This document shows, one piece after another, positions 1 through 64,000 of a stretch of 64,000 nucleotides of DNA. The DNA is taken from assembly GCA_963757255.1 (NCBI GenBank), contig CAVWQY010000004.1:172897-236896 (forward strand). Reading direction: 5' to 3'. Position 1 is the stretch's first letter. Each line of letters opens with the position of its first letter. The translations under genes were made by a program, and so were the position numbers. The notes beneath the pieces were generated by a model. That model was given only the letters and a program-made list of their open reading frames with translations. It was not told where the DNA came from and did not search any database. The DNA comes from an uncultured Thermoleophilia bacterium. Its GTDB lineage: Bacteria > Actinomycetota > Thermoleophilia > Gaiellales > Gaiellaceae.

Positions 1-34
1 GGCTGATCGACAACGTCCTCCTGAAAGGAACACC

Positions 35-935
35 ATGAGCACCCGCCCGCGCCATCCCGCGCCCTCCACGCCGGCGCCCGGAAAGCTCTCACTGCCCGAG
101 CTCCGAGCCATGAAGGCGCGCGGGGACAAGATCGTGATGATCACCGCCTACGACGCGCCTGCGGCTCGGATCGCCGACGACGCCGGCGTCGAGTTGATCC
201 TCGTCGGCGACAGCGCAGCGATGGTCATGCTCGGACATGACGTCGACCGTGCCGGTGACGCTCGACGAGATGATCTTCCTGACGCGCGCGGTGACCCGCG
301 CGGCCCGCCATCCGCTGGTCGTCGGCGACCTGCCGTTCGGCACCTACGAGGTGTCCGACGAGCAGGCCGTTACGAGCGCGATCCGGATGGTCAAGGAAGG
401 CGGCGCGGACGTCGTGAAGCTCGAGGGCGCCGGCCGGATGATCTCGAGCGTGCAGGCGATCGCCGACTCCAACATCGGCGTCATGGCCCACATCGGCCTG
501 ACGCCGCAGTCGGCGACGAAGCTCGGCGGCTTCAAGGCGCAGGGTCGCACCGCGACCGCCGCCAAGCAGCTCTATGACGACGCGCTCGCCCTCCAGGAGG
601 CGGGTGCGTTCGCGATCGTGCTCGAGGCGGTCCCCGCCGCCGTGGCCGCGCGCGTGTCGGATGCGCTCGAGATTCCGACGATCGGGATCGGCGCGGGCGT
701 CGACTGCGACGGGCAGGTGCTCGTGTGGCACGACCTGCTCGGGATGTACGCGGGCCACACGCCGCGGTTCGTGAAGCAGTACGCCGAGCTTGCCTCGACG
801 ATCGGCGAAGCGATCGGGCGTTACGCCGCCGAGGTGCGCGAAGGAGCGTTCCCCGAGGAACAGCACACGTATTCGATCCCGGCCGACGAGCTCGCGAGCT
901 TCGAAGAGGAGATCGCTGAAGCGCGCGCTCTCTAA
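35..935 (+). pseudogene. panB: 3-methyl-2-oxobutanoate hydroxymethyltransferase PanB, frame broken by one extra base near 242
   Basis: The N-terminal part ([38 protein letters not shown]) is in the frame of ATG 35. The rest ([33 protein letters not shown]) is in the frame of ORF 237..935. Junction reads cat gac [g] tcg acc. SD-like gaaagga lies upstream of ATG 35. Confidence 0.9.
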
Positions 936-1546
936 GCCGAGCCGAGCACGAGACCCACGACGACGGGTGCGATCAGCGCGAGCCCGCACGCGGCAGCTGA
1001 GCGAGCCCAGGTCCAGCCGTGCACGGCTCGCACGCCGACCACGAGGAGGATCACCGCCCAGGCGACGAACGCCAGCTCGATTGCGGCGAACGCGTCCGCG
1101 CCGGCTCCGGTGTCGCTGCCGCCGGTGCGGAAGAGATCGGCGCCGTAGACCGCGAGCTTGACCGGCCAGACGACGAGCGAGAGCACGATCGGGACCGCCG
1201 CGAAGGCAAGCACATGGCGAGCACGCCTGTAGGAGCCTTGCGACCCGAGGGCCTTGCCGCTGCCGTACAGCAGCGCGCCGAATGCGAAGTAGCCGAAGCC
1301 GCCGTAGAGGCTGCCCGCGATGAACGTCCAGACGGCGACGAGCAGCCAGTCGTAGCCGTCGGGCGGGTCCATCAGCCGTCCGGCGGTGGCCGTCGACAGC
1401 ACGCCGGCGATGCCGGCCAGCAGCACGATCGCAAGCACCGGCTCGGCGCGGTCGGCGAGCGATTCCTTCGAGTCGTCGCGCAGGGCGACGAACACCGGAC
1501 GCGGCCGTTGCAGGACGAGGAAGGTGCGCAGCCACCAGTCGCGCAT
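932..1546 (-). CDS. Yip1-domain-like polytopic membrane protein
   Basis: C-terminal 204 codons of ORF 932..1837, starting at [12 protein letters not shown]. Several hydrophobic segments. The ATG overlaps the upstream stop (ATGA). Confidence 0.6.
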   Translation of the reverse strand: MRDWWLRTFLVLQRPRPVFVALRDDSKESLADRAEPVLAIVLLAGIAGVLSTATAGRLMDPPDGYDWLLVAVWTFIAGSLYGGFGYFAFGALLYGSGKALGSQGSYRRARHVLAFAAVPIVLSLVVWPVKLAVYGADLFRTGGSDTGAGADAFAAIELAFVAWAVILLVVGVRAVHGWTWARSAAACGLALIAPVVVGLVLGSA

Positions 1547-1752
1547 CAGCCGGTGGTGACGATCTGCCCGTTGTGGCAGCGGTACGCCGTCTGGCCGAGC
1601 AGGGCCGGCTGCTGTGCGACCGGAGGCTTGCGGTCGGAGCAGATCGTGTGATGCCGGTTCTTCCAGGCAGCGCCCATGCCCGCGATGAATACCACCAGGC
1701 AGGCGGCGCCGATCGCCAGCAGCACGGAGCGCTTGCTCGGGCGGCGGCTCAC
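1546..1752 (-). CDS. small membrane protein (68 aa), hypothetical
   Basis: GTG start overlaps the uvrA stop (GTGA), and its stop overlaps the next ATG (ATGA). One TM segment ([20 protein letters not shown]) and two Cys. High GC3. Confidence 0.45.
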
Positions 1753-4602
1753 GCGGCGACGGCGCGGCGCCTGCCGGGCGCGCGCTCGAGCAGCGGCCGC
1801 AGGAAGGCGCCGGTGTAGGACGCATCGATCTGCGCAACGTCCTCCGGCGTGCCGACGGCGACGATCTCGCCGCCGTCCTCGCCGCCCTCGGGACCGAGGT
1901 CGACGAGCCAGTCCGCCTGCTTGATCACGTCGAGATTGTGCTCGATCACGAGCATCGTGTTGCCGCCGTCGACCAGCCGCTGCAACGTCTCGAGCAGCTT
2001 CTCGATGTCGGCGAAGTGCAGGCCGGTGGTCGGCTCGTCGAGGATGTACAGCGTCCGGCCCGTGGAGACCTTGCACAGCTCGGACGCGAGCTTCACACGC
2101 TGCGCCTCGCCCCCGGAGAGCGTGGTCGCCGGCTGGCCGAGCGTCATGTAGTCGAGCCCGACGTCGTGCAGCGTCTGCAGGCGCCGGCGCACCTTCGGGA
2201 TCTTCGCGAAGAACTTCAGCGCCTCCTCGACCGACATCTCGAGCACGTCGGCGATCGTCTTGCCCTTGAACCGCACCTCGAGCGTCTCGCGGTTGTAGCG
2301 CTTGCCCTTGCAGGTCTCGCACGGGACGTAGACGTCGGGCAGGAAGTGCATCTCGATCTTGATCTGGCCGTCGCCCTTGCACGTCTCGCAGCGGCCGCCC
2401 TTGACGTTGAAGGAGAAGCGACCGGGCTTGTACCCGCGCACCTTCGAGTCCGGCGTCAGGGAGTAGAGCTCGCGGATGTGCGTGAAGAGGTCGGTGTACG
2501 TCGCCGGGTTCGAGCGCGGCGTGCGCCCGATCGGGCGCTGGTCGATCTCGATCACCTTGTCGAACACCTCGATGCCCTCGACGCTCGTGTGGGCGCCCGG
2601 GCGCACCCGCGACCGCGACAACTGGTTCGCGAGCGCCTTGTAGACGATCTCGTTCACGAGCGTCGACTTGCCCGAGCCGGAGACGCCGGTGACGGCGATG
2701 AACTTGCCCACCGGGAACTCGACGTCGATCCCCTTCAGGTTGTGCTCGGCCGCGCCGCGGATCGTGAACCAGCCGTTGTCGTCCCTCCGGCGCTCGGGCG
2801 TCGCGATGCTGCGCGTGCCGGAGAGGAACTGCCCGGTCACCGATTTCTTGTTGCGCATCACCTTCGCCGCGGTGCCTTCGGCGACGACGTGGCCGCCGTG
2901 CTCACCGGCGCCCGGCCCCATGTCGACGAGCCAGTCGGAGTTGCGCATCATCTGCTCGTCGTGCTCGACGACGACGACCGTGTTGCCGAGGTCGCGCAGA
3001 CGCTCGAGCGTGCCGATCAGCTTGTTGTTGTCGCGCTGGTGCAGGCCGATCGACGGCTCGTCGAGGATGTAGAGCACGCCGACGAGCTGGCTGCCGATCT
3101 GCGTCGCGAGCCGCAGGCGCTGGGCCTCGCCGCCCGACAGCGTCGCGCTCGCGCGGTCGAGGTTGAGGTAGCCGACACCCACGTCGTGCAGGAAGGTGAG
3201 CCGCTCGCGGATCTCCTTCACGATGCGGTGCCCGATCAGCTCCTCGGTCTCGGTGAGGCCGAGCTGCGCCAGGAACGCGAGCGCCCGCGTGACCGACAGC
3301 CGCGTGAACTCGTGGATGTTCTTCTCGCCTACCGTGACCGCGAGCACCTCGGGCTTCAGGCGCGCTCCCTTGCAGACCGGGCACGCGCGGAACGACATGT
3401 ACTCCTCGATCCGCTCGCGCTGCGAGCTCGAGTCGGTCTCGCGGTAGCGCCGTTCGAGCGACTTGACGATTCCCTCGAAGTCGACCATGTACGAGCGGCG
3501 GCGGCCCATCCGGTTGCGGTACTGGACGTAGACCTTGTCGCCGCCCGTCCCGTAGAGGAAGGACGCCTGCTGCTCGGCCGTCAGCTCCTGCCAGGGCAGG
3601 TCGGTGGGGATCTCGTAGCGGTCGGCGATCGCTGCGATCACCGACTCGTAGAAGCCCGAGCCGCCGACCGCCCACGGGACGAGCGCGCCGTCGTCGATCG
3701 AGAGCGACGGGTCGGGCACGAGGAGGTCGGGGTCGATCTCCTGCTGCGCGCCGAGGCCGGTGCAGCGCGGGCAGGCGCCGTGCGGCGAGTTGAACGAGAA
3801 GATGCGCGGCTGGAGCTCCGGCAGCGAGACGCCGTGCTCCGGGCACGCGAAGTTCTGGCTGAAGGTCCGGCTCTCGCCCGTGTCGACGAGATCGACGACG
3901 AGCAGCCCCTCCGCGAGCTGCAGCGGCGGTCTCGACCGACTGCGTCAGCCGCGTGCGGATGTCCTCCTTCATCACGAGGCGATCGACGACGACCTCGATC
4001 GTGTGCTTGAACTTCTTGTCGAGGATCGGCGGCTCGTCGAGGGAGTGCTGCTCGCCGTCGACCTTCACACGCGAGAAGCCCTCGTTGCGCAGCTCCTCGA
4101 AGCGGTCCTTGAACTCGCCCTTGCGGTCGCGAACGATCGGGCCGTTGATCGTGAACCGCGTGCCGTCCGGCAGCGCGAGGATCTGCTCGACGATCGAGTC
4201 GATCGACTGGCCGGAGATCGGCCGGCCGCAGACCGGGCAATGCGGCCGCCCCACCCGCGCGTACAGGAGCCGGAGGTAGTCGTAGATCTCGGTGACCGTC
4301 CCCACGGTGGAACGGGGGTTCCGCGACGTCGTCTTCTGGTCGATCGAGATCGCCGGGCTGAGGCCGTCGATCGAGTCGACGTCCGGCTTCTCCATCATCT
4401 GCAGGAACTGGCGCGCATACGCGGAGAGCGACTCGACGTAGCGACGCTGGCCCTCGGCGTAGATCGTGTCGAAGGCAAGGCTCGATTTCCCGGACCCCGA
4501 GAGGCCCGTGATGCAGATCAGGGCGTTCCGCGGCAGCCGGACGGTGATGTCCTTGAGATTGTGCTCCCGGGCGCCGTGGACGATGAGCTCGTCGGCCGCC
4601 AT
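1749..4602 (-). pseudogene. uvrA: excinuclease ABC subunit A (UvrA), frame broken by one extra base near 3924
   Basis: N-terminal 226 codons from ATG 4602 ([53 protein letters not shown]) run to ..RLTQSVETA. The protein continues in another frame as [29 protein letters not shown] and on to the stop at 1749. Repaired length is about 950 aa. Confidence 0.93.
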
Positions 4603-4696
4603 TCCGGGCCATTGTATCGACCGAACACGTGTTCGTACAGGGGGTCGGGGACGGTTCCCCTGATTGAAGGACGGCGGCCGCGGGCACACGCGTCGA

Positions 4697-5752
4697 ATGC
4701 CGTCGACCGCCCGCCGTGCCGCCGTCGCGACTCTCGTCGCGGGCGGCATCATCGTCCTTGCACTCGCCCTGTGGAAGCTTCGGCTCGTCCTCGCGCTCCT
4801 CTTCTTCGCGTTGATCATCGCCGCGGCGATGCGCCCGGGGATCGAACGGCTCAAGCGCCGAGGCGTGCCACGTGGCGCCGGCCTCGCTCTCCACTACCTG
4901 GCCGTGCTCGCGGTGATCGCGGTCGGCCTCACGCTCGCCGTTCCGCGCGCCCTCGACCAGGTCAACCGTGCCCTCAGCCCGAGCGGGAAGGCGCAGATCG
5001 CGCGCCAGGCAGAGCACTCCACCGGGATCAAGCACGAGGTGCTGGCCGCGGTCCAGAAGCGGCTGACCCACCTGCCGACGAAGACGAAACTCGTGAAACC
5101 CGTCGAGCAGATCGGGGTTCGGGCGTTCGAGGTGATCATCGGGATCTTCTTCACGTTCGCCGCCGCGGCGTACTGGATCTTCGAGCGCGACAAGGCGATC
5201 GACCTCGTCTGCTCCCTGCTGCCGAGGCCGCGCCGCAAGCTGGTGCGCGACACCTGGGACCTCATCGACGCCAAGCTCGGCGCGTTCGTGCGCGGGCAGG
5301 TGCTGCTGATCCTGCTCATCGGAACGACGCTCTCGCTGCTGCTCTGGGCGGTCGGAGAGCCCTACTGGATCCTCGTCGGGATCTTCGCCGGCCTCGTCGA
5401 GGTGATTCCCGTGATCGGCCCGCTGGCCGCCGCCGGCCTGGCGATCGCCGTCGGCTTCACGGCCTCGGTCCATGTCGCGCTGCTCGCAGCAGCGTGCGTC
5501 GTCGCCGTGCGCATCTCCGAGGACTACCTCGTGATGCCCCGGATCCTCGGCGACGCGGTGGGGCTGTCGCCGCTGCTCGTGCTGACCTCCGTGACGATGA
5601 TGGGGATTCTCTTCAGTGGCTGGGCGGTGCTGTTCGCTGTGCCGCTCGCCGCGGTCCTCGTGACACTCTTCGATGTGATCCTGCGCGACATCGATCCCGC
5701 CGAGGAGGAGGTCCCCACGGTGATCTTCTCCGCGCGCGAGTCGGAGGCCTAG
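4697..5752 (+). CDS. AI-2E family (PerM/UPF0118) transporter
   Basis: ORF 4664..5752. Polytopic membrane protein with the family-typical C-terminal half ([29 protein letters not shown]). ATG at 4697 is preferred over TTG at 4664. Confidence 0.75.
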
Positions 5753-5759
5753 CGGCCCT

Positions 5760-6002
5760 CTACGCCTTGCGCCAGCGGCCGAACACGAGGCCGCCGAGCG
5801 TGAAGCCGAGACCGAAGGTCCCCACCGCAAAGCCGCTGATCGCGATGCCCTTGCGCCACGCGGACAGGCGCTGCCAGCGGCTGAGCACCTCGCGCTCCTC
5901 GTCCGTCAAAGGCTCGCCACGGCGCTGCTTGCGCATGGCGCCGCCCGCGCGCAGCCCGAGGTACAGGTCGTCGAAGATCTCAGTCGACGGTTCGTCGGCC
6001 AT
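5760..6002 (-). CDS. small membrane protein, hypothetical
   Basis: ORF 5760..6044. Probable start at MADEPST (6002). C-terminal TM segment GIAISGFAVGTFGLGFTLGGLVFG. Confidence 0.45.
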   Translation of the reverse strand: MADEPSTEIFDDLYLGLRAGGAMRKQRRGEPLTDEEREVLSRWQRLSAWRKGIAISGFAVGTFGLGFTLGGLVFGRWRKA

Positions 6003-6030
6003 CTCGGTCACTGTATAGCCTGCTTCGCCG

Positions 6031-6843
6031 GTGAATATGCGCATCCTGCACGTCTCGGACCTCCACTACGGCGCCCGGGACGACCCGGTTCTCGACCGTG
6101 CGCTGACCGGGCTCGTGGAGCGCGTCGCGCCGGAACTCGTGATTGCGAGCGGCGATCTGACCCATCGCGGGCAGCCTGCGCAGCACGAGCTGGCCGCGGG
6201 TTTCCTGCGCCGATTCGGGCTGCCGGTGCTCGCCGTGCCCGGCAATCACGACATCCCATACACGTTCCCGGCCCGTTTCACCGCACCCTGGCGCGAGTTC
6301 GAACGTCAGTGGCAAACGACAGAGCCGACGTACTCGAGCCCCGGCGCGCAGGTCGTCGGCCTCAACTCGGTTCGACCCTGGCGGCACCAGTCGGGGGGCG
6401 TGAGCGACGCGCAGCTCGAGCGCGCGGTCGCCGAGCTCGGGCAGGGGGCTCCGGGCGCGCTCCGGGTCGTCGCGCTTCACCACCAGCTGATCAACGCGCC
6501 GTGGCGAACGCGCAAGAAGCCGCTCGCCCGGCGGGCGCACGTCCTCGCGCGGCTCGTCAGCGCGGGGGCGGAGCTGATCGTCGGCGGCCACATCCACCAG
6601 GGGGCGATCTCGGAGCGGCACGAGTTCGAAGTGCTCGAGGCCGACGCCCGTGGGGTCGTGCTCTCGATCGCGCCCGGCCTGGGGCAGCCTCGCCCGCACC
6701 GACTCGGCGAGGCGCGCGGCTGCGTCGCCTACATCGCGGACGAACGGGCGCTGCGCGTCGAGACGTACATCTGGCACGGCGCCGACTGGGAGCTCACGGG
6801 CGAGCGAACGTTTCCCCGCAGACCCGAGGTTGGTGGTGTCTGA
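6031..6843 (+). CDS. metallophosphoesterase (calcineurin-like)
   Basis: Motifs ILHVSDLHYG, GDLTHRG and VPGNHD. Confidence 0.85.
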   Translation: MNMRILHVSDLHYGARDDPVLDRALTGLVERVAPELVIASGDLTHRGQPAQHELAAGFLRRFGLPVLAVPGNHDIPYTFPARFTAPWREFERQWQTTEPTYSSPGAQVVGLNSVRPWRHQSGGVSDAQLERAVAELGQGAPGALRVVALHHQLINAPWRTRKKPLARRAHVLARLVSAGAELIVGGHIHQGAISERHEFEVLEADARGVVLSIAPGLGQPRPHRLGEARGCVAYIADERALRVETYIWHGADWELTGERTFPRRPEVGGV

Positions 6844-6903
6844 CACCCGCCCAAGCTGCGAGACCGCACTGATACTCGAAAGGTGTCAGACACCGACCAC
6901 CAA
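6830..6903. repeat. twin 13-bp palindromes forming a long interrupted inverted repeat
   Basis: GGTGTCTGACACC at 6835-6847, with the phosphoesterase TGA stop at its centre, and GGTGTCAGACACC at 6882-6894. Flanks ttggt and accaa extend the pairing if a 4-nt bulge is allowed. Confidence 0.7.
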
Positions 6904-6909
6904 TCGGTC

Positions 6910-7383
6910 TCAGCGCTCGTCGAGCGCGGCCTTCTTGGCGGCCAGCTCGTCGTCGTCGAGGAGGCCCGCGCGGTGGAGCTCCGTGAGCATCGCTTCGAGG
7001 CGCGCCTGCTCGAGCTTCTTCGGCACGGGCGCGAGCGCATTCGGGTCCACGCCGAGCTTCTGGAGCCGCTTCCGCTGCTGCTCGACGCCGAACCCCCGCT
7101 CCGGGAACGTCAGTGCTCCGGGCCCGAAGATCGGGCGCTTCTGCACGAACTGGCGATAGCCGGCGACGAGCACGATCGCCACGCCGAACGACAGGAACGA
7201 GACCACGTATCCGTTGCCGTTCGAGATCTCCTTGCCGACGACACCGCCGATGATCGAGCCCGTGAGGCCGATCGCGACGGTCAGCCAGATCGGCATCGGA
7301 TCCGGCCCGGGAATCGCGAGACGCGCGAGCGCACCGGTGAAGAACCCGGAGAAGAGGATCGCGAGGACGAGGCCGAGGCTCAA
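6910..7383 (-). CDS. GlsB/YeaQ/YmgE-family membrane protein with C-terminal SHOCT-like domain
   Basis: TTG start overlaps the uvrB stop. The N-terminal part has TM segments ([40 protein letters not shown]). The C-terminus is [25 protein letters not shown]. Confidence 0.6.
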
Positions 7384-9389
7384 ACGGTCGCCCCGGAAGC
7401 GACGGCGACGAGGTCGCGCCGCAGCGCCTTGATCTCGTCGCGCAGCTTCGCGGCGTACTCGAAGCGCAGCTCCTCGGCGGCCTGGAACATCTCCTCCTCG
7501 AGCTCGATCACGAGCTTCTCGAGATCCTCGCGCGACAGGCCCTCGACCTTCGCGCCGCCGCGCCGGCGCCGCGACGGGACGTGTGGCTGCTCGAGCGCGA
7601 GGAACTCGGCGATGTCGGAGACGCCCTTCATGATCGAGAGCGGCGACGTCCCGTGCTCCTCGTTGTACGCGAGCTGCGTCGTCCGCCGGCGATCGGTCTC
7701 CTCGAGCGCTCCCTTGATCGCCTCGGTCATCTTGTCGGCGTACATCAGCACGCGGCCGTTGACGTGACGAGCGGCTCGGCCGATCGTCTGGATCAGCGCG
7801 GTCTTGCCTCGCAGGAAGCCCTCCTTGTCGGCGTCGAGAATCGCGACGAGTGACACCTCGGGCAGATCGAGCCCCTCGCGGAGCAGGTTGACGCCGACGA
7901 GCACGTCGTACTCGCCGAGCCGGAGCTCGCGGATGATCTGGATCCGCTCGAGCGTGTCGATCTCCGAGTGCAGATAACGCGTCTTGACGCCCGCTTCGAG
8001 CAGATAGTCGGTGAGGTCCTCCGCCATCTTCTTCGTCAGCGTCGTCACGAGCGTTCGCTCGCCCTTCTCCTCGCGGTGGCGGATCTCGTTCAGGAGGTCG
8101 TCGATCTGGTTCTTCGTCGGGCGCAGGTCGATCTCCGGGTCGACGAGGTAGGTCGGGCGAATCAGCTGCTCGCTCACCTGCGTCGAGTGGCGCAGCTCCC
8201 ACGGCCCGGGGGTTGCCGAGACGAACACCATCTGCGGCACCTTCTCCAGGAACTCGTCGAAGCGCAACGGGCGGTTGTCGAGCGCGCTCGGCAGCCGGAA
8301 GCCGAAGTCCACGAGCGTCTGCTTGCGCGAGCGGTCGCCCTCGTACATGCCGCCGATCTGCGGAACGGTCTGGTGCGACTCGTCGACGAACACGACGTAG
8401 TCGGACGGGAAGTAGTCGAGCAGCGTGTGCGGGGCCGAGCCGGGCGGACGGCCGTCGAGGATGCGCGAGTAGTTCTCGATGCCGTTGCAGAAGCCGAGCT
8501 CCTGCATCATCTCCAGGTCGTACTCGCTGCGCTGCCGGATCCGGTGCGCCTCGAGCATCATCCCTTTCGACTCGAACAGCTTCACCTGCTCCTCGAGCTC
8601 GTGGCGGATCTCGACCGCGGCACGCTCGATCGTCGGCTTCGACGTGACGTACTGCGTGGCCGGGAACACGGTGATGTTCTCGAGCTTCGACAGCACCTCA
8701 CCCGTCAGGGGATCGAAATGCGTGATCTGCTCGACGAGATCGCCGAAGAACGAGACGCGATACGCCGTCTCCGAGTGGGCGGGCTGGATCTCGATTACGT
8801 CGCCCTTCACGCGGAACCGCCCGCGCCCGAGGAGCGTGTCGTTGCGCGAGTACTGGATGTCCACGAGCTTCCGCAGGACGAGGTCGCGATCAGTCTCTTC
8901 GTCGACGTTCAGGAAGACGACGCGCTTCTCGTACTCCTCCGGCGAGCCGAGGCCATAGATGCACGAGACCGACGCGACGATGATGGTGTCGCGGCGCGAG
9001 AGGAGGCTCGCGGTTGCGGCATGGCGCAGCCGGTCGATGTCGTCGTTCCGCGAGCTGTCCTTCTCGATGTAGAGGTCGGCCTGCGGGACGTACGCCTCCG
9101 GCTGGTAGTAGTCGTAGTACGAGACGAAGTACTCGACGGCGTTGCCCGGGAAGAACTCCCGGAACTCGTTGCAGAGCTGCGCCGCAAGGGTCTTGTTGTG
9201 GGCGATCACGAGCGCCGGCCGCTGGATCTGCTCGATGATCCACGCCATCGTCGCGGTCTTCCCCGTGCCCGTGGCCCCGAGCAGGGTCTGGTACTGCTCG
9301 CCCGCGCGCAGCCCGTCGGCGAGCGCGGCAATCGCCCCGGGCTGGTCGCCGGTCGGGACGTACGATGCGGAAGTCTTCAGAGGCGGCAC
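7380..9389 (-). CDS. uvrB: excinuclease ABC subunit B
   Basis: 669 aa, intact. Motifs [26 protein letters not shown] and C-terminal UVR domain ([15 protein letters not shown]). Confidence 0.97.
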
Positions 9390-9455
9390 CGGAGGCCCCA
9401 GGGTATCCCGCGGTGAACGAGCGAGGCCGTCTGCGGTCGCGGCTACCCTCCGGAC

Positions 9456-11336
9456 TTGCGTCGCCTGGGCCTCCTCGTCGTGGCGTCATTCGCCTTCGCC
9501 GCCCCGGCGCAGGCCGCGACCCTGACGGTCACGCCGAGCGACTACTCGCCGCTCCGGTCGACGTTGACCATCTCCGCGCAGCTGACCGTGCCACGCCGCG
9601 CCGGCGTGCGGCTCGTCACACCGGGCGGGCGACCGATCGGCTGGATCGTCGCGCCGGCATCGCGGTCGACCCTTGCGAGCGGCTGGAACGGCCGAATCGA
9701 CGGCAAGCGGGTCCCCGACGGCACCTACGTCGTGCGGCTGGTCTACGGGTCGGCGATCCTCGCAACCGCCCCACTCCGGATCGACACCCACCCACCCCAG
9801 CTTCTCGACCTGCACGCGGACAACGGCTCCACGCCGTTCGCGGGAGACACGGCGCTCTTGACGACCGTGAGCCCGGACGACGACGGGTTCCGTGACCAGG
9901 CGAACGTCTCGTTCCGGTTGAACGAGCCGGCCACGGTGACGATGGAGGTCACGCGAACGGTCAAGGTCCCGAACGTCGCCTACACGTTGAACGGGAAGTT
10001 CGATCGCGGCGTGCACACGATGTCGTGGTCACCGGCGACGACCACGAATCCTCGGACGTTCCTGATCCGACTGACGTCCGTCGACGGCGCGGGCAACAAG
10101 ATCGTCTACGGAGCGTCGAACGCATTCGTGGGCCGTGTGCCCCGGGGACCGGTCGTGCGCGTGCAGGGGATCGACGCCGGCTTCACGAAGCCGAGCTATC
10201 TGCCCGGCGACGTCGCGTACCTCCACGTGGCGACGGACGAGCCGTCGCTCACGCTGCGAGTCTTCCATTCAGGGCCCGAGCAGGTGGTCACCTACGCCGA
10301 CAATCAGTTCGCCGGGATCGAGGTCGACCCGCAGCCGATCGCCCTCGACTGGAAGGCGTGGCAGAGCAAGCCGCATACGATCGGGCTCTCCGTGCCCGAT
10401 CTCGTGAGCGGCCTGTACTACGTGCAGCTCTCCGGTGACGACGGTCGCGTCGGCTATGCCCCGTTCGTGATCCGCCCGGCCGTCCTCGGAGCGACGAGCC
10501 GCATTCTCGTCGTCCTTCCGACAAACACCTGGCAGGCCTACAACTTCCAGGACGTGAACGGCGACGGGTACGGCGACACGTGGTACGCCGGACCGCCGAA
10601 CGGGACGGTCGACCTCGGCCGCACCTACATCGCGCGCGGGGTGCCGCCGCGCTTCTACCGCTACGACCTGCCGTTCCTGCACTGGCTCTACTGGTCAGGC
10701 AAGAGCGCCGAGTTCATCTCCGACTCGGACTTCGACGCGATCGGAGCCGGCGACGACCTCGCACAGGCCTACGACCTGATCGTCTTCGAAGGCCACGAGG
10801 AATACGTGACGTCACACGAGTACGACATCGTCGCGCGCTTCCGCGACCTCGGCGGCAACCTGATGTTCCTCTCGGCCAACAACTTCTTCTGGAAGGTCGA
10901 CCAGCAGGGGCAGGTGCTGCGCAAGATCGGCGAGTGGCGCGACGCCGGCCGGGCCGAGGCAGGGCTGATCGGCGTCGAGTACCGCGCCAACGACGGCGGC
11001 CAGAAGCAGGGCGTGTTCACCGTGCAGTCGGCGACCACTGCACCCTGGCTCTGGGCCGGCACGGGCCTGATCGACGGATCGACGTTCGGCCAGGTCGTCG
11101 GCGGCTACGGGATCGAGATCGACTCGACGACGGCCGACTCGCCTCCGGGAACGCTGGTCCTTGCTCAGATCCCCGACCTGCTAGGGCCAGGGATCACCGC
11201 GCAGATGTCCTACTACGAGACGGTGGGCGGGGCAAAGGTCTTCGCCGCCGGAGCGCTCGACTTCGGCGGCTCGGCGACCTTCTGGCCGATGAAGCACATG
11301 CTCGACAACCTTTGGCTGCGGCTCTCGCAGCCTTAG
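9456..11336 (+). CDS. secreted protein with N-terminal FlgD-Ig-like repeats and C-terminal N,N-dimethylformamidase-beta-subunit-like domain
   Basis: Signal peptide [21 protein letters not shown]-terminal half carries [25 protein letters not shown] and [11 protein letters not shown]. The domain assignment is from memory of the family. Confidence 0.7.
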
Positions 11337-11344
11337 GCGCGCGC

Positions 11345-11719
11345 CTAGTCGCCCCAGTCGAAGTCGCGCGAGCGCGACCAGAGGTTCTCGTCCGACGGCT
11401 GCTCCGAGTCGTCGGCCACCGGCGCGGCGGCTTCCTGCGTCTCCTCGGAGACCGGCAGGGGCGCCTGAGGCTCGTCGATGAAGGTGTCTTCCGTGCTTGG
11501 CCAGTCGAGCGACGTCTCCTCCGCTTCGATCCCGGGAACGCCGTCCATCGTCTCCTCGATCCGCGCCTGCTCTTCGGTCTTGAAGAGCGGGTGGTTCTCG
11601 AACGGGTCGTCCGACATGTACTTCCCGAGAGGCAGCTCGTGCTCGAGCGCCGCATTTCGGCGCTTCAACTCGAGGTGCTCCTGGATCACTTGCGCGAACG
11701 GGGACGTGTCTACAGTCAT
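11345..11719 (-). CDS. acidic hypothetical protein (124 aa)
   Basis: ATG 11719 is preceded by GCAGGAGGA. The C-terminal half is rich in Asp and Glu. Confidence 0.55.
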   Translation of the reverse strand: MTVDTSPFAQVIQEHLELKRRNAALEHELPLGKYMSDDPFENHPLFKTEEQARIEETMDGVPGIEAEETSLDWPSTEDTFIDEPQAPLPVSEETQEAAAPVADDSEQPSDENLWSRSRDFDWGD

Positions 11720-11759
11720 GAAATCCTCCTGCTCTGAAGCCATTCTCCCGGCCCTCAGT

Positions 11760-13526
11760 TTAGACCATCTTCGAAGAATCAGACTCTGCGGTGGACACGA
11801 CGCGGTTCTTGCCGTCGCGCTTGGCCATGTACAGCGCCGCATCGGCGGCCTCGACGAGCTCACCGAGATCCTGTCCCGCCGGGAAGGCGGCCACCCCGAA
11901 GCTGGCGGTCACCGACACCTGTTGCCCGTCGGTCGCGAGCACCTGCTGCGACTCGATCGCCGCGCGCGCGCGTTCCGCGAGCCGAATGCCTCCTGCCTCG
12001 TCGGTGCTCGTCAGGACGAGTGCAAACTCCTCGCCGCCCCACCGCCCCGCGACGTCGCTGCCACGCACCGTCTGCCGCAGCGTGCGCGCGAAGGTCTTCA
12101 GCACCTCGTCGCCGACGGGATGTCCGTGCCGGTCGTTCACCTGCTTGAAGTCGTCGAGATCGGCGAGCACGAGGCATCCACCGTCGCCCGAGCGCGCGGT
12201 GCGCGCCAGCTCGGAGCGGAGCGTGTCTTCGATGCTGCGCCGGTTCGCAAGCCCCGTGAGGCTGTCGACGAGCGCCTGGCGCTGGACGATGCGGTGCAGC
12301 CGTGCGTTCTCGAGCGCGACGACTGCCTGAGAGGCGAGCGCCGCGGCGGTCTGGACCTGGTCGGCGTCGAAGACGGCGGCGGCGAGGACGAGCGAGCCGA
12401 AGTCGGACCCGCCCGCGCGGAGCGGAAACGCGATCGTCTCGGCTGCGCCGTCGGGATCGCCGGCCCGCGCCAGCTCGCCGTTCGGCCCGAGCACGACACC
12501 CCCCTGTGCGCCGGTCGCCTCCACGGCCGACTCGACGATCACGCGGATCAGTTGCGCAGGATCGTGGGTGGCCACGAGCGCCTCGCCGAAGCGAGCGGTT
12601 GCCTCGCGCGAGCGTGTGCGCTCCGTTTCGAGCTCGGCGAGGCGCTGTTCGAGCTGTGCCGCCATCGCATTGAAGGCGTCGGCGAGCTGAGCGAACTCGT
12701 CGGTTCCGCGCACGGTGACGCGCTCGTCGAGACGGCCGCGGGCGATCGCGTTGGCCGCGTCCGCGAAGCGGCGGAGCGTGCCGACGATCGAGCGGCCGAG
12801 CAGGTACGTCGCGAGCGCGAACAGCGCGAGCGACGCGAGCAGCGCAGCGAGGATCCTGCCCCGAGCCTGGTGAGCCGCGGCGTCGATCACGTGCTGCGGT
12901 GCGAGCACGGCGAGCTCGAGGCCCTTCGGCTCCGCGAGCTGCGCCGTCTGGAGGCCGCGGTACTCGACCTTGCCGAGACGCACGCGGGCGGGGTGCCCCG
13001 GCTGGAGCGCGATCGGCGAGCCGCGGCCCGCTCCCGCGACGACGTGCCCGGCACGCGTCGCGACGATCTTGTCGCCCGGCGCCAGGCCGCTGCCGAGGAT
13101 CGCGAGGAGGCGATGGTCGAGGATCAGATGGACGGAGACGCGGCCGAGCACGCGGCCGCGGTCGAGCACGCCGACCGTGCGGACGCCGTCGACGGAAGAG
13201 GCGACGGAGCCGACGTGCATGCCGGGCGCGTCAACCGAAGCACCGGGCTCGTTCTTCAGCACCTTGGCGAGGGCGATGCGATCACGCGCGCGCAGCGCGC
13301 GTTGAACGGCCGGGTCCGTGGCGAGCCGCTCTGCGGTCAGCGCGGCTGCGTCGAGTCGCCTCGCGTACACGGCGATCGCACTCCGCAGGGCCGATTCGAG
13401 AGCCGCATCCGTTCTTCGGGTCTCGCTCCGGGTTGCGAGCGAGTCGTAGCCGTAGAATGCGACCGCGAGAGGGAGTAGCGCGAGCAGGGCGAACCAGAGC
13501 ACGAGTTTCAGCTTGAAGCTGCCCAT
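11760..13526 (-). CDS. membrane-anchored diguanylate cyclase (HAMP, GAF-like and GGDEF domains)
   Basis: Start at MGSFKLKLVLWFALLALLPL. GGDEF core DLDDFKQVNDRHGHPVGD..RWGGEEFALVL. Confidence 0.9.
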   Translation of the reverse strand: MGSFKLKLVLWFALLALLPLAVAFYGYDSLATRSETRRTDAALESALRSAIAVYARRLDAAALTAERLATDPAVQRALRARDRIALAKVLKNEPGASVDAPGMHVGSVASSVDGVRTVGVLDRGRVLGRVSVHLILDHRLLAILGSGLAPGDKIVATRAGHVVAGAGRGSPIALQPGHPARVRLGKVEYRGLQTAQLAEPKGLELAVLAPQHVIDAAAHQARGRILAALLASLALFALATYLLGRSIVGTLRRFADAANAIARGRLDERVTVRGTDEFAQLADAFNAMAAQLEQRLAELETERTRSREATARFGEALVATHDPAQLIRVIVESAVEATGAQGGVVLGPNGELARAGDPDGAAETIAFPLRAGGSDFGSLVLAAAVFDADQVQTAAALASQAVVALENARLHRIVQRQALVDSLTGLANRRSIEDTLRSELARTARSGDGGCLVLADLDDFKQVNDRHGHPVGDEVLKTFARTLRQTVRGSDVAGRWGGEEFALVLTSTDEAGGIRLAERARAAIESQQVLATDGQQVSVTASFGVAAFPAGQDLGELVEAADAALYMAKRDGKNRVVSTAESDSSKMV

Positions 13527-13598
13527 GGTCCTCAAGTCCTTGGCTGCGACTGCCGATGCACCATCTGCTGGAGCTTGTCGGCTGATTCGGGGGAACGC

Positions 13599-14490
13599 AT
13601 GAGACATTTATGGTCGCAGACCGCAGCAGGGGGGCTGGCCGTCATCGTGATGGCCGGGCTGTTGCTCCTGCCCGGACGCGTCCTCGGCCCCGACAGCGGC
13701 GCCGGCAGGGCGCTCCACCTTCCCGGAATCGCCAACATCCCGTCGGTCCAGGCGGCTCGCGCGACGGCAGCCGGGATTCGGCACCGTCCGTCGAAGCGGT
13801 CCGAGCCGGTCCGGACGGCCGCTGCCACGCACGCCGCCGCCCACTTGGCCCAGCTTGCGAGCGTCGTCACCGCTCCGAGCCCCCAGCGCAACGGCCCCGG
13901 CAGCGACCGTGACCCACCCGGCCCCGACACCGTCGCCGCAGGCGCCCGTGCACGCGACGGCCCCCGTCGCCGCCCCGGCTCCGACGCCGAAACCCGCTCC
14001 GACGCCGGCCCCGAAACCCGCTCCGACGCCCGCACCGACCCCGGCGCCCGCACCGACCCCGGCCCCGAAACCCGCCCCGACCCCGACTCCGGCACCCACC
14101 CCGACCCCGGCTCCGACGCCCACCCCCGCACCGGCTCCGACCCCGACGCCGACGCCGGCCCCCGCCGCGACGCCGGCAACCACGCCCGCCTCCAGTCCGT
14201 CCGCCCCCGTGCCGCCCACGGTCGTTCCCCCGACGATCGTGACGCCCACCGTGCCGACGACGCCGATCGCACCGACCGCACCGATCGTGAAGACGCCGAC
14301 GGCGCCGACGCCGCCTGCACCGAAGACGCCCGACTCACCGGCAGCCCCCCGGGGCCTCCTGGCCGACACGCGCACGACGGCCTCGGCCGGCCAGCCAGCC
14401 GCGAGCAGCGGCTCATCGAACTGCAACAACCACTCGGAAGACAGCCCGCGGCACGACGGCGGGTACCGCTCCTCCGGCCGCCACCACTAG
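13599..14490 (+). CDS. membrane-anchored low-complexity Pro/Thr/Ala-rich protein, coding frame unresolved
   Basis: ATG 13599 with GGGGGAA upstream and a TM anchor ([16 protein letters not shown]) in frame 0. GC3 favours frame 1 downstream of about 14200 (stop at 14490). Both frames are open across the repeat. Confidence 0.35.
13975..14190 (+). repeat. codon-phased low-complexity repeat (PAPTPAPKP in one frame, DAETRSD in another)
   Basis: The 20-mer ccgaaacccgctccgacgcc occurs at 13987 and 14011 (24-bp period), with degenerate copies further on. Confidence 0.8.
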
Positions 14491-14504
14491 CTTCGCCAGG
14501 CACA

Positions 14505-14696
14505 ATGGCGCGCGTGGCACGCCCAAACCTCACGCGCGGCGTCGGCCCCGTCACCACCGCGCTCATGCTCTTCGACCTCTGGCGCCGGCTGCCGCCGACG
14601 CAGCGACGGTGGGTCACGAAGCAGGCGCGGACGCATGGGCCTCGGATCGCCAAGCAGGCGCTCGCCGCCCAGAAGCGCCGCCGCCCGAAGCGCTGA
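14505..14696 (+). CDS. small basic hypothetical protein (63 aa)
   Basis: Begins MARVARPNLTRGVGPVTTALMLFDLWRRL and has a Lys/Arg-rich tail. High GC3, unlike the preceding 300 nt of the same frame. Confidence 0.45.
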   Translation: MARVARPNLTRGVGPVTTALMLFDLWRRLPPTQRRWVTKQARTHGPRIAKQALAAQKRRRPKR

Positions 14697-14703
14697 AGAC
14701 CGC

Positions 14704-17532
14704 TCAGCCGGCCAGTGCGGTGCGGACGATGCGGTCCTGCTCGATGCTGTGGGCGGTCGGGTAGCCCTCGGACGGGCTCGCGCGCCACGGGCGTCCGACG
14801 TAGCGCAGGGGCACGGCTGCGGTGGCCTCCTCGAGGCGATGCCGGATCGAGCGCCACGGGCCCATGTTCTGCGGCTCCTCCTGCGCCCACACCACCTCGT
14901 CGAGCGACGGGTACGACACGATCAGCTCGCGCGCCGCGGCGATCGGGAACGGATACAGCTGCTCGATGCGAGCGACCGCGACCGCGGATGCAGCGGCTCG
15001 GGTCTCGTGGCCGAGGAGGTCGTAGTAGATCTTCCCGGCGCAGAGCACGAGCCTGCGCACGGATTCCTTGTCCGCCACCGGATCGTCGATCACCTGCTGG
15101 AAGCCGCCGTCCGTGAGCTCGGCGAGCGTCGAGGATGCCTCCTTCAGCCTCAGCAGGCCCTTCGGCGTCATCACGACGAGCGGCCGAGCGGCCGCGTCGA
15201 GCGCCTGGCGCCGGAGCAGGTGGAAATACTGAGCCGCGGTGGTGCAGTTGACGATGCGCAGGTTCTCCTGCGCGGCCTGCTGGAGGTAGCGCTCGAGGCG
15301 GGCGCTCGAGTGCTCGGGCCCGTTGCCTTCGTAGCCGTGGGGCAGCAGCAGCGTCAGCCGTGACGTCTCCCGCCATTTCGACTGGCCCGACGCGATGAAC
15401 TGGTCGATCACGATCTGCGCGCCGTTCGCGAAGTCGCCGTACTGGGCCTCCCAGAGCACGAGCGCCTCCGGCGCGGCGGCGGAGTAGCCGTACTCGAAGC
15501 CGACACAGGCGAACTCCGAGAGCGGGGAGTTGAAGACCTCGAACGACGCGGTCGCCTCGTCGAGCTGCTGCATCGGCGTGAACGTCTCCGCCGTGTGGAC
15601 GTCGTGGAGGACGAGGTGACGCTGCGAGAACGTTCCTCGCTGCGAGTCCTGGCCGGTGAGGCGGACGGGGATGCCGTCGACGAGCAGCGACGCGTAGGCG
15701 AGTGCCTCGGCCTGGCCCCACTCGATTCCGCCCTCCTCGAGGGCGGTCCGGCGGCGCTCCAGCTGCCGGGCGAGCTTCGGATGCACGGTGAACTCCGGCG
15801 GTGTGCGGAGAAGCTCGTCGTTCAGCTGCCTCAACTTGTCGGCAGCGACGGCGGTCAGCACGTCGCCGTCGGTCCCGCGCGGGATCGTCCCGTCGTGCTC
15901 GACCTTCGCGCCGTCGGCCCCGAACGACGCCTTCAGCCGGTCGTGCGCGGCGCGCAGCATCGCCTCGACCTCGGCGACGTACGTATTGGCCTCGTCCTGC
16001 GTGAGCACTCCTTCCGCAACGAGCTGCGACTCGTAGAGCTCGCGCACGCTGGGATGGTTCGTGATCTGCTCGACCATCAAGGGTTGTGTGTAGGCGGCCT
16101 CGTCCTGCTCGTTGTGACCGAAGCGCCGGTAGCCGACGAGGTCGATCACGACGTCCTGGCCGAAACGCCGCCGGTAGGCCATGGAGAGCCTGACCGCGGC
16201 GATCGACGCCTCGGGATCGTCGGCGTTCACGTGCACGATCGGCACGTCGAACCCCTTGGCGAGGTCGGACGAGTAGCGCGTCGAGCGGCCCTCGCTCGGA
16301 TCCGTCGTGAACCCGATCTGGTTGTTCGTGATCAGGTGCAGCGTGCCCCCGGTCGAGTAGCCGCTGACGCCGTGCAAGTTGAACGTCTCCGCGACGACCC
16401 CCTGGCCCGCAAACGCGGCGTCGCCGTGCAGCAGCACGGCCAGCGCGACGGACGGGTCGTGGACGCCGTTCGGCGTCGAGCGGTCTGTCTGCTCGGCGCG
16501 CGTGCGTCCGACGACGACCGGGTCGACGGCCTCGAGGTGGCTCGGGTTCGCCACGAGCCGCACGCCGACCTTGCCGTTCGTCGTCGTGCGCGTTCCGTGC
16601 GCGGCGAGGTGGTACTTGACGTCGCCCGTGCCGCCCTCGGGATCGGCCGCGACGGCGTCGAGCGTCCGCTCGCCCTCGAACTCGCGCAGGATGTACTCGT
16701 ACGGCATCCCGATCGTGTGCGCGAGGACGTTCAGCCGGCCGCGGTGCGCCATGCCCATCACGACCTCGTGCGCCCCCGACTCGGACGCGAGCTCGAGCGT
16801 CTCGTCGAGCATCGGGATCATCACGTCGAGCCCTTCGAGCGAGAACTGCTTCTGGCCGAGGAAGCGCTTGCGCAGGAAGCGCTCCATCCCGTCGACCTCG
16901 CAGAGGCGGCGGAAGAGGCTGCGCTTCTCGTCGGCGCCGAGCGCCTGGCGGTAGCGGCCCGACTCGATCGCCTGGCGCAGCCACACGCGCTGCTGGTGAT
17001 CGGAGAGGTGCTCGAGCTCGTACGCGATCGTTCCGCAGTAGGTCTCGGAGAGCTTCGGGAGCACGTCGGCAAGCGTCTCGCCCGGGACGTGCACGCGCAG
17101 GAGGGACGCGGGGATCCGTGCCTGGAGCTCGGGCGTCAGCTTCGGCTCGAGCCGAAGCGGCTCGAGCGCCGGATCGCCGACCGGCTCGGAGCCGAGCGGG
17201 TCGAGCCGCGCGGCAAGATGACCGTGCGTGCGGTGGGCCTTCACGAGCGCCATCGCCGCGGCCACGCCACCGAGCAGCTGGGCGTCGAGCTCGCTCGCAG
17301 GCTGCGCCTGCGGGGCCGGCTCCACTGCGACGTGCCCGTTGTCGCCGTTCGCGTTCTGCGGCAGCGTCTCGAGCAGCCGGGCGATGCCGGGATGGGTCGC
17401 CACCAGCTCGGAGCCACCGCTCTCGAAGAGCGCACGCCACTCCGACGGCACCGCCTCGGGATTGTCGAGGTACTCGTCGAGCAGGGCGCGCGCGTAGCCG
17501 GCGTTGAGGCCGTCGACGTCGTGCGTGCTCAT
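14704..17532 (-). CDS. sucA: 2-oxoglutarate dehydrogenase E1 component
   Basis: 942 aa from MSTHDVDGLNAGYARALLDEY. Motifs MGMAHRGRLNVL, GDVKYHLG-type, LLHGDAAFAGQGVV and LLLPHGYEGNGPEHSSARLERYLQ. Confidence 0.95.
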   Translation of the reverse strand: MSTHDVDGLNAGYARALLDEYLDNPEAVPSEWRALFESGGSELVATHPGIARLLETLPQNANGDNGHVAVEPAPQAQPASELDAQLLGGVAAAMALVKAHRTHGHLAARLDPLGSEPVGDPALEPLRLEPKLTPELQARIPASLLRVHVPGETLADVLPKLSETYCGTIAYELEHLSDHQQRVWLRQAIESGRYRQALGADEKRSLFRRLCEVDGMERFLRKRFLGQKQFSLEGLDVMIPMLDETLELASESGAHEVVMGMAHRGRLNVLAHTIGMPYEYILREFEGERTLDAVAADPEGGTGDVKYHLAAHGTRTTTNGKVGVRLVANPSHLEAVDPVVVGRTRAEQTDRSTPNGVHDPSVALAVLLHGDAAFAGQGVVAETFNLHGVSGYSTGGTLHLITNNQIGFTTDPSEGRSTRYSSDLAKGFDVPIVHVNADDPEASIAAVRLSMAYRRRFGQDVVIDLVGYRRFGHNEQDEAAYTQPLMVEQITNHPSVRELYESQLVAEGVLTQDEANTYVAEVEAMLRAAHDRLKASFGADGAKVEHDGTIPRGTDGDVLTAVAADKLRQLNDELLRTPPEFTVHPKLARQLERRRTALEEGGIEWGQAEALAYASLLVDGIPVRLTGQDSQRGTFSQRHLVLHDVHTAETFTPMQQLDEATASFEVFNSPLSEFACVGFEYGYSAAAPEALVLWEAQYGDFANGAQIVIDQFIASGQSKWRETSRLTLLLPHGYEGNGPEHSSARLERYLQQAAQENLRIVNCTTAAQYFHLLRRQALDAAARPLVVMTPKGLLRLKEASSTLAELTDGGFQQVIDDPVADKESVRRLVLCAGKIYYDLLGHETRAAASAVAVARIEQLYPFPIAAARELIVSYPSLDEVVWAQEEPQNMGPWRSIRHRLEEATAAVPLRYVGRPWRASPSEGYPTAHSIEQDRIVRTALAG

Positions 17533-17576
17533 CTCGGTGTTGTACCAGGGTCGCCCCGGCTGAAGCCCCCGAGGCT

Positions 17577-17837
17577 CTAGAACAGCGGGTGGTGCGTGAT
17601 CACCTGGATCGCCGCGCCGATCACGAAGCAGACGCCGATCACCGCGACCGCGAGCCCGATCAGGCGCTGCTGGTCGCGGCTCATCACCGTTGCGACGAGC
17701 GCCAGGATCAGCGCCACCGGCGCGAGCCGGAAGGGGCGGTACGCGAGCTGCAGCACACCGAGGAAGAGCGCACAGGCGGCCATCACGCCGGCGACGGCCT
17801 CGGCGGGCCGGGTCGAATCTCGGCGGGTGGACGTCAC
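17577..17837 (-). CDS. small membrane protein (86 aa)
   Basis: Apparently three hydrophobic segments. 4-nt overlap with the upstream gene. Confidence 0.5.
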   Translation of the reverse strand: MTSTRRDSTRPAEAVAGVMAACALFLGVLQLAYRPFRLAPVALILALVATVMSRDQQRLIGLAVAVIGVCFVIGAAIQVITHHPLF

Positions 17838-18079
17838 AGCTCGACTCTATCCCGGCGCACGCGGTCGGCACGGGCGGTCTCGCGCGTGCCGTGAGGGCCG
17901 CCGCGGCGCGGACGCGGCCCGGTCGGCCGGCGCCACGGGCGCCAGACCGAGTACTCGTCGGGCTCGACCCCGGGCTCGGGCTCGGCGCGAATCGCGTACC
18001 AGACCACGAAGCCCAGGTAGACGATCGGGATCTTCAGGATCAGCATCATGAAGATCAGCTCCCAGGCAGCGCGGGACAT
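17834..18079 (-). CDS. small membrane protein (81 aa)
   Basis: N-terminal TM segment (ELIFMMLILKIPIVYLGFVVWYAI) and a basic, Pro-rich tail. Confidence 0.5.
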   Translation of the reverse strand: MSRAAWELIFMMLILKIPIVYLGFVVWYAIRAEPEPGVEPDEYSVWRPWRRPTGPRPRRGGPHGTRETARADRVRRDRVEL

Positions 18080-18181
18080 GTGCCGATTGTACGAAACTCC
18101 GGAGCGACCGGATGTCGATTCGCGGGGCGGCCCGCCGACACGACGGCGGCGGCCGTGGAGCGATGCCCCACGGCCGCGCGG

Positions 18182-18271
18182 TCAATGCAGGGTGAGTCTG
18201 AGGAGGACGAGCAAGAGCACGCTCGCGACGAGCCACGCGAGGACGCTGACCCATACCCACCGGGGCGGCAT
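18182..18271 (-). CDS. 29-aa hydrophobic peptide
   Basis: ATG follows directly after the TAG of the upstream gene. Sequence MPPRWVWVSVLAWLVASVLLLVLLRLTLH. High GC3. Too short to appear in the ORF track. Confidence 0.35.
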   Translation of the reverse strand: MPPRWVWVSVLAWLVASVLLLVLLRLTLH

Positions 18272-18706
18272 CTATCCGACCGGCACCGTCAGGGTGACCA
18301 CGTCGCTGTTGTTGTAGAGCGGTGCGAGCGTCACGCCCCAGGTCGCGTGCGCCTCGAAGGTCGCGAAGCCGTACCCCACGCCCCCGCCTGTCTGCCACGC
18401 CGCCCCCGGCCGGCAGAACGCGAACCCGCCCGTGTCGCAGCCGTGCGCGGCGATCGAGATGCTGGTGATCGTGCCCGACTGCTTGCAGTAGCTCACGACG
18501 AGGTAGTGCCTCACCGAGGAGAAGAACGGGAGGCCGGCCGAGTGAGACTCGACTTGCTGCGTGCAGCCGGACCAGCCGCCACCGCCGCCGCCGTCACACG
18601 GAGCGCCGCAGATGCTGTTCGGGACCGGTGGGGCCGTCGCCGCGGTCGCGCCGGCCGGGACAGCGAGCACGGCGAGGATCCCGAGAATGAGTAGTGCCTT
18701 GCGCAT
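18272..18706 (-). CDS. secreted Cys-rich hypothetical protein (144 aa)
   Basis: ATG 18706 is preceded by GAAGGAGG. Signal peptide MRKALLILGILAVLAVPAGATA. Seven Cys and a Gly run. Confidence 0.65.
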   Translation of the reverse strand: MRKALLILGILAVLAVPAGATAATAPPVPNSICGAPCDGGGGGGWSGCTQQVESHSAGLPFFSSVRHYLVVSYCKQSGTITSISIAAHGCDTGGFAFCRPGAAWQTGGGVGYGFATFEAHATWGVTLAPLYNNSDVVTLTVPVG

Positions 18707-18808
18707 GTGCGCCTCCTTCGTTGTCTTTGACGACAACGGTACGGAGGAAAAGCTCACATGTCTGTGCCGAGTTCGTGCCGATAGCGTGACGACGTGCCCG
18801 ACGGGGCG

Positions 18809-19339
18809 CTAGTGCGCCGGGTGCCGCTCCCGGTAGGCGCGCACCTTCTCCCGGTTCCCGCACGACTGCATCGAGCACCACGCGCGCGAGTGGTTCTTCG
18901 CGGTGTCGAAGAACGCCCAGCGGCAGGTGCCCGCGCGGCAGGCCTTCATGCGGGACCAGGTGCCGTCGACCATCGCCGCCGACACCTCCGCGAGGATGAG
19001 CCCGACCGCACCGCGAACGCCCGGGGCTGCCGGCTCCACGTGAGCGCCGCCGTCGGCGAACCGGACGCCGAGCGCGGCGCGGCATGCAGCCGCGTCGAGC
19101 ACGGCGGTCGCCGCTTCGACGTCGCCCGGCAAGCCGTTCTGGGCTCCCATCAGCTCACGGAGCGCCTCACGAACGCCGAGCGCCTCGGCCAGCTCGGTCT
19201 GGGTCGCGCGCGCGCCCGGGGCGATCAGATCGCGCTCGGCAAGCCATTCCACGAGCGCGCGCGGGGTCTCGAGCTGCTCCTCGTGGGGATCCAGGTCGAG
19301 CGAGTTGACGAAATCGATCACAAGTGTGCTATTCACCAT
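18809..19339 (-). CDS. CGNR zinc-finger (ABATE-type) protein
   Basis: C-terminal motif CRWAFFDTAKNHSRAWCSMQSCGNREKVRAYRER. Confidence 0.85.
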   Translation of the reverse strand: MVNSTLVIDFVNSLDLDPHEEQLETPRALVEWLAERDLIAPGARATQTELAEALGVREALRELMGAQNGLPGDVEAATAVLDAAACRAALGVRFADGGAHVEPAAPGVRGAVGLILAEVSAAMVDGTWSRMKACRAGTCRWAFFDTAKNHSRAWCSMQSCGNREKVRAYRERHPAH

Positions 19340-19409
19340 TCACTCTTCTTTGGGGGTTACGTAACTGTTATCATCGTACCACCGGTTACTCGAGCATTAG
19401 GAGGAGGAG

Positions 19410-19814
19410 ATGCTGCACCACCCTGAACTCATGCGCCACCTGGCCGCCGAGCGTGCGGAGACCCTGAGGCGTGCGGCACTGCCTCGCGCCCCGCGGGCCC
19501 CGCGGGCGGCCGCCGATCTGAGCCAGATCGAACTGCGGCTCTGTTGCGTGGGCGACGACGACTCCCTCGCAGAGCTCGCCACGCTCGCCGAGCGGCCGGT
19601 GCCGTCCGGACGGTCCGTGGTCGCGCTCGTGAACGGGCGGCTCGTCGCGGCGCTGCCGCTCGCCGGCGGGCAGATGCTCAGCGACCCGTTCGTGCGCACG
19701 GCGCACCTCCGGCCCCTGCTCGAGCTGCGCGCAAACCAGCTGCGCGAGCCGAGCCGGCGCCGTTGGCTCGTGCCTCGCTATGTCAGCCTGATTCGGGGAT
19801 CGACCCATGCGTAG
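19410..19814 (+). CDS. hypothetical protein (134 aa)
   Basis: ATG is preceded by AGGAGGAGGAG. Divergent from the CGNR gene across an AT-richer 70-bp spacer. Confidence 0.5.
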   Translation: MLHHPELMRHLAAERAETLRRAALPRAPRAPRAAADLSQIELRLCCVGDDDSLAELATLAERPVPSGRSVVALVNGRLVAALPLAGGQMLSDPFVRTAHLRPLLELRANQLREPSRRRWLVPRYVSLIRGSTHA

Positions 19815-20743
19815 AGGGTGTCGACGACCAGGGTGAAGACGATGATGCAGAGGGTCGCGAACACGACGACCCCCTGCAGCGCGGGAAGGTCGAAGTTGCC
19901 GATCGACGTGACGGCGAGCTTCCCGAGGCCGGGCAGGCCGAAGACGGTCTCGGTGAAGAACGCCCCGCCGAGGGCGAGGGCGAGATCCATGCCGAGGATC
20001 GTCACGACCGGCAGCAGCGCATTGCGAATCACGTGCGAGCGCAGCACGCGCGCTTCGGTCGCGCCCTTCGCGCGCGCGGTGCGCACGTAGTCCTCGCCGA
20101 GCGTCTCCATCACGTAGGCGCGGATCATCCGCACATAGGTCGCCGCGAAGAGCAGGGCGAACGTCGCCCAGGGAAGCATCAGGTGGTAGGCCCACTGCAC
20201 CGGCCCGCCGCAGTCCCCGGTCGGCGCGAAGAAGTTACAGTAACCGGTCATCGGCGCTAGCTGTAGCTTGAAGCCGATGAAGTAGGCGGCGAGAAGCCCG
20301 ATCCACACGGGGTGCGCAGAGATGCCGATCAGGACACCGACCATCGTGAGACGGTCGAGCAGCGACCTCGGTCGCAGCGCCGACATGATCCCGATCGGGA
20401 TCGCGAGCAGCAGCCAGAGGACTGCGCCGCCGAACACGAGCGACGCGGTGACGGGAGCCGCCCGGAGCACCTCCTGCGTCACGTCCTGACGCGTCGTGAA
20501 CGAGCGCCCGAGCGACTGGTGTACGACGAGCCGGTCGAGGAACCGGACGTACTGCACCGGGAGCGGCTGGTCGAGCCCCAGAAAGTGCTGCGCGCGCACG
20601 ATGCACTGGGGCGTCGCGCGCTGGCCGCACACCTGCCGGGCCGGATCGGCCGGGATGACGAAGAAGATCATGAACGTGACGAGGGTGACGGCGACGAAGA
20701 GCACGCCGGCCCAGAGCAAGCGACGGACGAAGTAGCGGAGCAC
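19778..20743 (-). CDS. ABC transporter permease, Dpp/Opp (binding-protein-dependent, family 5) type, orphan
   Basis: 321 aa. N-terminus MLRYFVRRLLWAGVLFVAVTLVTF, EAA-like loop YVRTARAKGATEARVLRSHVIRNAL, C-terminus YAWVDPRIRLT. Confidence 0.85.
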   Translation of the reverse strand: MLRYFVRRLLWAGVLFVAVTLVTFMIFFVIPADPARQVCGQRATPQCIVRAQHFLGLDQPLPVQYVRFLDRLVVHQSLGRSFTTRQDVTQEVLRAAPVTASLVFGGAVLWLLLAIPIGIMSALRPRSLLDRLTMVGVLIGISAHPVWIGLLAAYFIGFKLQLAPMTGYCNFFAPTGDCGGPVQWAYHLMLPWATFALLFAATYVRMIRAYVMETLGEDYVRTARAKGATEARVLRSHVIRNALLPVVTILGMDLALALGGAFFTETVFGLPGLGKLAVTSIGNFDLPALQGVVVFATLCIIVFTLVVDTLYAWVDPRIRLT

Positions 20744-20855
20744 CGTTGTGTCCTTTCGTACCGCGAGGGGGGTTTCGGACGCTGAGACGCGGCGCTACCG
20801 CAGTGGTTGATCGACGACGTCGATGCGCGTGATCGAAAAGAGGCTCGAGGCCTCG

Positions 20856-21779
20856 TCAGACCGCGAGCGGCTCGCGCAGGCGCTCACCTGCGCATGCCGA
20901 GCGCGCTGCATCCACGAACGCAGCGGCGTCGGGACGGGACGGCTGGAGGCGGCTCCAGACTGCCGCGATGCTCCTGGGCGCGACGAGCCCGTCGGCAAGC
21001 TCGACCACCTGTGTCTCGGCGCGCCGCTCGTCGGCTGCGATCCGCGGCACGACCGCGGCGCCGAGCCCGGCGGCGACGAGCCCCTGCACGGCGGTGCCGG
21101 TCTCCGCCTCGAGCACGAAGCGGGCGTCGATGCCCTGCAGGCGGAGGTGCTCCTCGACGTGCGTGCGCGAAGGCGCGTGCGCGATCAGCGGCAGGCGGCC
21201 GAGCTCTGCGCTCGTCACGGGGCGGCGGCGGCGGCCGAGCGGCGCCCCGGCCTGCAGGACGAGGACGAAGGCGTCGCTGCAGAGCAGCACGGCGTCGAGC
21301 GGCCCCTTCGGCAGCGGCGTCTCCGCGAGGACGAGATCGAGCTCACCCCGCACGAGCGCGGCGAGCAGCGCGCGGGACGTCGGCGTCTCGTGCAGCGTCA
21401 CCGGCGCGCCGTAGACGCGCAGGAGCGACGGCACGAGCCGGGCCAGCAGATCGGGAGTCGCGCCGACGCGCAGCGCCGCCATCCCGTTGCCGTCGAGCGC
21501 CGCGAGGTCCGCCTGGGCGGCGCGCACCCGGGCGATCACCGCGTCTGCATGCGCGAGCAGGATCTCGCCGGCCGGCGTCAGCTCGAGCGGACGCGTCCCG
21601 CGTGACCGCTCGATCAAGCGCTTCCCCGTCAGGTTCTCGAGCGCGGCGATCTGATGGCTGATCGCCGACTGCACGTAGCCCAGGCGCGTCGCCGCCCGGC
21701 GGAACGAGCCTTCCCGCGCGACCGCGTCGAGCGCGGCGAGATGGCGCAACTCGATCCCGGCCCACCATTCTCCCGCCAT
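20856..21779 (-). CDS. LysR-family transcriptional regulator
   Basis: HTH LRHLAALDAVAREGSFRRAATRLGYVQSAISHQIAALE. Start set at MAGEWW. Confidence 0.88.
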   Translation of the reverse strand: MAGEWWAGIELRHLAALDAVAREGSFRRAATRLGYVQSAISHQIAALENLTGKRLIERSRGTRPLELTPAGEILLAHADAVIARVRAAQADLAALDGNGMAALRVGATPDLLARLVPSLLRVYGAPVTLHETPTSRALLAALVRGELDLVLAETPLPKGPLDAVLLCSDAFVLVLQAGAPLGRRRRPVTSAELGRLPLIAHAPSRTHVEEHLRLQGIDARFVLEAETGTAVQGLVAAGLGAAVVPRIAADERRAETQVVELADGLVAPRSIAAVWSRLQPSRPDAAAFVDAARSACAGERLREPLAV

Positions 21780-21877
21780 GATCGGTGTGACGCGCGCGGC
21801 GCGCCGCAGTTGTGCGGATCGGGCTCCGTAACAACGCCTTAACATCTGACGCGGGGCCGAAAAGGCGCACGAACGAG

Positions 21878-21903
21878 GAGAAGCTCCCTTCCGGGAGCTT
21901 CTC
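21878..21903 (-). terminator. hairpin downstream of the peroxiredoxin gene
   Basis: Perfect 11-bp stem GAGAAGCTCCC/GGGAGCTTCTC with a 4-nt loop. A moderately U-rich tail follows on the minus strand. Confidence 0.6.
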
Positions 21904-21930
21904 GGGTCGAGCTCGGTCGCGGTGCGCGCG

Positions 21931-22590
21931 TCAGCTCGGCTGCGGCACGATCCGGATGTAGGGCTTGGGCGACTCCCAGCCGTCCGGGTACGCCTGCTTG
22001 GCGTCCTCGTCCGAGACGGAGCCGGCGATGATCACGTCGCCGCCCTGCTGCCACTGCGCCGGCGTCGCCACCTTGTGCTTCGCCGTCAACTGCAGTGAAT
22101 CGACCACCCTCAGCACCTCGTCGAAGTTGCGCCCGGTCGTCATCGGATAGACGAGGAGGAGCTTGATCTTCTTGTCCGGCCCGATCACGAAGACGTTGCG
22201 CACCGTCTGGTTGTCGGCAGGCGTGCGCTGGGTCGGATCGCCGGTGGTATCGGCGGGAAGCATCCCGTAGAGCTTCGAGACGTTGAAGTCGACGTCGCCG
22301 ATCATCGGATAGTTCGGGGCGAACCCCTGGGTCTCCTCGATGTCGGCCGCCCACTTCTCGTGGTTGGAGACCGGGTCGACCGACAGCCCGATGATCTTGA
22401 CGTCCCTGCGGTCGAATTCGGGCTTGATCTTCGCGAGGTAGCCGAGCTCGGTCGTGCACACGGGCGTGAAGTCCCTGGGATGCGAGAAGAGCACGGCCCA
22501 TGAGTCGCCCAGCCAGTCGTAAAAGCGGATCGGGCCTTCCGTCGTCTCCGCCTCGAAATCCGGTGCCGTGTCGCCAATCTGCAGAGCCAT
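21931..22590 (-). CDS. 1-Cys/Prx6-type peroxiredoxin
   Basis: MALQIGDTAPDFEA..WAVLFSHPRDFTPVCTTELG. 219 aa. Confidence 0.92.
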   Translation of the reverse strand: MALQIGDTAPDFEAETTEGPIRFYDWLGDSWAVLFSHPRDFTPVCTTELGYLAKIKPEFDRRDVKIIGLSVDPVSNHEKWAADIEETQGFAPNYPMIGDVDFNVSKLYGMLPADTTGDPTQRTPADNQTVRNVFVIGPDKKIKLLLVYPMTTGRNFDEVLRVVDSLQLTAKHKVATPAQWQQGGDVIIAGSVSDEDAKQAYPDGWESPKPYIRIVPQPS

Positions 22591-22726
22591 CTGCGTTCTC
22601 CTGTTCGTGGTCGCTTGTTGTTCGTGCCCGGACGACCGGTCGCGCCGGCCCTCGCCGTCCCATTCAGAAACGCATAAAGATGCGTAATTCTTCCAATTAG
22701 GCCCCACGGCCGCAAGGCCCGCCCGG

Positions 22727-23932
22727 TCAGCCGCCGATCGTCAGGCTCTCGAGGTCGCTCGGGTAGTCGGTGAGGATGTCGATGCCGTCGGGAGTGACGG
22801 CGACGGTGTCCGAGTGCCGGAAGCCGCCGACCCCGGCGTCGTAGAGGCCCGGCTCGATCGTGAAGACCATCCCGGGCTCGATCGGCGTCGGATCCCCGAG
22901 GTCGAGGAACGGCGCCTCGTGGTTGCGCAGGCCGATCGCATGGCCGGTGTGCTGGCGCCAGTAGGGCAGCAAGGCGTGCTCCTCGAAGTAGCGCATCACG
23001 GCGCCGTCGACCTCGGCGCAGGTCACGCCGGGACGGAGCGCGTCGAACGCGACCCGTTGCGCCGCGACGGTGTGGTCGAAGAGGCGGCGCATCTCTGGCG
23101 TGGGCGGCCCGATGATCATGGCGCGCTCGAGCTCCGCGTTGTAGCCCCAGATCGGCGCGCTCGTCTCGGAGACGAGCACGTCTCCCACCTGGAACTCGAT
23201 GTTGTGGGCGACCGCGTGCGCCCACGAGCTGCGCAGGCCGATCTGCCCTCGGTACCCGGCCGAGACGCCGTCGGAGGAGGCCTGCTGCCCGCCGTAGTCC
23301 TCGCCGAGCGTCTGCAGCATCGCGATCGTGGCATCGTGGCCCGCGCGCAGGCTCACCTCGGCCTCGGTGGCCCCGGGGCGCGTGAGCTGCTGCAACAGGC
23401 GATGGGCGTACTCGCACCAGCGCGCGCTCTCGCGGATGAGCGCGATCTCGGTCTCGCTCTTGCGCGCCATCATGCTCTCGATGACACCCGCGAGGGGCGC
23501 GACGGCGCTCTCCGTCACCTCGCGGAGTGTCGGCCCCTGGTAGCCGAGGATGCCGGGATACCCGTCCTGGTCGGCGCCGATCGCCTCCCGGATGCCGAGC
23601 TCCGCCAGCACGCGGGCAAGGATCCGCATCGGGTGCTCGATGCCCGGGTACTCCGGGTACGACTCGATCCGGTCGAAGGCCGTCTCGGCGCGAACGCGAT
23701 CCACCTCGAACTCGGGGACGAGCACGACCATCTCGCCCGCGGCGCTCTGGGCGAACACGACAGGCCGTTCGGTGGCGAGGAAGCCGAAGCTCGTGAAGTA
23801 CTGGATGTAGTGCTGGTCGAACAGCACGTAACCGGTGAGCCGCTCGCGCCGCACGCGCTCGAGCAGCCGCTCGCGCCGCGCCTCCAGCTCGGCGGCCGGG
23901 GTGCCCGTGCGCGGTTGGGTGCTCTGTTCCAC
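22727..23932 (-). CDS. M24-family metallopeptidase (Xaa-Pro aminopeptidase/creatinase-like)
   Basis: 401 aa. C-terminal pita-bread fold motifs HTGHAIGLRNHEAP, GMVFTIEPGLY and FRHSDTVAV. Confidence 0.85.
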   Translation of the reverse strand: MEQSTQPRTGTPAAELEARRERLLERVRRERLTGYVLFDQHYIQYFTSFGFLATERPVVFAQSAAGEMVVLVPEFEVDRVRAETAFDRIESYPEYPGIEHPMRILARVLAELGIREAIGADQDGYPGILGYQGPTLREVTESAVAPLAGVIESMMARKSETEIALIRESARWCEYAHRLLQQLTRPGATEAEVSLRAGHDATIAMLQTLGEDYGGQQASSDGVSAGYRGQIGLRSSWAHAVAHNIEFQVGDVLVSETSAPIWGYNAELERAMIIGPPTPEMRRLFDHTVAAQRVAFDALRPGVTCAEVDGAVMRYFEEHALLPYWRQHTGHAIGLRNHEAPFLDLGDPTPIEPGMVFTIEPGLYDAGVGGFRHSDTVAVTPDGIDILTDYPSDLESLTIGG

Positions 23933-23968
23933 GACCGTGTCGATCCTAACGCCCTGCGACCGCCCGCC

Positions 23969-25942
23969 TCAGCGCACCAGGGCCGCCCTCCGGGCCGGGT
24001 GCACCCGTGTCGGCTGGTCGCCGACCACCGGCCGGTAGCCGGCGAAGCGGGACTCGAGCACGCCCTCGCCGCCGGTGAGCCCCGGCAGCTGCCGCTGCAG
24101 GTCTTGCGCCCGCGCCGCCGGCAGCACGGCCTCGAGCGTCGCGAGCTTCCCGGCCAGCGACGGCGCCTCGACGGAAGCGCCGAGCCGTGCAAGAGCGGCG
24201 GTCACGGAGCCCATGGCGGTCGCCGGCAGCTCGAGACCGACTCGATCGAACGGCTCGCAGACCACGGTTCCCGCGTCCTCGAGCGCCTGCCGGAGGACGA
24301 GCGGCGTGAGCTTGCGGAAATCGGCGGCCGTGCTGAGCGGCCCCCGTCGTGACGGAGGGCCGTCCGGGACGCTGTAGATGCACCTGGTCATCGTCACGAC
24401 GCAGTCGTTGACGAGCCAGCCGAAGCGGCCCTCCTGCAGCGCTTCGCGCACGTAGCCGTCCATGTGCTGCGTGAAGCTGTCGAGCGTCTTGTAGATGTAG
24501 AGAGGGACCGAGCTGTGGTCGAGCGGCAGCCGAAGCTCCACCCCCGACCCGGCCGGCGCCGGCTCGACGCGGAAGCCGATCGTCGCGAGATACGGATTCG
24601 ACTCCGCATGGAGGAGCTCGACCGCCTCGCCCGGGCCGATGGGCCGCTCGATGTAGATCGGCGTCGTCTCGTCGAAGGTGACGTCGAGGCCGAACTCGTC
24701 CGCCAGCGTCGCCTGGATGACTTCCTTCTGCACCTCGCCGTAGAGCGAGACCGAAAGCTCCCGGCGGGTGTCGTCCTGCCGTACGTTGATCAGCGGATCC
24801 TGCTCGGCGAGCTGCGCGAGCGCGACCCGGAGCCGTGCACCGTCGTCCGGATCGCCGGCGACGACGACCGACTCGAGCGTCGGCGGGGGAAACTGGTGCG
24901 CTTCACCCTCCGCCCCGGGCTCGCCGAACCGGTCGCCGATCTGGATCCCGCCGAGCCCCCAGAGCTTCGCGACCTCACCCGCGGACACGGACGGACGCTG
25001 AACTGCGGGCCCGTGCCGGAAGACCGCGACCGCGGTGACCTTGTCCTCGAGACCGCGGCCGAACTGCAGCCGGTCGCGGGTGCGGATCGTTCCCGAGAAC
25101 ATGCGGACGTACGCGATCTTCTCGCCGCTCCGTCCCCGTTCGATCTTGAAGACCGTCCCGGAGACGGGACCGTCGGGGTCGCCTGCGGCTGCCGGCAGCA
25201 ACTCCGCGAGCCCGGCCAGCAGCGGCTCCACCCCGGCGCCGGTGACGGCCGAGCCGAAGAAGACGGGATGCACGAGCGCCTGCGCCGTCTGCACTGCGAG
25301 CACCTCGCGCAGAAGGCGGTACGGGACATTCGCGTCGTCCTCGACGTACGCCGCCAGGATCGCCTCGTCGCGCTCCGCGAGCAGCTCGGCGACGCGAGCC
25401 CGGAACTCCGGATCGTCCGCTCCGGAGAGCCTGAAGTCGGCAGCGCGAGTGCCGAGCTCGCGCGTCGTCCCCATCGGGACGATTGCGGTCGTGAGGCGCT
25501 CGGCGATCGCCTGCAGCACACGCTCCTCAACGGCCCCGGCGCGGTCGATCTTGTTCACGAAGATCAGCGTCGGGATGCGGAGCCGCTGCAGGGCGCGCAT
25601 CAGGATGCGCGTCTGCGGCTGCACACCCTCCACGGCGGAGATCACGAGGACAGCGCCGTCGAGCACGCTCAGGACGCGTTCGACCTCTGCGATGAAATCC
25701 GGGTGCCCGGGCGTGTCGATCAGGTTGACGGTGACGTCGTCGATCGCGAACGACGCGACAGCCGATCTGATCGTGATTCCCCGCTGGCGTTCCAGCGGCA
25801 GAAAGTCGGTCTGGGTCGTGCCGGCATCGACGCTCCCGATCGCGTCGATCACACCCGCCGAATAGAGCAGGCGCTCCGTGAGAGTTGTCTTACCGGCGTC
25901 TACATGCGCCAGGATCCCCAAGTTCAACGTTTGCTGCAACAC
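23969..25942 (-). CDS. Tet(M)/Tet(O)/OtrA-like ribosomal-protection-type translational GTPase
   Basis: GTG start with GGAGGG 8 nt upstream. Motifs GILAHVDAGKTTLTE, DTPGH and NKID. EF-G-like domains without the full EF-G length (657 aa). TAADFRKLTPLVL matches the Tet(M) TPADFRMLAPIVL region. Confidence 0.8.
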   Translation of the reverse strand: MLQQTLNLGILAHVDAGKTTLTERLLYSAGVIDAIGSVDAGTTQTDFLPLERQRGITIRSAVASFAIDDVTVNLIDTPGHPDFIAEVERVLSVLDGAVLVISAVEGVQPQTRILMRALQRLRIPTLIFVNKIDRAGAVEERVLQAIAERLTTAIVPMGTTRELGTRAADFRLSGADDPEFRARVAELLAERDEAILAAYVEDDANVPYRLLREVLAVQTAQALVHPVFFGSAVTGAGVEPLLAGLAELLPAAAGDPDGPVSGTVFKIERGRSGEKIAYVRMFSGTIRTRDRLQFGRGLEDKVTAVAVFRHGPAVQRPSVSAGEVAKLWGLGGIQIGDRFGEPGAEGEAHQFPPPTLESVVVAGDPDDGARLRVALAQLAEQDPLINVRQDDTRRELSVSLYGEVQKEVIQATLADEFGLDVTFDETTPIYIERPIGPGEAVELLHAESNPYLATIGFRVEPAPAGSGVELRLPLDHSSVPLYIYKTLDSFTQHMDGYVREALQEGRFGWLVNDCVVTMTRCIYSVPDGPPSRRGPLSTAADFRKLTPLVLRQALEDAGTVVCEPFDRVGLELPATAMGSVTAALARLGASVEAPSLAGKLATLEAVLPAARAQDLQRQLPGLTGGEGVLESRFAGYRPVVGDQPTRVHPARRAALVR

Positions 25943-26003
25943 GCGTCATACCCTCCGAATAGGTCATGAAGCCCTTTTCGATTGAGATGAACGCGTGACG
26001 CAT
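25890..26003 (-). promoter_or_regulatory. candidate leader peptide uORF (37 codons) overlapping the SD and start of the Tet(M)-like gene
   Basis: AAGGAG lies 5 nt upstream of ATG 26003. Sequence MRHAFISIEKGFMTYSEGMTRVAANVELGDPGACRRR. Codons 17-18 are the main gene's SD, and the uORF ends 50 nt inside the main ORF. Confidence 0.4.
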
Positions 26004-26051
26004 GCTCGCTCCTTGGTCGATCGGCGCAACGTGGTGCTCGCGTGATGATAC

Positions 26052-26083
26052 GGGAAAACGATGCGAGGCCCTGGGGGCCTCGC
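26052..26083 (-). terminator. hairpin downstream of tRNA-Ala
   Basis: On the minus strand: GCGAGGCC-CCCAG-GGCCTCGC followed by AUCGUUUUCC. Confidence 0.5.
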
Positions 26084-26089
26084 GGTGGA

Positions 26090-26599
26090 TCAGGTGGACC
26101 CAGTCGGGCTCGAACCGACGACCTCCGCCATGCCATGGCGGCGCTCTCCCAGCTGAGCTATGGGCCCCAGCGTGGTCTGCGGCAGTTTAGCGCCGAACTC
26201 GTAGTCGCTTGCCAGGCGTATGCCAAGCCGCTGATTGTTCCTTGGCGCCGAGATCCGCAGATGCAGTTGAAGTGCGCCGTCGATCGCCTCGTACGGGATC
26301 AGGTAGCAGCGATCGAGATCGGGACAATAGGCGGCGAGAGCGTCGAACTCGCCGTGCACATACGGTCGCCGGACGAGACCGCTCCGCGCCCGGCGGGTCG
26401 AGTACGAGCGGATGATCACCACCTCACCGTGCAAGGGCGCCCATTTGCATTGGACGCGGAGTAGTCGCTCGCCGGTGTCGAAGATCAGGTCGTACCTACC
26501 GCCCTCGATCGCCGGACGATAAACGTCGTAGCTCATCTCGAGGCCGGCTTTCATGATCGCTGCCTCGGCGATCGCGCCCTTCTGATTCGTCGTCAACAC
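26090..26599 (-). CDS. group I intron-associated-type PD-(D/E)XK endonuclease homolog; ORF runs through the tRNA-Ala gene
   Basis: GTG 26599. Sequence QKGAIAEAAIMKAGLEMSYDVYRPAIEGGRYDLIFD..LLRVQCKW (D..QxK core). The last 26 codons (LGPIAQLGERRHGMAEVVGSSPTGST) are the tRNA sequence. GC3 is visibly lower than in neighbouring genes. Confidence 0.7.
   Translation of the reverse strand: MLTTNQKGAIAEAAIMKAGLEMSYDVYRPAIEGGRYDLIFDTGERLLRVQCKWAPLHGEVVIIRSYSTRRARSGLVRRPYVHGEFDALAAYCPDLDRCYLIPYEAIDGALQLHLRISAPRNNQRLGIRLASDYEFGAKLPQTTLGPIAQLGERRHGMAEVVGSSPTGST
26095..26167 (-). tRNA. tRNA-Ala (anticodon GGC)
   Basis: 73 nt folded by hand: GGGCCCA-TA-GCTC-AGCTGGGA-GAGC-G-CCGCC-ATGGCAT-GGCGG-AGGTC-GTCGG-TTCGAGC-CCGAC-TGGGTCC-A. 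Has the G3:U70 Ala identity pair. CCA is not encoded. Confidence 0.95.
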
Positions 26600-26658
26600 C
26601 GACAACAGCCTACCCGCGCGATCGGACGGAATGTTGCCCGTCCTGGCGACAGGTCCGG

Positions 26659-27015
26659 TTAGGCCGTGGCCGCTTCGACGGCCTCGTGCGGGACGTCGTC
26701 CCAGAGGTCTTCGAGGCGGTAGAACGTGCGCGCTTCCGGCGTGAAGACATGGAGGACGACGTCGGTGTAGTCGCCGATGATCCACGTCGCTTCGGCCGCG
26801 CCCTCGGTCGAGCGGGGGAGCAGCGCGTTCTCGTGCTTCAGGCGTGCGTGCACCTCGTCCCAGATGCTCTTCACCTGGCGGGGGTTGCCGCCGGTGCACA
26901 CGACGAAGTAGTCCGTGTAGGCGCACACGGGCCGCATGTCGAGGATGACCACGTCGCGGGCGAGCTTGTCCTGGGCGAGCGCCGCGATCCGGCGAGCTTG
27001 TTCGATAGGGCTCAA
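26659..27015 (-). CDS. rsfS: ribosome silencing factor RsfS (iojap)
   Basis: DVVILDMRPVCAYTDYFVVCTGGNPRQVKSI..DYTDVVLHVFTPEARTFYRLEDLW. Confidence 0.93.
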   Translation of the reverse strand: MSPIEQARRIAALAQDKLARDVVILDMRPVCAYTDYFVVCTGGNPRQVKSIWDEVHARLKHENALLPRSTEGAAEATWIIGDYTDVVLHVFTPEARTFYRLEDLWDDVPHEAVEAATA

Positions 27016-27037
27016 ACGACCGGGATTGTACCGGGCT

Positions 27038-27591
27038 TCAGGGGCCGTACAGGGTCTCGGCCTCGATCAGCGCTGCGACCGCAGGCGGCACCTCGCCTGC
27101 GACGCTCGTCCCCGCCGCCAGGCGGGCCCGCAGCTCGCGGGAGGCAACCGGGGTCGGCTCGAGGTCGAAGAAGAGGACGCGCTCGGGGTGATCCAGCTGC
27201 GCCAGCACCCCCTCGAGGCGTTCCTGGGGGAACCCGGGCCGGGTCGCGACCGCGAGGCGCGTGCGCCGGAGCACCTCCTGCGGCTTCTTCCAGGACGGGA
27301 AGTCGACGAACTGGTCGGCGCCGATCACGAAGACCGGATCAGCCCACTCGGGGTGCGCACGGAGCGTGTCGATCGTGCGCGCGTGCTCGTCCAGCAGCAC
27401 CTCGTCGCCGGGGAAGGCGGCGCGGGCGAGCCGCAGGCGCGCGTCCGCCGGCGTGTCGACGTGCTTGTGGCCGGGGTCCGCCGAGACCAGCACGACGAGC
27501 CGGTCCAGACCGAGCTCTTCCTTCGCACGGCGCGCAAGCTCGACATGGCCGCGATGCGGCGGGTCGAACGAGCCGCCGTACAGGCCGACCA

Positions 27592-27592
<1 letters not shown>
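27038..27592 (-). CDS. nadD: nicotinate-nucleotide adenylyltransferase
   Basis: MVGLYGGSFDPPHRGHVELA. The ATG overlaps the obg stop (ATGA). Confidence 0.92.
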
Positions 27593-28821
<1,229 letters not shown>

Positions 28822-29085
28822 CTAGGAGCCCGAGTCGACCGGCTCGATCGACACGAAGCGGCGCTCGCCGCTCGTGCGGAACGTGACCGTGCCGGGGCGG
28901 TTCGCGAAGATCGTGTGGTCGCGGCCGATCTCGGTGCCGGGGCCGGGCCGGAACTTCGTGCCGCGCTGGCGGACGATGATGTTGCCGGCGACGGCGGACT
29001 GGCCGCCGAACATCTTGACCCCGAGGTACTTCGGATTCGAGTCGCGACCGTTCTTGGAGGAGCCGAGGCCCTTCTTGTGTGCCAT
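28822..29085 (-). CDS. rpmA: 50S ribosomal protein L27
   Basis: [34 protein letters not shown]. Confidence 0.97.
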
Positions 29086-29634
29086 CTACGCGTCCTCCTC
29101 CTTCGCCTTGAGTGCAGATTCGAGCGCGGTGATCGCGCCCTTGCGCGCCGCATGCCCCTGCTCGAAGGCAAGTGCGGCCTCGAGCATCGGGCGGTTCCAG
29201 GTCTTTGCGCCTTCGGACACGCCTGCGACCGTCAGTTCCTCGTAGCCGGCCGGCATGCCCTTGACATGGTCGTCGGCCTCGGACGGGGTGTCCGCGGCAA
29301 CCGCGGGAGCTGCCTCGACGGCAGGCGCGGCGGGCTCGCTCTTCTTCTTGGCCGCCTGCTTCGGGGCGCCGAGCGAGATCTCGATGCGCGACGTGGCGGC
29401 GCGGAAGCCGTTGTGCCGCTTGTAGCCGGTGCGCTTGCGGTACTTGCCGATCAGGAGCTTCGGGCCGCGCTCGTGCGCGAGCACCGTGGCGGTCACCTTC
29501 ACGCCGTCGTCGCCGAGCAGGACGTCGGGGGAGAAGCTCTTCCCCTCCTCGGTCTTGAGCCGGTCCACGACGAGATACTCGCCCTCACGGACGCGGTATT
29601 GCTTGCCGCCCAAACGGATGATCGCATAGTCCAT
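29086..29634 (-). CDS. rplU: 50S ribosomal protein L21 with an approximately 80-aa C-terminal extension
   Basis: [47 protein letters not shown], then an Ala/Pro/Lys-rich linker and a helical tail. The TAG abuts the rpmA ATG. Confidence 0.9.
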
Positions 29635-29720
29635 AAGCGTGGAAAATCGCGAGCTCGGGCCCGCGAATTCGCCGGAAGTGTAGCGACTCCGCCTCGGAGC
29701 CGTCCACCTGACGCGGCGCT

Positions 29721-32675
29721 CTAGCTCGACTCGTCCCACTCGGACATCGGCGTGTACGTCCACTCGCCGTCACCGTTCTCGGACGGCAGCTCCGGCTCCG
29801 GGCGCGACGCCCGTTCCGGCTCCTGCTCGGCCTCGAGGGACGGCTCGCGCTCGCGTTCGTCGGCAGGCGCAGGCTCGAAGTCCGGCTCGAGGCCGCTGTC
29901 GGCGCGTGCGTCCGACTCCGGGTCGAGCAGCTCCGTCGCCGCCGCCTCGCCCGCGACGAGCGGCTTCTTGCGGCGGTTCTTGCCGCCGCGCGAGCCGCGC
30001 CGCGTGCGCTTCTTCGCCGTGGTCGCAGTGCCGTCGCCATCCTCGGCCTCGCCGAGCTCGCGGCCCGGCACGTGGATCACAGGCCCCACCGGGCCGTCCT
30101 CGTCGGGACGGTCCTCGGCATCGACCTCGGCAGCGGCGACGGCCTCGACCGTCTCGACGGCCTCTTCGACGACCGGGCCCGCCTCGGTTGCGGCTTCGCC
30201 ACCGTTGGCGCTCGCAGCCGCCGCGCCCGGAGCGCCGGCCGGCTTCTTGCGGTTGCGCCCGCCTCGGGTGCCGCGGCGCGTGCGCTTCTTCGCGAGGCCT
30301 CCCGGTGCGCCGGCTGCCGTCTCCGCCCCGACTGCGTCGGGATCGTCCACGGTGTCGTCGAGCTCCTCGGCTTCGTCGATGTCGGCGTCGTCGAGCTCGA
30401 TCTCGTCGGGCTCGGAGTCGTCGAGCTCCGGTTCGTCGTCCTCGCTGTCGACGAGCTCGCCCTCGCCCTCGGCCTTCCGTGTCGAGGGCCGCTTCGCCCG
30501 GGTCGGCTTCTCCGCCTCCGACTCGGCCGTCAGCGGGTCGTCGCCGGGCGTGACCGGCGTGAGCAGCTCGGCCCACGCCATTCCTTCGGTGATCGCCGTG
30601 ATGCGCACCTTCACCCGCTTGCCGACGAGCGTCGCGGCGTCGCCGACGACGACGTCGATGTCCTCGACCTTGCCGGCGCCTGCATGCTGGTCGTGGAGGC
30701 CGACCTCGCCGAGCTTCACCTCGAGCTCCTGGCCGACCTCGACGGGAACCTTCGGCGCGACCTTCTCCAGCGTGCCCTGGTCGAGTACGCGGAAGTGGTC
30801 GAGATGCTCGCCTTCCTTCCCGACGAGGAAGAAGACGCGCTTCGTCGTCTCCTCGAGCTCGCGCAGGCGCGAAGCGCCCGGGCCCGCGATGAGGCTTGCG
30901 ACCTTCGCCGCCACCTCGACCTTGAACGCCTTCGAGCGCGACCCGGGAGTCGGCAGCATCCGCAGCCTGCGCTCGATGTCGACCGCGGCCGTGTGCTCGG
31001 AGATGACGATCCCGTCGCCGCCGCAGGTCGGGCACTTCTTCGTCATGATCTCGCGCGGCCCGTCGGTGACGTTCTGACGCGTCATCTCCACGAGGCCGAG
31101 CGGTGAGATCTCGACGACGTAGGTCTTCGTCCGGTCGCGCTCGAGCTCTGCGCCGAGCGCCTCCTCGACCGCGGCCCGGTTCTTCGGGCTCGCCATGTCG
31201 ATGAAGTCGATGACGATGATCCCGCCGACGTCGCGCAGACGCAGTTGGCGGACGACTTCCTTGACAGCCTCGAGGTTGTTCTTCGTGATCGTGTCCTCGA
31301 GGCGCGCGCCCGACTTCCTCGAGCGCGAGCCGACATAGCGGCCGGTGTTCACGTCGATGACGGTGAATGCCTCGGCGTAGTCGAAGATCAGGTAGCCGCC
31401 CGACGGCAGGTCGACCCGGCGGCTGAGCGTCGACTTGATCTCCTGCTCGACGCCGAACACCTCCATCAGCGGCTCGCGCTCCTTGTAGCGCGACACCCGC
31501 TCGGCCATGTGCGGCGACGTCTTCTTCAGGTAGCCGACGATCCGCTTGTAGGTGCGGTCGTGGTCGACGAGCAGGCGCTCGAAGTCGCCGGTGAAGAGGT
31601 CGCGGACGACCCGCAGCGGCAGTTCCGCCTCCTGGTAGATCAGCGAGGGCGCGGTCGCTTCCTTCGCCTTCGCCTCGATCGAGCGCCACAGGCGCTGCAG
31701 GAAGTCGAGGTCGCGCTCGATGTCCTCGGCCGACGCTCCTTCTGCGGCGGTGCGAACGATCACGCCGCCCTTCTTGGGCGCGTGCTCCTTGAGGATCGCC
31801 TTCAGGCGGTTGCGCTCCTCGTCCTCGAGCCGGCGTGAGACGCCGAGGCCCTCGCCGTGCGGGACGTAGACCACGAAGCGGCCGGGGAGCGAGATCTCGG
31901 TCGTGAGCCGCGCGCCCTTCGTCTTCATCGGGTCCTTGACGGCCTGGACGAGGACGTTCTGGCCGCGCTGGATCAGATCCTGGATCTTCCGGGCGCCCTT
32001 GCGCCCTTCGAGCTCGGGCCCGACGATCTCGTCGACGAAGAGGAAGCCGTTCTTCTCGAGACCGATCTCGACGAAGGCCGCCTCCATGCCGGGCAGGACG
32101 TTGTCGACGACGCCGAGGTAGATGTTCCCGGCGATCGACCGCCGTTCGGGCCGCTCGAGGTAGACCTCGGCGACCTTGTCGTCCTCGAGCACGGCGACGC
32201 GCTTCTCGCCGGCGTCGACGGAAATGAGCAACTCGCGCTTCGCCTTCGGCAGCGGAGCCCGCTTCGGGGGCTGCCGGCGGCGGGACGGCTGGGACGAGCG
32301 CTCGCGGGGCTTGCGCTCGGTCGTCTTCTCCGCAGGCTTGCGCTCCGGGGTCTTCCGCTCGCGCGGGGCCGGCTCGGTACCGGCCGCGGCGGCAGCCGTC
32401 GCACCTTCGACCGGCTTCTTCTTCCGGTTGCGTCCACCGCGTGTCCCGCGGCGGCGCTTCTTCGGTGCGTTCGGATCGGTGGGGCTCGGTTGTCCGGCGG
32501 GCTCCTGCGTCTCCGCAGGTGCCTCGACGGTCAGCGGTTCAACGTGCGGTGCTTCCGCGGCAGCCGAAGACGGCGCCTTCTTTTCCGACGGCTTGCGCCG
32601 GAACCAGGGCAGTGGCAAACGATCTCTCCTGTGATGGACGCGCGCGCAGCCTCGCGGTGCCTTCGTACTGCACAA
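29721..32675 (-). CDS. rne: ribonuclease E/G family (actinobacterial RNase E type), start uncertain
   Basis: S1 and catalytic core GNIYLGVVDNVLPGMEAAFVEIG, FVVYVP, IIVIDFIDM and CPTCGGDG. Arg-rich N-terminal tail and acidic/Arg-rich C-terminal tail. Confidence 0.9.
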   Translation of the reverse strand: MCSTKAPRGCARVHHRRDRLPLPWFRRKPSEKKAPSSAAAEAPHVEPLTVEAPAETQEPAGQPSPTDPNAPKKRRRGTRGGRNRKKKPVEGATAAAAAGTEPAPRERKTPERKPAEKTTERKPRERSSQPSRRRQPPKRAPLPKAKRELLISVDAGEKRVAVLEDDKVAEVYLERPERRSIAGNIYLGVVDNVLPGMEAAFVEIGLEKNGFLFVDEIVGPELEGRKGARKIQDLIQRGQNVLVQAVKDPMKTKGARLTTEISLPGRFVVYVPHGEGLGVSRRLEDEERNRLKAILKEHAPKKGGVIVRTAAEGASAEDIERDLDFLQRLWRSIEAKAKEATAPSLIYQEAELPLRVVRDLFTGDFERLLVDHDRTYKRIVGYLKKTSPHMAERVSRYKEREPLMEVFGVEQEIKSTLSRRVDLPSGGYLIFDYAEAFTVIDVNTGRYVGSRSRKSGARLEDTITKNNLEAVKEVVRQLRLRDVGGIIVIDFIDMASPKNRAAVEEALGAELERDRTKTYVVEISPLGLVEMTRQNVTDGPREIMTKKCPTCGGDGIVISEHTAAVDIERRLRMLPTPGSRSKAFKVEVAAKVASLIAGPGASRLRELEETTKRVFFLVGKEGEHLDHFRVLDQGTLEKVAPKVPVEVGQELEVKLGEVGLHDQHAGAGKVEDIDVVVGDAATLVGKRVKVRITAITEGMAWAELLTPVTPGDDPLTAESEAEKPTRAKRPSTRKAEGEGELVDSEDDEPELDDSEPDEIELDDADIDEAEELDDTVDDPDAVGAETAAGAPGGLAKKRTRRGTRGGRNRKKPAGAPGAAAASANGGEAATEAGPVVEEAVETVEAVAAAEVDAEDRPDEDGPVGPVIHVPGRELGEAEDGDGTATTAKKRTRRGSRGGKNRRKKPLVAGEAAATELLDPESDARADSGLEPDFEPAPADEREREPSLEAEQEPERASRPEPELPSENGDGEWTYTPMSEWDESS

Positions 32676-32757
32676 ACGGGCGCGCGTCGCGGTTGGTGTG
32701 GAAAAGCCTTGGCATAGGCCTTCCGGCAGGGTATCAGCGACCGGTCAGGCGGCTCCG

Positions 32758-32964
32758 TCAGGCGGCTTCGACCACCGGCCGGAGCTTGGAGCGGCGGGTG
32801 CGGATCGCCCGCAGACGCTGGGTGAGCCGCGCCCAGGCCCAGGGCTCCAGTTCCCCGTAGCGTGGCGCCGACTGGCCCCTGGTCGCCTCGAGGTACTCGA
32901 ACCACGCGTCGGCTTCCTCGATCAGCAAGAGCTCGAGCGCTTCCTGGTTACCGGTCAGGGGCAT
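32758..32964 (-). CDS. hypothetical small protein (68 aa)
   Basis: ATG 32964 has GGAGGTG 7 nt upstream. High GC3. Confidence 0.5.
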   Translation of the reverse strand: MPLTGNQEALELLLIEEADAWFEYLEATRGQSAPRYGELEPWAWARLTQRLRAIRTRRSKLRPVVEAA

Positions 32965-33034
32965 GCGGGCGTCACCTCCGTTTCGATCCTCGGAGCGTAG
33001 GTCCTGGACCGGACGGAGCCGGGCGCTCTCGTGC

Positions 33035-34363
33035 CTACGGCTCGGAAGTCTCGGCGAGCCGGCGGGCGAGGAACCGCCGCTCGGCGTCGGTGCCGACGAG
33101 CGAGAGGGCGTCGCGATAGCTCGCTGCGGCCTCGCGGCTGCGGCCGAGCCGCCGCAGGAGGTCCGCCCGGGTAGCGTGCAGGAGGTAGTAGCCCTCGAGC
33201 GCCGGCTGGAGCGCTTCGACCCGCGCGAGGCCCGCCGCGGGGCCGTCGGCCATCGCGACCGCAACCGCCAGGTTGAGCTCGACGACGGGCGACTGCAGGA
33301 CGGCGGCGAGCTCTTCGTACAGCCCGACGATCGACCGCCAGTCGGTCTCGCCGGCGTCGGCGGCCGCCGCGTGGCAGCCGGCGATCGCGGCCTGGAGCTG
33401 GTAGGGGCCGACTCGCCCGTCCGACAACGCAGCGTCGAGCAGCGCCTGCGCCTCCGAGATCGCCTCGCGATCCCAGAGGGAGCGATCCTGCTGGTCGAGT
33501 GTCACGAGCTCACCGCTCCCGTCGAGCCGCGCGTGCCGCCTCGACGACTGGAAGAGCAAGAGCGCGAGCAGCCCCGCAGCCTCGGGCTCCTCGGGCATGA
33601 GCTGCACGAGTGCGCGCGCCAGCCGGATCGCGTCGTCGCACAGGTTCTGCCGGACGAGGTCCGCGCCCGCCGAGGCCGCGTAGCCCTCGTTGAAGAGCAG
33701 GTAGAGCACGGCGAGGACGCCGGCCGTGCGACTCGGCAGCAGGTCGGGTGGCGGGACGCGATACGGGATGCCCGCGTTGCGGATCTTCTGTTTCGCCCGG
33801 ACGAGCCGCTTGGCCATCGTTTGCTCCGGCACGAGGAACGCCCGCGCGATCTCCGACGTCGTCAGTCCGGCGAGCGAGCGGAGGGTCAGCGCCACGCGGG
33901 CGTCGAACGCGAGCGCCGGATGGCAGCACGTGAAGATCAGGCGGAGCCTGTCGTCGGGGATCTCGTCCTCCTCGAGCGGCTCGTCGTCGGCGTCCACGGT
34001 CGGGTCGGCTCCGATCAGCTCGAGCTTCGTCGCCTCGACGGCGCCGCGGCGCAGGCGGTCGAGCGCCCGGTTGCGCGCGACCGTCGTCAGCCACGCGCCC
34101 GGGCGCTCCGGCACGCCGTCGCGGGCCCACGACCGGAGCGCCTGCTCGAACGCGTCCTGCGTGCACTCCTCCGCCACGTCCCAGTCCCCTGCCACCCGGA
34201 TCAGCGTGGCGACGACACGGCCCCACTCCTCGCGGAACGCCGCGGCGACCGCCGCCTCCGCCTCGGTTCTCAGCCCTGCCAGAACGCCCGGACCTCGATG
34301 AACCCGACCTTGGCAACCGGGTGCTTGGACGCCACCTCGATCGCCTCGTCGAGATCCGCGCAC
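33035..34363 (-). CDS. ECF-type RNA polymerase sigma factor with long C-terminal TPR-like extension (type usually paired with YciI)
   Basis: Region 2 FREEWGRVVATLIRVAGDWDVAEECTQDAF and region 4 LAGLTTSEIARAFLVPEQTMAKRLVRAK. The only canonical start (GTG 34363) overlaps yciI by 94 nt, so the start is uncertain. Confidence 0.8.
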   Translation of the reverse strand: MRGSRRGDRGGVQAPGCQGRVHRGPGVLAGLRTEAEAAVAAAFREEWGRVVATLIRVAGDWDVAEECTQDAFEQALRSWARDGVPERPGAWLTTVARNRALDRLRRGAVEATKLELIGADPTVDADDEPLEEDEIPDDRLRLIFTCCHPALAFDARVALTLRSLAGLTTSEIARAFLVPEQTMAKRLVRAKQKIRNAGIPYRVPPPDLLPSRTAGVLAVLYLLFNEGYAASAGADLVRQNLCDDAIRLARALVQLMPEEPEAAGLLALLLFQSSRRHARLDGSGELVTLDQQDRSLWDREAISEAQALLDAALSDGRVGPYQLQAAIAGCHAAAADAGETDWRSIVGLYEELAAVLQSPVVELNLAVAVAMADGPAAGLARVEALQPALEGYYLLHATRADLLRRLGRSREAAASYRDALSLVGTDAERRFLARRLAETSEP

Positions 34364-34611
34364 TCGAGGAGATCGAAGCCGCCGATCTGCTCCTTGGTCT
34401 CGGCGAACGGCCCGTCCGCGATCAGCAACTCGTCGTTGCGGACACGCACCGTCGTCGCCTCCGTGCTCAGGCCGAGCCGGTCGCCCTGCAGGCGCACCCC
34501 GCGACCGTCCATCTCGCGCACCCAGGCCTCAGCTCCAGCTTGCATCTCCGCCTCGCCTTCCGGGCCGAGGTCCAGGGTTTCGTCTCCACCGATGAACAGC
34601 AGGTACTTCAT
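34270..34611 (-). CDS. YciI-family (DGPF) protein
   Basis: MKYLLFIGGDE..ADGPFAETKEQIGGFDLLECADLDEAIEVASKHP. Confidence 0.88.
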   Translation of the reverse strand: MKYLLFIGGDETLDLGPEGEAEMQAGAEAWVREMDGRGVRLQGDRLGLSTEATTVRVRNDELLIADGPFAETKEQIGGFDLLECADLDEAIEVASKHPVAKVGFIEVRAFWQG

Positions 34612-34824
34612 CGTCGTCCTCCTTGCGTCGTTGCCACGGTAGACGGAGCCGCGAGGCGATCAGCCCTGCGCGAGCGTCGAGCTCACGCTGCTCCGCGGCT
34701 GATCTCGAGCGATATGCCTCGGTGAGCATGTACTCGTAGAACGGTCCCATCATCAGGACGACGAACGAGAACCGGCGAGAAGGACATCACTCCAGTCGAA
34801 CCTGGTTCGCTCGTTGAACCCGGT

Positions 34825-35583
34825 TCAGACACCAGTGCGGGCGGCGAAGTAGGCCAGTGCCGCCTCGCCGACCGCCCGCGTGCCCGTGTAGGCGATCGAG
34901 CTCTTCACGGCCCAGCCGGCGACCGGCACGACGTCGAGCAGCTCGCGAGCGACCGCGCGCATCCCGAAGCCCGCACCGACCACGCCGAACAACTCGATCG
35001 CGAGCCGTTGGTCGAGCTGCTCACCGTGGGCGAGCGCGATCCGCAGAACGAGCCGGACCTGGTTCAGCGTCAGCAGCGGCATGTCGACACCGGGCACCCA
35101 GACCGCCGCCGCGATGAGGGCGTTGCGGTTGGAGAACGCCTTGATCAAGTGGCCGCAGACCGCCTCGCGCAGCACGGGCAGCCGTGTCGCAAGGGAGGTG
35201 CCGCTCTCGCCGAGGCTCCGCGCGATCGCCTTCGCGATCTCGTCGACGGGGAAGCCTTGCCCCGGCGGCACGTGGACGATCGCCGTCGCGAGCACGTACG
35301 GGACGCTGTCCTCGTCGGTGACCGCGACGATGGGAATGCCGGCATGTGACGCGCTGTGCAGCTGCGCTTCGTCGGCCGGGCCGATCCAGACGAGCACCGC
35401 AGCGCCCTCGATGCGGCCCTCGACCACCGCCGACTCGTCACCGCCCGCGCGCAGATCGCGCGCGAGGATCGGAACGAGCTCGCGGGCACCCGCGACCGCG
35501 AGCGGACGCGGGTCGCCGACGCCACTCCGCAGCTCACGGAGGATCGCGAGGACACCGAGTGGGCCGAGCCCCGCCACTCTCAT
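34825..35583 (-). CDS. hypothetical protein, possibly DUF697-like C-terminal region
   Basis: The ATG overlaps the rodA stop (ATGA). 252 aa. The domain guess rests on the hydrophobic C-terminal half only. Confidence 0.5.
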   Translation of the reverse strand: MRVAGLGPLGVLAILRELRSGVGDPRPLAVAGARELVPILARDLRAGGDESAVVEGRIEGAAVLVWIGPADEAQLHSASHAGIPIVAVTDEDSVPYVLATAIVHVPPGQGFPVDEIAKAIARSLGESGTSLATRLPVLREAVCGHLIKAFSNRNALIAAAVWVPGVDMPLLTLNQVRLVLRIALAHGEQLDQRLAIELFGVVGAGFGMRAVARELLDVVPVAGWAVKSSIAYTGTRAVGEAALAYFAARTGV

Positions 35584-36770
35584 GCGCGCCTCCGTCCACG
35601 GCCGGTGCTGCGCAGGTGGATCGCCTGCAGGATCCCGATCGCGAGGAAGTTCGTGATCATCGACGAGCCGCCCACGGAGACGAACGGCAACGGAATGCCG
35701 GTGATCGGCGCGACCCCCATCGTCATTGCGCTGTTCACGAACACCTGGAACAAGAACATAAATGCAAGGCCGCCCGCGACTATGGCGCAGTAGAGGCTCT
35801 TTGCGCCGGCGACGATCTTCAACGCGCGCCAGACGATGAGCAGATAGAGCAGCAGCAGGATCGAAGCGCCGAAGAAGCCGCGCTCCTCCGCGAGTGACGC
35901 GAACGCGAAGTCCGTCGCGTGCTCGGGCAGGTAGTTGAGGCGCGTCTGGGTGGCGCCGAGGATGCCGCGGCCGCGCAGCCCGCCGGCGCCGACGGCCGTG
36001 ATCGACTGGCGCAGGTTGTACGTCGCGCCGCGCGGGTCGTTCGCCGGGTGCGTGAAGCCCGTCAGGCGCGCCGCCTGGTAGGGCTTGAGCACGTTGACGC
36101 CGCCGGCCGGCAGCACCCAGAGCACGGCGAGCGCCGCTCCCACGGCGACGGCGCCGAGGACGGCGAGATGCAGCCACCGCACGCCTGCGACGAACAGCAC
36201 GGCGGCGAACGCCGCGGAGTAGACGAGCGCCGTGCCGATGTCAGGCTGCAGGAAGACGAGCACGATCGGCAGCAGCCCGTAGCCGAGCGCCGCAAGCAGA
36301 CCCCGCGCGCCGGTGATCGAGCGCGAGCGCTCGGCGAGGAAGCCGGCGATCGCGAGCACGAACAGCACCTTGCCGAACTCGGACGGCTGGAAGGTGAAGA
36401 AGCCGACGTCGATCCACCGCCGCGAGCCGCGCGTCGCCGCACCCGCGACGAGCACGAACAGCATCAACCCGAGCGTGCCGAAGTAGATCGGCCGGCGCAA
36501 CCGCAGGTACCGGTCGGGGTCGACGAAGAGCACCGCGACGAAGAGAATCGCGCCGACGCCCGCGTAGAGGCCCTGCCTCGTCACCGCGGAGCCGCCCGGG
36601 TCGTGACGGGTGATCCCGTCGATCGCCCAGAGGCCGTATCCCACGACGCCCGCGAGTGCGGCCAACAGCAGCCAGTCCAGGCGCCGCAGCACCGCGCCGA
36701 GCCCGACGGCCTCGGCCTCGCGGCGCGGGCGGAGCCCGCGGGCTCTCGGGTCGATTGCTTCGATGCCCAT
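35580..36770 (-). CDS. rodA: SEDS-family peptidoglycan glycosyltransferase RodA
   Basis: 396 aa. Motifs FQPSEFGKVLFVLAIA, LQPDIGTAL and HTDFAFA-type (EHATDFAFASLAEERGF). Confidence 0.92.
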   Translation of the reverse strand: MGIEAIDPRARGLRPRREAEAVGLGAVLRRLDWLLLAALAGVVGYGLWAIDGITRHDPGGSAVTRQGLYAGVGAILFVAVLFVDPDRYLRLRRPIYFGTLGLMLFVLVAGAATRGSRRWIDVGFFTFQPSEFGKVLFVLAIAGFLAERSRSITGARGLLAALGYGLLPIVLVFLQPDIGTALVYSAAFAAVLFVAGVRWLHLAVLGAVAVGAALAVLWVLPAGGVNVLKPYQAARLTGFTHPANDPRGATYNLRQSITAVGAGGLRGRGILGATQTRLNYLPEHATDFAFASLAEERGFFGASILLLLYLLIVWRALKIVAGAKSLYCAIVAGGLAFMFLFQVFVNSAMTMGVAPITGIPLPFVSVGGSSMITNFLAIGILQAIHLRSTGRGRRRA

Positions 36771-36772
36771 GC

Positions 36773-38806
36773 TCAGTCGCTCGGGTGGCTGGTGGGGGTG
36801 GCGGACTTCTTGAAGTACTGCTCGAACACCTTCAGCGCCGCCGGCGCCGCCGCTGTCCCGCCGTGGCCGCCGTTCTCGATCACGGCGCAGACGACGATCG
36901 TCGGCGCGTCGAACGGCCCGTAGCCGCACCACCACGACTGCGTCAGGTTGAGAGGCGCGGGATACCCGGGCAGGGTGACGTTCTTCTCTGCGCTGCCGGT
37001 CTTCCCGGCGATGTCGATCGGGAAGTTGCCGAACACGCCCGACGACGTGCCGAAGGACGCGTGTGTCGCCTCCTCGAGGCCCTGCTGCACGTAGCGCAGC
37101 GCAGTCGGGTCGACGCCGGTCGGCTGCGGCGGTTGCGCACCGAAGCGGCGCAGGATGCGAGCCTGGTCGCCGTTGTTGCCGGTCTGCTCGACGTCCTCCG
37201 CGAGATGCGGCGTGACGAGCTTCCCGCCGTTCGCGATCATCGCGTAGAGCCGCGCCATCTGGAGCGGCGTCACGAGCACCTGCCCCTGCCCGATCGCGAG
37301 CTGGATCGAGTAACCCGGCTTCCAGACCCGGTCGACGTACCCCTTGCAAGGCGGGCCGCCGTAGTGCGTGCAGCGCCACTCGGGCGTCGGCATCAGGCCG
37401 GCAACCTCGGGGCTCGCGTCGATTCCCGTCTTCTCGCCGAGACCGAAGCGGTTCGCCCACGCCTGGAGGGGATGGCCGCGGTCGGCGGGAAGCACGTAGA
37501 ACCGCCGCCCGAGCTCGTAGAAGTAGGTGTCGCACGACTCGGCGAGGGCGGTCTCGAGATCCATTCCCGTGTTGATCAGCGGCGTCCAGTTCAGGAACTT
37601 CTGCTTGTACGCCGTGTACGTCCCGGTGCACGGGATCGACTCGAACGGAGTCATCAGGTTCTCCTGCATGGCGGCGAGCGCCGTCACCGGCTTGAAGGTC
37701 GAGCCGGGCGGATACGCGGCGTCGATCGCACGGTTGATCCCGGGGTAGTTCGCCGCGGCCGCCGCCTTCGGATCGAGCACGGGCGCGAGCTTGGACGCGA
37801 CCTTGTGGCCGACGTAGATCGACGGCTGGTACGTCGGGTACGACGCCATCGCGAGCACCGCCCCGTCATTCGGGTTGAGCGCGACGATCGCGCCGCCGTC
37901 GGCATGCTCCCCCTCGATCCCGCTCACGCGCGCGAGGTGGACGCCGTAGCGAAGGGCCTGCTCGGCGACCTGCTGGAGCTTGATGTTGATCGTGAGCCTC
38001 AGCGCTTCGCCGGGGCTGAAGTTCGTCTGCAGCGTGGCGGGGCCTTTCGGCCGGCCGAGCGAGTCGACCGTCAGCTGCGCGGTGCCGTCCTTGCCGCGCA
38101 GGTACGAGTCGTAGGTCGACTCGATCCCGGCCTGGCCGATCGAGTCCGACGGGGCGTACCCCTTGCCCCTCATCGCCTTGACCTCGCCGGGCGAGATCTG
38201 GCCGACGTACCCGAGCACCTGCGCCGCGAGCGACTTCCACGGGTACTTGCGCAGGTAGCTGTGCGCCAGTCGCACGCCGGGGAAGTCGGCGTCGTGCTCT
38301 CGCAGATAGAAGATCTGGTCCTGGTGCAGGCCGTTCTGCACGACGATCGGCGTCAGCGGGTCCTGGTCGTGCTCGCGGAGCTGCGTGAGCATCGACTTCA
38401 CGGTGACGCCGGTGACTCCGGCGAGGGCCCGCAGCTCCTTCCGCTGGGCGGGCCAGTTCTTCGGCAGGTCGGCCGGCCACAGCTCCACCCGCGTTCCCGG
38501 GACGTTCGTGACGATCAGGCGTCCCTGGCTGTCGAGGACCGGCCCGCGCGGCGCCTCGATCCGGATCGTGCGCACCCGGTTGTCATTCGCCTGCGCGAGA
38601 TAGCGGTCGCCCGACAGGACCTCGAGCGCCCACAGCCGCAGGAAGAGGAGCGCGAACACTCCCAGCGCGAGGAACGCGAGGATCGCGACGCGGAGCGCGA
38701 GCTGCGGGGTCAGGCGGTAGGGCTCGGAGGTACGCGGGTCGCCGGGTAGGAACCTGCCCGGCGCGTTGGAGCTAGCCAAGGAGCCGCACCTCGCGCACGC
38801 GGTCAC
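36773..38806 (-). CDS. mrdA: penicillin-binding protein 2 (elongasome transpeptidase)
   Basis: Dimerisation domain plus transpeptidase motifs STFK (PPGSTFKPVTALAAM) and KTGSAE (matches the KTG motif). Start is GTG 38806 or TTG 38779. Confidence 0.92.
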   Translation of the reverse strand: MTACARCGSLASSNAPGRFLPGDPRTSEPYRLTPQLALRVAILAFLALGVFALLFLRLWALEVLSGDRYLAQANDNRVRTIRIEAPRGPVLDSQGRLIVTNVPGTRVELWPADLPKNWPAQRKELRALAGVTGVTVKSMLTQLREHDQDPLTPIVVQNGLHQDQIFYLREHDADFPGVRLAHSYLRKYPWKSLAAQVLGYVGQISPGEVKAMRGKGYAPSDSIGQAGIESTYDSYLRGKDGTAQLTVDSLGRPKGPATLQTNFSPGEALRLTINIKLQQVAEQALRYGVHLARVSGIEGEHADGGAIVALNPNDGAVLAMASYPTYQPSIYVGHKVASKLAPVLDPKAAAAANYPGINRAIDAAYPPGSTFKPVTALAAMQENLMTPFESIPCTGTYTAYKQKFLNWTPLINTGMDLETALAESCDTYFYELGRRFYVLPADRGHPLQAWANRFGLGEKTGIDASPEVAGLMPTPEWRCTHYGGPPCKGYVDRVWKPGYSIQLAIGQGQVLVTPLQMARLYAMIANGGKLVTPHLAEDVEQTGNNGDQARILRRFGAQPPQPTGVDPTALRYVQQGLEEATHASFGTSSGVFGNFPIDIAGKTGSAEKNVTLPGYPAPLNLTQSWWCGYGPFDAPTIVVCAVIENGGHGGTAAAPAALKVFEQYFKKSATPTSHPSD

Positions 38807-39284
38807 CGAGCTCGAGCGGCGGGAACATGCGGCGGACGAGCGCGTAGACGGGCAGCGTCAGCAGCAGGTTGAGCAGCAGCCCGAGCGGCAGGCCGTGCAC
38901 GACGAGGCCGGCCGGCGCAGGCTGGCCGAGGAGAAACTGGAGCGCGAGCTGGCCGAAGGCGAACAGGAAGGTCACCACGGCGACGGAGAGGAACGGCGCA
39001 TGGAACCGGTCGCGGGCCGTCGTCTCGCCGTACCGGCCGATCCAGAAGCCGGCGATCGTGAGGAGGAGCGCCGAGACCCCGAGCGTCCCGAGCGTCGCGA
39101 TGTCGAGCAGCAGGCCGATCCCGAACCCTGCGATCGCCCCGAACACCGACCCGCGCAGGAGCGCAAGAGAAAGCAGCGCGACGAGGACGATGCTCGCAGT
39201 GCGAAACGCGCTGTACTCCGTCAGCACGGCGAGCTGCAGCAGCGCCACGACGAAGAGGAGAAGAGCGGCCTTGACGCCGTCCAT
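38772..39284 (-). CDS. mreD: rod shape-determining protein MreD
   Basis: 170-aa polytopic protein. The ATG overlaps the mreC stop (ATGA). Position between mreC and mrdA supports the call. Confidence 0.8.
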   Translation of the reverse strand: MDGVKAALLLFVVALLQLAVLTEYSAFRTASIVLVALLSLALLRGSVFGAIAGFGIGLLLDIATLGTLGVSALLLTIAGFWIGRYGETTARDRFHAPFLSVAVVTFLFAFGQLALQFLLGQPAPAGLVVHGLPLGLLLNLLLTLPVYALVRRMFPPLELGDRVREVRLLG

Positions 39285-40240
39285 CAGGCCTTGGGGACCA
39301 GGACGATCACGGACTGCAGCGAGGTGAAGTCGACGAGCGGCTCCACCTGGATGTTCTTGAACGCGTTGACGTCGTTGTTCGACGCGCTCGACACCGTCCC
39401 CACCGGGATGCCGCGCGGGAACATCGACGGCAAGGCGCCCTTGCCGAGCGTGCCGGCGGTGATCACCGTGTCGCCGATGCCGACGAAGTCGCCCTTCGAG
39501 ACGAGGTCGAGCACGAGCACGTCGCTGCCGCCGCCGCCGCGCTGGATCACCCCGACGGCAGCCGGGTAGGTCAGGTCGGTCGCGGTCACCCCGCTCTGAC
39601 CGTCGGTGAGGAGGGTGACGCGCGCGACGCTCGACCACACCCGGTCGACGGTGCCGACGAGCCCGCGCGTCGACGGGTCGACGACGACGTTGCCCGCCCT
39701 GAGCCCGTCCCTCGCGCCGGCGGCGATCGTCACGCTCTGGTCGATCGGGCTCTGTGGGTTCGTCAGGATCGCCGCGCCGACGCGCCTGAAGTCCGCAATC
39801 GACGGCGGGCCCTTGTAGCGGAGCTGCGCCTTGAGCTGCACGTTCTCCTGAACCGCCGACTCGTCCTGGATCACCTGCTGGCGCAGTTTCTCGACCTGCG
39901 TGCGGAGCTTCTTGTTCTCCTGTTTCGCGCTGATCAGGCCGTGCGTCCAGCCGACGGCGTCGCGGAACGGCCGCGAGACGCGATCGGCGGCGACTTCGAA
40001 GGGGCGAAGGATCCCGGCGACCGTGCCCTGGGCGCCGTCGAGCGCGCTCGAGCGGAACGAGACCGTGATCAGGACGAGCGAGAGCAGCACCAGGCCGCCC
40101 ACGACGATCCGGCGCTTGAGGGCACTGGAGCGACTCGAGGGATAGCCGGAGGCGGCGGTGCGCTGGACAGACGAGCCCAGGACCGCGAGGCGGACGGTCC
40201 GGTTGCGAGGCACTGCACCAAGCCTAGCGGCGATGAGCAA
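39284..40240 (-). CDS. mreC: rod shape-determining protein MreC
   Basis: N-terminal TM segment, coiled coil (ENKKLRTQVEKLRQQV) and beta-barrel domains. Start is TTG 40240 or GTG 40213. Confidence 0.85.
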   Translation of the reverse strand: MLIAARLGAVPRNRTVRLAVLGSSVQRTAASGYPSSRSSALKRRIVVGGLVLLSLVLITVSFRSSALDGAQGTVAGILRPFEVAADRVSRPFRDAVGWTHGLISAKQENKKLRTQVEKLRQQVIQDESAVQENVQLKAQLRYKGPPSIADFRRVGAAILTNPQSPIDQSVTIAAGARDGLRAGNVVVDPSTRGLVGTVDRVWSSVARVTLLTDGQSGVTATDLTYPAAVGVIQRGGGGSDVLVLDLVSKGDFVGIGDTVITAGTLGKGALPSMFPRGIPVGTVSSASNNDVNAFKNIQVEPLVDFTSLQSVIVLVPKA

Positions 40241-40289
40241 TCGAACCGCGGTCCGGGGCGGAAAGGCCCTTCCGCCCCGGACCGCGCGA

Positions 40290-40730
40290 TCAGCCGTCGA
40301 CGAAGCCCGTGTAGTGGCCGAGGACGGTCTCCCAGCCGCTCGAGTAGCCCGACGACTCGCCGCCGCCGCCGTCGGGGTAGGACTCCCACCCGGAGTGGAC
40401 GAGCTCGACTCGCGTCCCGTCGCCGTCCGGGACGAAACGCAGGCGCAGCTCGGTGGCGGGCTTGCCGGGGCTCACGCGCCAGCGCAGCGTGAGGCCGTGG
40501 GGCGGGTCGTACTCGAGGATGTCGGCCCACTCGTGCCGCTTCCCGTCCACGAGCTCGGACACCGTGCCGCCGACGCGCCAGTCGGCCGAGCCCTCCCCGT
40601 TCCCAACCGAGTGCGTCGCCATCGGCCACCAGTCCAGCCAGCCGACGGTAAACGCCTCGAAGGCGCGTTCGACCGGAACCGAGACATGCACCGTCTTGCG
40701 GATCGTCAGATCCTCCGCGTCGACCATCAT
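40290..40730 (-). CDS. SRPBCC/AHSA1-family protein
   Basis: 146 aa. LTIRKTVHVSVPVERAFEAFT..WWP. Typical ArsR partner. 4-nt overlap with arsR. Confidence 0.8.
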   Translation of the reverse strand: MMVDAEDLTIRKTVHVSVPVERAFEAFTVGWLDWWPMATHSVGNGEGSADWRVGGTVSELVDGKRHEWADILEYDPPHGLTLRWRVSPGKPATELRLRFVPDGDGTRVELVHSGWESYPDGGGGESSGYSSGWETVLGHYTGFVDG

Positions 40731-41038
40731 GGTCTGCCTTCCTTTCTCTCGGCCGCCTCCTTGTAGGCGTCGAGGGCCTGTGACCAGAATTGCTCGAAGT
40801 AAGCGCGCAGCTCCACGAGGCCCCGCGGTGCGAGCTCGTAGATCCGCCTCGTGCCCTCCCGCCGTTCGGCGACGAGGCCTGCCTCCTTCAAGACGCGCAG
40901 GTGCTGCGACACCGCGGGCCGGCTGACCGGCAGCCCGTCGGCGATCTCGCCGACCGACCGGGGCCCCGAGCGCAAGCGGTCGAAGACCGCCCGCCTCGTC
41001 GGGTCACCGAGCGCGTCCATGACCTGTCCGTAAGCCAT
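40727..41038 (-). CDS. ArsR/SmtB-family transcriptional regulator
   Basis: LGDPTRRAVFDRL..SVGEIADGLPVSRPAVSQHLRVLKEAGLV. Confidence 0.9.
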   Translation of the reverse strand: MAYGQVMDALGDPTRRAVFDRLRSGPRSVGEIADGLPVSRPAVSQHLRVLKEAGLVAERREGTRRIYELAPRGLVELRAYFEQFWSQALDAYKEAAERKEGRP

Positions 41039-41067
41039 GACTTACGTAAGCGTAGACTTACGCTAAG
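41029..41067. promoter_or_regulatory. candidate ArsR operator: two overlapping CGTAAG-N6-CTTACG inverted repeats
   Basis: CGTAAG 41029-34, CTTACG 41041-46, CGTAAG 41045-50, CTTACG 41057-62. The first unit spans the arsR ATG. The only AT-rich stretch in a 35-bp intergenic gap. Confidence 0.5.
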
Positions 41068-41073
41068 TGGCTG

Positions 41074-41706
41074 TCAAGCGCTGTGGCCGCTGCGCGCGGC
41101 GTCGAACTCTGCGCTGCTCAGCGGACGCCTGGGGAGCGGCCGCGCCGCCTCGGGCCTGAGCCCGTCGAAGACGATCGCGAGATAGCGCTTCCAGGCGCCG
41201 GGTGCGGCATCCTCGAGCAGCAGGCCGGACTTCGCGACCCCGGTGAGGAGCACCGGCAGATCGAGCGCGCGAACGTCGGCCCGCACGGACCCCGAGGCCT
41301 GCGCACGGGAGAGCAGCGCGTCCAGCTTCGAGACGAGCACGTCGACGAGCTCCCGGAGGCCCTCGCGGGCGAAGAGATCGGTCTCGGTCGCGTCGCACCA
41401 GCAGCGGTCACTGATCTGCATGGCCGCCGCGGTCTCCATGAAGCCACGCAGCGCAGCTTCGGGGTCGCCCTCGGCCAGCGCAGCGTCCGCCGCCTCGATC
41501 AGCTGAGTCGTGCGCTGCTCGACGACGGCGGCAAGGAGGTCGTCTTTGGTGGGAAACCGCCGAAAGATCGTGCCCACTCCCACGCCGGCACGCTCCGCGA
41601 TCTCCAGGACCGGCGCGTCGATGCCTTGCTCGGCGAAGACCTCGCGCGCGGCGTCGAGCACGCGCACGAGGTTTCGCTGAGCGTCGGCACGAAGTACGGT
41701 GGTCAT
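41074..41706 (-). CDS. TetR-family transcriptional regulator
   Basis: HTH AQRNLVRVLDAAREVFAEQGIDAPVLEIAERAGVGVGTIFRRFPTKDDL. The ATG overlaps the MFS stop (ATGA). Confidence 0.9.
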   Translation of the reverse strand: MTTVLRADAQRNLVRVLDAAREVFAEQGIDAPVLEIAERAGVGVGTIFRRFPTKDDLLAAVVEQRTTQLIEAADAALAEGDPEAALRGFMETAAAMQISDRCWCDATETDLFAREGLRELVDVLVSKLDALLSRAQASGSVRADVRALDLPVLLTGVAKSGLLLEDAAPGAWKRYLAIVFDGLRPEAARPLPRRPLSSAEFDAARSGHSA

Positions 41707-43154
41707 GCAGCGAGCTCCACGAGCGTGTCGTCGACGACGTCGTCGGCGTCGATCGACGCGACATGACGCTTGCGAATGCCGATCATGAGCACGACGAGGC
41801 CGGCGGCAAGGAACGCGGCGCCGACCGCGAACGCGACGTGGTACCCGCTCGTCAGTGCCTCGGGCCGGGCGACGCCCGACGCCTGCAGGCTCGCAGTGCG
41901 GCTCGCGGCCAGCGTCGACAGGATCGCGAGACCGAGCGCGCCACCGATCTGCTGGGAGGTGTTGAAGATCCCGGATGCGAGACCCGCGTCCTCGTGCGCG
42001 ACGTTCGTCGTTGCAAGCAGTGTCAACGGCACGAATGTCAGCCCCATGCCGATCGACATGATCGACACGCCGCCGAAGACCTCGGTCCAGTAACTCCCGT
42101 GTGTCGTGATCTGGGTGAACAGCGCGAGGCCGATCGTGGCGATCGTGAGGCCCGACGCAGTCACGATGCGGATCCCGAGACGCTGGATCAGCGACTGGGC
42201 GGCGCCGGCTCCGATGACGATCCCGAACGTGAACGGGAGAAACGCGAAGCCTGCCTTGAGCGGCCCGTAGCCGAGAATCTCCTGGATGTACAGGGAGGCG
42301 AAGTAGAACATCGAGAACATCCCCGACGCCACGAGCAGCATCGAGATGTTGCTGGTCGTGAGCGATCGCATCCGGAAGATCCCGAGCCGGATCAGCGGCG
42401 ACTTCGAGCGCAGCTCGATGGCGACGAACGACCCGAGCAGCGCGGCTGCGAGTGCGAACAGGCCGAGCGTGCGACTGGATGCCCAGCCGTAGTCCTGCGT
42501 CTTCACGATCGCGTAGACGAGCACCAGCAGCCCGCCGGTCACCGTGACGGCGCCGGCGACGTCGGCGGTCTCCGGCTTCTCCTCGGCACGCGAGTTCGGG
42601 ATGAACCGCAGCGAGAGCAGCGCAGCCGCGATCCCGATCGGCAGGTTGACGAAGAAGACCCACCGCCACGAGAGCGTCTCGGTGAGCAGCCCGCCGAGGA
42701 TCAGGCCGACCGCGCCGCCGCCGGCCGCGATCGCACTCCAGATTCCAAGCGCCTTCGTGCGCTCACGGCCCTCGGCGAAGGTCGTCATCACGATCGAGAG
42801 CGCCGCCGGTGAGACGAGTGCGGCGCCGAGGCCCTGCAACGCCCGGCCGCCGATCAGGACGCCGGACGACGTCGCGAGGCCGTTGATGAGCGACGCGACG
42901 GTGAAGACGACGATGCCGGCGATGAAGAGCCGCTGCCTTCCGAGCAGGTCGGACGCGCGGCCGCCGAGCAGCAGGAAGCCGCCGAAGACGAGGGCGTACG
43001 CATTGACGATCCACTGCAGGCTCGTGGGCGAGAAATGCAGCCCGTGCTGGATCGACGGGAGCGCGACGTTCACGATCGTGGCATCGAGGATGACCATGAA
43101 CTGCGCGATGCAGACCAGGACGAGCACGAGCCAGCGGTTTGTTTCCGATCTCAA
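41703..43154 (-). CDS. MFS transporter, DHA2 (EmrB/QacA, 14-TMS) drug-efflux type
   Basis: TTG start with AGGAGG upstream. LDATIVNVALPSI, GGRASDLLGRQRLF. 483 aa. Confidence 0.88.
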   Translation of the reverse strand: MRSETNRWLVLVLVCIAQFMVILDATIVNVALPSIQHGLHFSPTSLQWIVNAYALVFGGFLLLGGRASDLLGRQRLFIAGIVVFTVASLINGLATSSGVLIGGRALQGLGAALVSPAALSIVMTTFAEGRERTKALGIWSAIAAGGGAVGLILGGLLTETLSWRWVFFVNLPIGIAAALLSLRFIPNSRAEEKPETADVAGAVTVTGGLLVLVYAIVKTQDYGWASSRTLGLFALAAALLGSFVAIELRSKSPLIRLGIFRMRSLTTSNISMLLVASGMFSMFYFASLYIQEILGYGPLKAGFAFLPFTFGIVIGAGAAQSLIQRLGIRIVTASGLTIATIGLALFTQITTHGSYWTEVFGGVSIMSIGMGLTFVPLTLLATTNVAHEDAGLASGIFNTSQQIGGALGLAILSTLAASRTASLQASGVARPEALTSGYHVAFAVGAAFLAAGLVVLMIGIRKRHVASIDADDVVDDTLVELAA

Positions 43155-43217
43155 AGCGACCTCCTAAGCGGACTGAAGACTCCGGATACCGTACCGGAAA
43201 CGGAGTGGTCGCTCCGG

Positions 43218-43712
43218 TTATTCCCGGTCGAGTGCGTGGACCCAGAGCTCGCCCCACTCGCTCGGGACGCTCTCGTGGAATCGAAAGCCCAACTTGCGCA
43301 TCACGTTGCGGGACGCGAGGTTCGCTTCCGTCGTGATCGAGACGACTCGCGAGTAGCCGAGCTCGCCGAACGCCCACGCAACGACCGCTGCTCCCGCCTC
43401 GGTCGCGATCCCCTGGCCCCACCAGGGCGGATCGAGCGCCCAGCCGACCTCGGGGTCGCCGGGCCAGACACGGTGGAAGCTCGGACCGACGCGGCCGATC
43501 AGCTCGCCCGTGGGCGTCCACTGGATCGCGAGCTGGCCGAAGCCGTGGTCGTGCCAGTGGCGCTCCCAGCGGTCGAATGCCTCGTCGCTCTGTGCGCGGG
43601 TCAGGCCCCCGTGGAGGTGGCGCGTGAAGTCGGCGTCGGCGTTCCAGCGGGCGACGGTCCCACGGTCGGCCGGGGTGAAACGGCGGAGCGTGAGCCGCTC
43701 GGTCTCGATCAC
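43218..43712 (-). CDS. GNAT N-acetyltransferase (RimJ/RimL-like)
   Basis: ERLTLRRFTPADRG..WGQGIATEAGAAVVAWAF..NLASRNVMRKLGF. Confidence 0.85.
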   Translation of the reverse strand: MIETERLTLRRFTPADRGTVARWNADADFTRHLHGGLTRAQSDEAFDRWERHWHDHGFGQLAIQWTPTGELIGRVGPSFHRVWPGDPEVGWALDPPWWGQGIATEAGAAVVAWAFGELGYSRVVSITTEANLASRNVMRKLGFRFHESVPSEWGELWVHALDRE

Positions 43713-44656
43713 AGCGTCAGGACGGTCGTCGTCAAGGTCACCGTCGGGACGAAGCCGACGCGGCGGTTGATGTGGCGCATTTGCAGGTTGTCCTCGGCAT
43801 TCATCGTCGAGACGCGCTCGACGCCGGGATGCTCGGTCCGGAGCAGCCGCAACGACTCGAGCTTCACCGCGACCGCGAGCCCGCGCCCTCGCGCCCAGCC
43901 GACCGTTGCCGTGTCGTCGGTCGCCGCTTCCGGCGACGAAGGAGTGACTCGCAGGTCGGTGAATGCGCCGACCTCGCCGCCGTCGTTCACCGCCACGGTG
44001 ATGCGCATCACACGACCACGACGGGCGCAGGTCTCTTCCAGGTCGCGCAGCTCCTCGATCGTCATCGCCTCACTCTCCTGCCCGCCGGGAGCGGGAGCGT
44101 CGCGCATCGCGTCGCGTGCCCGCACGAGAGACGCGGCGAGCTCGTCGGGAGCCCGGCCGACCCATGAGCGGAGCCTCCATCCGTCGGGCACGACGGGAGG
44201 CGGCAGTTCGGCTGAGCGCAGATCGAGCACCGAACGCACGTCGCGCTGATCGTCGACCGCACCGACGTGCGCGGCGAACGCGGCGCCCGCCTCGGTCGAA
44301 TGGTGGCCGAAGAACGACTGCACCTGCTCCGCGCGCGCCGCGTCACGCAGTGCGTCGAGCAGCGCGATGCCTACCCCTCGACGCCGGCTCTCCGGACGCA
44401 CGAGCAGTTGCACGTAGACGAATGACGGCGAATGCACGAAGAGGATCGCCGAGCCGACGACCTTCCCTTCCGACTCGGCCACCCAGTGCCGGCGCACCTG
44501 TCCACCCGGTGCGTGTCGCATGTACGAGACCGCCTCCTCGACCGAGCGGCCCTGCTCTCCCGGGAACAGCTCGGGCGCGCAAGCCTGTTCGACCTCGTGG
44601 ACGCCCACCAGATCCTCACGTGGCGCGTGGGCTGCGTCGAACTCGCGAACGCGCAC
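43709..44656 (-). CDS. tandem-GNAT acetyltransferase (MshD/Eis-like architecture)
   Basis: Two GNAT cores (LLVRPESRRRGVGIALL and VGWARGRGLAVAVK). GTG start lies 7 nt after the mreB stop. Confidence 0.75.
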   Translation of the reverse strand: MRVREFDAAHAPREDLVGVHEVEQACAPELFPGEQGRSVEEAVSYMRHAPGGQVRRHWVAESEGKVVGSAILFVHSPSFVYVQLLVRPESRRRGVGIALLDALRDAARAEQVQSFFGHHSTEAGAAFAAHVGAVDDQRDVRSVLDLRSAELPPPVVPDGWRLRSWVGRAPDELAASLVRARDAMRDAPAPGGQESEAMTIEELRDLEETCARRGRVMRITVAVNDGGEVGAFTDLRVTPSSPEAATDDTATVGWARGRGLAVAVKLESLRLLRTEHPGVERVSTMNAEDNLQMRHINRRVGFVPTVTLTTTVLTL

Positions 44657-44663
44657 GGGTGTT

Positions 44664-45737
<1,074 letters not shown>

Positions 45738-45745
45738 CTAGCCTC

Positions 45746-46556
45746 TTGCCGCTCGAGGCCCTGATTCTCGCTCTTGGGAGCGCGGTTCTCCACGCTGTGT
45801 GGAATCTCTTGCTCGGCCGGGCGAGGGACGTACAGGCCGCAACGGCCGCGACATTCCTCGTCTCGATGGCGATCGCGCTGCCGTTCGCGCTCGTCTGGTG
45901 GCACGCAGATCGATCCGTCTGGCCGTACGCGCTTGCGTCCACGCTCCTCGAGACGCTCTATCTCGTCGCGCTCGCGGCCGCCTACCATCGCGGTGAGATC
46001 TCGTTCGTCTACCCGCTCACGCGCGGGGTGGCGCCGGTGCTCGTGCTCGCCTTCACCGTGTTCTGGCTGGGGCACCACGCCTCCGCGGCCGAAGTGGCGG
46101 GCGTGCTCCTCGTCGCGTGCGGCGTCGTGCTCGTGCGCGGCCTCGGTGTGCGGGGTGACGCGGCCGCTCTCGTCTGGACCGCGACGATCGCGGCGACGAT
46201 CGCCGCCTACACGCTGGTCGATCGCGTGGGCATCCACCGCGCGGGCGCCATCACGTACTTCGTGTTGACCCTGGTCGGCCCCTGTCTGATCTCGCCCTGG
46301 CTCGCCGGCACGCGCGCGATCCGGCGCGAGCTCGGCTGGCCCGTCGCCGCCGGGGGGCTCGCGAGCTTCGGCTCGTTCACCTTCGGCCTGCTCGCGCTTC
46401 GCCACGGCAGCGCCGCCGCGGTGCTCGCCGTCCGCTCGTCCTCGGTCGTCGATCGCAACCGCGCTTGCGAGCCGGGTCCTCGCCGAGCGAGTCTCGTGGA
46501 CACGGCTGCTCGGGTCGGTGCTCGTCTTCGCAGGGATCGTGCTGCTCGCCGCCTGA
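45746..46556 (+). pseudogene. EamA/DMT-family transporter, frame broken by one extra base near 46451
   Basis: The frame of TTG 45746 is readable as far as ..AAAVLAVRSSSVV. The canonical C-terminus IATALASRVLAERVSWTRLLGSVLVFAGIVLLAA-stop is in the +1 frame. Junction gtc gtc [g] atc gca. Confidence 0.8.
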
Positions 46557-46582
46557 AACGGCCGTGGCCGAGAAGGCAAGTT

Positions 46583-46625
46583 GGACATGGATGTCCCTGG
46601 CGCTTCTCCATGGACATCCATGTCC
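46583..46625. repeat. twin 14-bp palindromes / 14-bp perfect inverted repeat between convergent genes
   Basis: GGACATGGATGTCC at 46583-96 and GGACATCCATGTCC at 46612-25. Each is self-complementary around a 2-nt centre, and the two are exact reverse complements of each other. Confidence 0.75.
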
Positions 46626-46649
46626 CGTCCGCGGTATCGGGACAGTGGT

Positions 46650-47216
46650 TCAGCCGTATCCGTACAGCCCGGGAAACCGCCGCGCCAGCAGCCCAACGAG
46701 CAGCGCCGCCGGCAGCCCCACGACGTTGAGGAAGTCGCCGTCGATGCGCTCGACCAGGCTCGCCCCGCGTCCCTGGATGGCGTAGGCGCCTGCGCGTCCC
46801 TCCCACTCGCCGGCGTCGACGTAGTGGTCGAGCTCGCGCCGGGCGAGCGGCCGGAACGTGACGAGCGTCGTCGCCGTGTGCAGCTCCTCCCACGCCGGCG
46901 TGCGGAGGCAGAGGCCCGAGACCACCTCGTGCGTGCGGCCGGCAAGGGTCTCGAGCATCGCGTGCGCCTCGCTGGCGTTCGTGGGCTTGCCGAGCAGCGC
47001 GCCGTCGAGCAGCACTTCGGTGTCGACTCCCAGCACGGCGCGCTCGCCGCCGTCGACCGACCGAGCCTTGCCGGCGGCGCGCTCGAGCGGATCGGTTCCG
47101 GGCGCCTCGTCGAAATCCGGCACGGCCACCTCGAACGGCACGCGGAGCTGCGTCAGGATCGCCCGCCGCTGAGGCGACGTCGAAGCGAGCACGAGCGGCG
47201 GCGGCGGGATGCTCAC
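46650..47216 (-). CDS. maf: Maf-family nucleoside triphosphate pyrophosphatase
   Basis: GTG 47216. LVLASTSPQRRAILTQL..GKP..GAYAIQG. There is no stop codon between it and the upstream methyltransferase frame. Confidence 0.88.
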   Translation of the reverse strand: MSIPPPPLVLASTSPQRRAILTQLRVPFEVAVPDFDEAPGTDPLERAAGKARSVDGGERAVLGVDTEVLLDGALLGKPTNASEAHAMLETLAGRTHEVVSGLCLRTPAWEELHTATTLVTFRPLARRELDHYVDAGEWEGRAGAYAIQGRGASLVERIDGDFLNVVGLPAALLVGLLARRFPGLYGYG

Positions 47217-48042
47217 TCCGGAACGCGCTTGGTGCCCAGGCTCATCTGCTCCCTTCTGCCCAGGCTCATCTGCGCGCTTACGTGCGACCCAGATCTCCTC
47301 ACACGGCCACTTGCGCGCCCATTCCGCCGTCACGTATGCGTAGTGCTCGTGCGTCTCGGCGTCGGGCGGTGCCTGGAGCTCGAGCAGCCGCTCGATCTCG
47401 AAGCCGTTCGCGCGCAGCAGGTCGATCCATTCTCCGTGCGGCAGGTGGAACTCCACGCCCCCCTCCGGCCACTCGAAGCGGCGCATGCCGAACTGGGGCA
47501 CCTGGAGGGTCTCCGACGCCGGGCCCTCGTCGGGCGTGCAGAGGATGACGAGTGTCGAGTTGCGCAGGAACACGAGCTGCCCTCCGGGGCGCAGGAGGCG
47601 GGCGGCCTCGGGGATCCACCGGTAGGGGTCGACCCAGATCGAGGCCCCGTACTCCGAGAGGACGAGGTCGGCCGAAGCATCCGGCAGGCCCGTCTCGGCG
47701 GCATCGGCCTCGCACGAGCGGGAACTCGATCCCGGTCTCGGCCATCTGGCGCCGGGCCGTGTCGAGCTGCGCGGTCGTGATGTCGACACCCACCGGTCGC
47801 GCACCCCGTTTCGCGAGCCACGCCGAGAAGTACGCGGTGCCACAGCCGAGCTCGACCACGTCGAGCCCGCGCACGTCGCCGAGGACGTTCAGCTCCGATT
47901 CGTCGATCGCCCAGATGCCCCAGTGGATCGTGTCGAGCGCCCAGTTGTCCGACGCGTGCTCGTCGGTGTACTCCTCGTTCGTGCGCGTCCAGAGCTCCGC
48001 GTTCCTCGCGGCGTCGCGCGCGGGTTGGTCAGGCGAGCCCAT
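47217..48042 (-). pseudogene. class I SAM-dependent methyltransferase, frame broken near 47712 and lacking its own stop (reads into maf)
   Basis: The N-terminal part from ATG 48042 (VVELGCGTAYFSAWLAKRGARPVGVDIT) ends at ..GIEFPLV. It continues in another frame as EADAAETGLPDASADLVLSEYGA..RPGGQLVF..EEIWVARKRA. Junction ctc gtg [c] gag gcc. Confidence 0.8.
47233..47273. repeat. 17-nt perfect direct repeat with 24-bp period at the methyltransferase-maf junction
   Basis: tgcccaggctcatctgc at 47233-49 and 47257-73. It encodes ADEPGQKG and ADEPGHQA in the open frame. Confidence 0.9.
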
Positions 48043-48445
48043 CGGGGAACCAGATCCCGATCTCGCGCTCGGCCGACTCGACCGAGTCGGAGCCGTGGAC
48101 GAGGTTGTTCGGCATCGCGAGCGCGAACGAGCCGCGCAGCGAGCCCGGGTCCGCGTCGGCCGGATTCGTCGCACCGATCGTCTTGCGGCAGGTCGCGATC
48201 GCGCCCTCTCCCTCGAGCACGAACGCAAGGGTCGGCCCCGACGTGATGAAGTCCACGAGCTCGCCGAAGAACGGCTTCTCTTTGTGCTCGGCGTAGTGCG
48301 TCTCACCGACCTCGCGGCTCGCGGTCACGAACCGGGCGGCGCGCAGCTTCAGCCCGCGGCGCTCGAAGCGCGCCAGGATCTCGCCGGCGAGGTTCCGCTC
48401 GACGGCATCCGGCTTCGCGAGGATCAGTGTGCGCTCGACGGCCAT
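48029..48445 (-). CDS. ndk: nucleoside diphosphate kinase
   Basis: [23 protein letters not shown]. Confidence 0.96.
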
Positions 48446-48458
48446 GCGGCCGCGCACG

Positions 48459-48977
48459 TTACCCGGAACGCTGGCGCCGCGGCGGGCGCTTGCGCTCGGT
48501 GAGGTTCACCGTGTCGTCGGCCTGGTCGATCGGCGTCTCGCAGTACGGGCAGACCTGCCACAGCGCCTCGAGCGGCCTGTGGCACGTCACGCACGAGTGC
48601 CGCAACTTCGTCGTGCAGACCGGGCAGATCAGGAAGTCCTCGTCGACCTCGGCGCGGCAGACCGGACAGTGCAGGTCGCGGCCGCCCAGGCGCCGCTCCA
48701 TCGCCTTGATCTCGAGCTCGCGCTCGCGCACGTCCTCCAGGTACTCGGGAGGCCGGAAGAGCATGTAGATGAGCGGCCCGATGAACGGCACGATGCCGAG
48801 CCCGGTCGAGACCCAGACGAGCAGCGGGTCCTCGATCCGGCGCCGCGCGTCCTTGTACACCCAGTAGATCGTGGCGACCCAGAACACCAGCACGAACAGG
48901 ACCACCATGTTGCGGATCACGTACCACGTGGAGGAGTGGAAGAAGTTGTGGACGCTGCCGAAGGCGGATGCGGTCAC
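48459..48977 (-). CDS. membrane protein with C-terminal double zinc-ribbon
   Basis: Two TM segments, then [28 protein letters not shown]. Confidence 0.65.
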
Positions 48978-49087
48978 AGGAGGATTCTTCCTATCCCGTA
49001 CCCCGCCGCAAACGCCAGGCCGACGAAGAGCGCCAGAATGACGAGGGCGAAGAGGAAGACACTGATTCGTTCACCAGGACGGGCCAT
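48974..49087 (-). CDS. 37-aa single-TM peptide
   Basis: [37 protein letters not shown]. 4-nt overlap with the downstream gene. Weak SD. Confidence 0.3.
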   Translation of the reverse strand: MARPGERISVFLFALVILALFVGLAFAAGYGIGRILL

Positions 49088-49098
49088 GGTATGCCCTT

Positions 49099-50208
49099 TC
49101 ACTCGTCGCCGGAGAGATCGGCCAGCAGGTACAGCGAGCCTGCGACGAGCAGCGCCCCGTCGGGCCCTGCCAGCTCGAGGCCGCGGAGGCGCGCGGCCAC
49201 GGGATCGGCAACCGACTCGACCCGCGCGAAATACGGCTTCGCGGCCGCCGCGAGCTCGGCGGCGGGAATCGCCCGCGAGCTCGAGGACTGCGTCGCGACG
49301 AGGGTGTCGGCGCGCTGCGCGAGCGCACGCAACATCGAGTCGACGTCCTTGTCGGCGAGGATCGAGGCAACCAGGGTGAACGACCGGTCGGGCAGGCGCG
49401 GGAGCAGCCAGCCGACACCGGCGAGGTTGTGGGCGCCGTCGCGAATCTCGAGCGGCCGCTCGCTGTACCGCTCCAGACGCCCCGGGAGCTGCTCGGCGCG
49501 TTGCGGAAGCACCGCGAGCGGCCGCTCGAGCAACGCCTCCGCGGCGGCGCTCGCGAGGGCGAGCGCGCTCCGGCCAGGATGGTCGACCCGGGCCGCGCCC
49601 TGGGCGCGGGCGAGATCGCCCCACTCCGGCTCGCCCGTGACGACGATCGCGCCCGGCCGCACGACGGCGAGCTTCTCGGCTGCGATCAGCTCACGGGTCG
49701 CTCCGAGTGCGTCCGTGTGGTCGAGTGCGACGTTCGTGAGCACGACCACCGGAGCGTCGACGACGTTGGTCGCGTCGTGACGGCCACCGAGCCCGGCTTC
49801 GACGGCCGCGACCTGGACGCCGCGTGCGGCGAAATCGGCGAACGCGGCCGCGGTGACCGCCTCGAACTGGGTCGCTCCGACCGCCTCGGCATCCGGCCGG
49901 ACGCGCGCGACTGCGCGCTCGAAGGCGTCGCGGTCGGTGTCGAGCCGCTCGTGCCAGCCGCTCACGTGCGGCGAGAGATATGAGGCTGTGCGCAGGCCCT
50001 CGGCGGCAAGCAGGCGCGCGATCGTGCGGGCCGTCGTCGACTTGCCGTTCGTGCCGACGACGTGGATCGACGTGAACGAGCGCTGCGGGTTGCCGAGCCG
50101 GTCGAGCAGCGCCGTGATCCGCTCGAGCCCGAAACCGTCGGCCGGCCACGGACTGAGCGACTCGAGCCAGTCGACTGCGGGAGATGCTCTACGCGTCGCC
50201 GATTGCAT
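49099..50208 (-). CDS. folC: dihydrofolate synthase / folylpolyglutamate synthase
   Basis: IHVVGTNGKSTTARTIA. Mur-ligase fold. Start assumed at MQSATRR, overlapping the valS end by 20 nt. Confidence 0.88.
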   Translation of the reverse strand: MQSATRRASPAVDWLESLSPWPADGFGLERITALLDRLGNPQRSFTSIHVVGTNGKSTTARTIARLLAAEGLRTASYLSPHVSGWHERLDTDRDAFERAVARVRPDAEAVGATQFEAVTAAAFADFAARGVQVAAVEAGLGGRHDATNVVDAPVVVLTNVALDHTDALGATRELIAAEKLAVVRPGAIVVTGEPEWGDLARAQGAARVDHPGRSALALASAAAEALLERPLAVLPQRAEQLPGRLERYSERPLEIRDGAHNLAGVGWLLPRLPDRSFTLVASILADKDVDSMLRALAQRADTLVATQSSSSRAIPAAELAAAAKPYFARVESVADPVAARLRGLELAGPDGALLVAGSLYLLADLSGDE

Positions 50209-52612
50209 CGAGCTCACGGCGGTAGCGCTCGAGCTTGTCGCGCTCGGCGGTAACCACCTCTGCAGGCGCGTTCTGGACGAACCGCTCGTTCGCGAGCGCA
50301 CGCTCGGCGCGCGCGATCTCCCCACGCAGCCGCTCTCGCTCGGCCGCCGCGTCGCCGTTGTCGCGCTGAGGCGCGCGGTCGGGCCTCACGACCGCGTCGA
50401 AGATGCGCTTCTCCTCACCGTCGAGCTGCGGCACGACGCCGGAGCGGCGGAACACCTGCGCGTACTCCTGCACGCGCTCGAGCGCCGACGCCTCCTGCGT
50501 GTCGCCGGCCTCGGGCCACGGCGCGACGATCAGGCGTGACGCCCGGTCGGGGAGGTGCGACCAGATCTCCTCCGTCACGTGCGGCATCACCGGGTGGAGC
50601 AGTTTCAGCAGCCGCTCGAGCGCGGCGGTCGCCGTGGTGCGTGCGTCGGCGTCGCCGTCGTAGAGCCGGCCCTTTACGGCCTCGAGATACCAGTCGCAGA
50701 AGTCGTCGAACGTCAGGTGGTACAGCTCGTCGGTCAGGTGCGCGAAGTCGAACTCGCCGATCAGCTGCTCCGCCGCGAGCTGGGCCTGCGAGAGCCGCGC
50801 GAGGATCCAGCGTTCCTCGAGTGACGACGGCTGCTCGCCGGGCCCCGCACCCTCGCAGGCAGCGATGATCAACCGGGCCGCGTTCCAGAGCTTGTTCGCG
50901 AGCTTGCGGCCCTCCTCGAGCGCCGAATCCGAGAAGCGCACGTCCTGCGTGAGCGAGTTCTTCATCAGCCCGTACCGCGTCGCATCGGTCCCGTGCTGGT
51001 TGATCAGCTCCAGCGGGTCGATGCCCGTCTTCAGCGACTTCGACATGCGCCGCCCGTCCCGCGCGAGCACCGTCGTGTGGATGACCACGTCCGTGAACGG
51101 AATGTCGCCCATCAGCTCGAGCCCGGAGAAGAGCATCCGGTTCTCCCAGAGGCGGATGATCTCGCGGGCCGTCGTCTGCAGGTTCCCGGGATAGAAGTAC
51201 GCGAGATCCGGTGTCTCGTCGGGCCAGCCGAGCGTCGCGAAGGGCCACAGCGCCGACGAGAACCATGTGTCGAGGACGTCGGTCTCTCGCGTCAACTCGG
51301 TCGAGCCGCACTCGGCGCACGCCGACGGCTCGCTCTCCTCCACGGTCAGATGCCCGTCCGGGCAATACCAGACCGGGATCTGGTGGCCCCACCAGATCTG
51401 TCGCGAGATGTTCCAGTCGGGAGCGTTCTCGAGCGAGTCGATCGCGAATCGATGCTGGCTCTCGGGGTGGAACACGACCCGCCGCTCGCGCAACGCCTGC
51501 AGCGCCGGCTGCTTGATCTCGTCCATCGCGCACCACCACTGCAGTGAGATCCGCGGCTCGATGCGCGTCTTGCACCGCTCGCACACGGCGACGCTGTGCC
51601 GGTAGTGCTCGCGCTTCTCGAGCTGGCCGCGTTCCTTCACCCAGGCGATGATCCGGTCCTCCGCCTCCTTCTGGGTCAGCCCTTCCAGGCCCTCCGCGGT
51701 GACGAGCCCGTCGGGCCCGATGCAGCTCGGCTCGGGGAGGCCGTGGTCGCGGCCGATCGCGAAGTCCTTCGGATCGTGGGCCGGGGTGATCTTCAGCGCG
51801 CCCGTGCCGAACTCGCGCTCGACGCGCTCGTCTGCGATGACGGGGACGCGCCGCTCGACCCACGGCACGATCACCTCGCGCCCGACCAGGTGCTTGTAGC
51901 GCTCGTCGTCGGGGTGAACTGCGACTGCGACGTCGGCGGGGATCGTCGCCGGACGGACGGTGGCGATCGCGATGTAGCCGTCGCCGTCCGCGAGTGGGTA
52001 GCGGATCGTCGAGAGCGTGTCGTCGACGTCCTGATGCTCCACCTCGAGATCCGAGAGCGCGGTCTCGTGGTAGGGGCACCAGTTGATGATGCGGTTCGCC
52101 CGGTAGATCCAGCCGCGGCGGTAGAGATGCACGAAGAAGCGCATCACTGCGCGGATGTAGCCCTCGTCCATCGTGAACCGCGTGCGGCGGTAGTCGAGCG
52201 AGGCTCCCATCCGGCGGAACTGGAACAGGATCTTGCCGCCGTACTCGTGCAGCCACTCCCACACCCGCTCCTCGAACGCCTCGCGGCCGAGCTCCTGGCG
52301 CGACGTCCCTTCGGCGAGGAGCACGTTCTCGACGACGTTCTGCGTCGAGATCCCGGCGTGGTCGTAGCCGGGCTGGAACAGCACGTTGAAGCCCTGCATC
52401 CGCTTCATGCGGATCACGGTGTCGCCGATCGCGAGCTGAAGCGCATGGCCCGTGTGCAGCTCACCGGTCACGTTCGGCGGCGGATGCGCGTCGACATACG
52501 GGGTGCGCGACGGGTCGGGATCGGCGTTGTAGAGGCCCTCGGCCTCCCACGTCTCCTGCCAGCGCTCCTCGACGCCGTGCGGGTCGTACCGCGGCTGCAG
52601 TTCGGTGCTCAT
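50189..52612 (-). CDS. valS: valine--tRNA ligase
   Basis: PPPNVTGELHTGHAL (HIGH) and RMSKSLKTG (KMSKS). C-terminal coiled coil. 807 aa, intact. Confidence 0.96.
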   Translation of the reverse strand: MSTELQPRYDPHGVEERWQETWEAEGLYNADPDPSRTPYVDAHPPPNVTGELHTGHALQLAIGDTVIRMKRMQGFNVLFQPGYDHAGISTQNVVENVLLAEGTSRQELGREAFEERVWEWLHEYGGKILFQFRRMGASLDYRRTRFTMDEGYIRAVMRFFVHLYRRGWIYRANRIINWCPYHETALSDLEVEHQDVDDTLSTIRYPLADGDGYIAIATVRPATIPADVAVAVHPDDERYKHLVGREVIVPWVERRVPVIADERVEREFGTGALKITPAHDPKDFAIGRDHGLPEPSCIGPDGLVTAEGLEGLTQKEAEDRIIAWVKERGQLEKREHYRHSVAVCERCKTRIEPRISLQWWCAMDEIKQPALQALRERRVVFHPESQHRFAIDSLENAPDWNISRQIWWGHQIPVWYCPDGHLTVEESEPSACAECGSTELTRETDVLDTWFSSALWPFATLGWPDETPDLAYFYPGNLQTTAREIIRLWENRMLFSGLELMGDIPFTDVVIHTTVLARDGRRMSKSLKTGIDPLELINQHGTDATRYGLMKNSLTQDVRFSDSALEEGRKLANKLWNAARLIIAACEGAGPGEQPSSLEERWILARLSQAQLAAEQLIGEFDFAHLTDELYHLTFDDFCDWYLEAVKGRLYDGDADARTTATAALERLLKLLHPVMPHVTEEIWSHLPDRASRLIVAPWPEAGDTQEASALERVQEYAQVFRRSGVVPQLDGEEKRIFDAVVRPDRAPQRDNGDAAAERERLRGEIARAERALANERFVQNAPAEVVTAERDKLERYRRELDAIGDA

Positions 52613-52753
52613 CGGAGCGCCATCCTATGCAGGGGAATGCGCACGGCCTGTGGGTCGAGTCCGAACCGAGGGATCAGGTCACGCAGCGACTATGCCGCTG
52701 AGTATGCCGAAGATGCCTCGCCCGCGCCACGAATTCCCGCGCCCGCTCGTCGT

Positions 52754-54435
52754 CTACCTCGCGACGGCGTAGCCCTGCATGGCGCGCGGGTTCGCCGCCG
52801 CAAGCAGCTGGTCGCCCTCGCGTTCGACCGCGCTCACGCGCCCGAGCGACCAGGCGGGCTGCACTGTCCACCTCGTGCCCACGGCGCCGCAGGTCGGCGA
52901 CCACGTCGTCGCCGAACCGCGACTCGATCGCGAGCGATCGCGGGGCGAAGTCGCGCGGGTAGAACGACGAGATCAGGTGGTCGGTGTGCCAATCGGGCGC
53001 GTCGATCGCCTCCTGCAGGTTCAGCCCCGGTCGACGTGCCGCACGAGGACGTGCAGCGCCCACTGCTCCTGCTGGTCGCCGCCCGGCGTGCCGTAGGCGA
53101 GCCACGGCTCGCCGTCGCGGAGCACGAGGCCGGGCGAAAGCGTCGTCCGCGGCCGCTTCCGCGGCGCCAGCGACGACGGGAGCCCTTCCTCGAGCCAGAA
53201 CATCTGCGCGCGCGTGCCGAGCGGCCAGCCGAGCGCCGGGATCGTCGGCGAGCTATGCAGCCAGCCGCCGCTCGGCGTCGCCGAGATCAGGTTGCCGAAC
53301 CGGTCGGCGACGTCGAGGTGCACCGTGTCTCCGCGCGTCGGCTCGCCGGCGCCGACCGACTGCGGGTCGGCGGCGGTGACGAGCGCCGGCAGCCGCCCGA
53401 TGCCCGGCCGGAGCTCTCCGTCGCGTCGTCACCGACGAGCAGGCGGCGTTCGTCCGCGTACTCGCGCGAGAGCAGCAGGTCGAGCGGGACGTCGCGCGTC
53501 GCCGTAGTTCGCGTCGCGGTCGGCGAACGCGAGCTTGGCGCACTCCGTCGTCGAGGTGGACGAGCTCGGCGTCGCCGAGCCCCGCCGACGTCGAATCCCT
53601 CGAGCAGCCGCAGCTGCTGCAGGCCGGCCGGCCCCTGCCCCCACGCGGCCGTCTTGCAGACGGTGAGCCCGCGATAGTCGACCGTCGCCGGCGGCTCCAG
53701 GGTCGCCCGCCACTCGCGCGAGGTCGTCGCCCGTGAGCAGGCCGCCGTTGCTCGCGCGAGAAGCGGTCGATCTCCTCCGCGACGAAGCCCTCGTAGTAGA
53801 CGCGCCGCGCGCGCTCGATCTCTGCCTCCCGCGATCCTCCGCGCGACTCGGCGAGGAGCCGCCGCCACGTCGCGGCGAGCTGCGGGTTGCGGAACGTCGA
53901 TCCCGGCCGCGGCGCGGGGAGATAGAGCTCCGCCGAGCCCGGCCACTCGCGGAGCAGAGGCTCCGATCGCTCGATCGTCAGCGTGATCCCCGGCACGACG
54001 GGGTAGCCGTGCTCGGCGTAGCCGATCGCGAACTCGAGCACGTCGACGAGCCGCCACGTCCCGAACTGCTCGAGCAGCAGCAGCCAGCCGCCGAACGAGC
54101 CGGGGACGCAGGCTGCGAGCAGGCCCGTGCCCGGCACGAGCGCGTGCCCGAGCGACGCGGTAGCGCTCGATCGTCGCCGCGGCGGGCGCGACGCCCTGGG
54201 CGCAGAGGACGAGCGGCTCGCCACGGTCGGCCGACCAGAAGACCGCGGGCAGGTCGCCGCCCGGCCCGTTCAGGTGCGGCTCGACGACCTGCAGGACGAA
54301 CCCCGCCGCGCAGGCGGCGTCGAAGGCGTTGCCGCCGCGCTCGAGCACCGCCATCCCGCCGGCGGACGCCAGCCAGTGGGTCGACGCGACGGCGCCGAAG
54401 GTGCCGCGCAGCTCCGGGCGGGTCGTGAAGCTCAT
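52754..54435 (-). pseudogene. ggt: gamma-glutamyltransferase, about nine frame disruptions as sequenced
   Basis: Segments in all three frames join into one stop-free protein of about 555 aa: [59 protein letters not shown]. Frame breaks near 54156, 53750, 53716, 53580, 53552, 53494, 53414-15, 53028-29 and 52865. Confidence 0.85.
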
Positions 54436-55475
54436 GCGGTCAACTCTGCCGCATCGATCGGGCTCGGCGCAGCCGCGCCGCGCTGCACGAGGTGGCAGGC
54501 GACTGAAGTGCCCGCCGCCGACGTCGATCGAGCGGAGGATCCACCTCGGTGCGAAGCGGGCGCCGACTCGTGCTCGAGCGGGCAGCGGGTGCGGAACCGG
54601 CAGCCTGACGGGGGAGCGAGCGGACTGGGAATGTCTCCCTCGAGCACGACGCGCCGTCGCTTCCGCTGCGCCTCGGGATCCGGCACGACGCGCTGCCGAG
54701 AGCAATGCCTGCGTGTACGGGATGCTTCGGGTCGCTGAAGAGCTCGCGCGTCGAGCGCCAGCTCGACGATCTTGCCGAGATACATCACCGCGACCCGGCC
54801 GCAGAGGTACTCGACCGTCGCGAGGTCGTGGGTGATGAAGAGGCACGAGAAGCCCATGTCGTGCTGGAGGTCGCGGAGGAGGTTGAGGATCGCCGCCTGC
54901 ACCGAGACGTCGAGCGCCGACACGGGCTCGTCCGCGACGAGCAGCGTCGGCGAGACCGAGAGCGCGCGAGCGAGGCCGACGCGCTGCCGCTGCCCACCGG
55001 AGAGCTCGTGCGGATAGCGGAACCGCAGCTCGGCGCGCAGGCCGACGCGGTCGAAGAGGTCGACGACCTTCTGGTCGAGGTGCTTGCCGCGCGCGAGCTT
55101 CTGCACGCGCAACGGCTCGCCGACGATCTGGCCGCAGGTCATGCGCGGGTTGAGCGACGAGTACGGATCCTGGAACACCATGTGCATGTCGCTGCGCAGC
55201 GGGCGGAGCTCCCGACGCGAGAGATGCGTGATGTCGTTGCCTTCGAGCCGGATCGCCCCGTCCGTCGGCTCGAGCAGGCGCATGACGCAGTTCGCGACCG
55301 TGCTCTTGCCGCTGCCGGATTCGCCGACGAGTCCGAGCAGCTCGCCCGGCGCGATCGAGAAGCGAGACACCGTCGACAGCGTGCACGACCCCGCCTCCGC
55401 CGCGGAACTGCCCGCCGGCGTGGAAGTGCTTGACGAGGTCCACGACCTCGAGCGTCGGTGTCTCGGGGGGCTCAT
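54432..55475 (-). pseudogene. Dpp/Opp-type ABC ATPase (DppF/OppF-like), about eight frame disruptions
   Basis: The ATG overlaps the upstream TGA. Walker [10 protein letters not shown], signature LSGGQRQRV, Walker B LLVADEP, then [10 protein letters not shown] and GGGHFVACHL in shifted frames. Breaks near 55465-70 (C-run), 55362, 54755, 54718, 54690, 54554, 54529 and 54504. Confidence 0.8.
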
Positions 55476-56461
55476 CGGCCGTCCACGCGCCACCGGGGTG
55501 GAAGCAGGCGACGAGGTGGTCGCGGCACGCACCTCGCGCAGCTCGGCGGACCTCGCGTGCGGCTGAGCTCGTCGGCGCTTGGGCAGCGCGGCGCGAAGGC
55601 GCAGGCGGTCGGCAGCTCGGCGAGCGACGGCACGCGGCCGGGGATCTCCTGCAACCGTCCCTGCGAGTCGGCGCCTCCGGGCCGCGGGACCGCGCCGAGC
55701 AGACCGATCGTGTACGGATGCTGCGGCGCGGCGAAGAGCTCGTGCACCGGCGCCTCCTCCGACCTTGCGGCCGGCGTACATCACGAGCACGTCGGTCGGC
55801 GATGTCGGCGACCACGCCGAGGTTGTGCGTGATCAGGACGATCGCGGTGCCGAGCCGCTCGCGAATGTCGCGCAGCAGGTCGAGGATCCCGGCCTGGATC
55901 GTCACGTCGAGCGCAGTCGTCGGCTCGTCGGCGATCAGGATCTTCGGATCGCACGCCAGGGCCATCGCGATCATCACGCGCTGGCGCATCCCGCCCGAGA
56001 GCTGGTGCGGGTACTCGTCGACCCGGCGCTCGGGCGCGGGGATGCGCACGAGGTCGAGCAGCTCGATCGTGCGTCGCCGAGCGTCCGCCCGCCCGAGGCC
56101 GAGATGCCGCTCGAGCACCTCGCCGATCTGGTTGCCGACGCGGAACGCCGGGTTCAGCGAGGTCATCGGCTCCTGGAAGACGAACGCGATCTCGCGGCCG
56201 CGGATCGCGCCGCACTGCCGCGAGCGAAGCGGTGAGCAGATCGACGCCGTCGAACTCGGCGCTGCCGGTCACATTCGCGGTCGAAGGAAGCAGGCGGAGA
56301 AGCGACATGACAGCTGACGCTCTTCCCACAGCCGGACTCGCCGACGACGCCGAGCACCTCGGCGCTCGTCGAGCGTGAACGAGAGGTTGTCGACCGCATG
56401 AACGTGACCGTCGTCGGTGTCGAAGCGCACCGACAGCTCGTCGAACGTCGAGGAGGCTCAT
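55472..56461 (-). pseudogene. Dpp/Opp-type ABC ATPase (DppD/OppD-like), at least seven frame disruptions
   Basis: [86 protein letters not shown] and DHLVACFHP are spread over three frames. Breaks near 56443, 56361, 56312, 56203, 55791 and 55760, with one or more between 55480 and 55570. Confidence 0.8.
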
Positions 56462-57345
56462 ACGCGTCGTCCGCGGGTCGAGGACGTCGCGCAAGCCCGT
56501 CGCCGAGCAGGTTGAACGACAGCGAGCAGAGGAAGATCGCGACCCCGGGATACAGCGCCAGCCGCGGCGCCTGTGAGAGATACGACTGAGCATCGGCGAG
56601 CATCACGCCCCACGAGGGCGTCGGCGGCTGGACGCCGAGTCCGAGGAACGAGAGCACGGCCTCGCCGATGATCGCTGCCGGGATCGTCACCGTCGCCTGC
56701 ACGATCAGCGTCGAGAGTCATGTTCGGAAGGATGTGACGGCTGATGATCGCTACGTCGCTCGCGCCGTTGGCGATCGCCGCGCGGACGTAGTCCTCCTCG
56801 CGCAGCGCGAAGGTCTCACCCCGCGCGACCCTGATCAGGCCGGGGGCTGCGCCGATGCCGAGCGCGATGGTGGCGTTCTTGAGCGACGGGCCGAGGATCG
56901 CCGCGAGCCCCACCGCGATGATCAGGAACGGAAACGCGAGCAAGACGTCTGTCAGCCGCGCGACCACGGTGTCGACCCAGCCGCGGTAGTACCCCGCGAC
57001 GAGGCCGATCGGCACCGCGATCACCATCGCGAGCATCGTCGCGAGGACACCCGCCATGATCGACGCGCGCGATCCCCAGATGATGCGCGAGAACACGTCG
57101 CGGCCGAGCTCGTCCGTCCCGAGGAGGTGACCATTCGTGAACGGAGGTGCAAGCGTGGCGTTGAAATCCGTCGCGGACGCCGAATACGGAGCGACCCACG
57201 GCGCGAAGATCGCAGCCCCGACGAACAGCAGCGCGACGACGAGCCCGGCGACTGCGAGCGGCCGCCGCAGGAAGCGCTTCCGCAGAAGCCGCCGTCGTCG
57301 TGCGCGGGGATTGATCGGAACGGTGGCGACGTCGACCGCGCTCAT
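56458..57345 (-). pseudogene. Dpp/Opp-type ABC permease (DppC-like), three frame disruptions in the last 260 nt
   Basis: Intact from ATG 57345 as far as ..ISRHILPNM. Then LSTLIVQATVTIPAAIIGEAVLSFLGLG..LLGDGL, RDVLD and RGRRV-stop are each in the next frame. Breaks near 56718, 56492 and 56476. Confidence 0.8.
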
Positions 57346-58292
57346 GCCGACCCCGAGACGCGGATGCGGGGATTGAGCAGCGAGTACGCAACGTCGACGA
57401 GCAGGTTGACGACGACGTAGCCGGCCGCGACCACGAGCACCACGCCTTGCAGCAACGCGTAGTCGCGCTGGTTGACGGCGTCGATCGTCAGCCGTCCGAA
57501 TCCCGGGATGACGAAGATCTGCTCGGTGATCACCGCGCCGGAGATCAGCGCGCCGAGCTGCAGGCCGACGACCGTCGTGACCGTGATCAGGCTGTTCCGC
57601 ACGGCGTGCTTGCCGATGACGGACCGTTCCGGCAGTCCCTTCGCGCGGGCGGTGCGCACGTAGTCGGTGCCGAGCGACTCGAGCATCGACGAGCGCATCT
57701 GCCGCATCAGCACCGCCGAGAGCCCGGTACCGAGCACGATCGCCGGCATCAGCATGTGCTCGAGATTCTGGATCGGACTGTGCACGAACGGCACGTATCC
57801 ACCTGCGGGAAGCCAGTGCAGCGTGACGGCGAAGTAGATGATCATCACGATCCCGAGCCAGAAGTGCGGCACGGAAAGACCGACGAGCGCACCTGTGGTC
57901 GCCGCGTAGTCGGAAGCCTTGCCGTGGCGAACCGCAGCGAGGATGCCCGCGCCGACGCCGATCACCGTCCCGATCAGCACGGCGAGGAAGGCGAGCTCCA
58001 GCGTGATCGGGAGCCTCTGGGCGATCGTCCGGGCGACCGAGAGCTGACGCTGGTCGGTCCCGAGGTCGCCCCGCACGGCGAGGCTGACCCAGTGGACGTA
58101 CTGCACCGGCCAGGGCCGGTCGAGCATGTACTTGTGCCTGATCGCCGCGAGCACCGCCGGGTCGCGGTTCTCGGCTCCCAGCGCGATCGCCGGGTCGCCG
58201 GGGATCGCCCGGACGCCCGCGAACACGAGCATGCTGGACAGGAGGAGAACGATCAGGGCGGCCCCGACCTTGCGCAGGAGGAAGCCGCCCAT
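57342..58292 (-). CDS. Dpp/Opp-type ABC permease (DppB-like)
   Basis: 316 aa, intact. MGGFLLRKVGAALIVLLLS, YVRTARAKGLPERSVIGKHAVRNSL, NPRIR. Confidence 0.9.
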   Translation of the reverse strand: MGGFLLRKVGAALIVLLLSSMLVFAGVRAIPGDPAIALGAENRDPAVLAAIRHKYMLDRPWPVQYVHWVSLAVRGDLGTDQRQLSVARTIAQRLPITLELAFLAVLIGTVIGVGAGILAAVRHGKASDYAATTGALVGLSVPHFWLGIVMIIYFAVTLHWLPAGGYVPFVHSPIQNLEHMLMPAIVLGTGLSAVLMRQMRSSMLESLGTDYVRTARAKGLPERSVIGKHAVRNSLITVTTVVGLQLGALISGAVITEQIFVIPGFGRLTIDAVNQRDYALLQGVVLVVAAGYVVVNLLVDVAYSLLNPRIRVSGSA

Positions 58293-58313
58293 GATCGATT
58301 CGACTCGCTGTCG

Positions 58314-59910
58314 CTACTTCGTGAAGCCGGCGAACGCCACGCGGGGGAGGCCGTCGCCGAACAACTGGACGCCGGACACGTTCGTCGCCTCGCCGTCGTA
58401 GTTGACCGGGTGGTAGAGGTAGATGACTGGACGGTCCTTGGCGGCCTGCGCGAGCGCGGCGTGGAAGTCCACGAGACGCGCGACCGTCGAGGCGGCCTTG
58501 CGCTCGTTGCCGAGCGCCCGGTCCAGCGACGGGGTTGCTGTAGCCGCTGTCGTTCTGCGAGCCGGACGTGGCCAGGAAGTTGAAGGTGTTCCCGTCGGGG
58601 TCGACACGGCCCGACCATCCGATCGCGAACGTCTCGAACTGGCCTGCGTCCTCATGGTTCAGGGACGTTACGAACTCCGTCGGGTCGAGGACGACGTTGA
58701 ACCCGATCGGCTTCTCCATCGACTGGATCACCTGGCCGAGCCGCGCGGCGACCGGATCGGTCCCGAGCATCAGGTGGACGGTCACACCCGGGGACGCCCC
58801 GGACCGCTTGAACGCCGCGGTGGCACCGGCGACGTCGGCCGTCAGCTTGCACGGGATTCCCTTGGTCGCGGGGTACCACGGCGTCCCCGGCGCGATCGGG
58901 AAGCAGTCCGGGTTGACCGTGCCCCCGAAGACGACGGTGTCGATCACCTTGCGATCGAGGGCGAGCTCGAACGCCTCGCGCAGGTCGGCGGACTTCGAGA
59001 TCGGCGTCCCGGTGCTGGTGTACGGCAGCTTCCCAAGGCCCCTCGAGTTGCCGATGTTGACCGTGATGCCCTGGTAGCCGATCGACGTCGCATGGAAGAG
59101 GCGCAGCGACTTGTCGGCGGCGATCGACTTGAGATCCGTGGAGGCCAGGCCCTCGGCCACGTTGACGTCGTGCGCGCGGAGGTTCGCTGCACGCGCAGAC
59201 GGATCGGTGATCACCTTCCAGACGATCGAGGCCAGGTGGACCTTTGCCTTGTCGTAGTAGTACGGCGACTTCACGAGTGTGATGTGGTCGCCCGCCGACC
59301 GGTCCTTGAACATGAACGGGCCGACGCACACGGGATTCGTCGCGAACTTGTCACCGAGTGCGTTCAGCGCCTTCGGCGACATGATCATCCCGGAACGGTC
59401 GGCCAGCTGGGCCGTGATCGGCGAGTAGCGGGCGTTGAGATGCAGGATCACCGTCGAACTGCCCTGCGTGTCGATCGACGTGACCGGTGAGAGCTCGCTC
59501 GCCCGCGCCGATCCCGGGAGCGTCTGGTCGCGAACGAGCGACTGCTTCACGGCAGCCGCGTTCAACGGCGTCCCGTCGTTGAACTTGAGGCCCGTGCGAA
59601 TCTTGATCGTGACCGTCTTCTTGTCGGCGGAGAACGTCGGAAGCGACGCCGCCAGTTGCGGCACGATCTCGAGCTTGCTGTTCAGGTCGTAGAGCTTCTC
59701 GCACATGTCGGCGAAGACCATCCGGCCGACGAACGAGCGGGCAAGTGTCGGGTCGAGCGCGTCCGGATCTGACTCGAGCGCGATCGTGAGGGTGCCCCCG
59801 TTCTTCAACGCGGGAGGCGCTGCCGAACGGGCCGAAGCCGTGAGCGCGGCGAGCGCGACGGCACCCAGGATCGTCAGCGTGATCGCAACGCGGGCGTGTG
59901 CTGTGCTCAT
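58314..59910 (-). pseudogene. family-5 ABC substrate-binding protein (DppA/GsiB-like), one frame disruption near 58530
   Basis: Signal peptide, then 460 codons in one frame as far as ..SGYSNP. The last 71 codons (SLDRALGNERKAAS..VAFAGFTK) are in the next frame. Junction aac ccc [g] tcg ctg. Confidence 0.85.
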
Positions 59911-59987
59911 GTCGTTCCCCCTGGTCGGTGGCTGCACGACTTTGTACGCGGAAACTCGTATTCGCGGATCTTGGCGAGGAGGCTACG

Positions 59988-60018
59988 TTGGATCCAAGTT
60001 GCTGTCAACTGGATCCAA
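59988..60018. promoter_or_regulatory. candidate operator: TTGGATCCAA - GTTGctgtCAAC - TGGATCCAA
   Basis: Perfect 10-bp palindrome at 59988-97. Near-copy at 60010-18, 22 bp centre to centre. A GTTG/CAAC dyad lies between them. Located in the divergent dpp / tauE-gntR intergenic region. Confidence 0.45.
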
Positions 60019-60041
60019 AACGCTGCTAGGCTCCCGGCTGT

Positions 60042-60452
60042 ATGAGCGAGCACGCGTCCGCGGCAAGCGGCCCGGCCGCGGGAGAACGCCGCGCCGGCCT
60101 CGACGCGCGGTTGCTCGCGATCGGCGTGCTGGGCGGCGTCCTCTCCGGCCTCCTCGGGGTCGGCGGCGGGGTCGTGATGGTGCCGCTGCTCGTGCTCTGG
60201 GCCGGGTACCAGCAGCGAGACGCGCACGCGCTCTCGCTCGGCGCGATCATCCCGATCAGCCTCGCCAGTGTCCTGATCTTCGGAGCCGCGGGGAAGGTGC
60301 GCCTTGCCGACGCGGCGGCGCTCGCAGCCGGCGCGATCGTCGGGGCGCAGATCGGGGCCTCCGCGCTCGCGCGCATCCGGGAACGGCCGTTGAAGCTCAT
60401 CTTCGGCCTCTTTCTCGGCGCAGTCTCGATCCTCTTGCTGGTGCGCCAGTGA
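60042..60452 (+). CDS. TauE/SafE-family anion exporter, half-size (N-terminal-type half)
   Basis: 136 aa. LSGLLGVGGGVVMVPLLVL. Its stop overlaps the next GTG (GTGA). Confidence 0.75.
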   Translation: MSEHASAASGPAAGERRAGLDARLLAIGVLGGVLSGLLGVGGGVVMVPLLVLWAGYQQRDAHALSLGAIIPISLASVLIFGAAGKVRLADAAALAAGAIVGAQIGASALARIRERPLKLIFGLFLGAVSILLLVRQ

Positions 60453-60826
60453 CGGGCGTCGTCTTGCTCGCCGCCCTCGTCGCGTTCGGGGTGTTCACCG
60501 GCGCGGGGGCGGGGCTGCTGGGCGTCGGCGGCGGGATCATGATGGTGCCGTTCCTCACCCTGGCGGCGGGCCTGCCGCAACATGCTGCCGAGGCCACGTC
60601 GCTGCTCGTCGTCCTCCCCACCGCCATCGTCGCCAGCATCGTCCTGCATCGCCGCGGCATCGGGAACCTGCCGCTCGCCCTGCGCTTCGGCGTGCTCGGG
60701 GCCACCGGCGGCGTCCTCGGCGCACTGCTCGCGCTCGCGCTGCCGGCGCACCTGCTCCGGCTCGTCTTCGCGCTCTTCCTGGGCGCGGTTGCGGTCCGAC
60801 TCGTCCGCGACGCTCTCGTGCAATGA
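60449..60826 (+). CDS. TauE/SafE-family anion exporter, half-size (second half)
   Basis: 125 aa. GAGLLGVGGGIMMVPFLTL. Its stop overlaps the next ATG (ATGA). Confidence 0.7.
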   Translation: MTGVVLLAALVAFGVFTGAGAGLLGVGGGIMMVPFLTLAAGLPQHAAEATSLLVVLPTAIVASIVLHRRGIGNLPLALRFGVLGATGGVLGALLALALPAHLLRLVFALFLGAVAVRLVRDALVQ

Positions 60827-61527
60827 CGAGCGTCGCCGACCCCAGCCTCGTCGACCGCCTGGCGGCGACGATCCACGCGCGCGTGCTCAGCGGGGAGATC
60901 CCGAGCGGCACGCGCCTGCGCCAGGAGACCCTGGCGTCCGAGTTCGGTGTCAGCCGGACACCGGTCCGCGAGGCGCTCCGCAAGCTCGAGTCGAGCGGGC
61001 TCGTGCTCGTCGAGCCGAATCGTGGCGCCGTCGTCCGCGGGCCTACCGCCCGCGATATCCGCGAGGCGTATGCGGTCCGGGCAGAGCTCGAGGGGTTCGC
61101 GGCCGAGAGTGCGGTCTCTCGCATCCTGGACAGCCAGCTCGATTCGCTCCGCCTGGCGGAGCAGCTCTTTCGCCACTCAGTCGAAGGAGTGATCCACGAC
61201 CGCCGGCGCGGGGTCGACAGCGACTGGTCGACCGAGAGCGACTGGGAGCGGGCGAACGACCTCTTTCACCGCGTGATCCAGGAAGCGGCGGGCAACCGCC
61301 AGCTCCTCGCCGCGATCTCGCACCTCCACCAGAGCTTCCCGCGTCACGTCACGTGGGCCGCGCTGAGCCACAGCTCGCACCTGCTCGAGCTGAACATCGA
61401 GCAGCACCGCCGCATCCTCGAGGCGATCGAGTCGCGCGACACGGCCGGAGCGCGCCGCCAGATGGGCGACCATGTTCGCTCGGCGGGCGAGCTCGTGGCC
61501 GAGTTGCTCGACCGCAGCGCGACCTAG
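60823..61527 (+). CDS. GntR-family (FadR/FCD subfamily) transcriptional regulator
   Basis: [40 protein letters not shown] plus a helical FCD domain. Confidence 0.9.
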   Translation: MTSVADPSLVDRLAATIHARVLSGEIPSGTRLRQETLASEFGVSRTPVREALRKLESSGLVLVEPNRGAVVRGPTARDIREAYAVRAELEGFAAESAVSRILDSQLDSLRLAEQLFRHSVEGVIHDRRRGVDSDWSTESDWERANDLFHRVIQEAAGNRQLLAAISHLHQSFPRHVTWAALSHSSHLLELNIEQHRRILEAIESRDTAGARRQMGDHVRSAGELVAELLDRSAT

Positions 61528-61530
61528 AGG

Positions 61531-62244
61531 CTACTTCGCGCGTGCGAAGTCGCCTGCGACGTGCGCGAGGATCGACTGCAGCAGCTCGAACGAGTGCATG
61601 ACGTGCTCGTGCGCGAGCACCCGCGCGCCCCCGACCGAGCCGGCCGCGAGCGCCTGGCGAATGGCGCGATGCTCGGCCTGGTTGCGCTCGTACAACAGGT
61701 CGAGCTCCTCGTCGAGCGGCGCCCACACCGTGGTGCCGGCAAAGCTCCGGCGGGCCCCCTTCGCAACCGCTTCGATGTACGGCACGTCGGCGGTGCGGTA
61801 GAGCACGTCGTGGAACGCGTGGTTCGCGCTCATCCAGTTCGCCATCAGCGAGCGTCGGTCGCCGCCCGGCTCGCGCGAGCGCACCTCCTTGGTCAGCCGC
61901 GCAAATCGCTTCTCGCACTCCTCGAGCTCCCTGAGCGCCTCGGTGGTCAGCTTCTGCGCGGCGAGCTCGGTGACGAGCGCCTCGAGCTCCGCGCGCACCA
62001 GGAAGGCCTCCCGCAGCTCTTCGCGTGAGACGTCACGGACGCGCACCCCGCGATTCGGCACGAACGAGACGAGGCCGAGCGCGGCGAGACGGCGCAGAGC
62101 CTCCCGCACCGGCGTCCGCGAGACGCCGAACCGCTCCGACAGCTGCTCCTGGCGCAGCACGGCGCCCGGCTCGATCTCACCGGAGACAATCGCCTCCTCG
62201 ATCAGGACGGCGATGTCGTCGGCCTTCGTGCTCTCGAGGCTCAC
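61531..62244 (-). CDS. GntR-family (FCD subfamily) transcriptional regulator
   Basis: GTG start overlaps the aceB stop (GTGA). [40 protein letters not shown]. Confidence 0.88.
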
Positions 62245-63686
62245 GGAAGGTGAGCGTACGCCGTCGTCGTCAGGAAGTCCTTGAACGGCGTCGAGAGCGC
62301 GACGTCGGCGAAGATCTCCTTCGCCTCGTCGGCGGCGTCGACCTGAGCGATCTCTTCGCGCACCCGCGCCTCGTCGAACCGCCCGGCCTGCACCCACGAC
62401 CACACCTGTGCGCGGGAGATCTCCGCAGTGGCTGCGTCCTCCATCAGGTTGTCGATCGCCGCGGCGCCGACCCCCTGCAGCCAGGCATCGAGGTAGCGCA
62501 CGCCGACGCTGACGTTCACGCGCAGCCCTTCGTCCGTCACCTCGCCGCCGGGGATGTCGAAGTTCAGCAGGTCGTCCTCCGTGATCGAGACGTCGTCGCG
62601 CTTCCGGTCGACCTGGTTCGGGCGGTCTCCGAGCACGTCGTCGAACGCGGTGAGAGCGACGGGGACGAGGTCAGGATGCGCGACCCAGGTGCCGTCGAAC
62701 CCGTTGCGCGCCTCCCGTTCCTTGTCCTCTCGCACCTTCGTCAGGGCGATCTCGTTGACGGCCGCGTCGCGCCGCGACGGGATGAACGCCGCCATCCCGC
62801 CGATCGCATGCGCCTCGCGCGCATGGCAGGTCTGCACGAGCAGCTCCGTGTACGAGTGCATGAACGGCACCGTCATCGTCACCTGCGCGCGGTCCGGCAG
62901 CACGGCGCCCATCTTCTTGATGCAGCTGAAGATGTAGTCCCAGCGTCCGGCGTTCAGCGCGCACGAGTGGTCGCGCAGCTCGAAGAGGATCGCGTCCATC
63001 TCGAACGCCGCCAGGATCGTCTCGATCAGCACCGTGCACTTGATCGAGCCGTCCGGCAGCCCGAGCTCCTCCTCCGCCAGTGCGAAGGCCTCGGCCCACA
63101 AGCGTGCCTCGAGATGCGACTCGAGCTTCGGGAGGTAGAAGTACGGCCCGGTCCCGCGCTCGAGCTGCTCGCGCGCGTTGTGGTAGACGACGAGCCCGAA
63201 GTCGAACAGCGAGCCGCTCACGGGAGACCCGTCGACCTCGTGATGCCGTTCGAGCAGATGCCAGCCGCGGGGGCGGATCACGAGCGTCGCGGTCTCGTCG
63301 TTCAGGCGATAGCTCTTCTCGCCGGTTTCGAGCTCGATCGTCCGGCGTACTGCGTCGTGCACGTTGCGCTGCCCTTCGACGACGTTCTCCCAGCTGGGTG
63401 AGTTGGCGTCCTCGAAGTCGGCCATGAAGACTCTCGCGCCCGAGTTCAGCGCGTTGATCATCATCTTGCGGTCGACGGGCCCCGTGATCTCGACGCGGCG
63501 GTCCTGCAGGTCGGCGGGCGCCGGCGCGACGGTGAAGTCGGCCGGCGCGCGCACGAACTGCGGGCGCTTCCCCCTGCGCTCGTCACGTGCAGCGAGCAGC
63601 CGCTCGCGCTCGGGATTCAGCTCGCGGTGCAGCCGATCGACGAACGCGAGCGCCTCGCGCGACAGGACTTCCTCGGCTACGCGAAT
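62241..63686 (-). CDS. aceB: malate synthase A, 5' end unresolved
   Basis: [74 protein letters not shown]. No ATG, GTG or TTG was found between the aceA stop and the conserved [12 protein letters not shown]. Confidence 0.9.
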
Positions 63687-64000
63687 TGCGCTTCCTCCGT
63701 GGAGCCCTGGAGCGCGAGCGTGGATGAGTCCTTGGACACTGCCTGCATCACCTGGTCGAAGTATCCCGCACCGACCTCGCGCTGGTGCTTGGTGGCGGTG
63801 TACCCGTCGTCCTCCAGGGCGAACTCCCGCTCCTGCAGCTCGACGTAGGCGCTCATGCCGTGGTCGCGGTAGCCGAGGGCGAGCTCGAACATCCCGGCGT
63901 TCAGCGAGTGGAAGCCGGCAAGCGTGATGAACTGGAACGCGTAGCCCCACTCGCCGAGCTGCGCCTGGAAGCCGGCGATCTCCTCGTCCGACAGGGCCTT
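63677..64000 (-). CDS. aceA: isocitrate lyase, C-terminal fragment (gene continues beyond the window)
   Basis: ..[48 protein letters not shown]-stop. Confidence 0.92.

What the first reader, a model, noticed from the sequence alone, without database searches (positions are those of the whole stretch)
26090..26660. Low-GC3 PD-(D/E)XK endonuclease gene between rsfS and tRNA-Ala, with an ORF that reads through the entire tRNA
A 170-codon ORF (GTG 26599) lies between rsfS and tRNA-Ala(GGC). It has the hallmarks of the group I intron-associated PD-(D/E)XK endonuclease family (KGAIAEAAI..YDLIFD..LRVQCKW).

- Its third-codon positions are visibly richer in A/T than any neighbouring gene (tat, gtt, aaa, caa, aat, ata codons). 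This argues for foreign origin.
- It has no stop codon of its own. The frame enters the co-oriented tRNA gene at its first base and stays open across all 73 nt. The protein therefore ends LGPIAQLGERRHGMAEVVGSSPTGST, stopping 2 nt past the tRNA 3' end.

Two readings are possible. The tRNA-templated tail may be translated. Alternatively, RNase P/Z processing of the co-transcript would leave a non-stop mRNA, a built-in way to keep a selfish nuclease at very low level. A nuclease-type selfish gene docked directly on a tRNA, with no integrase and no attachment-site (att) repeat, is not explained by the standard tRNA-island model.
Basis: partly seen in the sequence, partly recalled or inferred. Interest (0 to 1): 0.65.

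Follow-up and report, generated by a model that had tools for sequence, protein, structure and literature searches.

The report
Selfish nuclease gene overlapping tRNA-Ala
A small DNA-cutting gene of the homing-endonuclease type sits directly against an essential alanine tRNA gene and reads through that tRNA's promoter and the tRNA itself; among related soil bacteria the nuclease and the front part of the tRNA are swapped, broken and lost together, and the tRNA's anticodon stem changes unusually fast.

Summary
A 169-codon minus-strand ORF (GTG 26599 to TGA 26092-26090) encodes an I-Ssp6803I-type PD-(D/E)XK nuclease. It has no stop before tRNA-Ala(GGC) and stays open across it.

This is not a local error. 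All 120 closest database homologues and 78 of 82 loci run into the same tRNA.

The ORF's last codons also contain the tRNA's own -10 promoter box, which is present in empty sites too.

A scan chosen by RsfS alone shows a patchy pattern: 24 intact copies, 8 broken copies and 28 sites without the gene, some with remnants. Nuclease identity is decoupled from flank identity (RsfS 94-100% identical, nuclease 46-55%). The swapped block runs from about nuclease codon 5 to the tRNA anticodon arm or the tRNA end. The nuclease is under purifying selection (dN/dS about 0.1), and its GC3 is lower than that of rsfS in 94/94 loci.

The tRNA's anticodon stem is hypervariable and always compensated, and its sequence correlates with nuclease presence.

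Best reading: a free-standing homing-endonuclease/tRNA cassette, probably targeting the anticodon-arm palindrome. The tRNA-derived tail is not conserved in length and is modelled as disordered. Whether it is translated, or the mRNA becomes non-stop, is untested.

The parts
26659..27015 (-). rsfS. This is the left flank of the cassette. In empty sites its stop codon is followed within 20-70 nt by tRNA-Ala.
   Evidence: Pfam RsfS E=2e-30; empty sites.
26600..26658 (-). Spacer and 5' UTR between the rsfS stop and the nuclease start. In pairs of divergent nuclease alleles (L119/L124, L154/L156), the corresponding stretch stays nearly identical up to about codon 5 of the nuclease.
   Evidence: The predicted hairpin here is not significant (z=-1.2).
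26168..26599 (-). Nuclease-coding part (aa 1-144) of the PD-(D/E)XK homing-endonuclease-type gene. Catalytic and invariant residues E12, D37, Q50, C51 and K52 are present.
   Evidence: Pfam PF11645 E=1.9e-29; PDB 2OST E=1.8e-17; AlphaFold pLDDT 86-95 for residues 1-130 and Foldseek 2OST E=6.5e-12; invariant columns; dN/dS 0.02-0.16.
26184..26191 (-). G-C-TAAACT: a -10-like box (GnTANNNT) for tRNA-Ala, lying inside nuclease codons Ala-Lys-Leu.
   Evidence: A TANNNT box lies 15-29 nt upstream of tRNA +1 in 135/135 loci, occupied and empty, with G two bases upstream in 129. The background expectation is 0.05 per window.
26168..26183 (-). Leader between the -10 box and tRNA +1. It is still inside the ORF (codons PQTTL).
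26095..26167 (-). tRNA-Ala(GGC), with G3:U70 and discriminator A. It is translated in frame as GPIAQLGERRHGMAEVVGSSPTGS.
   Evidence: ARAGORN; Rfam 61.2 bits; G3:U70 in 136/136 relatives.
26125..26141 (-). Anticodon arm CCGCC-ATGGCAT-GGCGG. In DNA this is a 7-3-7 palindrome. It is the proposed nuclease-resistant allele of the proposed target.
   Evidence: 28 different fully compensated stems occur among 136 loci. The arm type correlates with nuclease presence. The right edge of the swapped block lies just 3' of it. That it is the target is inference.
26090..26094 (-). Encoded CC, then the first in-frame stop, TGA.
26053..26083 (-). Intrinsic-terminator-like hairpin GCGAGGCCC-cca-GGGCCTCGC followed by a T run. 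It would end both tRNA transcripts and nuclease read-through transcripts.

Best explanation
The ORF is a free-standing homing-endonuclease-type gene of the I-Ssp6803I / PDDEXK_5 family. It is wedged between rsfS and the promoter of the essential tRNA-Ala(GGC) gene.

- Cassette: the nuclease gene and at least the 5' two-thirds of the tRNA, through the anticodon arm, form one allelic cassette. Among Thermoleophilia this cassette is gained, replaced by very different alleles, broken and deleted at this one site. Gain and replacement are inferred; decay and deletion are seen directly.
- Missing stop: the nuclease part ends at about ..DYEF. From there the frame runs on through host sequence that cannot change freely: the tRNA's -10 box, its short leader and the tRNA itself. 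The ORF therefore ends wherever the first stop happens to fall.
- Target (inferred): the enzyme cuts DNA at the palindromic anticodon-arm segment of tRNA-Ala alleles other than its own. Repair from a nuclease-bearing copy co-converts the arm, leader, promoter and nuclease gene.
- Expression (inferred): nuclease mRNA necessarily extends into the tRNA. RNase P cleavage at tRNA +1 would remove every available stop codon. That would leave a non-stop message handled by tmRNA, so little nuclease accumulates. The tRNA-derived tail has no function as protein.
For: Identity:
- Pfam E=1.9e-29; 2OST by sequence and by fold; PADLOC model 'homing endonuclease' E=5e-13.

Unit of conservation:
- tRNA-Ala(GGC) starts 0-30 nt after the nuclease domain in 82/82 loci. 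This holds even where rsfS is 2.5 kb away or on the other strand.

Patchiness:
- In a set chosen by RsfS alone there are 24 intact copies, 8 frameshifted or partial copies and 28 sites without the gene.
- Presence/absence needs at least 21 changes on the RsfS tree.
- The window's nearest relative, L091 (RsfS 91%), has only a 111-nt remnant.

Allele replacement:
- Spearman correlation of nuclease identity with RsfS identity is 0.28. Pairs with RsfS 94-100% identical carry nucleases 46-55% identical.
- L154/L156 have 600 nt of 100% identical upstream flank and 87-97% identical downstream flank around a block about 50% identical. In L119/L124 the block ends between the anticodon arm and the T arm.

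Protein under selection:
- dN/dS is 0.02-0.16. The nuclease dS is 2-4 times that of rsfS in the same genome pairs. GC3 is lower than in rsfS in 94/94 loci.

Promoter:
- The GnTANNNT box is present in 135/135 loci, including empty sites. All remnants keep the ORF's 3' end, where the box lies.

Arm:
- 28 stems with H=4.0 bits, against 1.95 bits for the acceptor stem and 2.18 bits for the T stem.
- Among related nuclease alleles 27% of anticodon-stem positions differ, against 2% of T-stem and 1% of acceptor positions.
- Loop type CTGGCAG occurs in 24/28 nuclease-less loci and 8/32 nuclease-bearing loci, p=2e-6.

Tail:
- Stops fall at tRNA position 8 (22 loci) or 43 (5 loci), at 76-256, or 1.1-1.4 kb downstream. 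pLDDT is below 50 for residues 137-169.

Family habit:
- All 12 phage or virus relatives examined lie in tRNA clusters. Four abut or overlap the next tRNA.
Against: - No cleavage, homing or transcript data exist. The target, the direction of the arm effect (sensitive or resistant) and the non-stop fate are all inferred.
- 36 of 102 intact loci carry the same CTGGCAG loop type as empty sites. A single specificity aimed at that arm cannot explain everything.
- No clean empty site was seen with flanks more than 95% identical to an occupied one. Only decay is seen directly. Gain rests on incongruence and block replacement.
- The association statistics are not corrected for shared ancestry.
- Strong purifying selection and presence in 484 GTDB species genomes would also fit a host-useful gene.
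- Four of 82 loci have a stop before the tRNA, so the overlap is not obligatory.
Confidence: 0.7

Rival explanations
1. It is a domesticated or host-useful nuclease, for example one that restricts incoming DNA or phages carrying foreign tRNA-Ala alleles, or a repair enzyme. On this reading it is kept by host-level selection, sits next to the tRNA for regulatory reasons, and is simply lost in some lineages.
For: dN/dS is about 0.1 with invariant catalytic residues. There are 484 relatives in GTDB species genomes. The model library of defence systems lists this fold. Some lineages have a Phd/YefM-like antitoxin ORF right after the tRNA.
Against: About half of RsfS-matched sites lack the gene or carry broken copies. 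Deeply divergent alleles sit in near-identical flanks. GC3 is persistently low. The closest characterised relative is a homing endonuclease. No partner genes are conserved besides the tRNA.
Confidence: 0.15
2. It is an RNA-level toxin with a linked antidote. The nuclease cuts the anticodon arm of tRNA-Ala(GGC) RNA, and the linked tRNA allele is a resistant version. On this reading arm hypervariability reflects escape at the RNA level.
For: The hypervariable, always-compensated anticodon stem is tightly linked to the nuclease. Some PD-(D/E)XK enzymes act on RNA (general knowledge).
Against: I-Ssp6803I is a DNA endonuclease that recognises a pseudo-palindromic duplex (PMC3384342). The edges of the swapped DNA block at the arm point to a DNA event. 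In these loci a genome shows one tRNA-Ala(GGC) copy, so no sensitive RNA target would share the cell.
Confidence: 0.06
3. The tRNA-templated C-terminal tail is a functional part of the protein.
For: In frame A the tail is 'conserved' in 105 of the 120 closest homologues.
Against: That conservation is that of the tRNA. The tail is 2 aa long in 22 loci, ends inside the tRNA in 5, and runs for up to 1.4 kb in others. Phage relatives stop at ..DYEL. pLDDT is below 50.
Confidence: 0.03
4. It is an artefact: a chance open frame or a sequencing error that removed the stop codon in this assembly.
For: High-GC genomes have long chance ORFs (one search lists many).
Against: There is a strong profile match and purifying selection. 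The same lack of a stop appears in hundreds of independent assemblies.
Confidence: 0.01

Closest known systems
I-Ssp6803I (PDB 2OST), the PD-(D/E)XK homing endonuclease of the group I intron in the Synechocystis tRNA-fMet gene
   Same: Same Pfam family and fold. It has the D..QxK core and similar size, and it is tied to a tRNA gene. It recognises a long pseudo-palindromic target as a tetramer (PMC3384342). From my own knowledge, that target is the anticodon-arm region of the tRNA gene.
   Different: The gene here is not inside an intron. The tRNA is uninterrupted, and no group I intron was found by Rfam at E<=1. The gene lies upstream of the tRNA, overlaps its promoter and body, is about 28% identical to I-Ssp6803I, and occurs in Thermoleophilia rather than cyanobacteria. 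Its activity is untested.
Free-standing homing endonucleases of phages ('intronless homing'), e.g. T4 seg and mob genes; SegB lies in the T4 tRNA gene cluster (PMC2988022, PMC13096335)
   Same: It is an intergenic nuclease gene next to conserved genes. It shows presence/absence polymorphism, co-conversion of flanking markers, and a tRNA-cluster location.
   Different: SegB is a GIY-YIG enzyme in a phage. Here it is a PD-(D/E)XK enzyme in a bacterial chromosome, with the ORF fused onto a promoter and tRNA and with deep allelic lineages.
Stand-alone PDDEXK_5 genes of phages (80 counted as homing endonucleases in Jug jumbo phages, PMC12880540; loci L083-L090 and L171-L175 here)
   Same: They are homologous at about 30-35% identity. 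They end at the same ..DYEL position. They sit in tRNA arrays, and several abut or overlap the next tRNA.
   Different: Two examined at sequence level (L083, L084) keep their own stop 1-5 nt before the tRNA, while My1 and Sf-FR1 stop within the tRNA's first 7-21 nt. The tRNA partner varies (Ile, Val, Pro, Asn and others). The tRNA link was not noted in the papers I could read.
tRNA-gene genomic islands and integrative elements
   Same: They too sit next to a tRNA gene and have foreign-looking composition.
   Different: Those insert at the tRNA 3' end and carry an integrase and att repeats. This element is 0.5 kb, sits at the 5' side, and has no integrase or repeats.
Non-stop mRNAs rescued by tmRNA; mRNA-tRNA co-transcripts cut by RNase P (e.g. 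E. coli secG-leuU, own knowledge)
   Same: An mRNA is followed directly by a tRNA on one transcript. Cleavage by RNase P would define the mRNA's 3' end.
   Different: In known co-transcripts the ORF has its own stop. Here cleavage would remove all stops. This step is inferred, not shown.

Membership tests
PDDEXK_5 / I-Ssp6803I nuclease family | Profile match above the curated threshold over the whole domain | tested here: met
   PF11645 scores 102.9 bits against a cut-off of 26.1, covering profile positions 2-137 of 138. The PDB profile search finds 2OST at E=1.8e-17.
PDDEXK_5 / I-Ssp6803I nuclease family | PD-(D/E)XK fold with the catalytic D...QxK and an N-terminal acidic residue | tested here: met
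   E12, D37, Q50 and K52 are invariant in 34 relatives. D, Q and K are invariant even against phage relatives. The AlphaFold model's best PDB match is 2OST, TM 0.63/0.70.
PDDEXK_5 / I-Ssp6803I nuclease family | Sequence-specific double-strand DNA cleavage of a long pseudo-palindromic site, as a tetramer | not testable with these tools
   This needs enzyme assays. The proposed site, the 7-3-7 anticodon-arm palindrome, is an inference.
Group I intron-encoded homing endonuclease | Gene lies inside a self-splicing intron that interrupts the target gene | tested here: not met
   The tRNA is continuous and scores 61 bits. No intron family was found within 5 kb at E<=1.
Free-standing homing endonuclease (intronless homing) | Nuclease gene of a homing-endonuclease family lies in an intergenic site beside a conserved gene | tested here: met
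   It lies between rsfS and tRNA-Ala.
Free-standing homing endonuclease (intronless homing) | Occupied, empty and degenerate versions of the same site occur among close relatives | tested here: met
   There are 24 intact, 8 broken and 28 sites without the gene, including remnants, in the RsfS-chosen set. Presence/absence needs at least 21 state changes on the RsfS tree.
Free-standing homing endonuclease (intronless homing) | Gene history is incongruent with its flanks, with block replacement and co-converted flanking markers | tested here: met
Free-standing homing endonuclease (intronless homing) | The enzyme cuts the nuclease-less allele near the insertion point, and its own allele is resistant | not testable with these tools
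   There is only indirect support: the arm/occupancy association (p=2e-6, uncorrected for ancestry) and the block edge at the arm.
tRNA-targeting integrative island | Integrase gene and direct att repeats that duplicate the tRNA 3' end | tested here: not met
   The inserted block is about 0.47 kb and holds one gene (gap distribution; alignments). It lies at the tRNA 5' side.
Non-stop mRNA / tmRNA substrate | No in-frame stop before the processed 3' end of the mRNA | tested here: inconclusive
   The sequence shows no stop before tRNA +1 in 78/82 loci. Whether RNase P cutting defines the mRNA end is not testable here.

The most novel reading that the evidence does not exclude
An essential tRNA gene is caught in a DNA-level arms race with a selfish nuclease. 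Many nuclease lineages with different specificities each travel with a tRNA-Ala(GGC) allele whose anticodon-stem palindrome they do not cut, and they convert other alleles. This would keep dozens of ancient nuclease/tRNA allele pairs in circulation, as at a self/non-self recognition locus. It would also drive compensated turnover of the anticodon stem more than 10 times faster than the other stems. The ORF's fusion to the tRNA promoter and tRNA would then serve two ends. It protects the element's 3' end from deletion, and through RNase P cutting it turns the message into a non-stop mRNA that keeps the nuclease scarce.
Probability: 0.35. Interest if true: 0.85.

Novelty: new variant of a known kind. 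Interest (0 to 1): 0.72.

Why it matters
Only one PD-(D/E)XK homing endonuclease has been characterised. Reviews place its close relatives in cyanobacteria.

This locus shows a large chromosomal branch of that family: 484 species genomes, and more than 7,000 protein clusters family-wide. It behaves as a free-standing homing element locked onto one essential tRNA gene.

- It gives a natural system for asking how a selfish nuclease coexists with an indispensable target. It borrows the target's promoter region as coding sequence and carries a compensated, apparently resistant tRNA allele.
- It suggests that selection at the DNA level can shape tRNA stem sequences.
- It offers a panel of dozens of related enzymes with likely different 17-bp specificities, which is useful for studying or engineering recognition.
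- It warns annotators that ORFs running through tRNA genes can be real genes.

Tried and rejected
- Vertical inheritance. The first two contexts and the parallel fall of nuclease and RsfS identity in the nuclease-selected genome set suggested a vertically inherited, domesticated gene. The RsfS-selected scan overturned this.
- Classical promoter. A sigma-70 consensus scan found no -35/-10 promoter. The box is a -10-only GnTANNNT type, seen only by comparison.
- 5' UTR hairpin (26658-26600). Its fold energy is not better than shuffles (z=-1.2), so I dropped it.
- Covariation between nuclease residues and arm bases. Mutual information gives only a weak cluster at residues 65-77 (z 3-5, no correction for multiple tests or ancestry). 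This is a lead, not evidence.
- Control tRNA. No other tRNA occurs in any fetched locus, so the control is the other stems of the same tRNA.
- Viral scan with an alignment of phage relatives. I inspected 12 individual phage loci instead.
- NCBIfam. No match.
- Primary I-Ssp6803I papers (PMC3008403, PMC1864971). They are not held. The statement that its target is the tRNA-fMet anticodon arm, and the resemblance of the half-sites TCGGGCT and TCTGGCT, rest on my own recall.
Full report
**1. The observation**

The minus strand carries an ORF from GTG 26599 to TGA 26092-26090 (169 aa). Residues 3-135 match Pfam PF11645 (PDDEXK_5) end to end (E=1.9e-29).

tRNA-Ala(GGC) occupies 26167-26095 and is followed by an encoded CC. 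Codon 145 of the ORF is tRNA positions 1-3. The frame stays open through the tRNA and stops directly after the CC.

rsfS (27015-26659), a nadD-like gene and obg lie upstream. An EF-G-like GTPase gene lies downstream.

GC3 of the nuclease is 0.785, against 0.87-0.91 for the neighbours. No group I intron or other RNA family lies within 5 kb.

**2. Not a local accident**

The protein search found 2237 relatives. All 120 best ones, down to 58% identity, run into the same tRNA. Of these, 105 carry a tail G[PA][IV]AQLGER...GSSP.GS, which is the tRNA translated. The other 15 end in '..GP*', a different frame that stops at T8-A9-G10 of the tRNA.

To avoid circularity I built an alignment of nuclease domains cut before the tail (A1) and scanned one genome per species. 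That gave 484 relatives. The best 80 are all from Thermoleophilia-type MAGs (Gaiellaceae, Gaiellales, Thermoleophilaceae, Solirubrobacterales).

In all 82 loci, window included, tRNA-Ala(GGC) begins 0-30 nt after the domain on the same strand.
- 58 loci read through in the window's frame.
- 22 stop at tRNA position 8.
- 2 use the third frame.
- Only 4 have a stop before the tRNA.

rsfS is usually adjacent. In about 17 loci it is 2.5 kb away or on the other strand, and the nuclease-tRNA pair still stays together. The pair is therefore the conserved unit.

**3. The ORF also covers the tRNA promoter**

Every one of 135 loci has a TANNNT hexamer whose first base lies 15-29 nt upstream of tRNA +1. 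The hexamers are TACACT, TAGACT, TAAACT, TACAAT and similar. G sits two bases before the hexamer in 129 loci. This is the -10-only promoter form common in Actinobacteria (own knowledge). The background density predicts 0.05 such boxes per window.

The same box follows the rsfS stop codon in sites that lack the nuclease (for example L138: TGA-g-CTACACT-14 nt-tRNA). It is therefore the tRNA's own promoter element.

In occupied sites it is read as the codons Ala-(Thr/Lys/Arg)-Leu of the motif '..EFGATL'. In the window it is G-C-TAAACT at 26191-26184.

Phage relatives end at the homologous '..DYEL' with their own stop. In Solirubrobacterales-type loci the tRNA starts at exactly that point.

So the nuclease proper ends at about residue 135. 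The rest of the ORF is promoter, leader and tRNA read as codons. A terminator-like hairpin follows the tRNA (26083-26063).

**4. Mobile, not housekeeping**

I scanned metagenome contigs with RsfS alone (A2). Among 60 loci with a readable tRNA:
- 24 have an intact nuclease gene.
- 8 have a frameshifted or partial one.
- 28 have none.

In 21 loci the rsfS stop is followed by the tRNA after only 20-69 nt. Others hold recognisable remnants, and every remnant keeps the ORF's 3' end, which carries the -10 box (L091, L099, L104, L105, L122, L169). L153 is a deletion derivative of an L046-like allele with an identical tRNA.

Presence/absence needs at least 21 changes on an RsfS tree of 127 loci. The window's nearest relative, L091 (RsfS 91%), has only a 111-nt remnant.

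Nuclease identity barely tracks RsfS identity (Spearman 0.28). Pairs with RsfS 94-100% identical carry nucleases 46-55% identical. The 97 nucleases fall into 79 clusters at 75% identity.

Alignments show clean block replacement.
- L154/L156: 600 nt upstream are 100% identical, and the downstream flank is 87-97% identical. The nuclease, the whole tRNA and about 30 nt of trailer are about 50% identical.
- L119/L124: the divergent block runs from about nuclease codon 5 to the tRNA variable loop. The T arm and everything after it are about 97% identical.

The protein is nevertheless under purifying selection (dN/dS 0.02-0.16). Its dS is 2-4 times that of rsfS in the same genome pairs. Its GC3 is lower than that of rsfS in 94 of 94 loci (0.74 against 0.91).

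Occupied, empty and decayed sites, incongruent history and co-converted flanks together are the signature of a free-standing homing endonuclease.

**5. The tRNA carries a mark of the nuclease**

Across 136 tRNAs, variability differs sharply between parts of the molecule:

| Part of tRNA | Distinct forms | Entropy (bits) |
|---|---|---|
| D stem | 1 | 0 |
| Acceptor stem | 6 | 1.95 |
| T stem | 8 | 2.18 |
| Anticodon stem | 28 | 4.0 |

- The anticodon stem is fully paired in every tRNA: 134 have five Watson-Crick pairs and 2 have one G-U pair. G3:U70 is present in all 136.
- Up to 15 different arms share one identical acceptor and T-arm backbone.
- Positions 32 and 38 are always complementary (C-G 60, A-T 53, G-C 23). 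The arm is therefore a 7-3-7 palindrome in DNA.
- Among 18 pairs of related nuclease alleles, 27% of anticodon-stem positions differ, against 2% of T-stem and 1% of acceptor positions. L014/L015 have nucleases 93% identical and differ at all 10 stem positions, with the rest of the tRNA identical.
- In the window's own nuclease clade the arm CCGCC-ATGGCAT-GGCGG is unchanged although dS is about 1.
- Nuclease-less loci carry almost only T[CT]TGG or TCGCG stems with a CTGGCAG loop, across 8 backbones. The few exceptions are loci with visible remnants.
- In the RsfS-chosen set the CTGGCAG loop is in 24/28 nuclease-less loci and 8/32 nuclease-bearing loci. Fisher p=2e-6, not corrected for ancestry.

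The one characterised family member recognises a long pseudo-palindromic site as a tetramer (PMC3384342). From memory, that site is the anticodon-arm region of its tRNA gene. Together with the block edge at the arm, this makes the arm the most likely target.

Whether the common nuclease-less arm is the sensitive or the resistant form cannot be decided. Because 36 of 102 intact loci also carry that loop type, several specificities would be needed.

**6. The tail and translation**

- The ORF end is not conserved. Stops fall at tRNA position 8, at position 43 (a TAG in the anticodon stem, 5 loci), at 76-256, or 1.1-1.4 kb downstream.
- AlphaFold models residues 1-136 confidently and residues 137-169 at pLDDT about 40. 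The best PDB match is I-Ssp6803I (E=6.5e-12).
- The tail is therefore a by-product.
- Any transcript that carries the ORF must continue into the tRNA. RNase P cutting at +1 would remove every stop in every frame variant. That would give a non-stop mRNA, which should be rescued by tmRNA with the product degraded.
It is inference only. Four loci with a stop before the tRNA show that the overlap is not obligatory.

**7. Family habit**

Distant relatives (about 30-35% identical) in 12 phage or archaeal-virus loci all lie on the same strand as neighbouring tRNA genes. The nearest tRNA is within 200 nt in 11 of them.
- In Pectobacterium phage My1 the CDS overlaps tRNA-Ile by 7 nt.
- In Synechococcus phage Sf-FR1 it overlaps tRNA-Val by 21 nt.
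- In two IMG/VR contigs it stops 1-5 nt before tRNA-Ile or tRNA-Pro.

A search of cluster representatives found 7129 clusters (E<=1e-3). Many of the top 150 carry translated tRNA-Ala tails in one frame or another.

**8. Comparison with what is known, and novelty**

PF11645 is known as the I-Ssp6803I family (PMC3424549, PMC3384342). Stand-alone copies have been counted as homing endonucleases in jumbo phages (PMC12880540). Free-standing homing endonucleases in phage tRNA clusters are known from another fold (SegB; PMC2988022, PMC13096335).

Five literature searches found no description of:
- the chromosomal tRNA-Ala-linked branch;
- the overlap of the ORF with promoter and tRNA;
- the allelic cassettes;
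- the hypervariable anticodon stem.

I rate it a new variant of a known kind.

**9. Verdict**

| Claim | Confidence |
|---|---|
| The observation | Confirmed |
| Selfish homing-type nuclease/tRNA cassette | about 0.7 |
| Anticodon arm as the target | about 0.45 |
| Non-stop expression control | about 0.4 |

Interest: 0.72.

Noticed in passing
L132, L139, L153 (between the rsfS stop and the tRNA; alignment of L153, sequences): In nuclease-less loci of one sublineage, the space is filled by 2-4 copies of an 11-bp palindrome, GGGAC(T/A)GTCCC, in inverted pairs. This could be a small repeat element or a protein-binding site that has replaced most of the nuclease gene.
   Followed up: no
Representative proteins P0129, P0143, P0147, P0149, P0150, P0153, P0169, P0174, P0175, P0181, P0209, P0210, P0238, P0269: In some lineages the read-through ORF continues past the tRNA into a sequence with a motif I recognise from memory (not profile-tested) as Phd/YefM-antitoxin-like (..VTRRGKP.ARL.P). 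A toxin-antitoxin-type gene therefore often lies right after the tRNA in those genomes.
   Followed up: no
L087 (Salmonella phage SM5), L171 (Klebsiella phage FKP10), L089 (halovirus HSTV-4), L173 (Pseudoalteromonas phage J2-1): Four unrelated viruses have the PDDEXK_5 gene next to tRNA-Asn(GTT). In three it starts 2-21 nt after the tRNA, and in one the tRNA lies 45 nt downstream. This hints at a second preferred tRNA partner in the family.
   Followed up: partly
L084 (IMG/VR contig), 4895-5462 and 2324-2401: The phage nuclease gene is flanked by two different tRNA-Ile(GAT) genes. The same array holds a tRNA with anticodon CTA (amber-reading; ARAGORN labels it Pyl).
   Followed up: no
Nuclease residues 65-77 (window 26407-26369, minus strand): The basic loop YSTRRARSGLVRR holds the alignment columns (S65, S67, T68, A71, L75, R77) that covary most with anticodon-arm bases 29-32 (z 3-5). 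These differ from the columns that track clade (N5, S131, Y133). The signal is weak and uncorrected.
   Followed up: partly
window 25700-26100: GC falls to 0.60-0.62 across the tRNA trailer, the intergenic region and the first about 250 nt of the EF-G-like GTPase gene (23969-25942, minus strand). This low-GC stretch extends beyond the nuclease gene itself.
   Followed up: no
L011 and L021: The nuclease frame stays open for 1.4 kb and 1.1 kb past the tRNA start. In L021, ARAGORN also reports an irregular anticodon loop (a one-base insertion in the arm).
   Followed up: no

Follow-up and report, generated by a model that had tools for sequence, protein, structure and literature searches.

Clustered frame breaks in a Gaiellaceae dpp-ggt operon as a probable consensus artefact of two merged haplotypes

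Extent and gene content of the frame-broken tract

The dpp-ggt operon of an uncultured Gaiellaceae genome raises the question of whether its four neighbouring frame-broken genes record a biological event or a fault of the deposited sequence. We analysed a 64,000-nucleotide stretch of this genome, hereafter the window. ORF listing is uninformative here because long spurious ORFs occur in all frames at 70% GC, and it was replaced by a GC3 frame plot, a codon-usage HMM and protein-guided alignment. The last of these used our own protein-to-DNA dynamic programming with frameshift states, queried with the intact proteins of a related species (L011) and then with intact conspecific proteins (L082). 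The minus-strand GC3 plot switches frame repeatedly from ~52.8 to 56.7 kb and is constant on either side.

Alignment to the L082 proteins finds 26 frameshifts (22 of +1, two of +2 and two of −1) and no stop codons in 52866–56716, and both query sets agree on their distribution over dppC (2), dppD (8), dppF (7) and ggt (9). The frameshifts lie at 56715, 56498, 56440, 56361, 56312, 56206, 55794, 55763, 55545, 55522, 55362, 54755, 54721, 54690, 54551, 54529, 54507, 54156, 53750, 53716, 53583, 53552, 53494, 53423, 53028 and 52865. The first-pass annotation of this DNA had listed about 25 to 30 breaks across the end of dppC, dppD, dppF and ggt, almost all of them one extra base, and had proposed a frameshift-aware alignment with homologs as the check. 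That alignment bears out both points, with positions within a few nucleotides of those listed, and the genes are not collinear in single frames. For one break, previously read as a 2-nt GA duplication at 53414–15, the better alignment is a 1-nt deletion around 53424–29, with an identical effect on the frame. In the same protein-guided alignment with L082 queries, dppB, folC and valS contain no frameshifts, the last being clean as had been claimed.

Table 1. Features of the dpp-ggt region and single-base insertions elsewhere in the window.
Feature	Coordinates	Strand	Remarks
uvrA-breaking +1 insertion	3924		sporadic; within a small patch dense in SNPs (2–4 kb, 20 mismatches)
+1 insertion	46451		sporadic; G allele in six JGI conspecific contigs, C allele in L172
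+1 insertion in a methyltransferase gene	47711..47712		L172 C, L082 G, window CG (pairwise alignments)
valS	50189..52612	-	807 aa; single frame; clean downstream flank
Probable mixed-haplotype consensus tract	52866..56716		pairwise alignments to contig_13871 (L172) and L082
ggt, gamma-glutamyltranspeptidase	52757..54438	-	557 aa repaired; 7 × +1 and 2 × −1 frameshifts, 0 stops
dppF-like ABC ATPase	54435..55476	-	345 aa; 7 × +1 frameshifts; Pfam ABC_tran and oligo_HPY in the conspecific gene
dppD-like ABC ATPase	55474..56461	-	326 aa; 6 × +1 and 2 × +2 frameshifts
dppC-like permease	56462..57345	-	294 aa; two +1 frameshifts in the last 260 nt (56715/6, 56498)
dppB-like permease	57342..58292	-	316 aa; single frame; 99% identical to the conspecific protein; clean upstream flank
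dppA-like substrate-binding protein	58309..59943	-	531 aa in conspecifics; one isolated +1 insertion at 58525–58533

Compared at the DNA level with the nearest conspecific contig (contig_13871, below), the tract carries 28 insertion events peculiar to the window, of which 26 add 1 nt and two add 2 nt, together with four one-nucleotide deletions and about 140 substitutions. Three further +1 insertions in ggt (53359–53374) together make an in-frame +3, one extra base falls at 56461 in the overlap of the dppC stop and the dppD start, and the junction of the dppD 3′ end and dppF start (55466–55551) carries more complex indels (+2, +2, −1, −1). DNA alignments to eight related species and the conspecific contigs place the single-base insertions, which comprise all four bases, mostly outside homopolymers, with A, C, G or T set between unlike bases at most sites. 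The 1,520 repaired codons are free of stops, and the tract has no deletion longer than 1 nt; every repaired frame is open and the motifs are intact. The tract ends are sharp: outside 52.5–57.0 kb the mismatches drop to 0–4 per 500 nt. No mobile element or flanking repeat was found at them, the only repeat being the expected dppD/dppF paralogy, and the GC content of the tract (0.69–0.75) is inside the range of the window.

Once the extra bases are removed there is nothing unusual about the locus, which has the same gene content as an operon of a Dpp/Opp peptide ABC transporter with gamma-glutamyltranspeptidase. Precomputed Pfam matches, which come from the intact conspecific genes, comprise SBP_bac_5, two BPD_transp_1, two ABC_tran with oligo_HPY, and G_glu_transpept (PF01019, in ggt). 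The repaired window proteins are 92–99% identical to the conspecific ones (DppD 92%, GGT 95%), and the dpp-ggt gene order is kept across Gaiellaceae.

Open repaired frames with intact motifs would also be seen if the four proteins were restored in decoding, by programmed ribosomal frameshifting or by transcript-level deletion editing. This would need 26 recoding sites, and the shift sites have no common sequence context. None of the sites is conserved, and the orthologues in eight species and four conspecific contigs read in a single frame. We know of no bacterial deletion-editing system, and we give decoding next to no probability.

Conspecific copies and a probable second haplotype

The closest sequence to the window is contig_13871 of ENA ERZ25039552 (L172; 853 kb, with a Flye-style name), which is 99.76–99.80% identical to it over about 58 kb. 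Intact dppB, dppC, dppD, dppF and ggt are found on this contig, on a 24-kb JGI contig (L082), on L173 (NCBI GCA_025450795.1) and on L171, the sole exception among these four being one +1 in ggt of contig_13871. Although it represents the same strain, contig_13871 has none of the lesions of the window, and the inheritance of lesions by relatives that would mark a pseudogene is thus not seen. The comparison with the orthologous locus in sister genomes that had been suggested earlier gives the same result on a wider scale: among 173 fetched related or conspecific loci, no exact 17-mer match exists for any of the 28 extra-base versions in the window.

Substitutions are concentrated in the same tract. 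Relative to the nearest strain they reach about 3.5%, with 11–24 mismatches per 500 nt. The 10 kb flanking each end have 0–4 in the same length, and the rest of the window does not exceed 10 per kb. The tract has dS 0.113 and dN 0.022 (dN/dS 0.20), with a flank dS of 0.011. Of the 105 substitutions unique to the window, 70 (67%) fall on third codon positions, and 99 of the alleles (94%) recur in other, more distant Gaiellaceae. The repaired ORFs had been described as pristine, which holds for the lack of internal stops and fails for substitutions; the argument against decay from an absence of substitutions falls with it, as they are ten-fold enriched in the tract.

Random read errors would predict a dN/dS near 1 and allele sharing at chance level. 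To judge from the distributions above, the substitutions are natural, synonymous-biased variation, neither decay nor random error. The low dN/dS and the alleles common to other Gaiellaceae argue that the tract contains a second real haplotype, and the population probably includes a version of this segment that is about 4% divergent. The second template may come from a strain of the same species or from a closely related population. In the 90% GGT cluster, which has 13 members, no independent intact copy of this haplotype was found; the closest member matches at no more than 534 of 555 positions. A DppF scan of metagenome contigs, in a collection that does not hold the conspecific JGI series, returned distant relatives (best 83%).

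Both alleles at the inserted sites

The inserted bases follow the same variation. Of the 24 insertions that could be tested, 21 yield an allele seen in relatives when the adjacent base is deleted in place of the "inserted" one, compared with 6.7 ± 2.2 (maximum 14) in 2000 simulations of random insertions; the remaining three do not match this pattern. At 54690, 54156 and 46451, which are C/G SNPs among conspecifics, the window carries both bases, and each of its two possible one-base deletions matches a different conspecific contig (exact 16-mer). On this comparison of alleles, the insertions sit at allelic sites and hold both alleles side by side. In the literature, we found no description of such tandem both-allele retention as a +1 insertion.

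Errors clustered in a read-sized 3.9 kb with sharp ends, together with sporadic indels in the rest of the assembly, are also what a low-coverage or unpolished stretch would leave if it came from a single noisy long read, or from a few, through random errors in a single haplotype. The dN/dS of the tract, its third-position bias and its known alleles are unlike random errors, as is the excess of insertions at allelic sites. Nanopore errors favour deletions and homopolymers, whereas the tract is insertion-biased and its indels lie mostly outside homopolymers. Additionally, a difference of ~4% with five times as many substitutions as indels is unlike a raw-read error profile. We regard this explanation as improbable.

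The extra bases do stand in the deposited sequence, and since the second haplotype is not seen elsewhere, no intact copy of it contradicts a real and very recent pseudogenisation, in which the strain would carry that haplotype with ~26 insertions from a localised, insertion-biased process silencing dpp-ggt. This corresponds to the fallback reading of the first-pass annotation, and it finds no support in the intact same-strain operon on contig_13871 or in the both-allele insertions. Reductive pseudogene decay, as in Mycobacterium leprae, brings stops, deletions, relaxed dN/dS and lesions common to sister genomes. The dpp-ggt tract resembles such decay in that several neighbouring genes are each broken many times, and it differs in having no stops, a dN/dS of 0.20 and lesions unique to one assembly; relaxed selection, with premature stops, deletions and dN/dS approaching 1, is not seen. 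With 26 independent frameshifts, and yet no stop, no deletion longer than 1 nt and no relaxation of dN/dS, all events would need to be extremely recent. Moreover, the inserted base is the population's alternative allele at exactly that site, and we know of no mutational process that inserts this allele there. Identical +1 lesions in uvrA, panB and dppA of the same assembly also argue against the pseudogenisation reading, which we consider very improbable.

These lesions belong to a sparse set outside the tract. Five or six had been noted earlier; in the ~54 kb compared with contig_13871 we find six insertions (3924, 13887, 46451, 47233, 47711 and 58525), and a seventh, at ~240 in panB, was read directly. 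All seven are +1 insertions, and uvrA is intact (950 aa) on contig_13871. Per base, insertions are ~66-fold fewer outside the 3.85-kb tract (6) than inside it (28). Going by their form and placement, these sporadic lesions are of the same kind as the extra bases of the tract, and the error mode is assembly-wide, with a density that tracks local SNP density.

A merged two-haplotype consensus as the probable origin

We put at about 90% the probability that the tract is a collapsed-haplotype consensus artefact of strain-oblivious long-read metagenome assembly and not a biological feature. The localised sequencing or assembly-quality problem that had been offered as the simplest explanation is supported by lesions unique to the window, intact conspecific genes and both alleles at the insertions, and its cause can be specified further as the probable merging of two haplotypes into one consensus. 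The reads would have held two versions of the dppC(3′)-dppD-dppF-ggt segment, the common conspecific haplotype (haplotype A, on contig_13871, L082, L173 and L171) and one ~4% different (haplotype X), which presumably co-occurred in one read set. As the co-occurring genomes would be nearly identical elsewhere, the assembler would have collapsed both into one contig. At differing sites the consensus or polishing step would mostly have taken the haplotype X base, which would account for the ~105 substitutions seen only in the window; at roughly one differing site in five both alleles would have been retained in tandem, adding one base and breaking the frame, and at occasional sites neither would have been retained.

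Under an indel-dominated model of read error, the maximum-likelihood consensus would favour keeping both bases, because charging every read one cheap deletion is less costly than charging half of them a substitution. We infer that such a preference would explain the +1 bias. The naming of the sister contig and the related Nanopore MAGs suggest that error-prone long reads were put together by a strain-oblivious assembler. Many related MAGs are from Nanopore reads, assembled in Flye with a single Medaka round (PMC12313526), and Flye is reported to merge strains that are ~98.7% identical into a single consensus (PMC8302730).

The tract shares with collapsed-haplotype consensus errors the presence of two diverged versions in one contig, a mosaic consensus and coding damage exactly at the differences. 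The publications consulted describe haplotype switching and unrepaired indels, and the tract differs from these in its tandem both-allele +1 at about one SNP site in five and in its restriction to 3.85 kb of divergent sequence within a pair that is otherwise near-clonal. Homopolymer indels in Nanopore MAGs likewise give frameshifted, seemingly truncated genes in long-read-only assemblies (PMC9262707); unlike these, the tract inserts all four bases, mostly outside homopolymers, at allelic sites.

The same divergent patch with both alleles at some sites might instead arise in the cell, if ~3.9 kb had been imported by recombination from a ~4% divergent lineage and aberrant mismatch processing of the heteroduplex had fixed the bases of both strands side by side at roughly one in five mismatches. 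This would amount to an insertion-biased, recombination-coupled mutational process that instantly silences a peptide-uptake/GGT operon, and we find it barely credible.

If the merged consensus is the origin, the tract has no biological significance, and the organism most probably has an intact, ordinary and functional peptide-uptake/GGT operon. In practice the locus would be a clean case of collapsed strain variation making a false multi-gene "pseudogene tract", with four adjacent genes broken two to nine times each, and such tracts would skew pseudogene counts, metabolic reconstructions and completeness estimates. Their signature, +1 insertions with both alleles of a local SNP within a patch of raised synonymous divergence, needs nothing beyond sequence comparison to be recognised and could serve to flag affected regions.

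Two other ideas were considered and rejected. Cross-mapping of reads from a paralogous ABC operon is disfavoured by inference, as the second version is collinear and ~4% divergent, compared with an in-window paralogy of ~70%. A gene-specific sweep of haplotype A among strains does not fit the divergence between L172 and L082, which is 2–3% in the tract and in the flanks alike. L173 has many flank differences, which are due to a distinct folC segment with 18% divergence.

Frame disruption in the dpp-ggt operon and its conspecific copies

The minus-strand dppA-B-C-D-F-ggt operon, followed by valS and folC, lies in a window of about 70% GC, and a GC3 frame plot shows its coding frame switching every 25–400 nt from about 52.8 to 56.7 kb (positions 52866–56716, the tract) and holding steady on either side. 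The best matches of the dppB-like permease were MAGs of Gaiellaceae and Thermoleophilia, many of them long-read. Frameshifts were counted with a purpose-written protein-to-DNA aligner with explicit frameshift states. Intact proteins of a related species (L011) revealed 26 frameshifts and no stops, and intact proteins of a conspecific contig (L082) gave the same 26 (two in dppC, eight in dppD, seven in dppF and nine in ggt; 22 of +1, two of +2 and two of −1), with none in dppB, valS or folC. The frame-breaking indels of the first-pass annotation are thus confirmed, at positions within a few nucleotides of those it listed. When the window was aligned by MAFFT to eight related species, its window-only single bases were of all four kinds and sat mostly between unlike neighbours in an otherwise conserved context. 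More complex indels (+2, +2, −1 and −1 in 90 nt) occur at 55466–55551, at the dppD 3′ end and dppF start, where length also varies between species; this stretch partly accounts for the low identity, only 92%, of repaired DppD to its conspecific counterpart.

Conspecific JGI contigs were reached through an exact match to the window's NDK protein. The 24-kb L082 shares about 97% identity with the window and encodes intact DppB (316 aa), DppC (294), DppD (326), DppF (345), GGT (557) and ValS (807). The 90% cluster of its GGT led to two further contigs, contig_13871 of ENA ERZ25039552 (853 kb; loci L172, L174 and L176) and an NCBI contig of GCA_025450795.1 (L173). By sequence, contig_13871 is effectively the same strain as the window, with 99.76–99.80% identity over 1344–39085 and only 0–4 mismatches per 500 nt over 42754–52500 and 57000–63348. 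Against it, the tract shows 28 insertion events, four one-nucleotide deletions and 11–24 mismatches per 500 nt, with sharp boundaries at both 52866 and 56716. The operon of contig_13871 is intact save for one +1 error of its own at L172:9622 (window ~53707), which leaves ggt as two products of 333 aa and 189 aa. A DZR-domain gene (window 48460–48802), uncalled there, bears three more errors of this contig, all indels; neither these nor the ggt indel occur in the window or in L082.

Genes of the conserved operon and +1 insertions outside the tract (window coordinates)
Feature	Position	Strand	Remark
dppA	59943–58309	−	conserved operon
dppB	58292–57342	−	conserved operon
dppC	57345–56462	−	conserved operon
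dppD	56461–55474	−	conserved operon
dppF	55476–54435	−	conserved operon
ggt	54438–52757	−	conserved operon
+1 insertion	~240		breaks panB
+1 insertion	3924		breaks uvrA
+1 insertion	13887		breaks 280-aa hypothetical gene
+1 insertion	46451		end of EamA gene
+1 insertion	47233		Maf/methyltransferase region
+1 insertion	47711		breaks methyltransferase
+1 insertion	58525		breaks dppA

Allelic content of the tract

For each isolated insertion, a neighbouring base was deleted in place of the extra one and the result compared with the allele in relatives at that column. A match was obtained at 21 of 24 insertions, against 6.7 ± 2.2 (maximum 14) for random insertions into the same sequence (2000 simulations). 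At 54690 and 54156, conspecifics carry a C/G SNP and the window holds both bases in tandem; by exact 16-mer look-ups, one window deletion reproduces L172/L173 and the other L082/L171. At about ten more tract sites, one deletion gives hap A, the common conspecific haplotype (contig_13871, L082, L173 and the conspecific locus L171), and the other a different Gaiellaceae species. The window versions with the extra base are absent from all 173 fetched loci.

The repaired reading frames, earlier described as pristine, are not: relative to the four conspecific contigs the tract has 105 private substitutions, compared with one in the 3.6-kb downstream flank and four in the 1.7-kb upstream flank. Seventy of the 105 fall at third codon positions, and 99 of the private alleles also turn up in one or more of five less closely related Gaiellaceae, each of which has 52–82 of them. 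Nei-Gojobori counting gave a dS of 0.113 and a dN of 0.022 for the tract (flank dS, 0.011). The resulting dN/dS of 0.20 speaks against random read errors, which would give a ratio near 1, and against pseudogene decay, which would likewise raise it. Codon position, shared alleles and dN/dS together indicate that a second, real haplotype (hap X), evolved under purifying selection, is present in the tract.

Hap X is about 4–5% from every conspecific copy found, and a search among the GGT 90% cluster members found no independent intact copy of it, so that on sequence comparison alone a real hap X pseudogene keeps some probability. Such a pseudogene is nevertheless very unlikely, since the inserted bases match the alternative allele of the population, the substitutions show no relaxed selection, and lesions of the same kind break uvrA and panB in this assembly. 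These points also tell against a real, localised mutational tract, the fallback of the first-pass annotation.

A probable merged consensus of two templates

The simplest account is that two templates, hap A and hap X, were merged into one consensus; where the two differ, it would mostly have taken a single allele, at roughly a fifth of the sites both, and rarely neither. The second template may belong to a conspecific strain or to a sister population very close to the species. Such merging would explain the +1 bias, the non-homopolymer contexts and the lack of stops, the confinement to the one segment where two otherwise near-clonal genomes differ, and the like nature of the rare lesions elsewhere, that at 3924 also lying in a small SNP-rich patch. 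We infer that the +1 bias likely stems from an indel-rich read-error model, in which a both-base consensus would cost one cheap deletion per read and a single-allele consensus a substitution in half of the reads. The literature supports the general phenomenon of strain collapse in assembly: strains at about 98.7% identity were collapsed by Flye (PMC8302730), and many related MAGs derive from Nanopore reads assembled with Flye and one Medaka round (PMC12313526). We found no description there of this exact tandem insertion of both alleles. On the evidence of assembled sequence, the tract is almost certainly an artefact of assembly, produced by the collapse of strain variation, rather than a biological mutation tract; the both-allele insertions and the intact contig_13871 operon thereby support, and make more specific, the sequencing or assembly-quality problem originally favoured. 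The tract is useful as a quality-control example.

Lesions and strain variation outside the tract

Outside the tract, a codon-usage HMM incorporating stop-codon logic picked out no more than a handful of frame changes within genes. Alignment of about 54 kb to contig_13871 yielded six window-only insertions, and a seventh, in panB, was read directly; all are +1, and wherever contig_13871 or L082 covers the genes hit, they are intact there. With its 28 events in 3.85 kb the tract is about 66 times denser, in keeping with the far lower density elsewhere reported by the initial reading. At 46451 both one-base deletions likewise match conspecific alleles (exact 16-mers), and at 47711 pairwise alignments show C in L172, G in L082 and CG in the window. 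A second, smaller patch of divergence from contig_13871 at 2000–3999 (uvrA; 20 mismatches in 2 kb versus 0–3 per kb nearby) holds the +1 at 3924 and thereby hints that the same mechanism acted here at a smaller scale.

Other differences among the conspecific copies were also seen. Over 49000–50000 (the folC 3′ part), the divergence of L173 from the window, L172 and L082 is about 18%, and from 50 kb onward its divergence from L172 is only 0.2–2%; by its sequence, this segment looks to have been replaced or recombined among strains. In the short methyltransferase-Maf gap (47207–47233), the window lacks 23 nt (TAAGCGCGCGGATGAGCCCAGGC) of L082 and has three extra nucleotides (CCG), and contig_13871 matches the window bar one base. 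At 60085–60820 on the plus strand, a TauE/SafE-type exporter is present as two adjoining half-size genes with a stop between them, a split that is probably genuine because contig_13871 has the identical arrangement (136-aa and 125-aa products).
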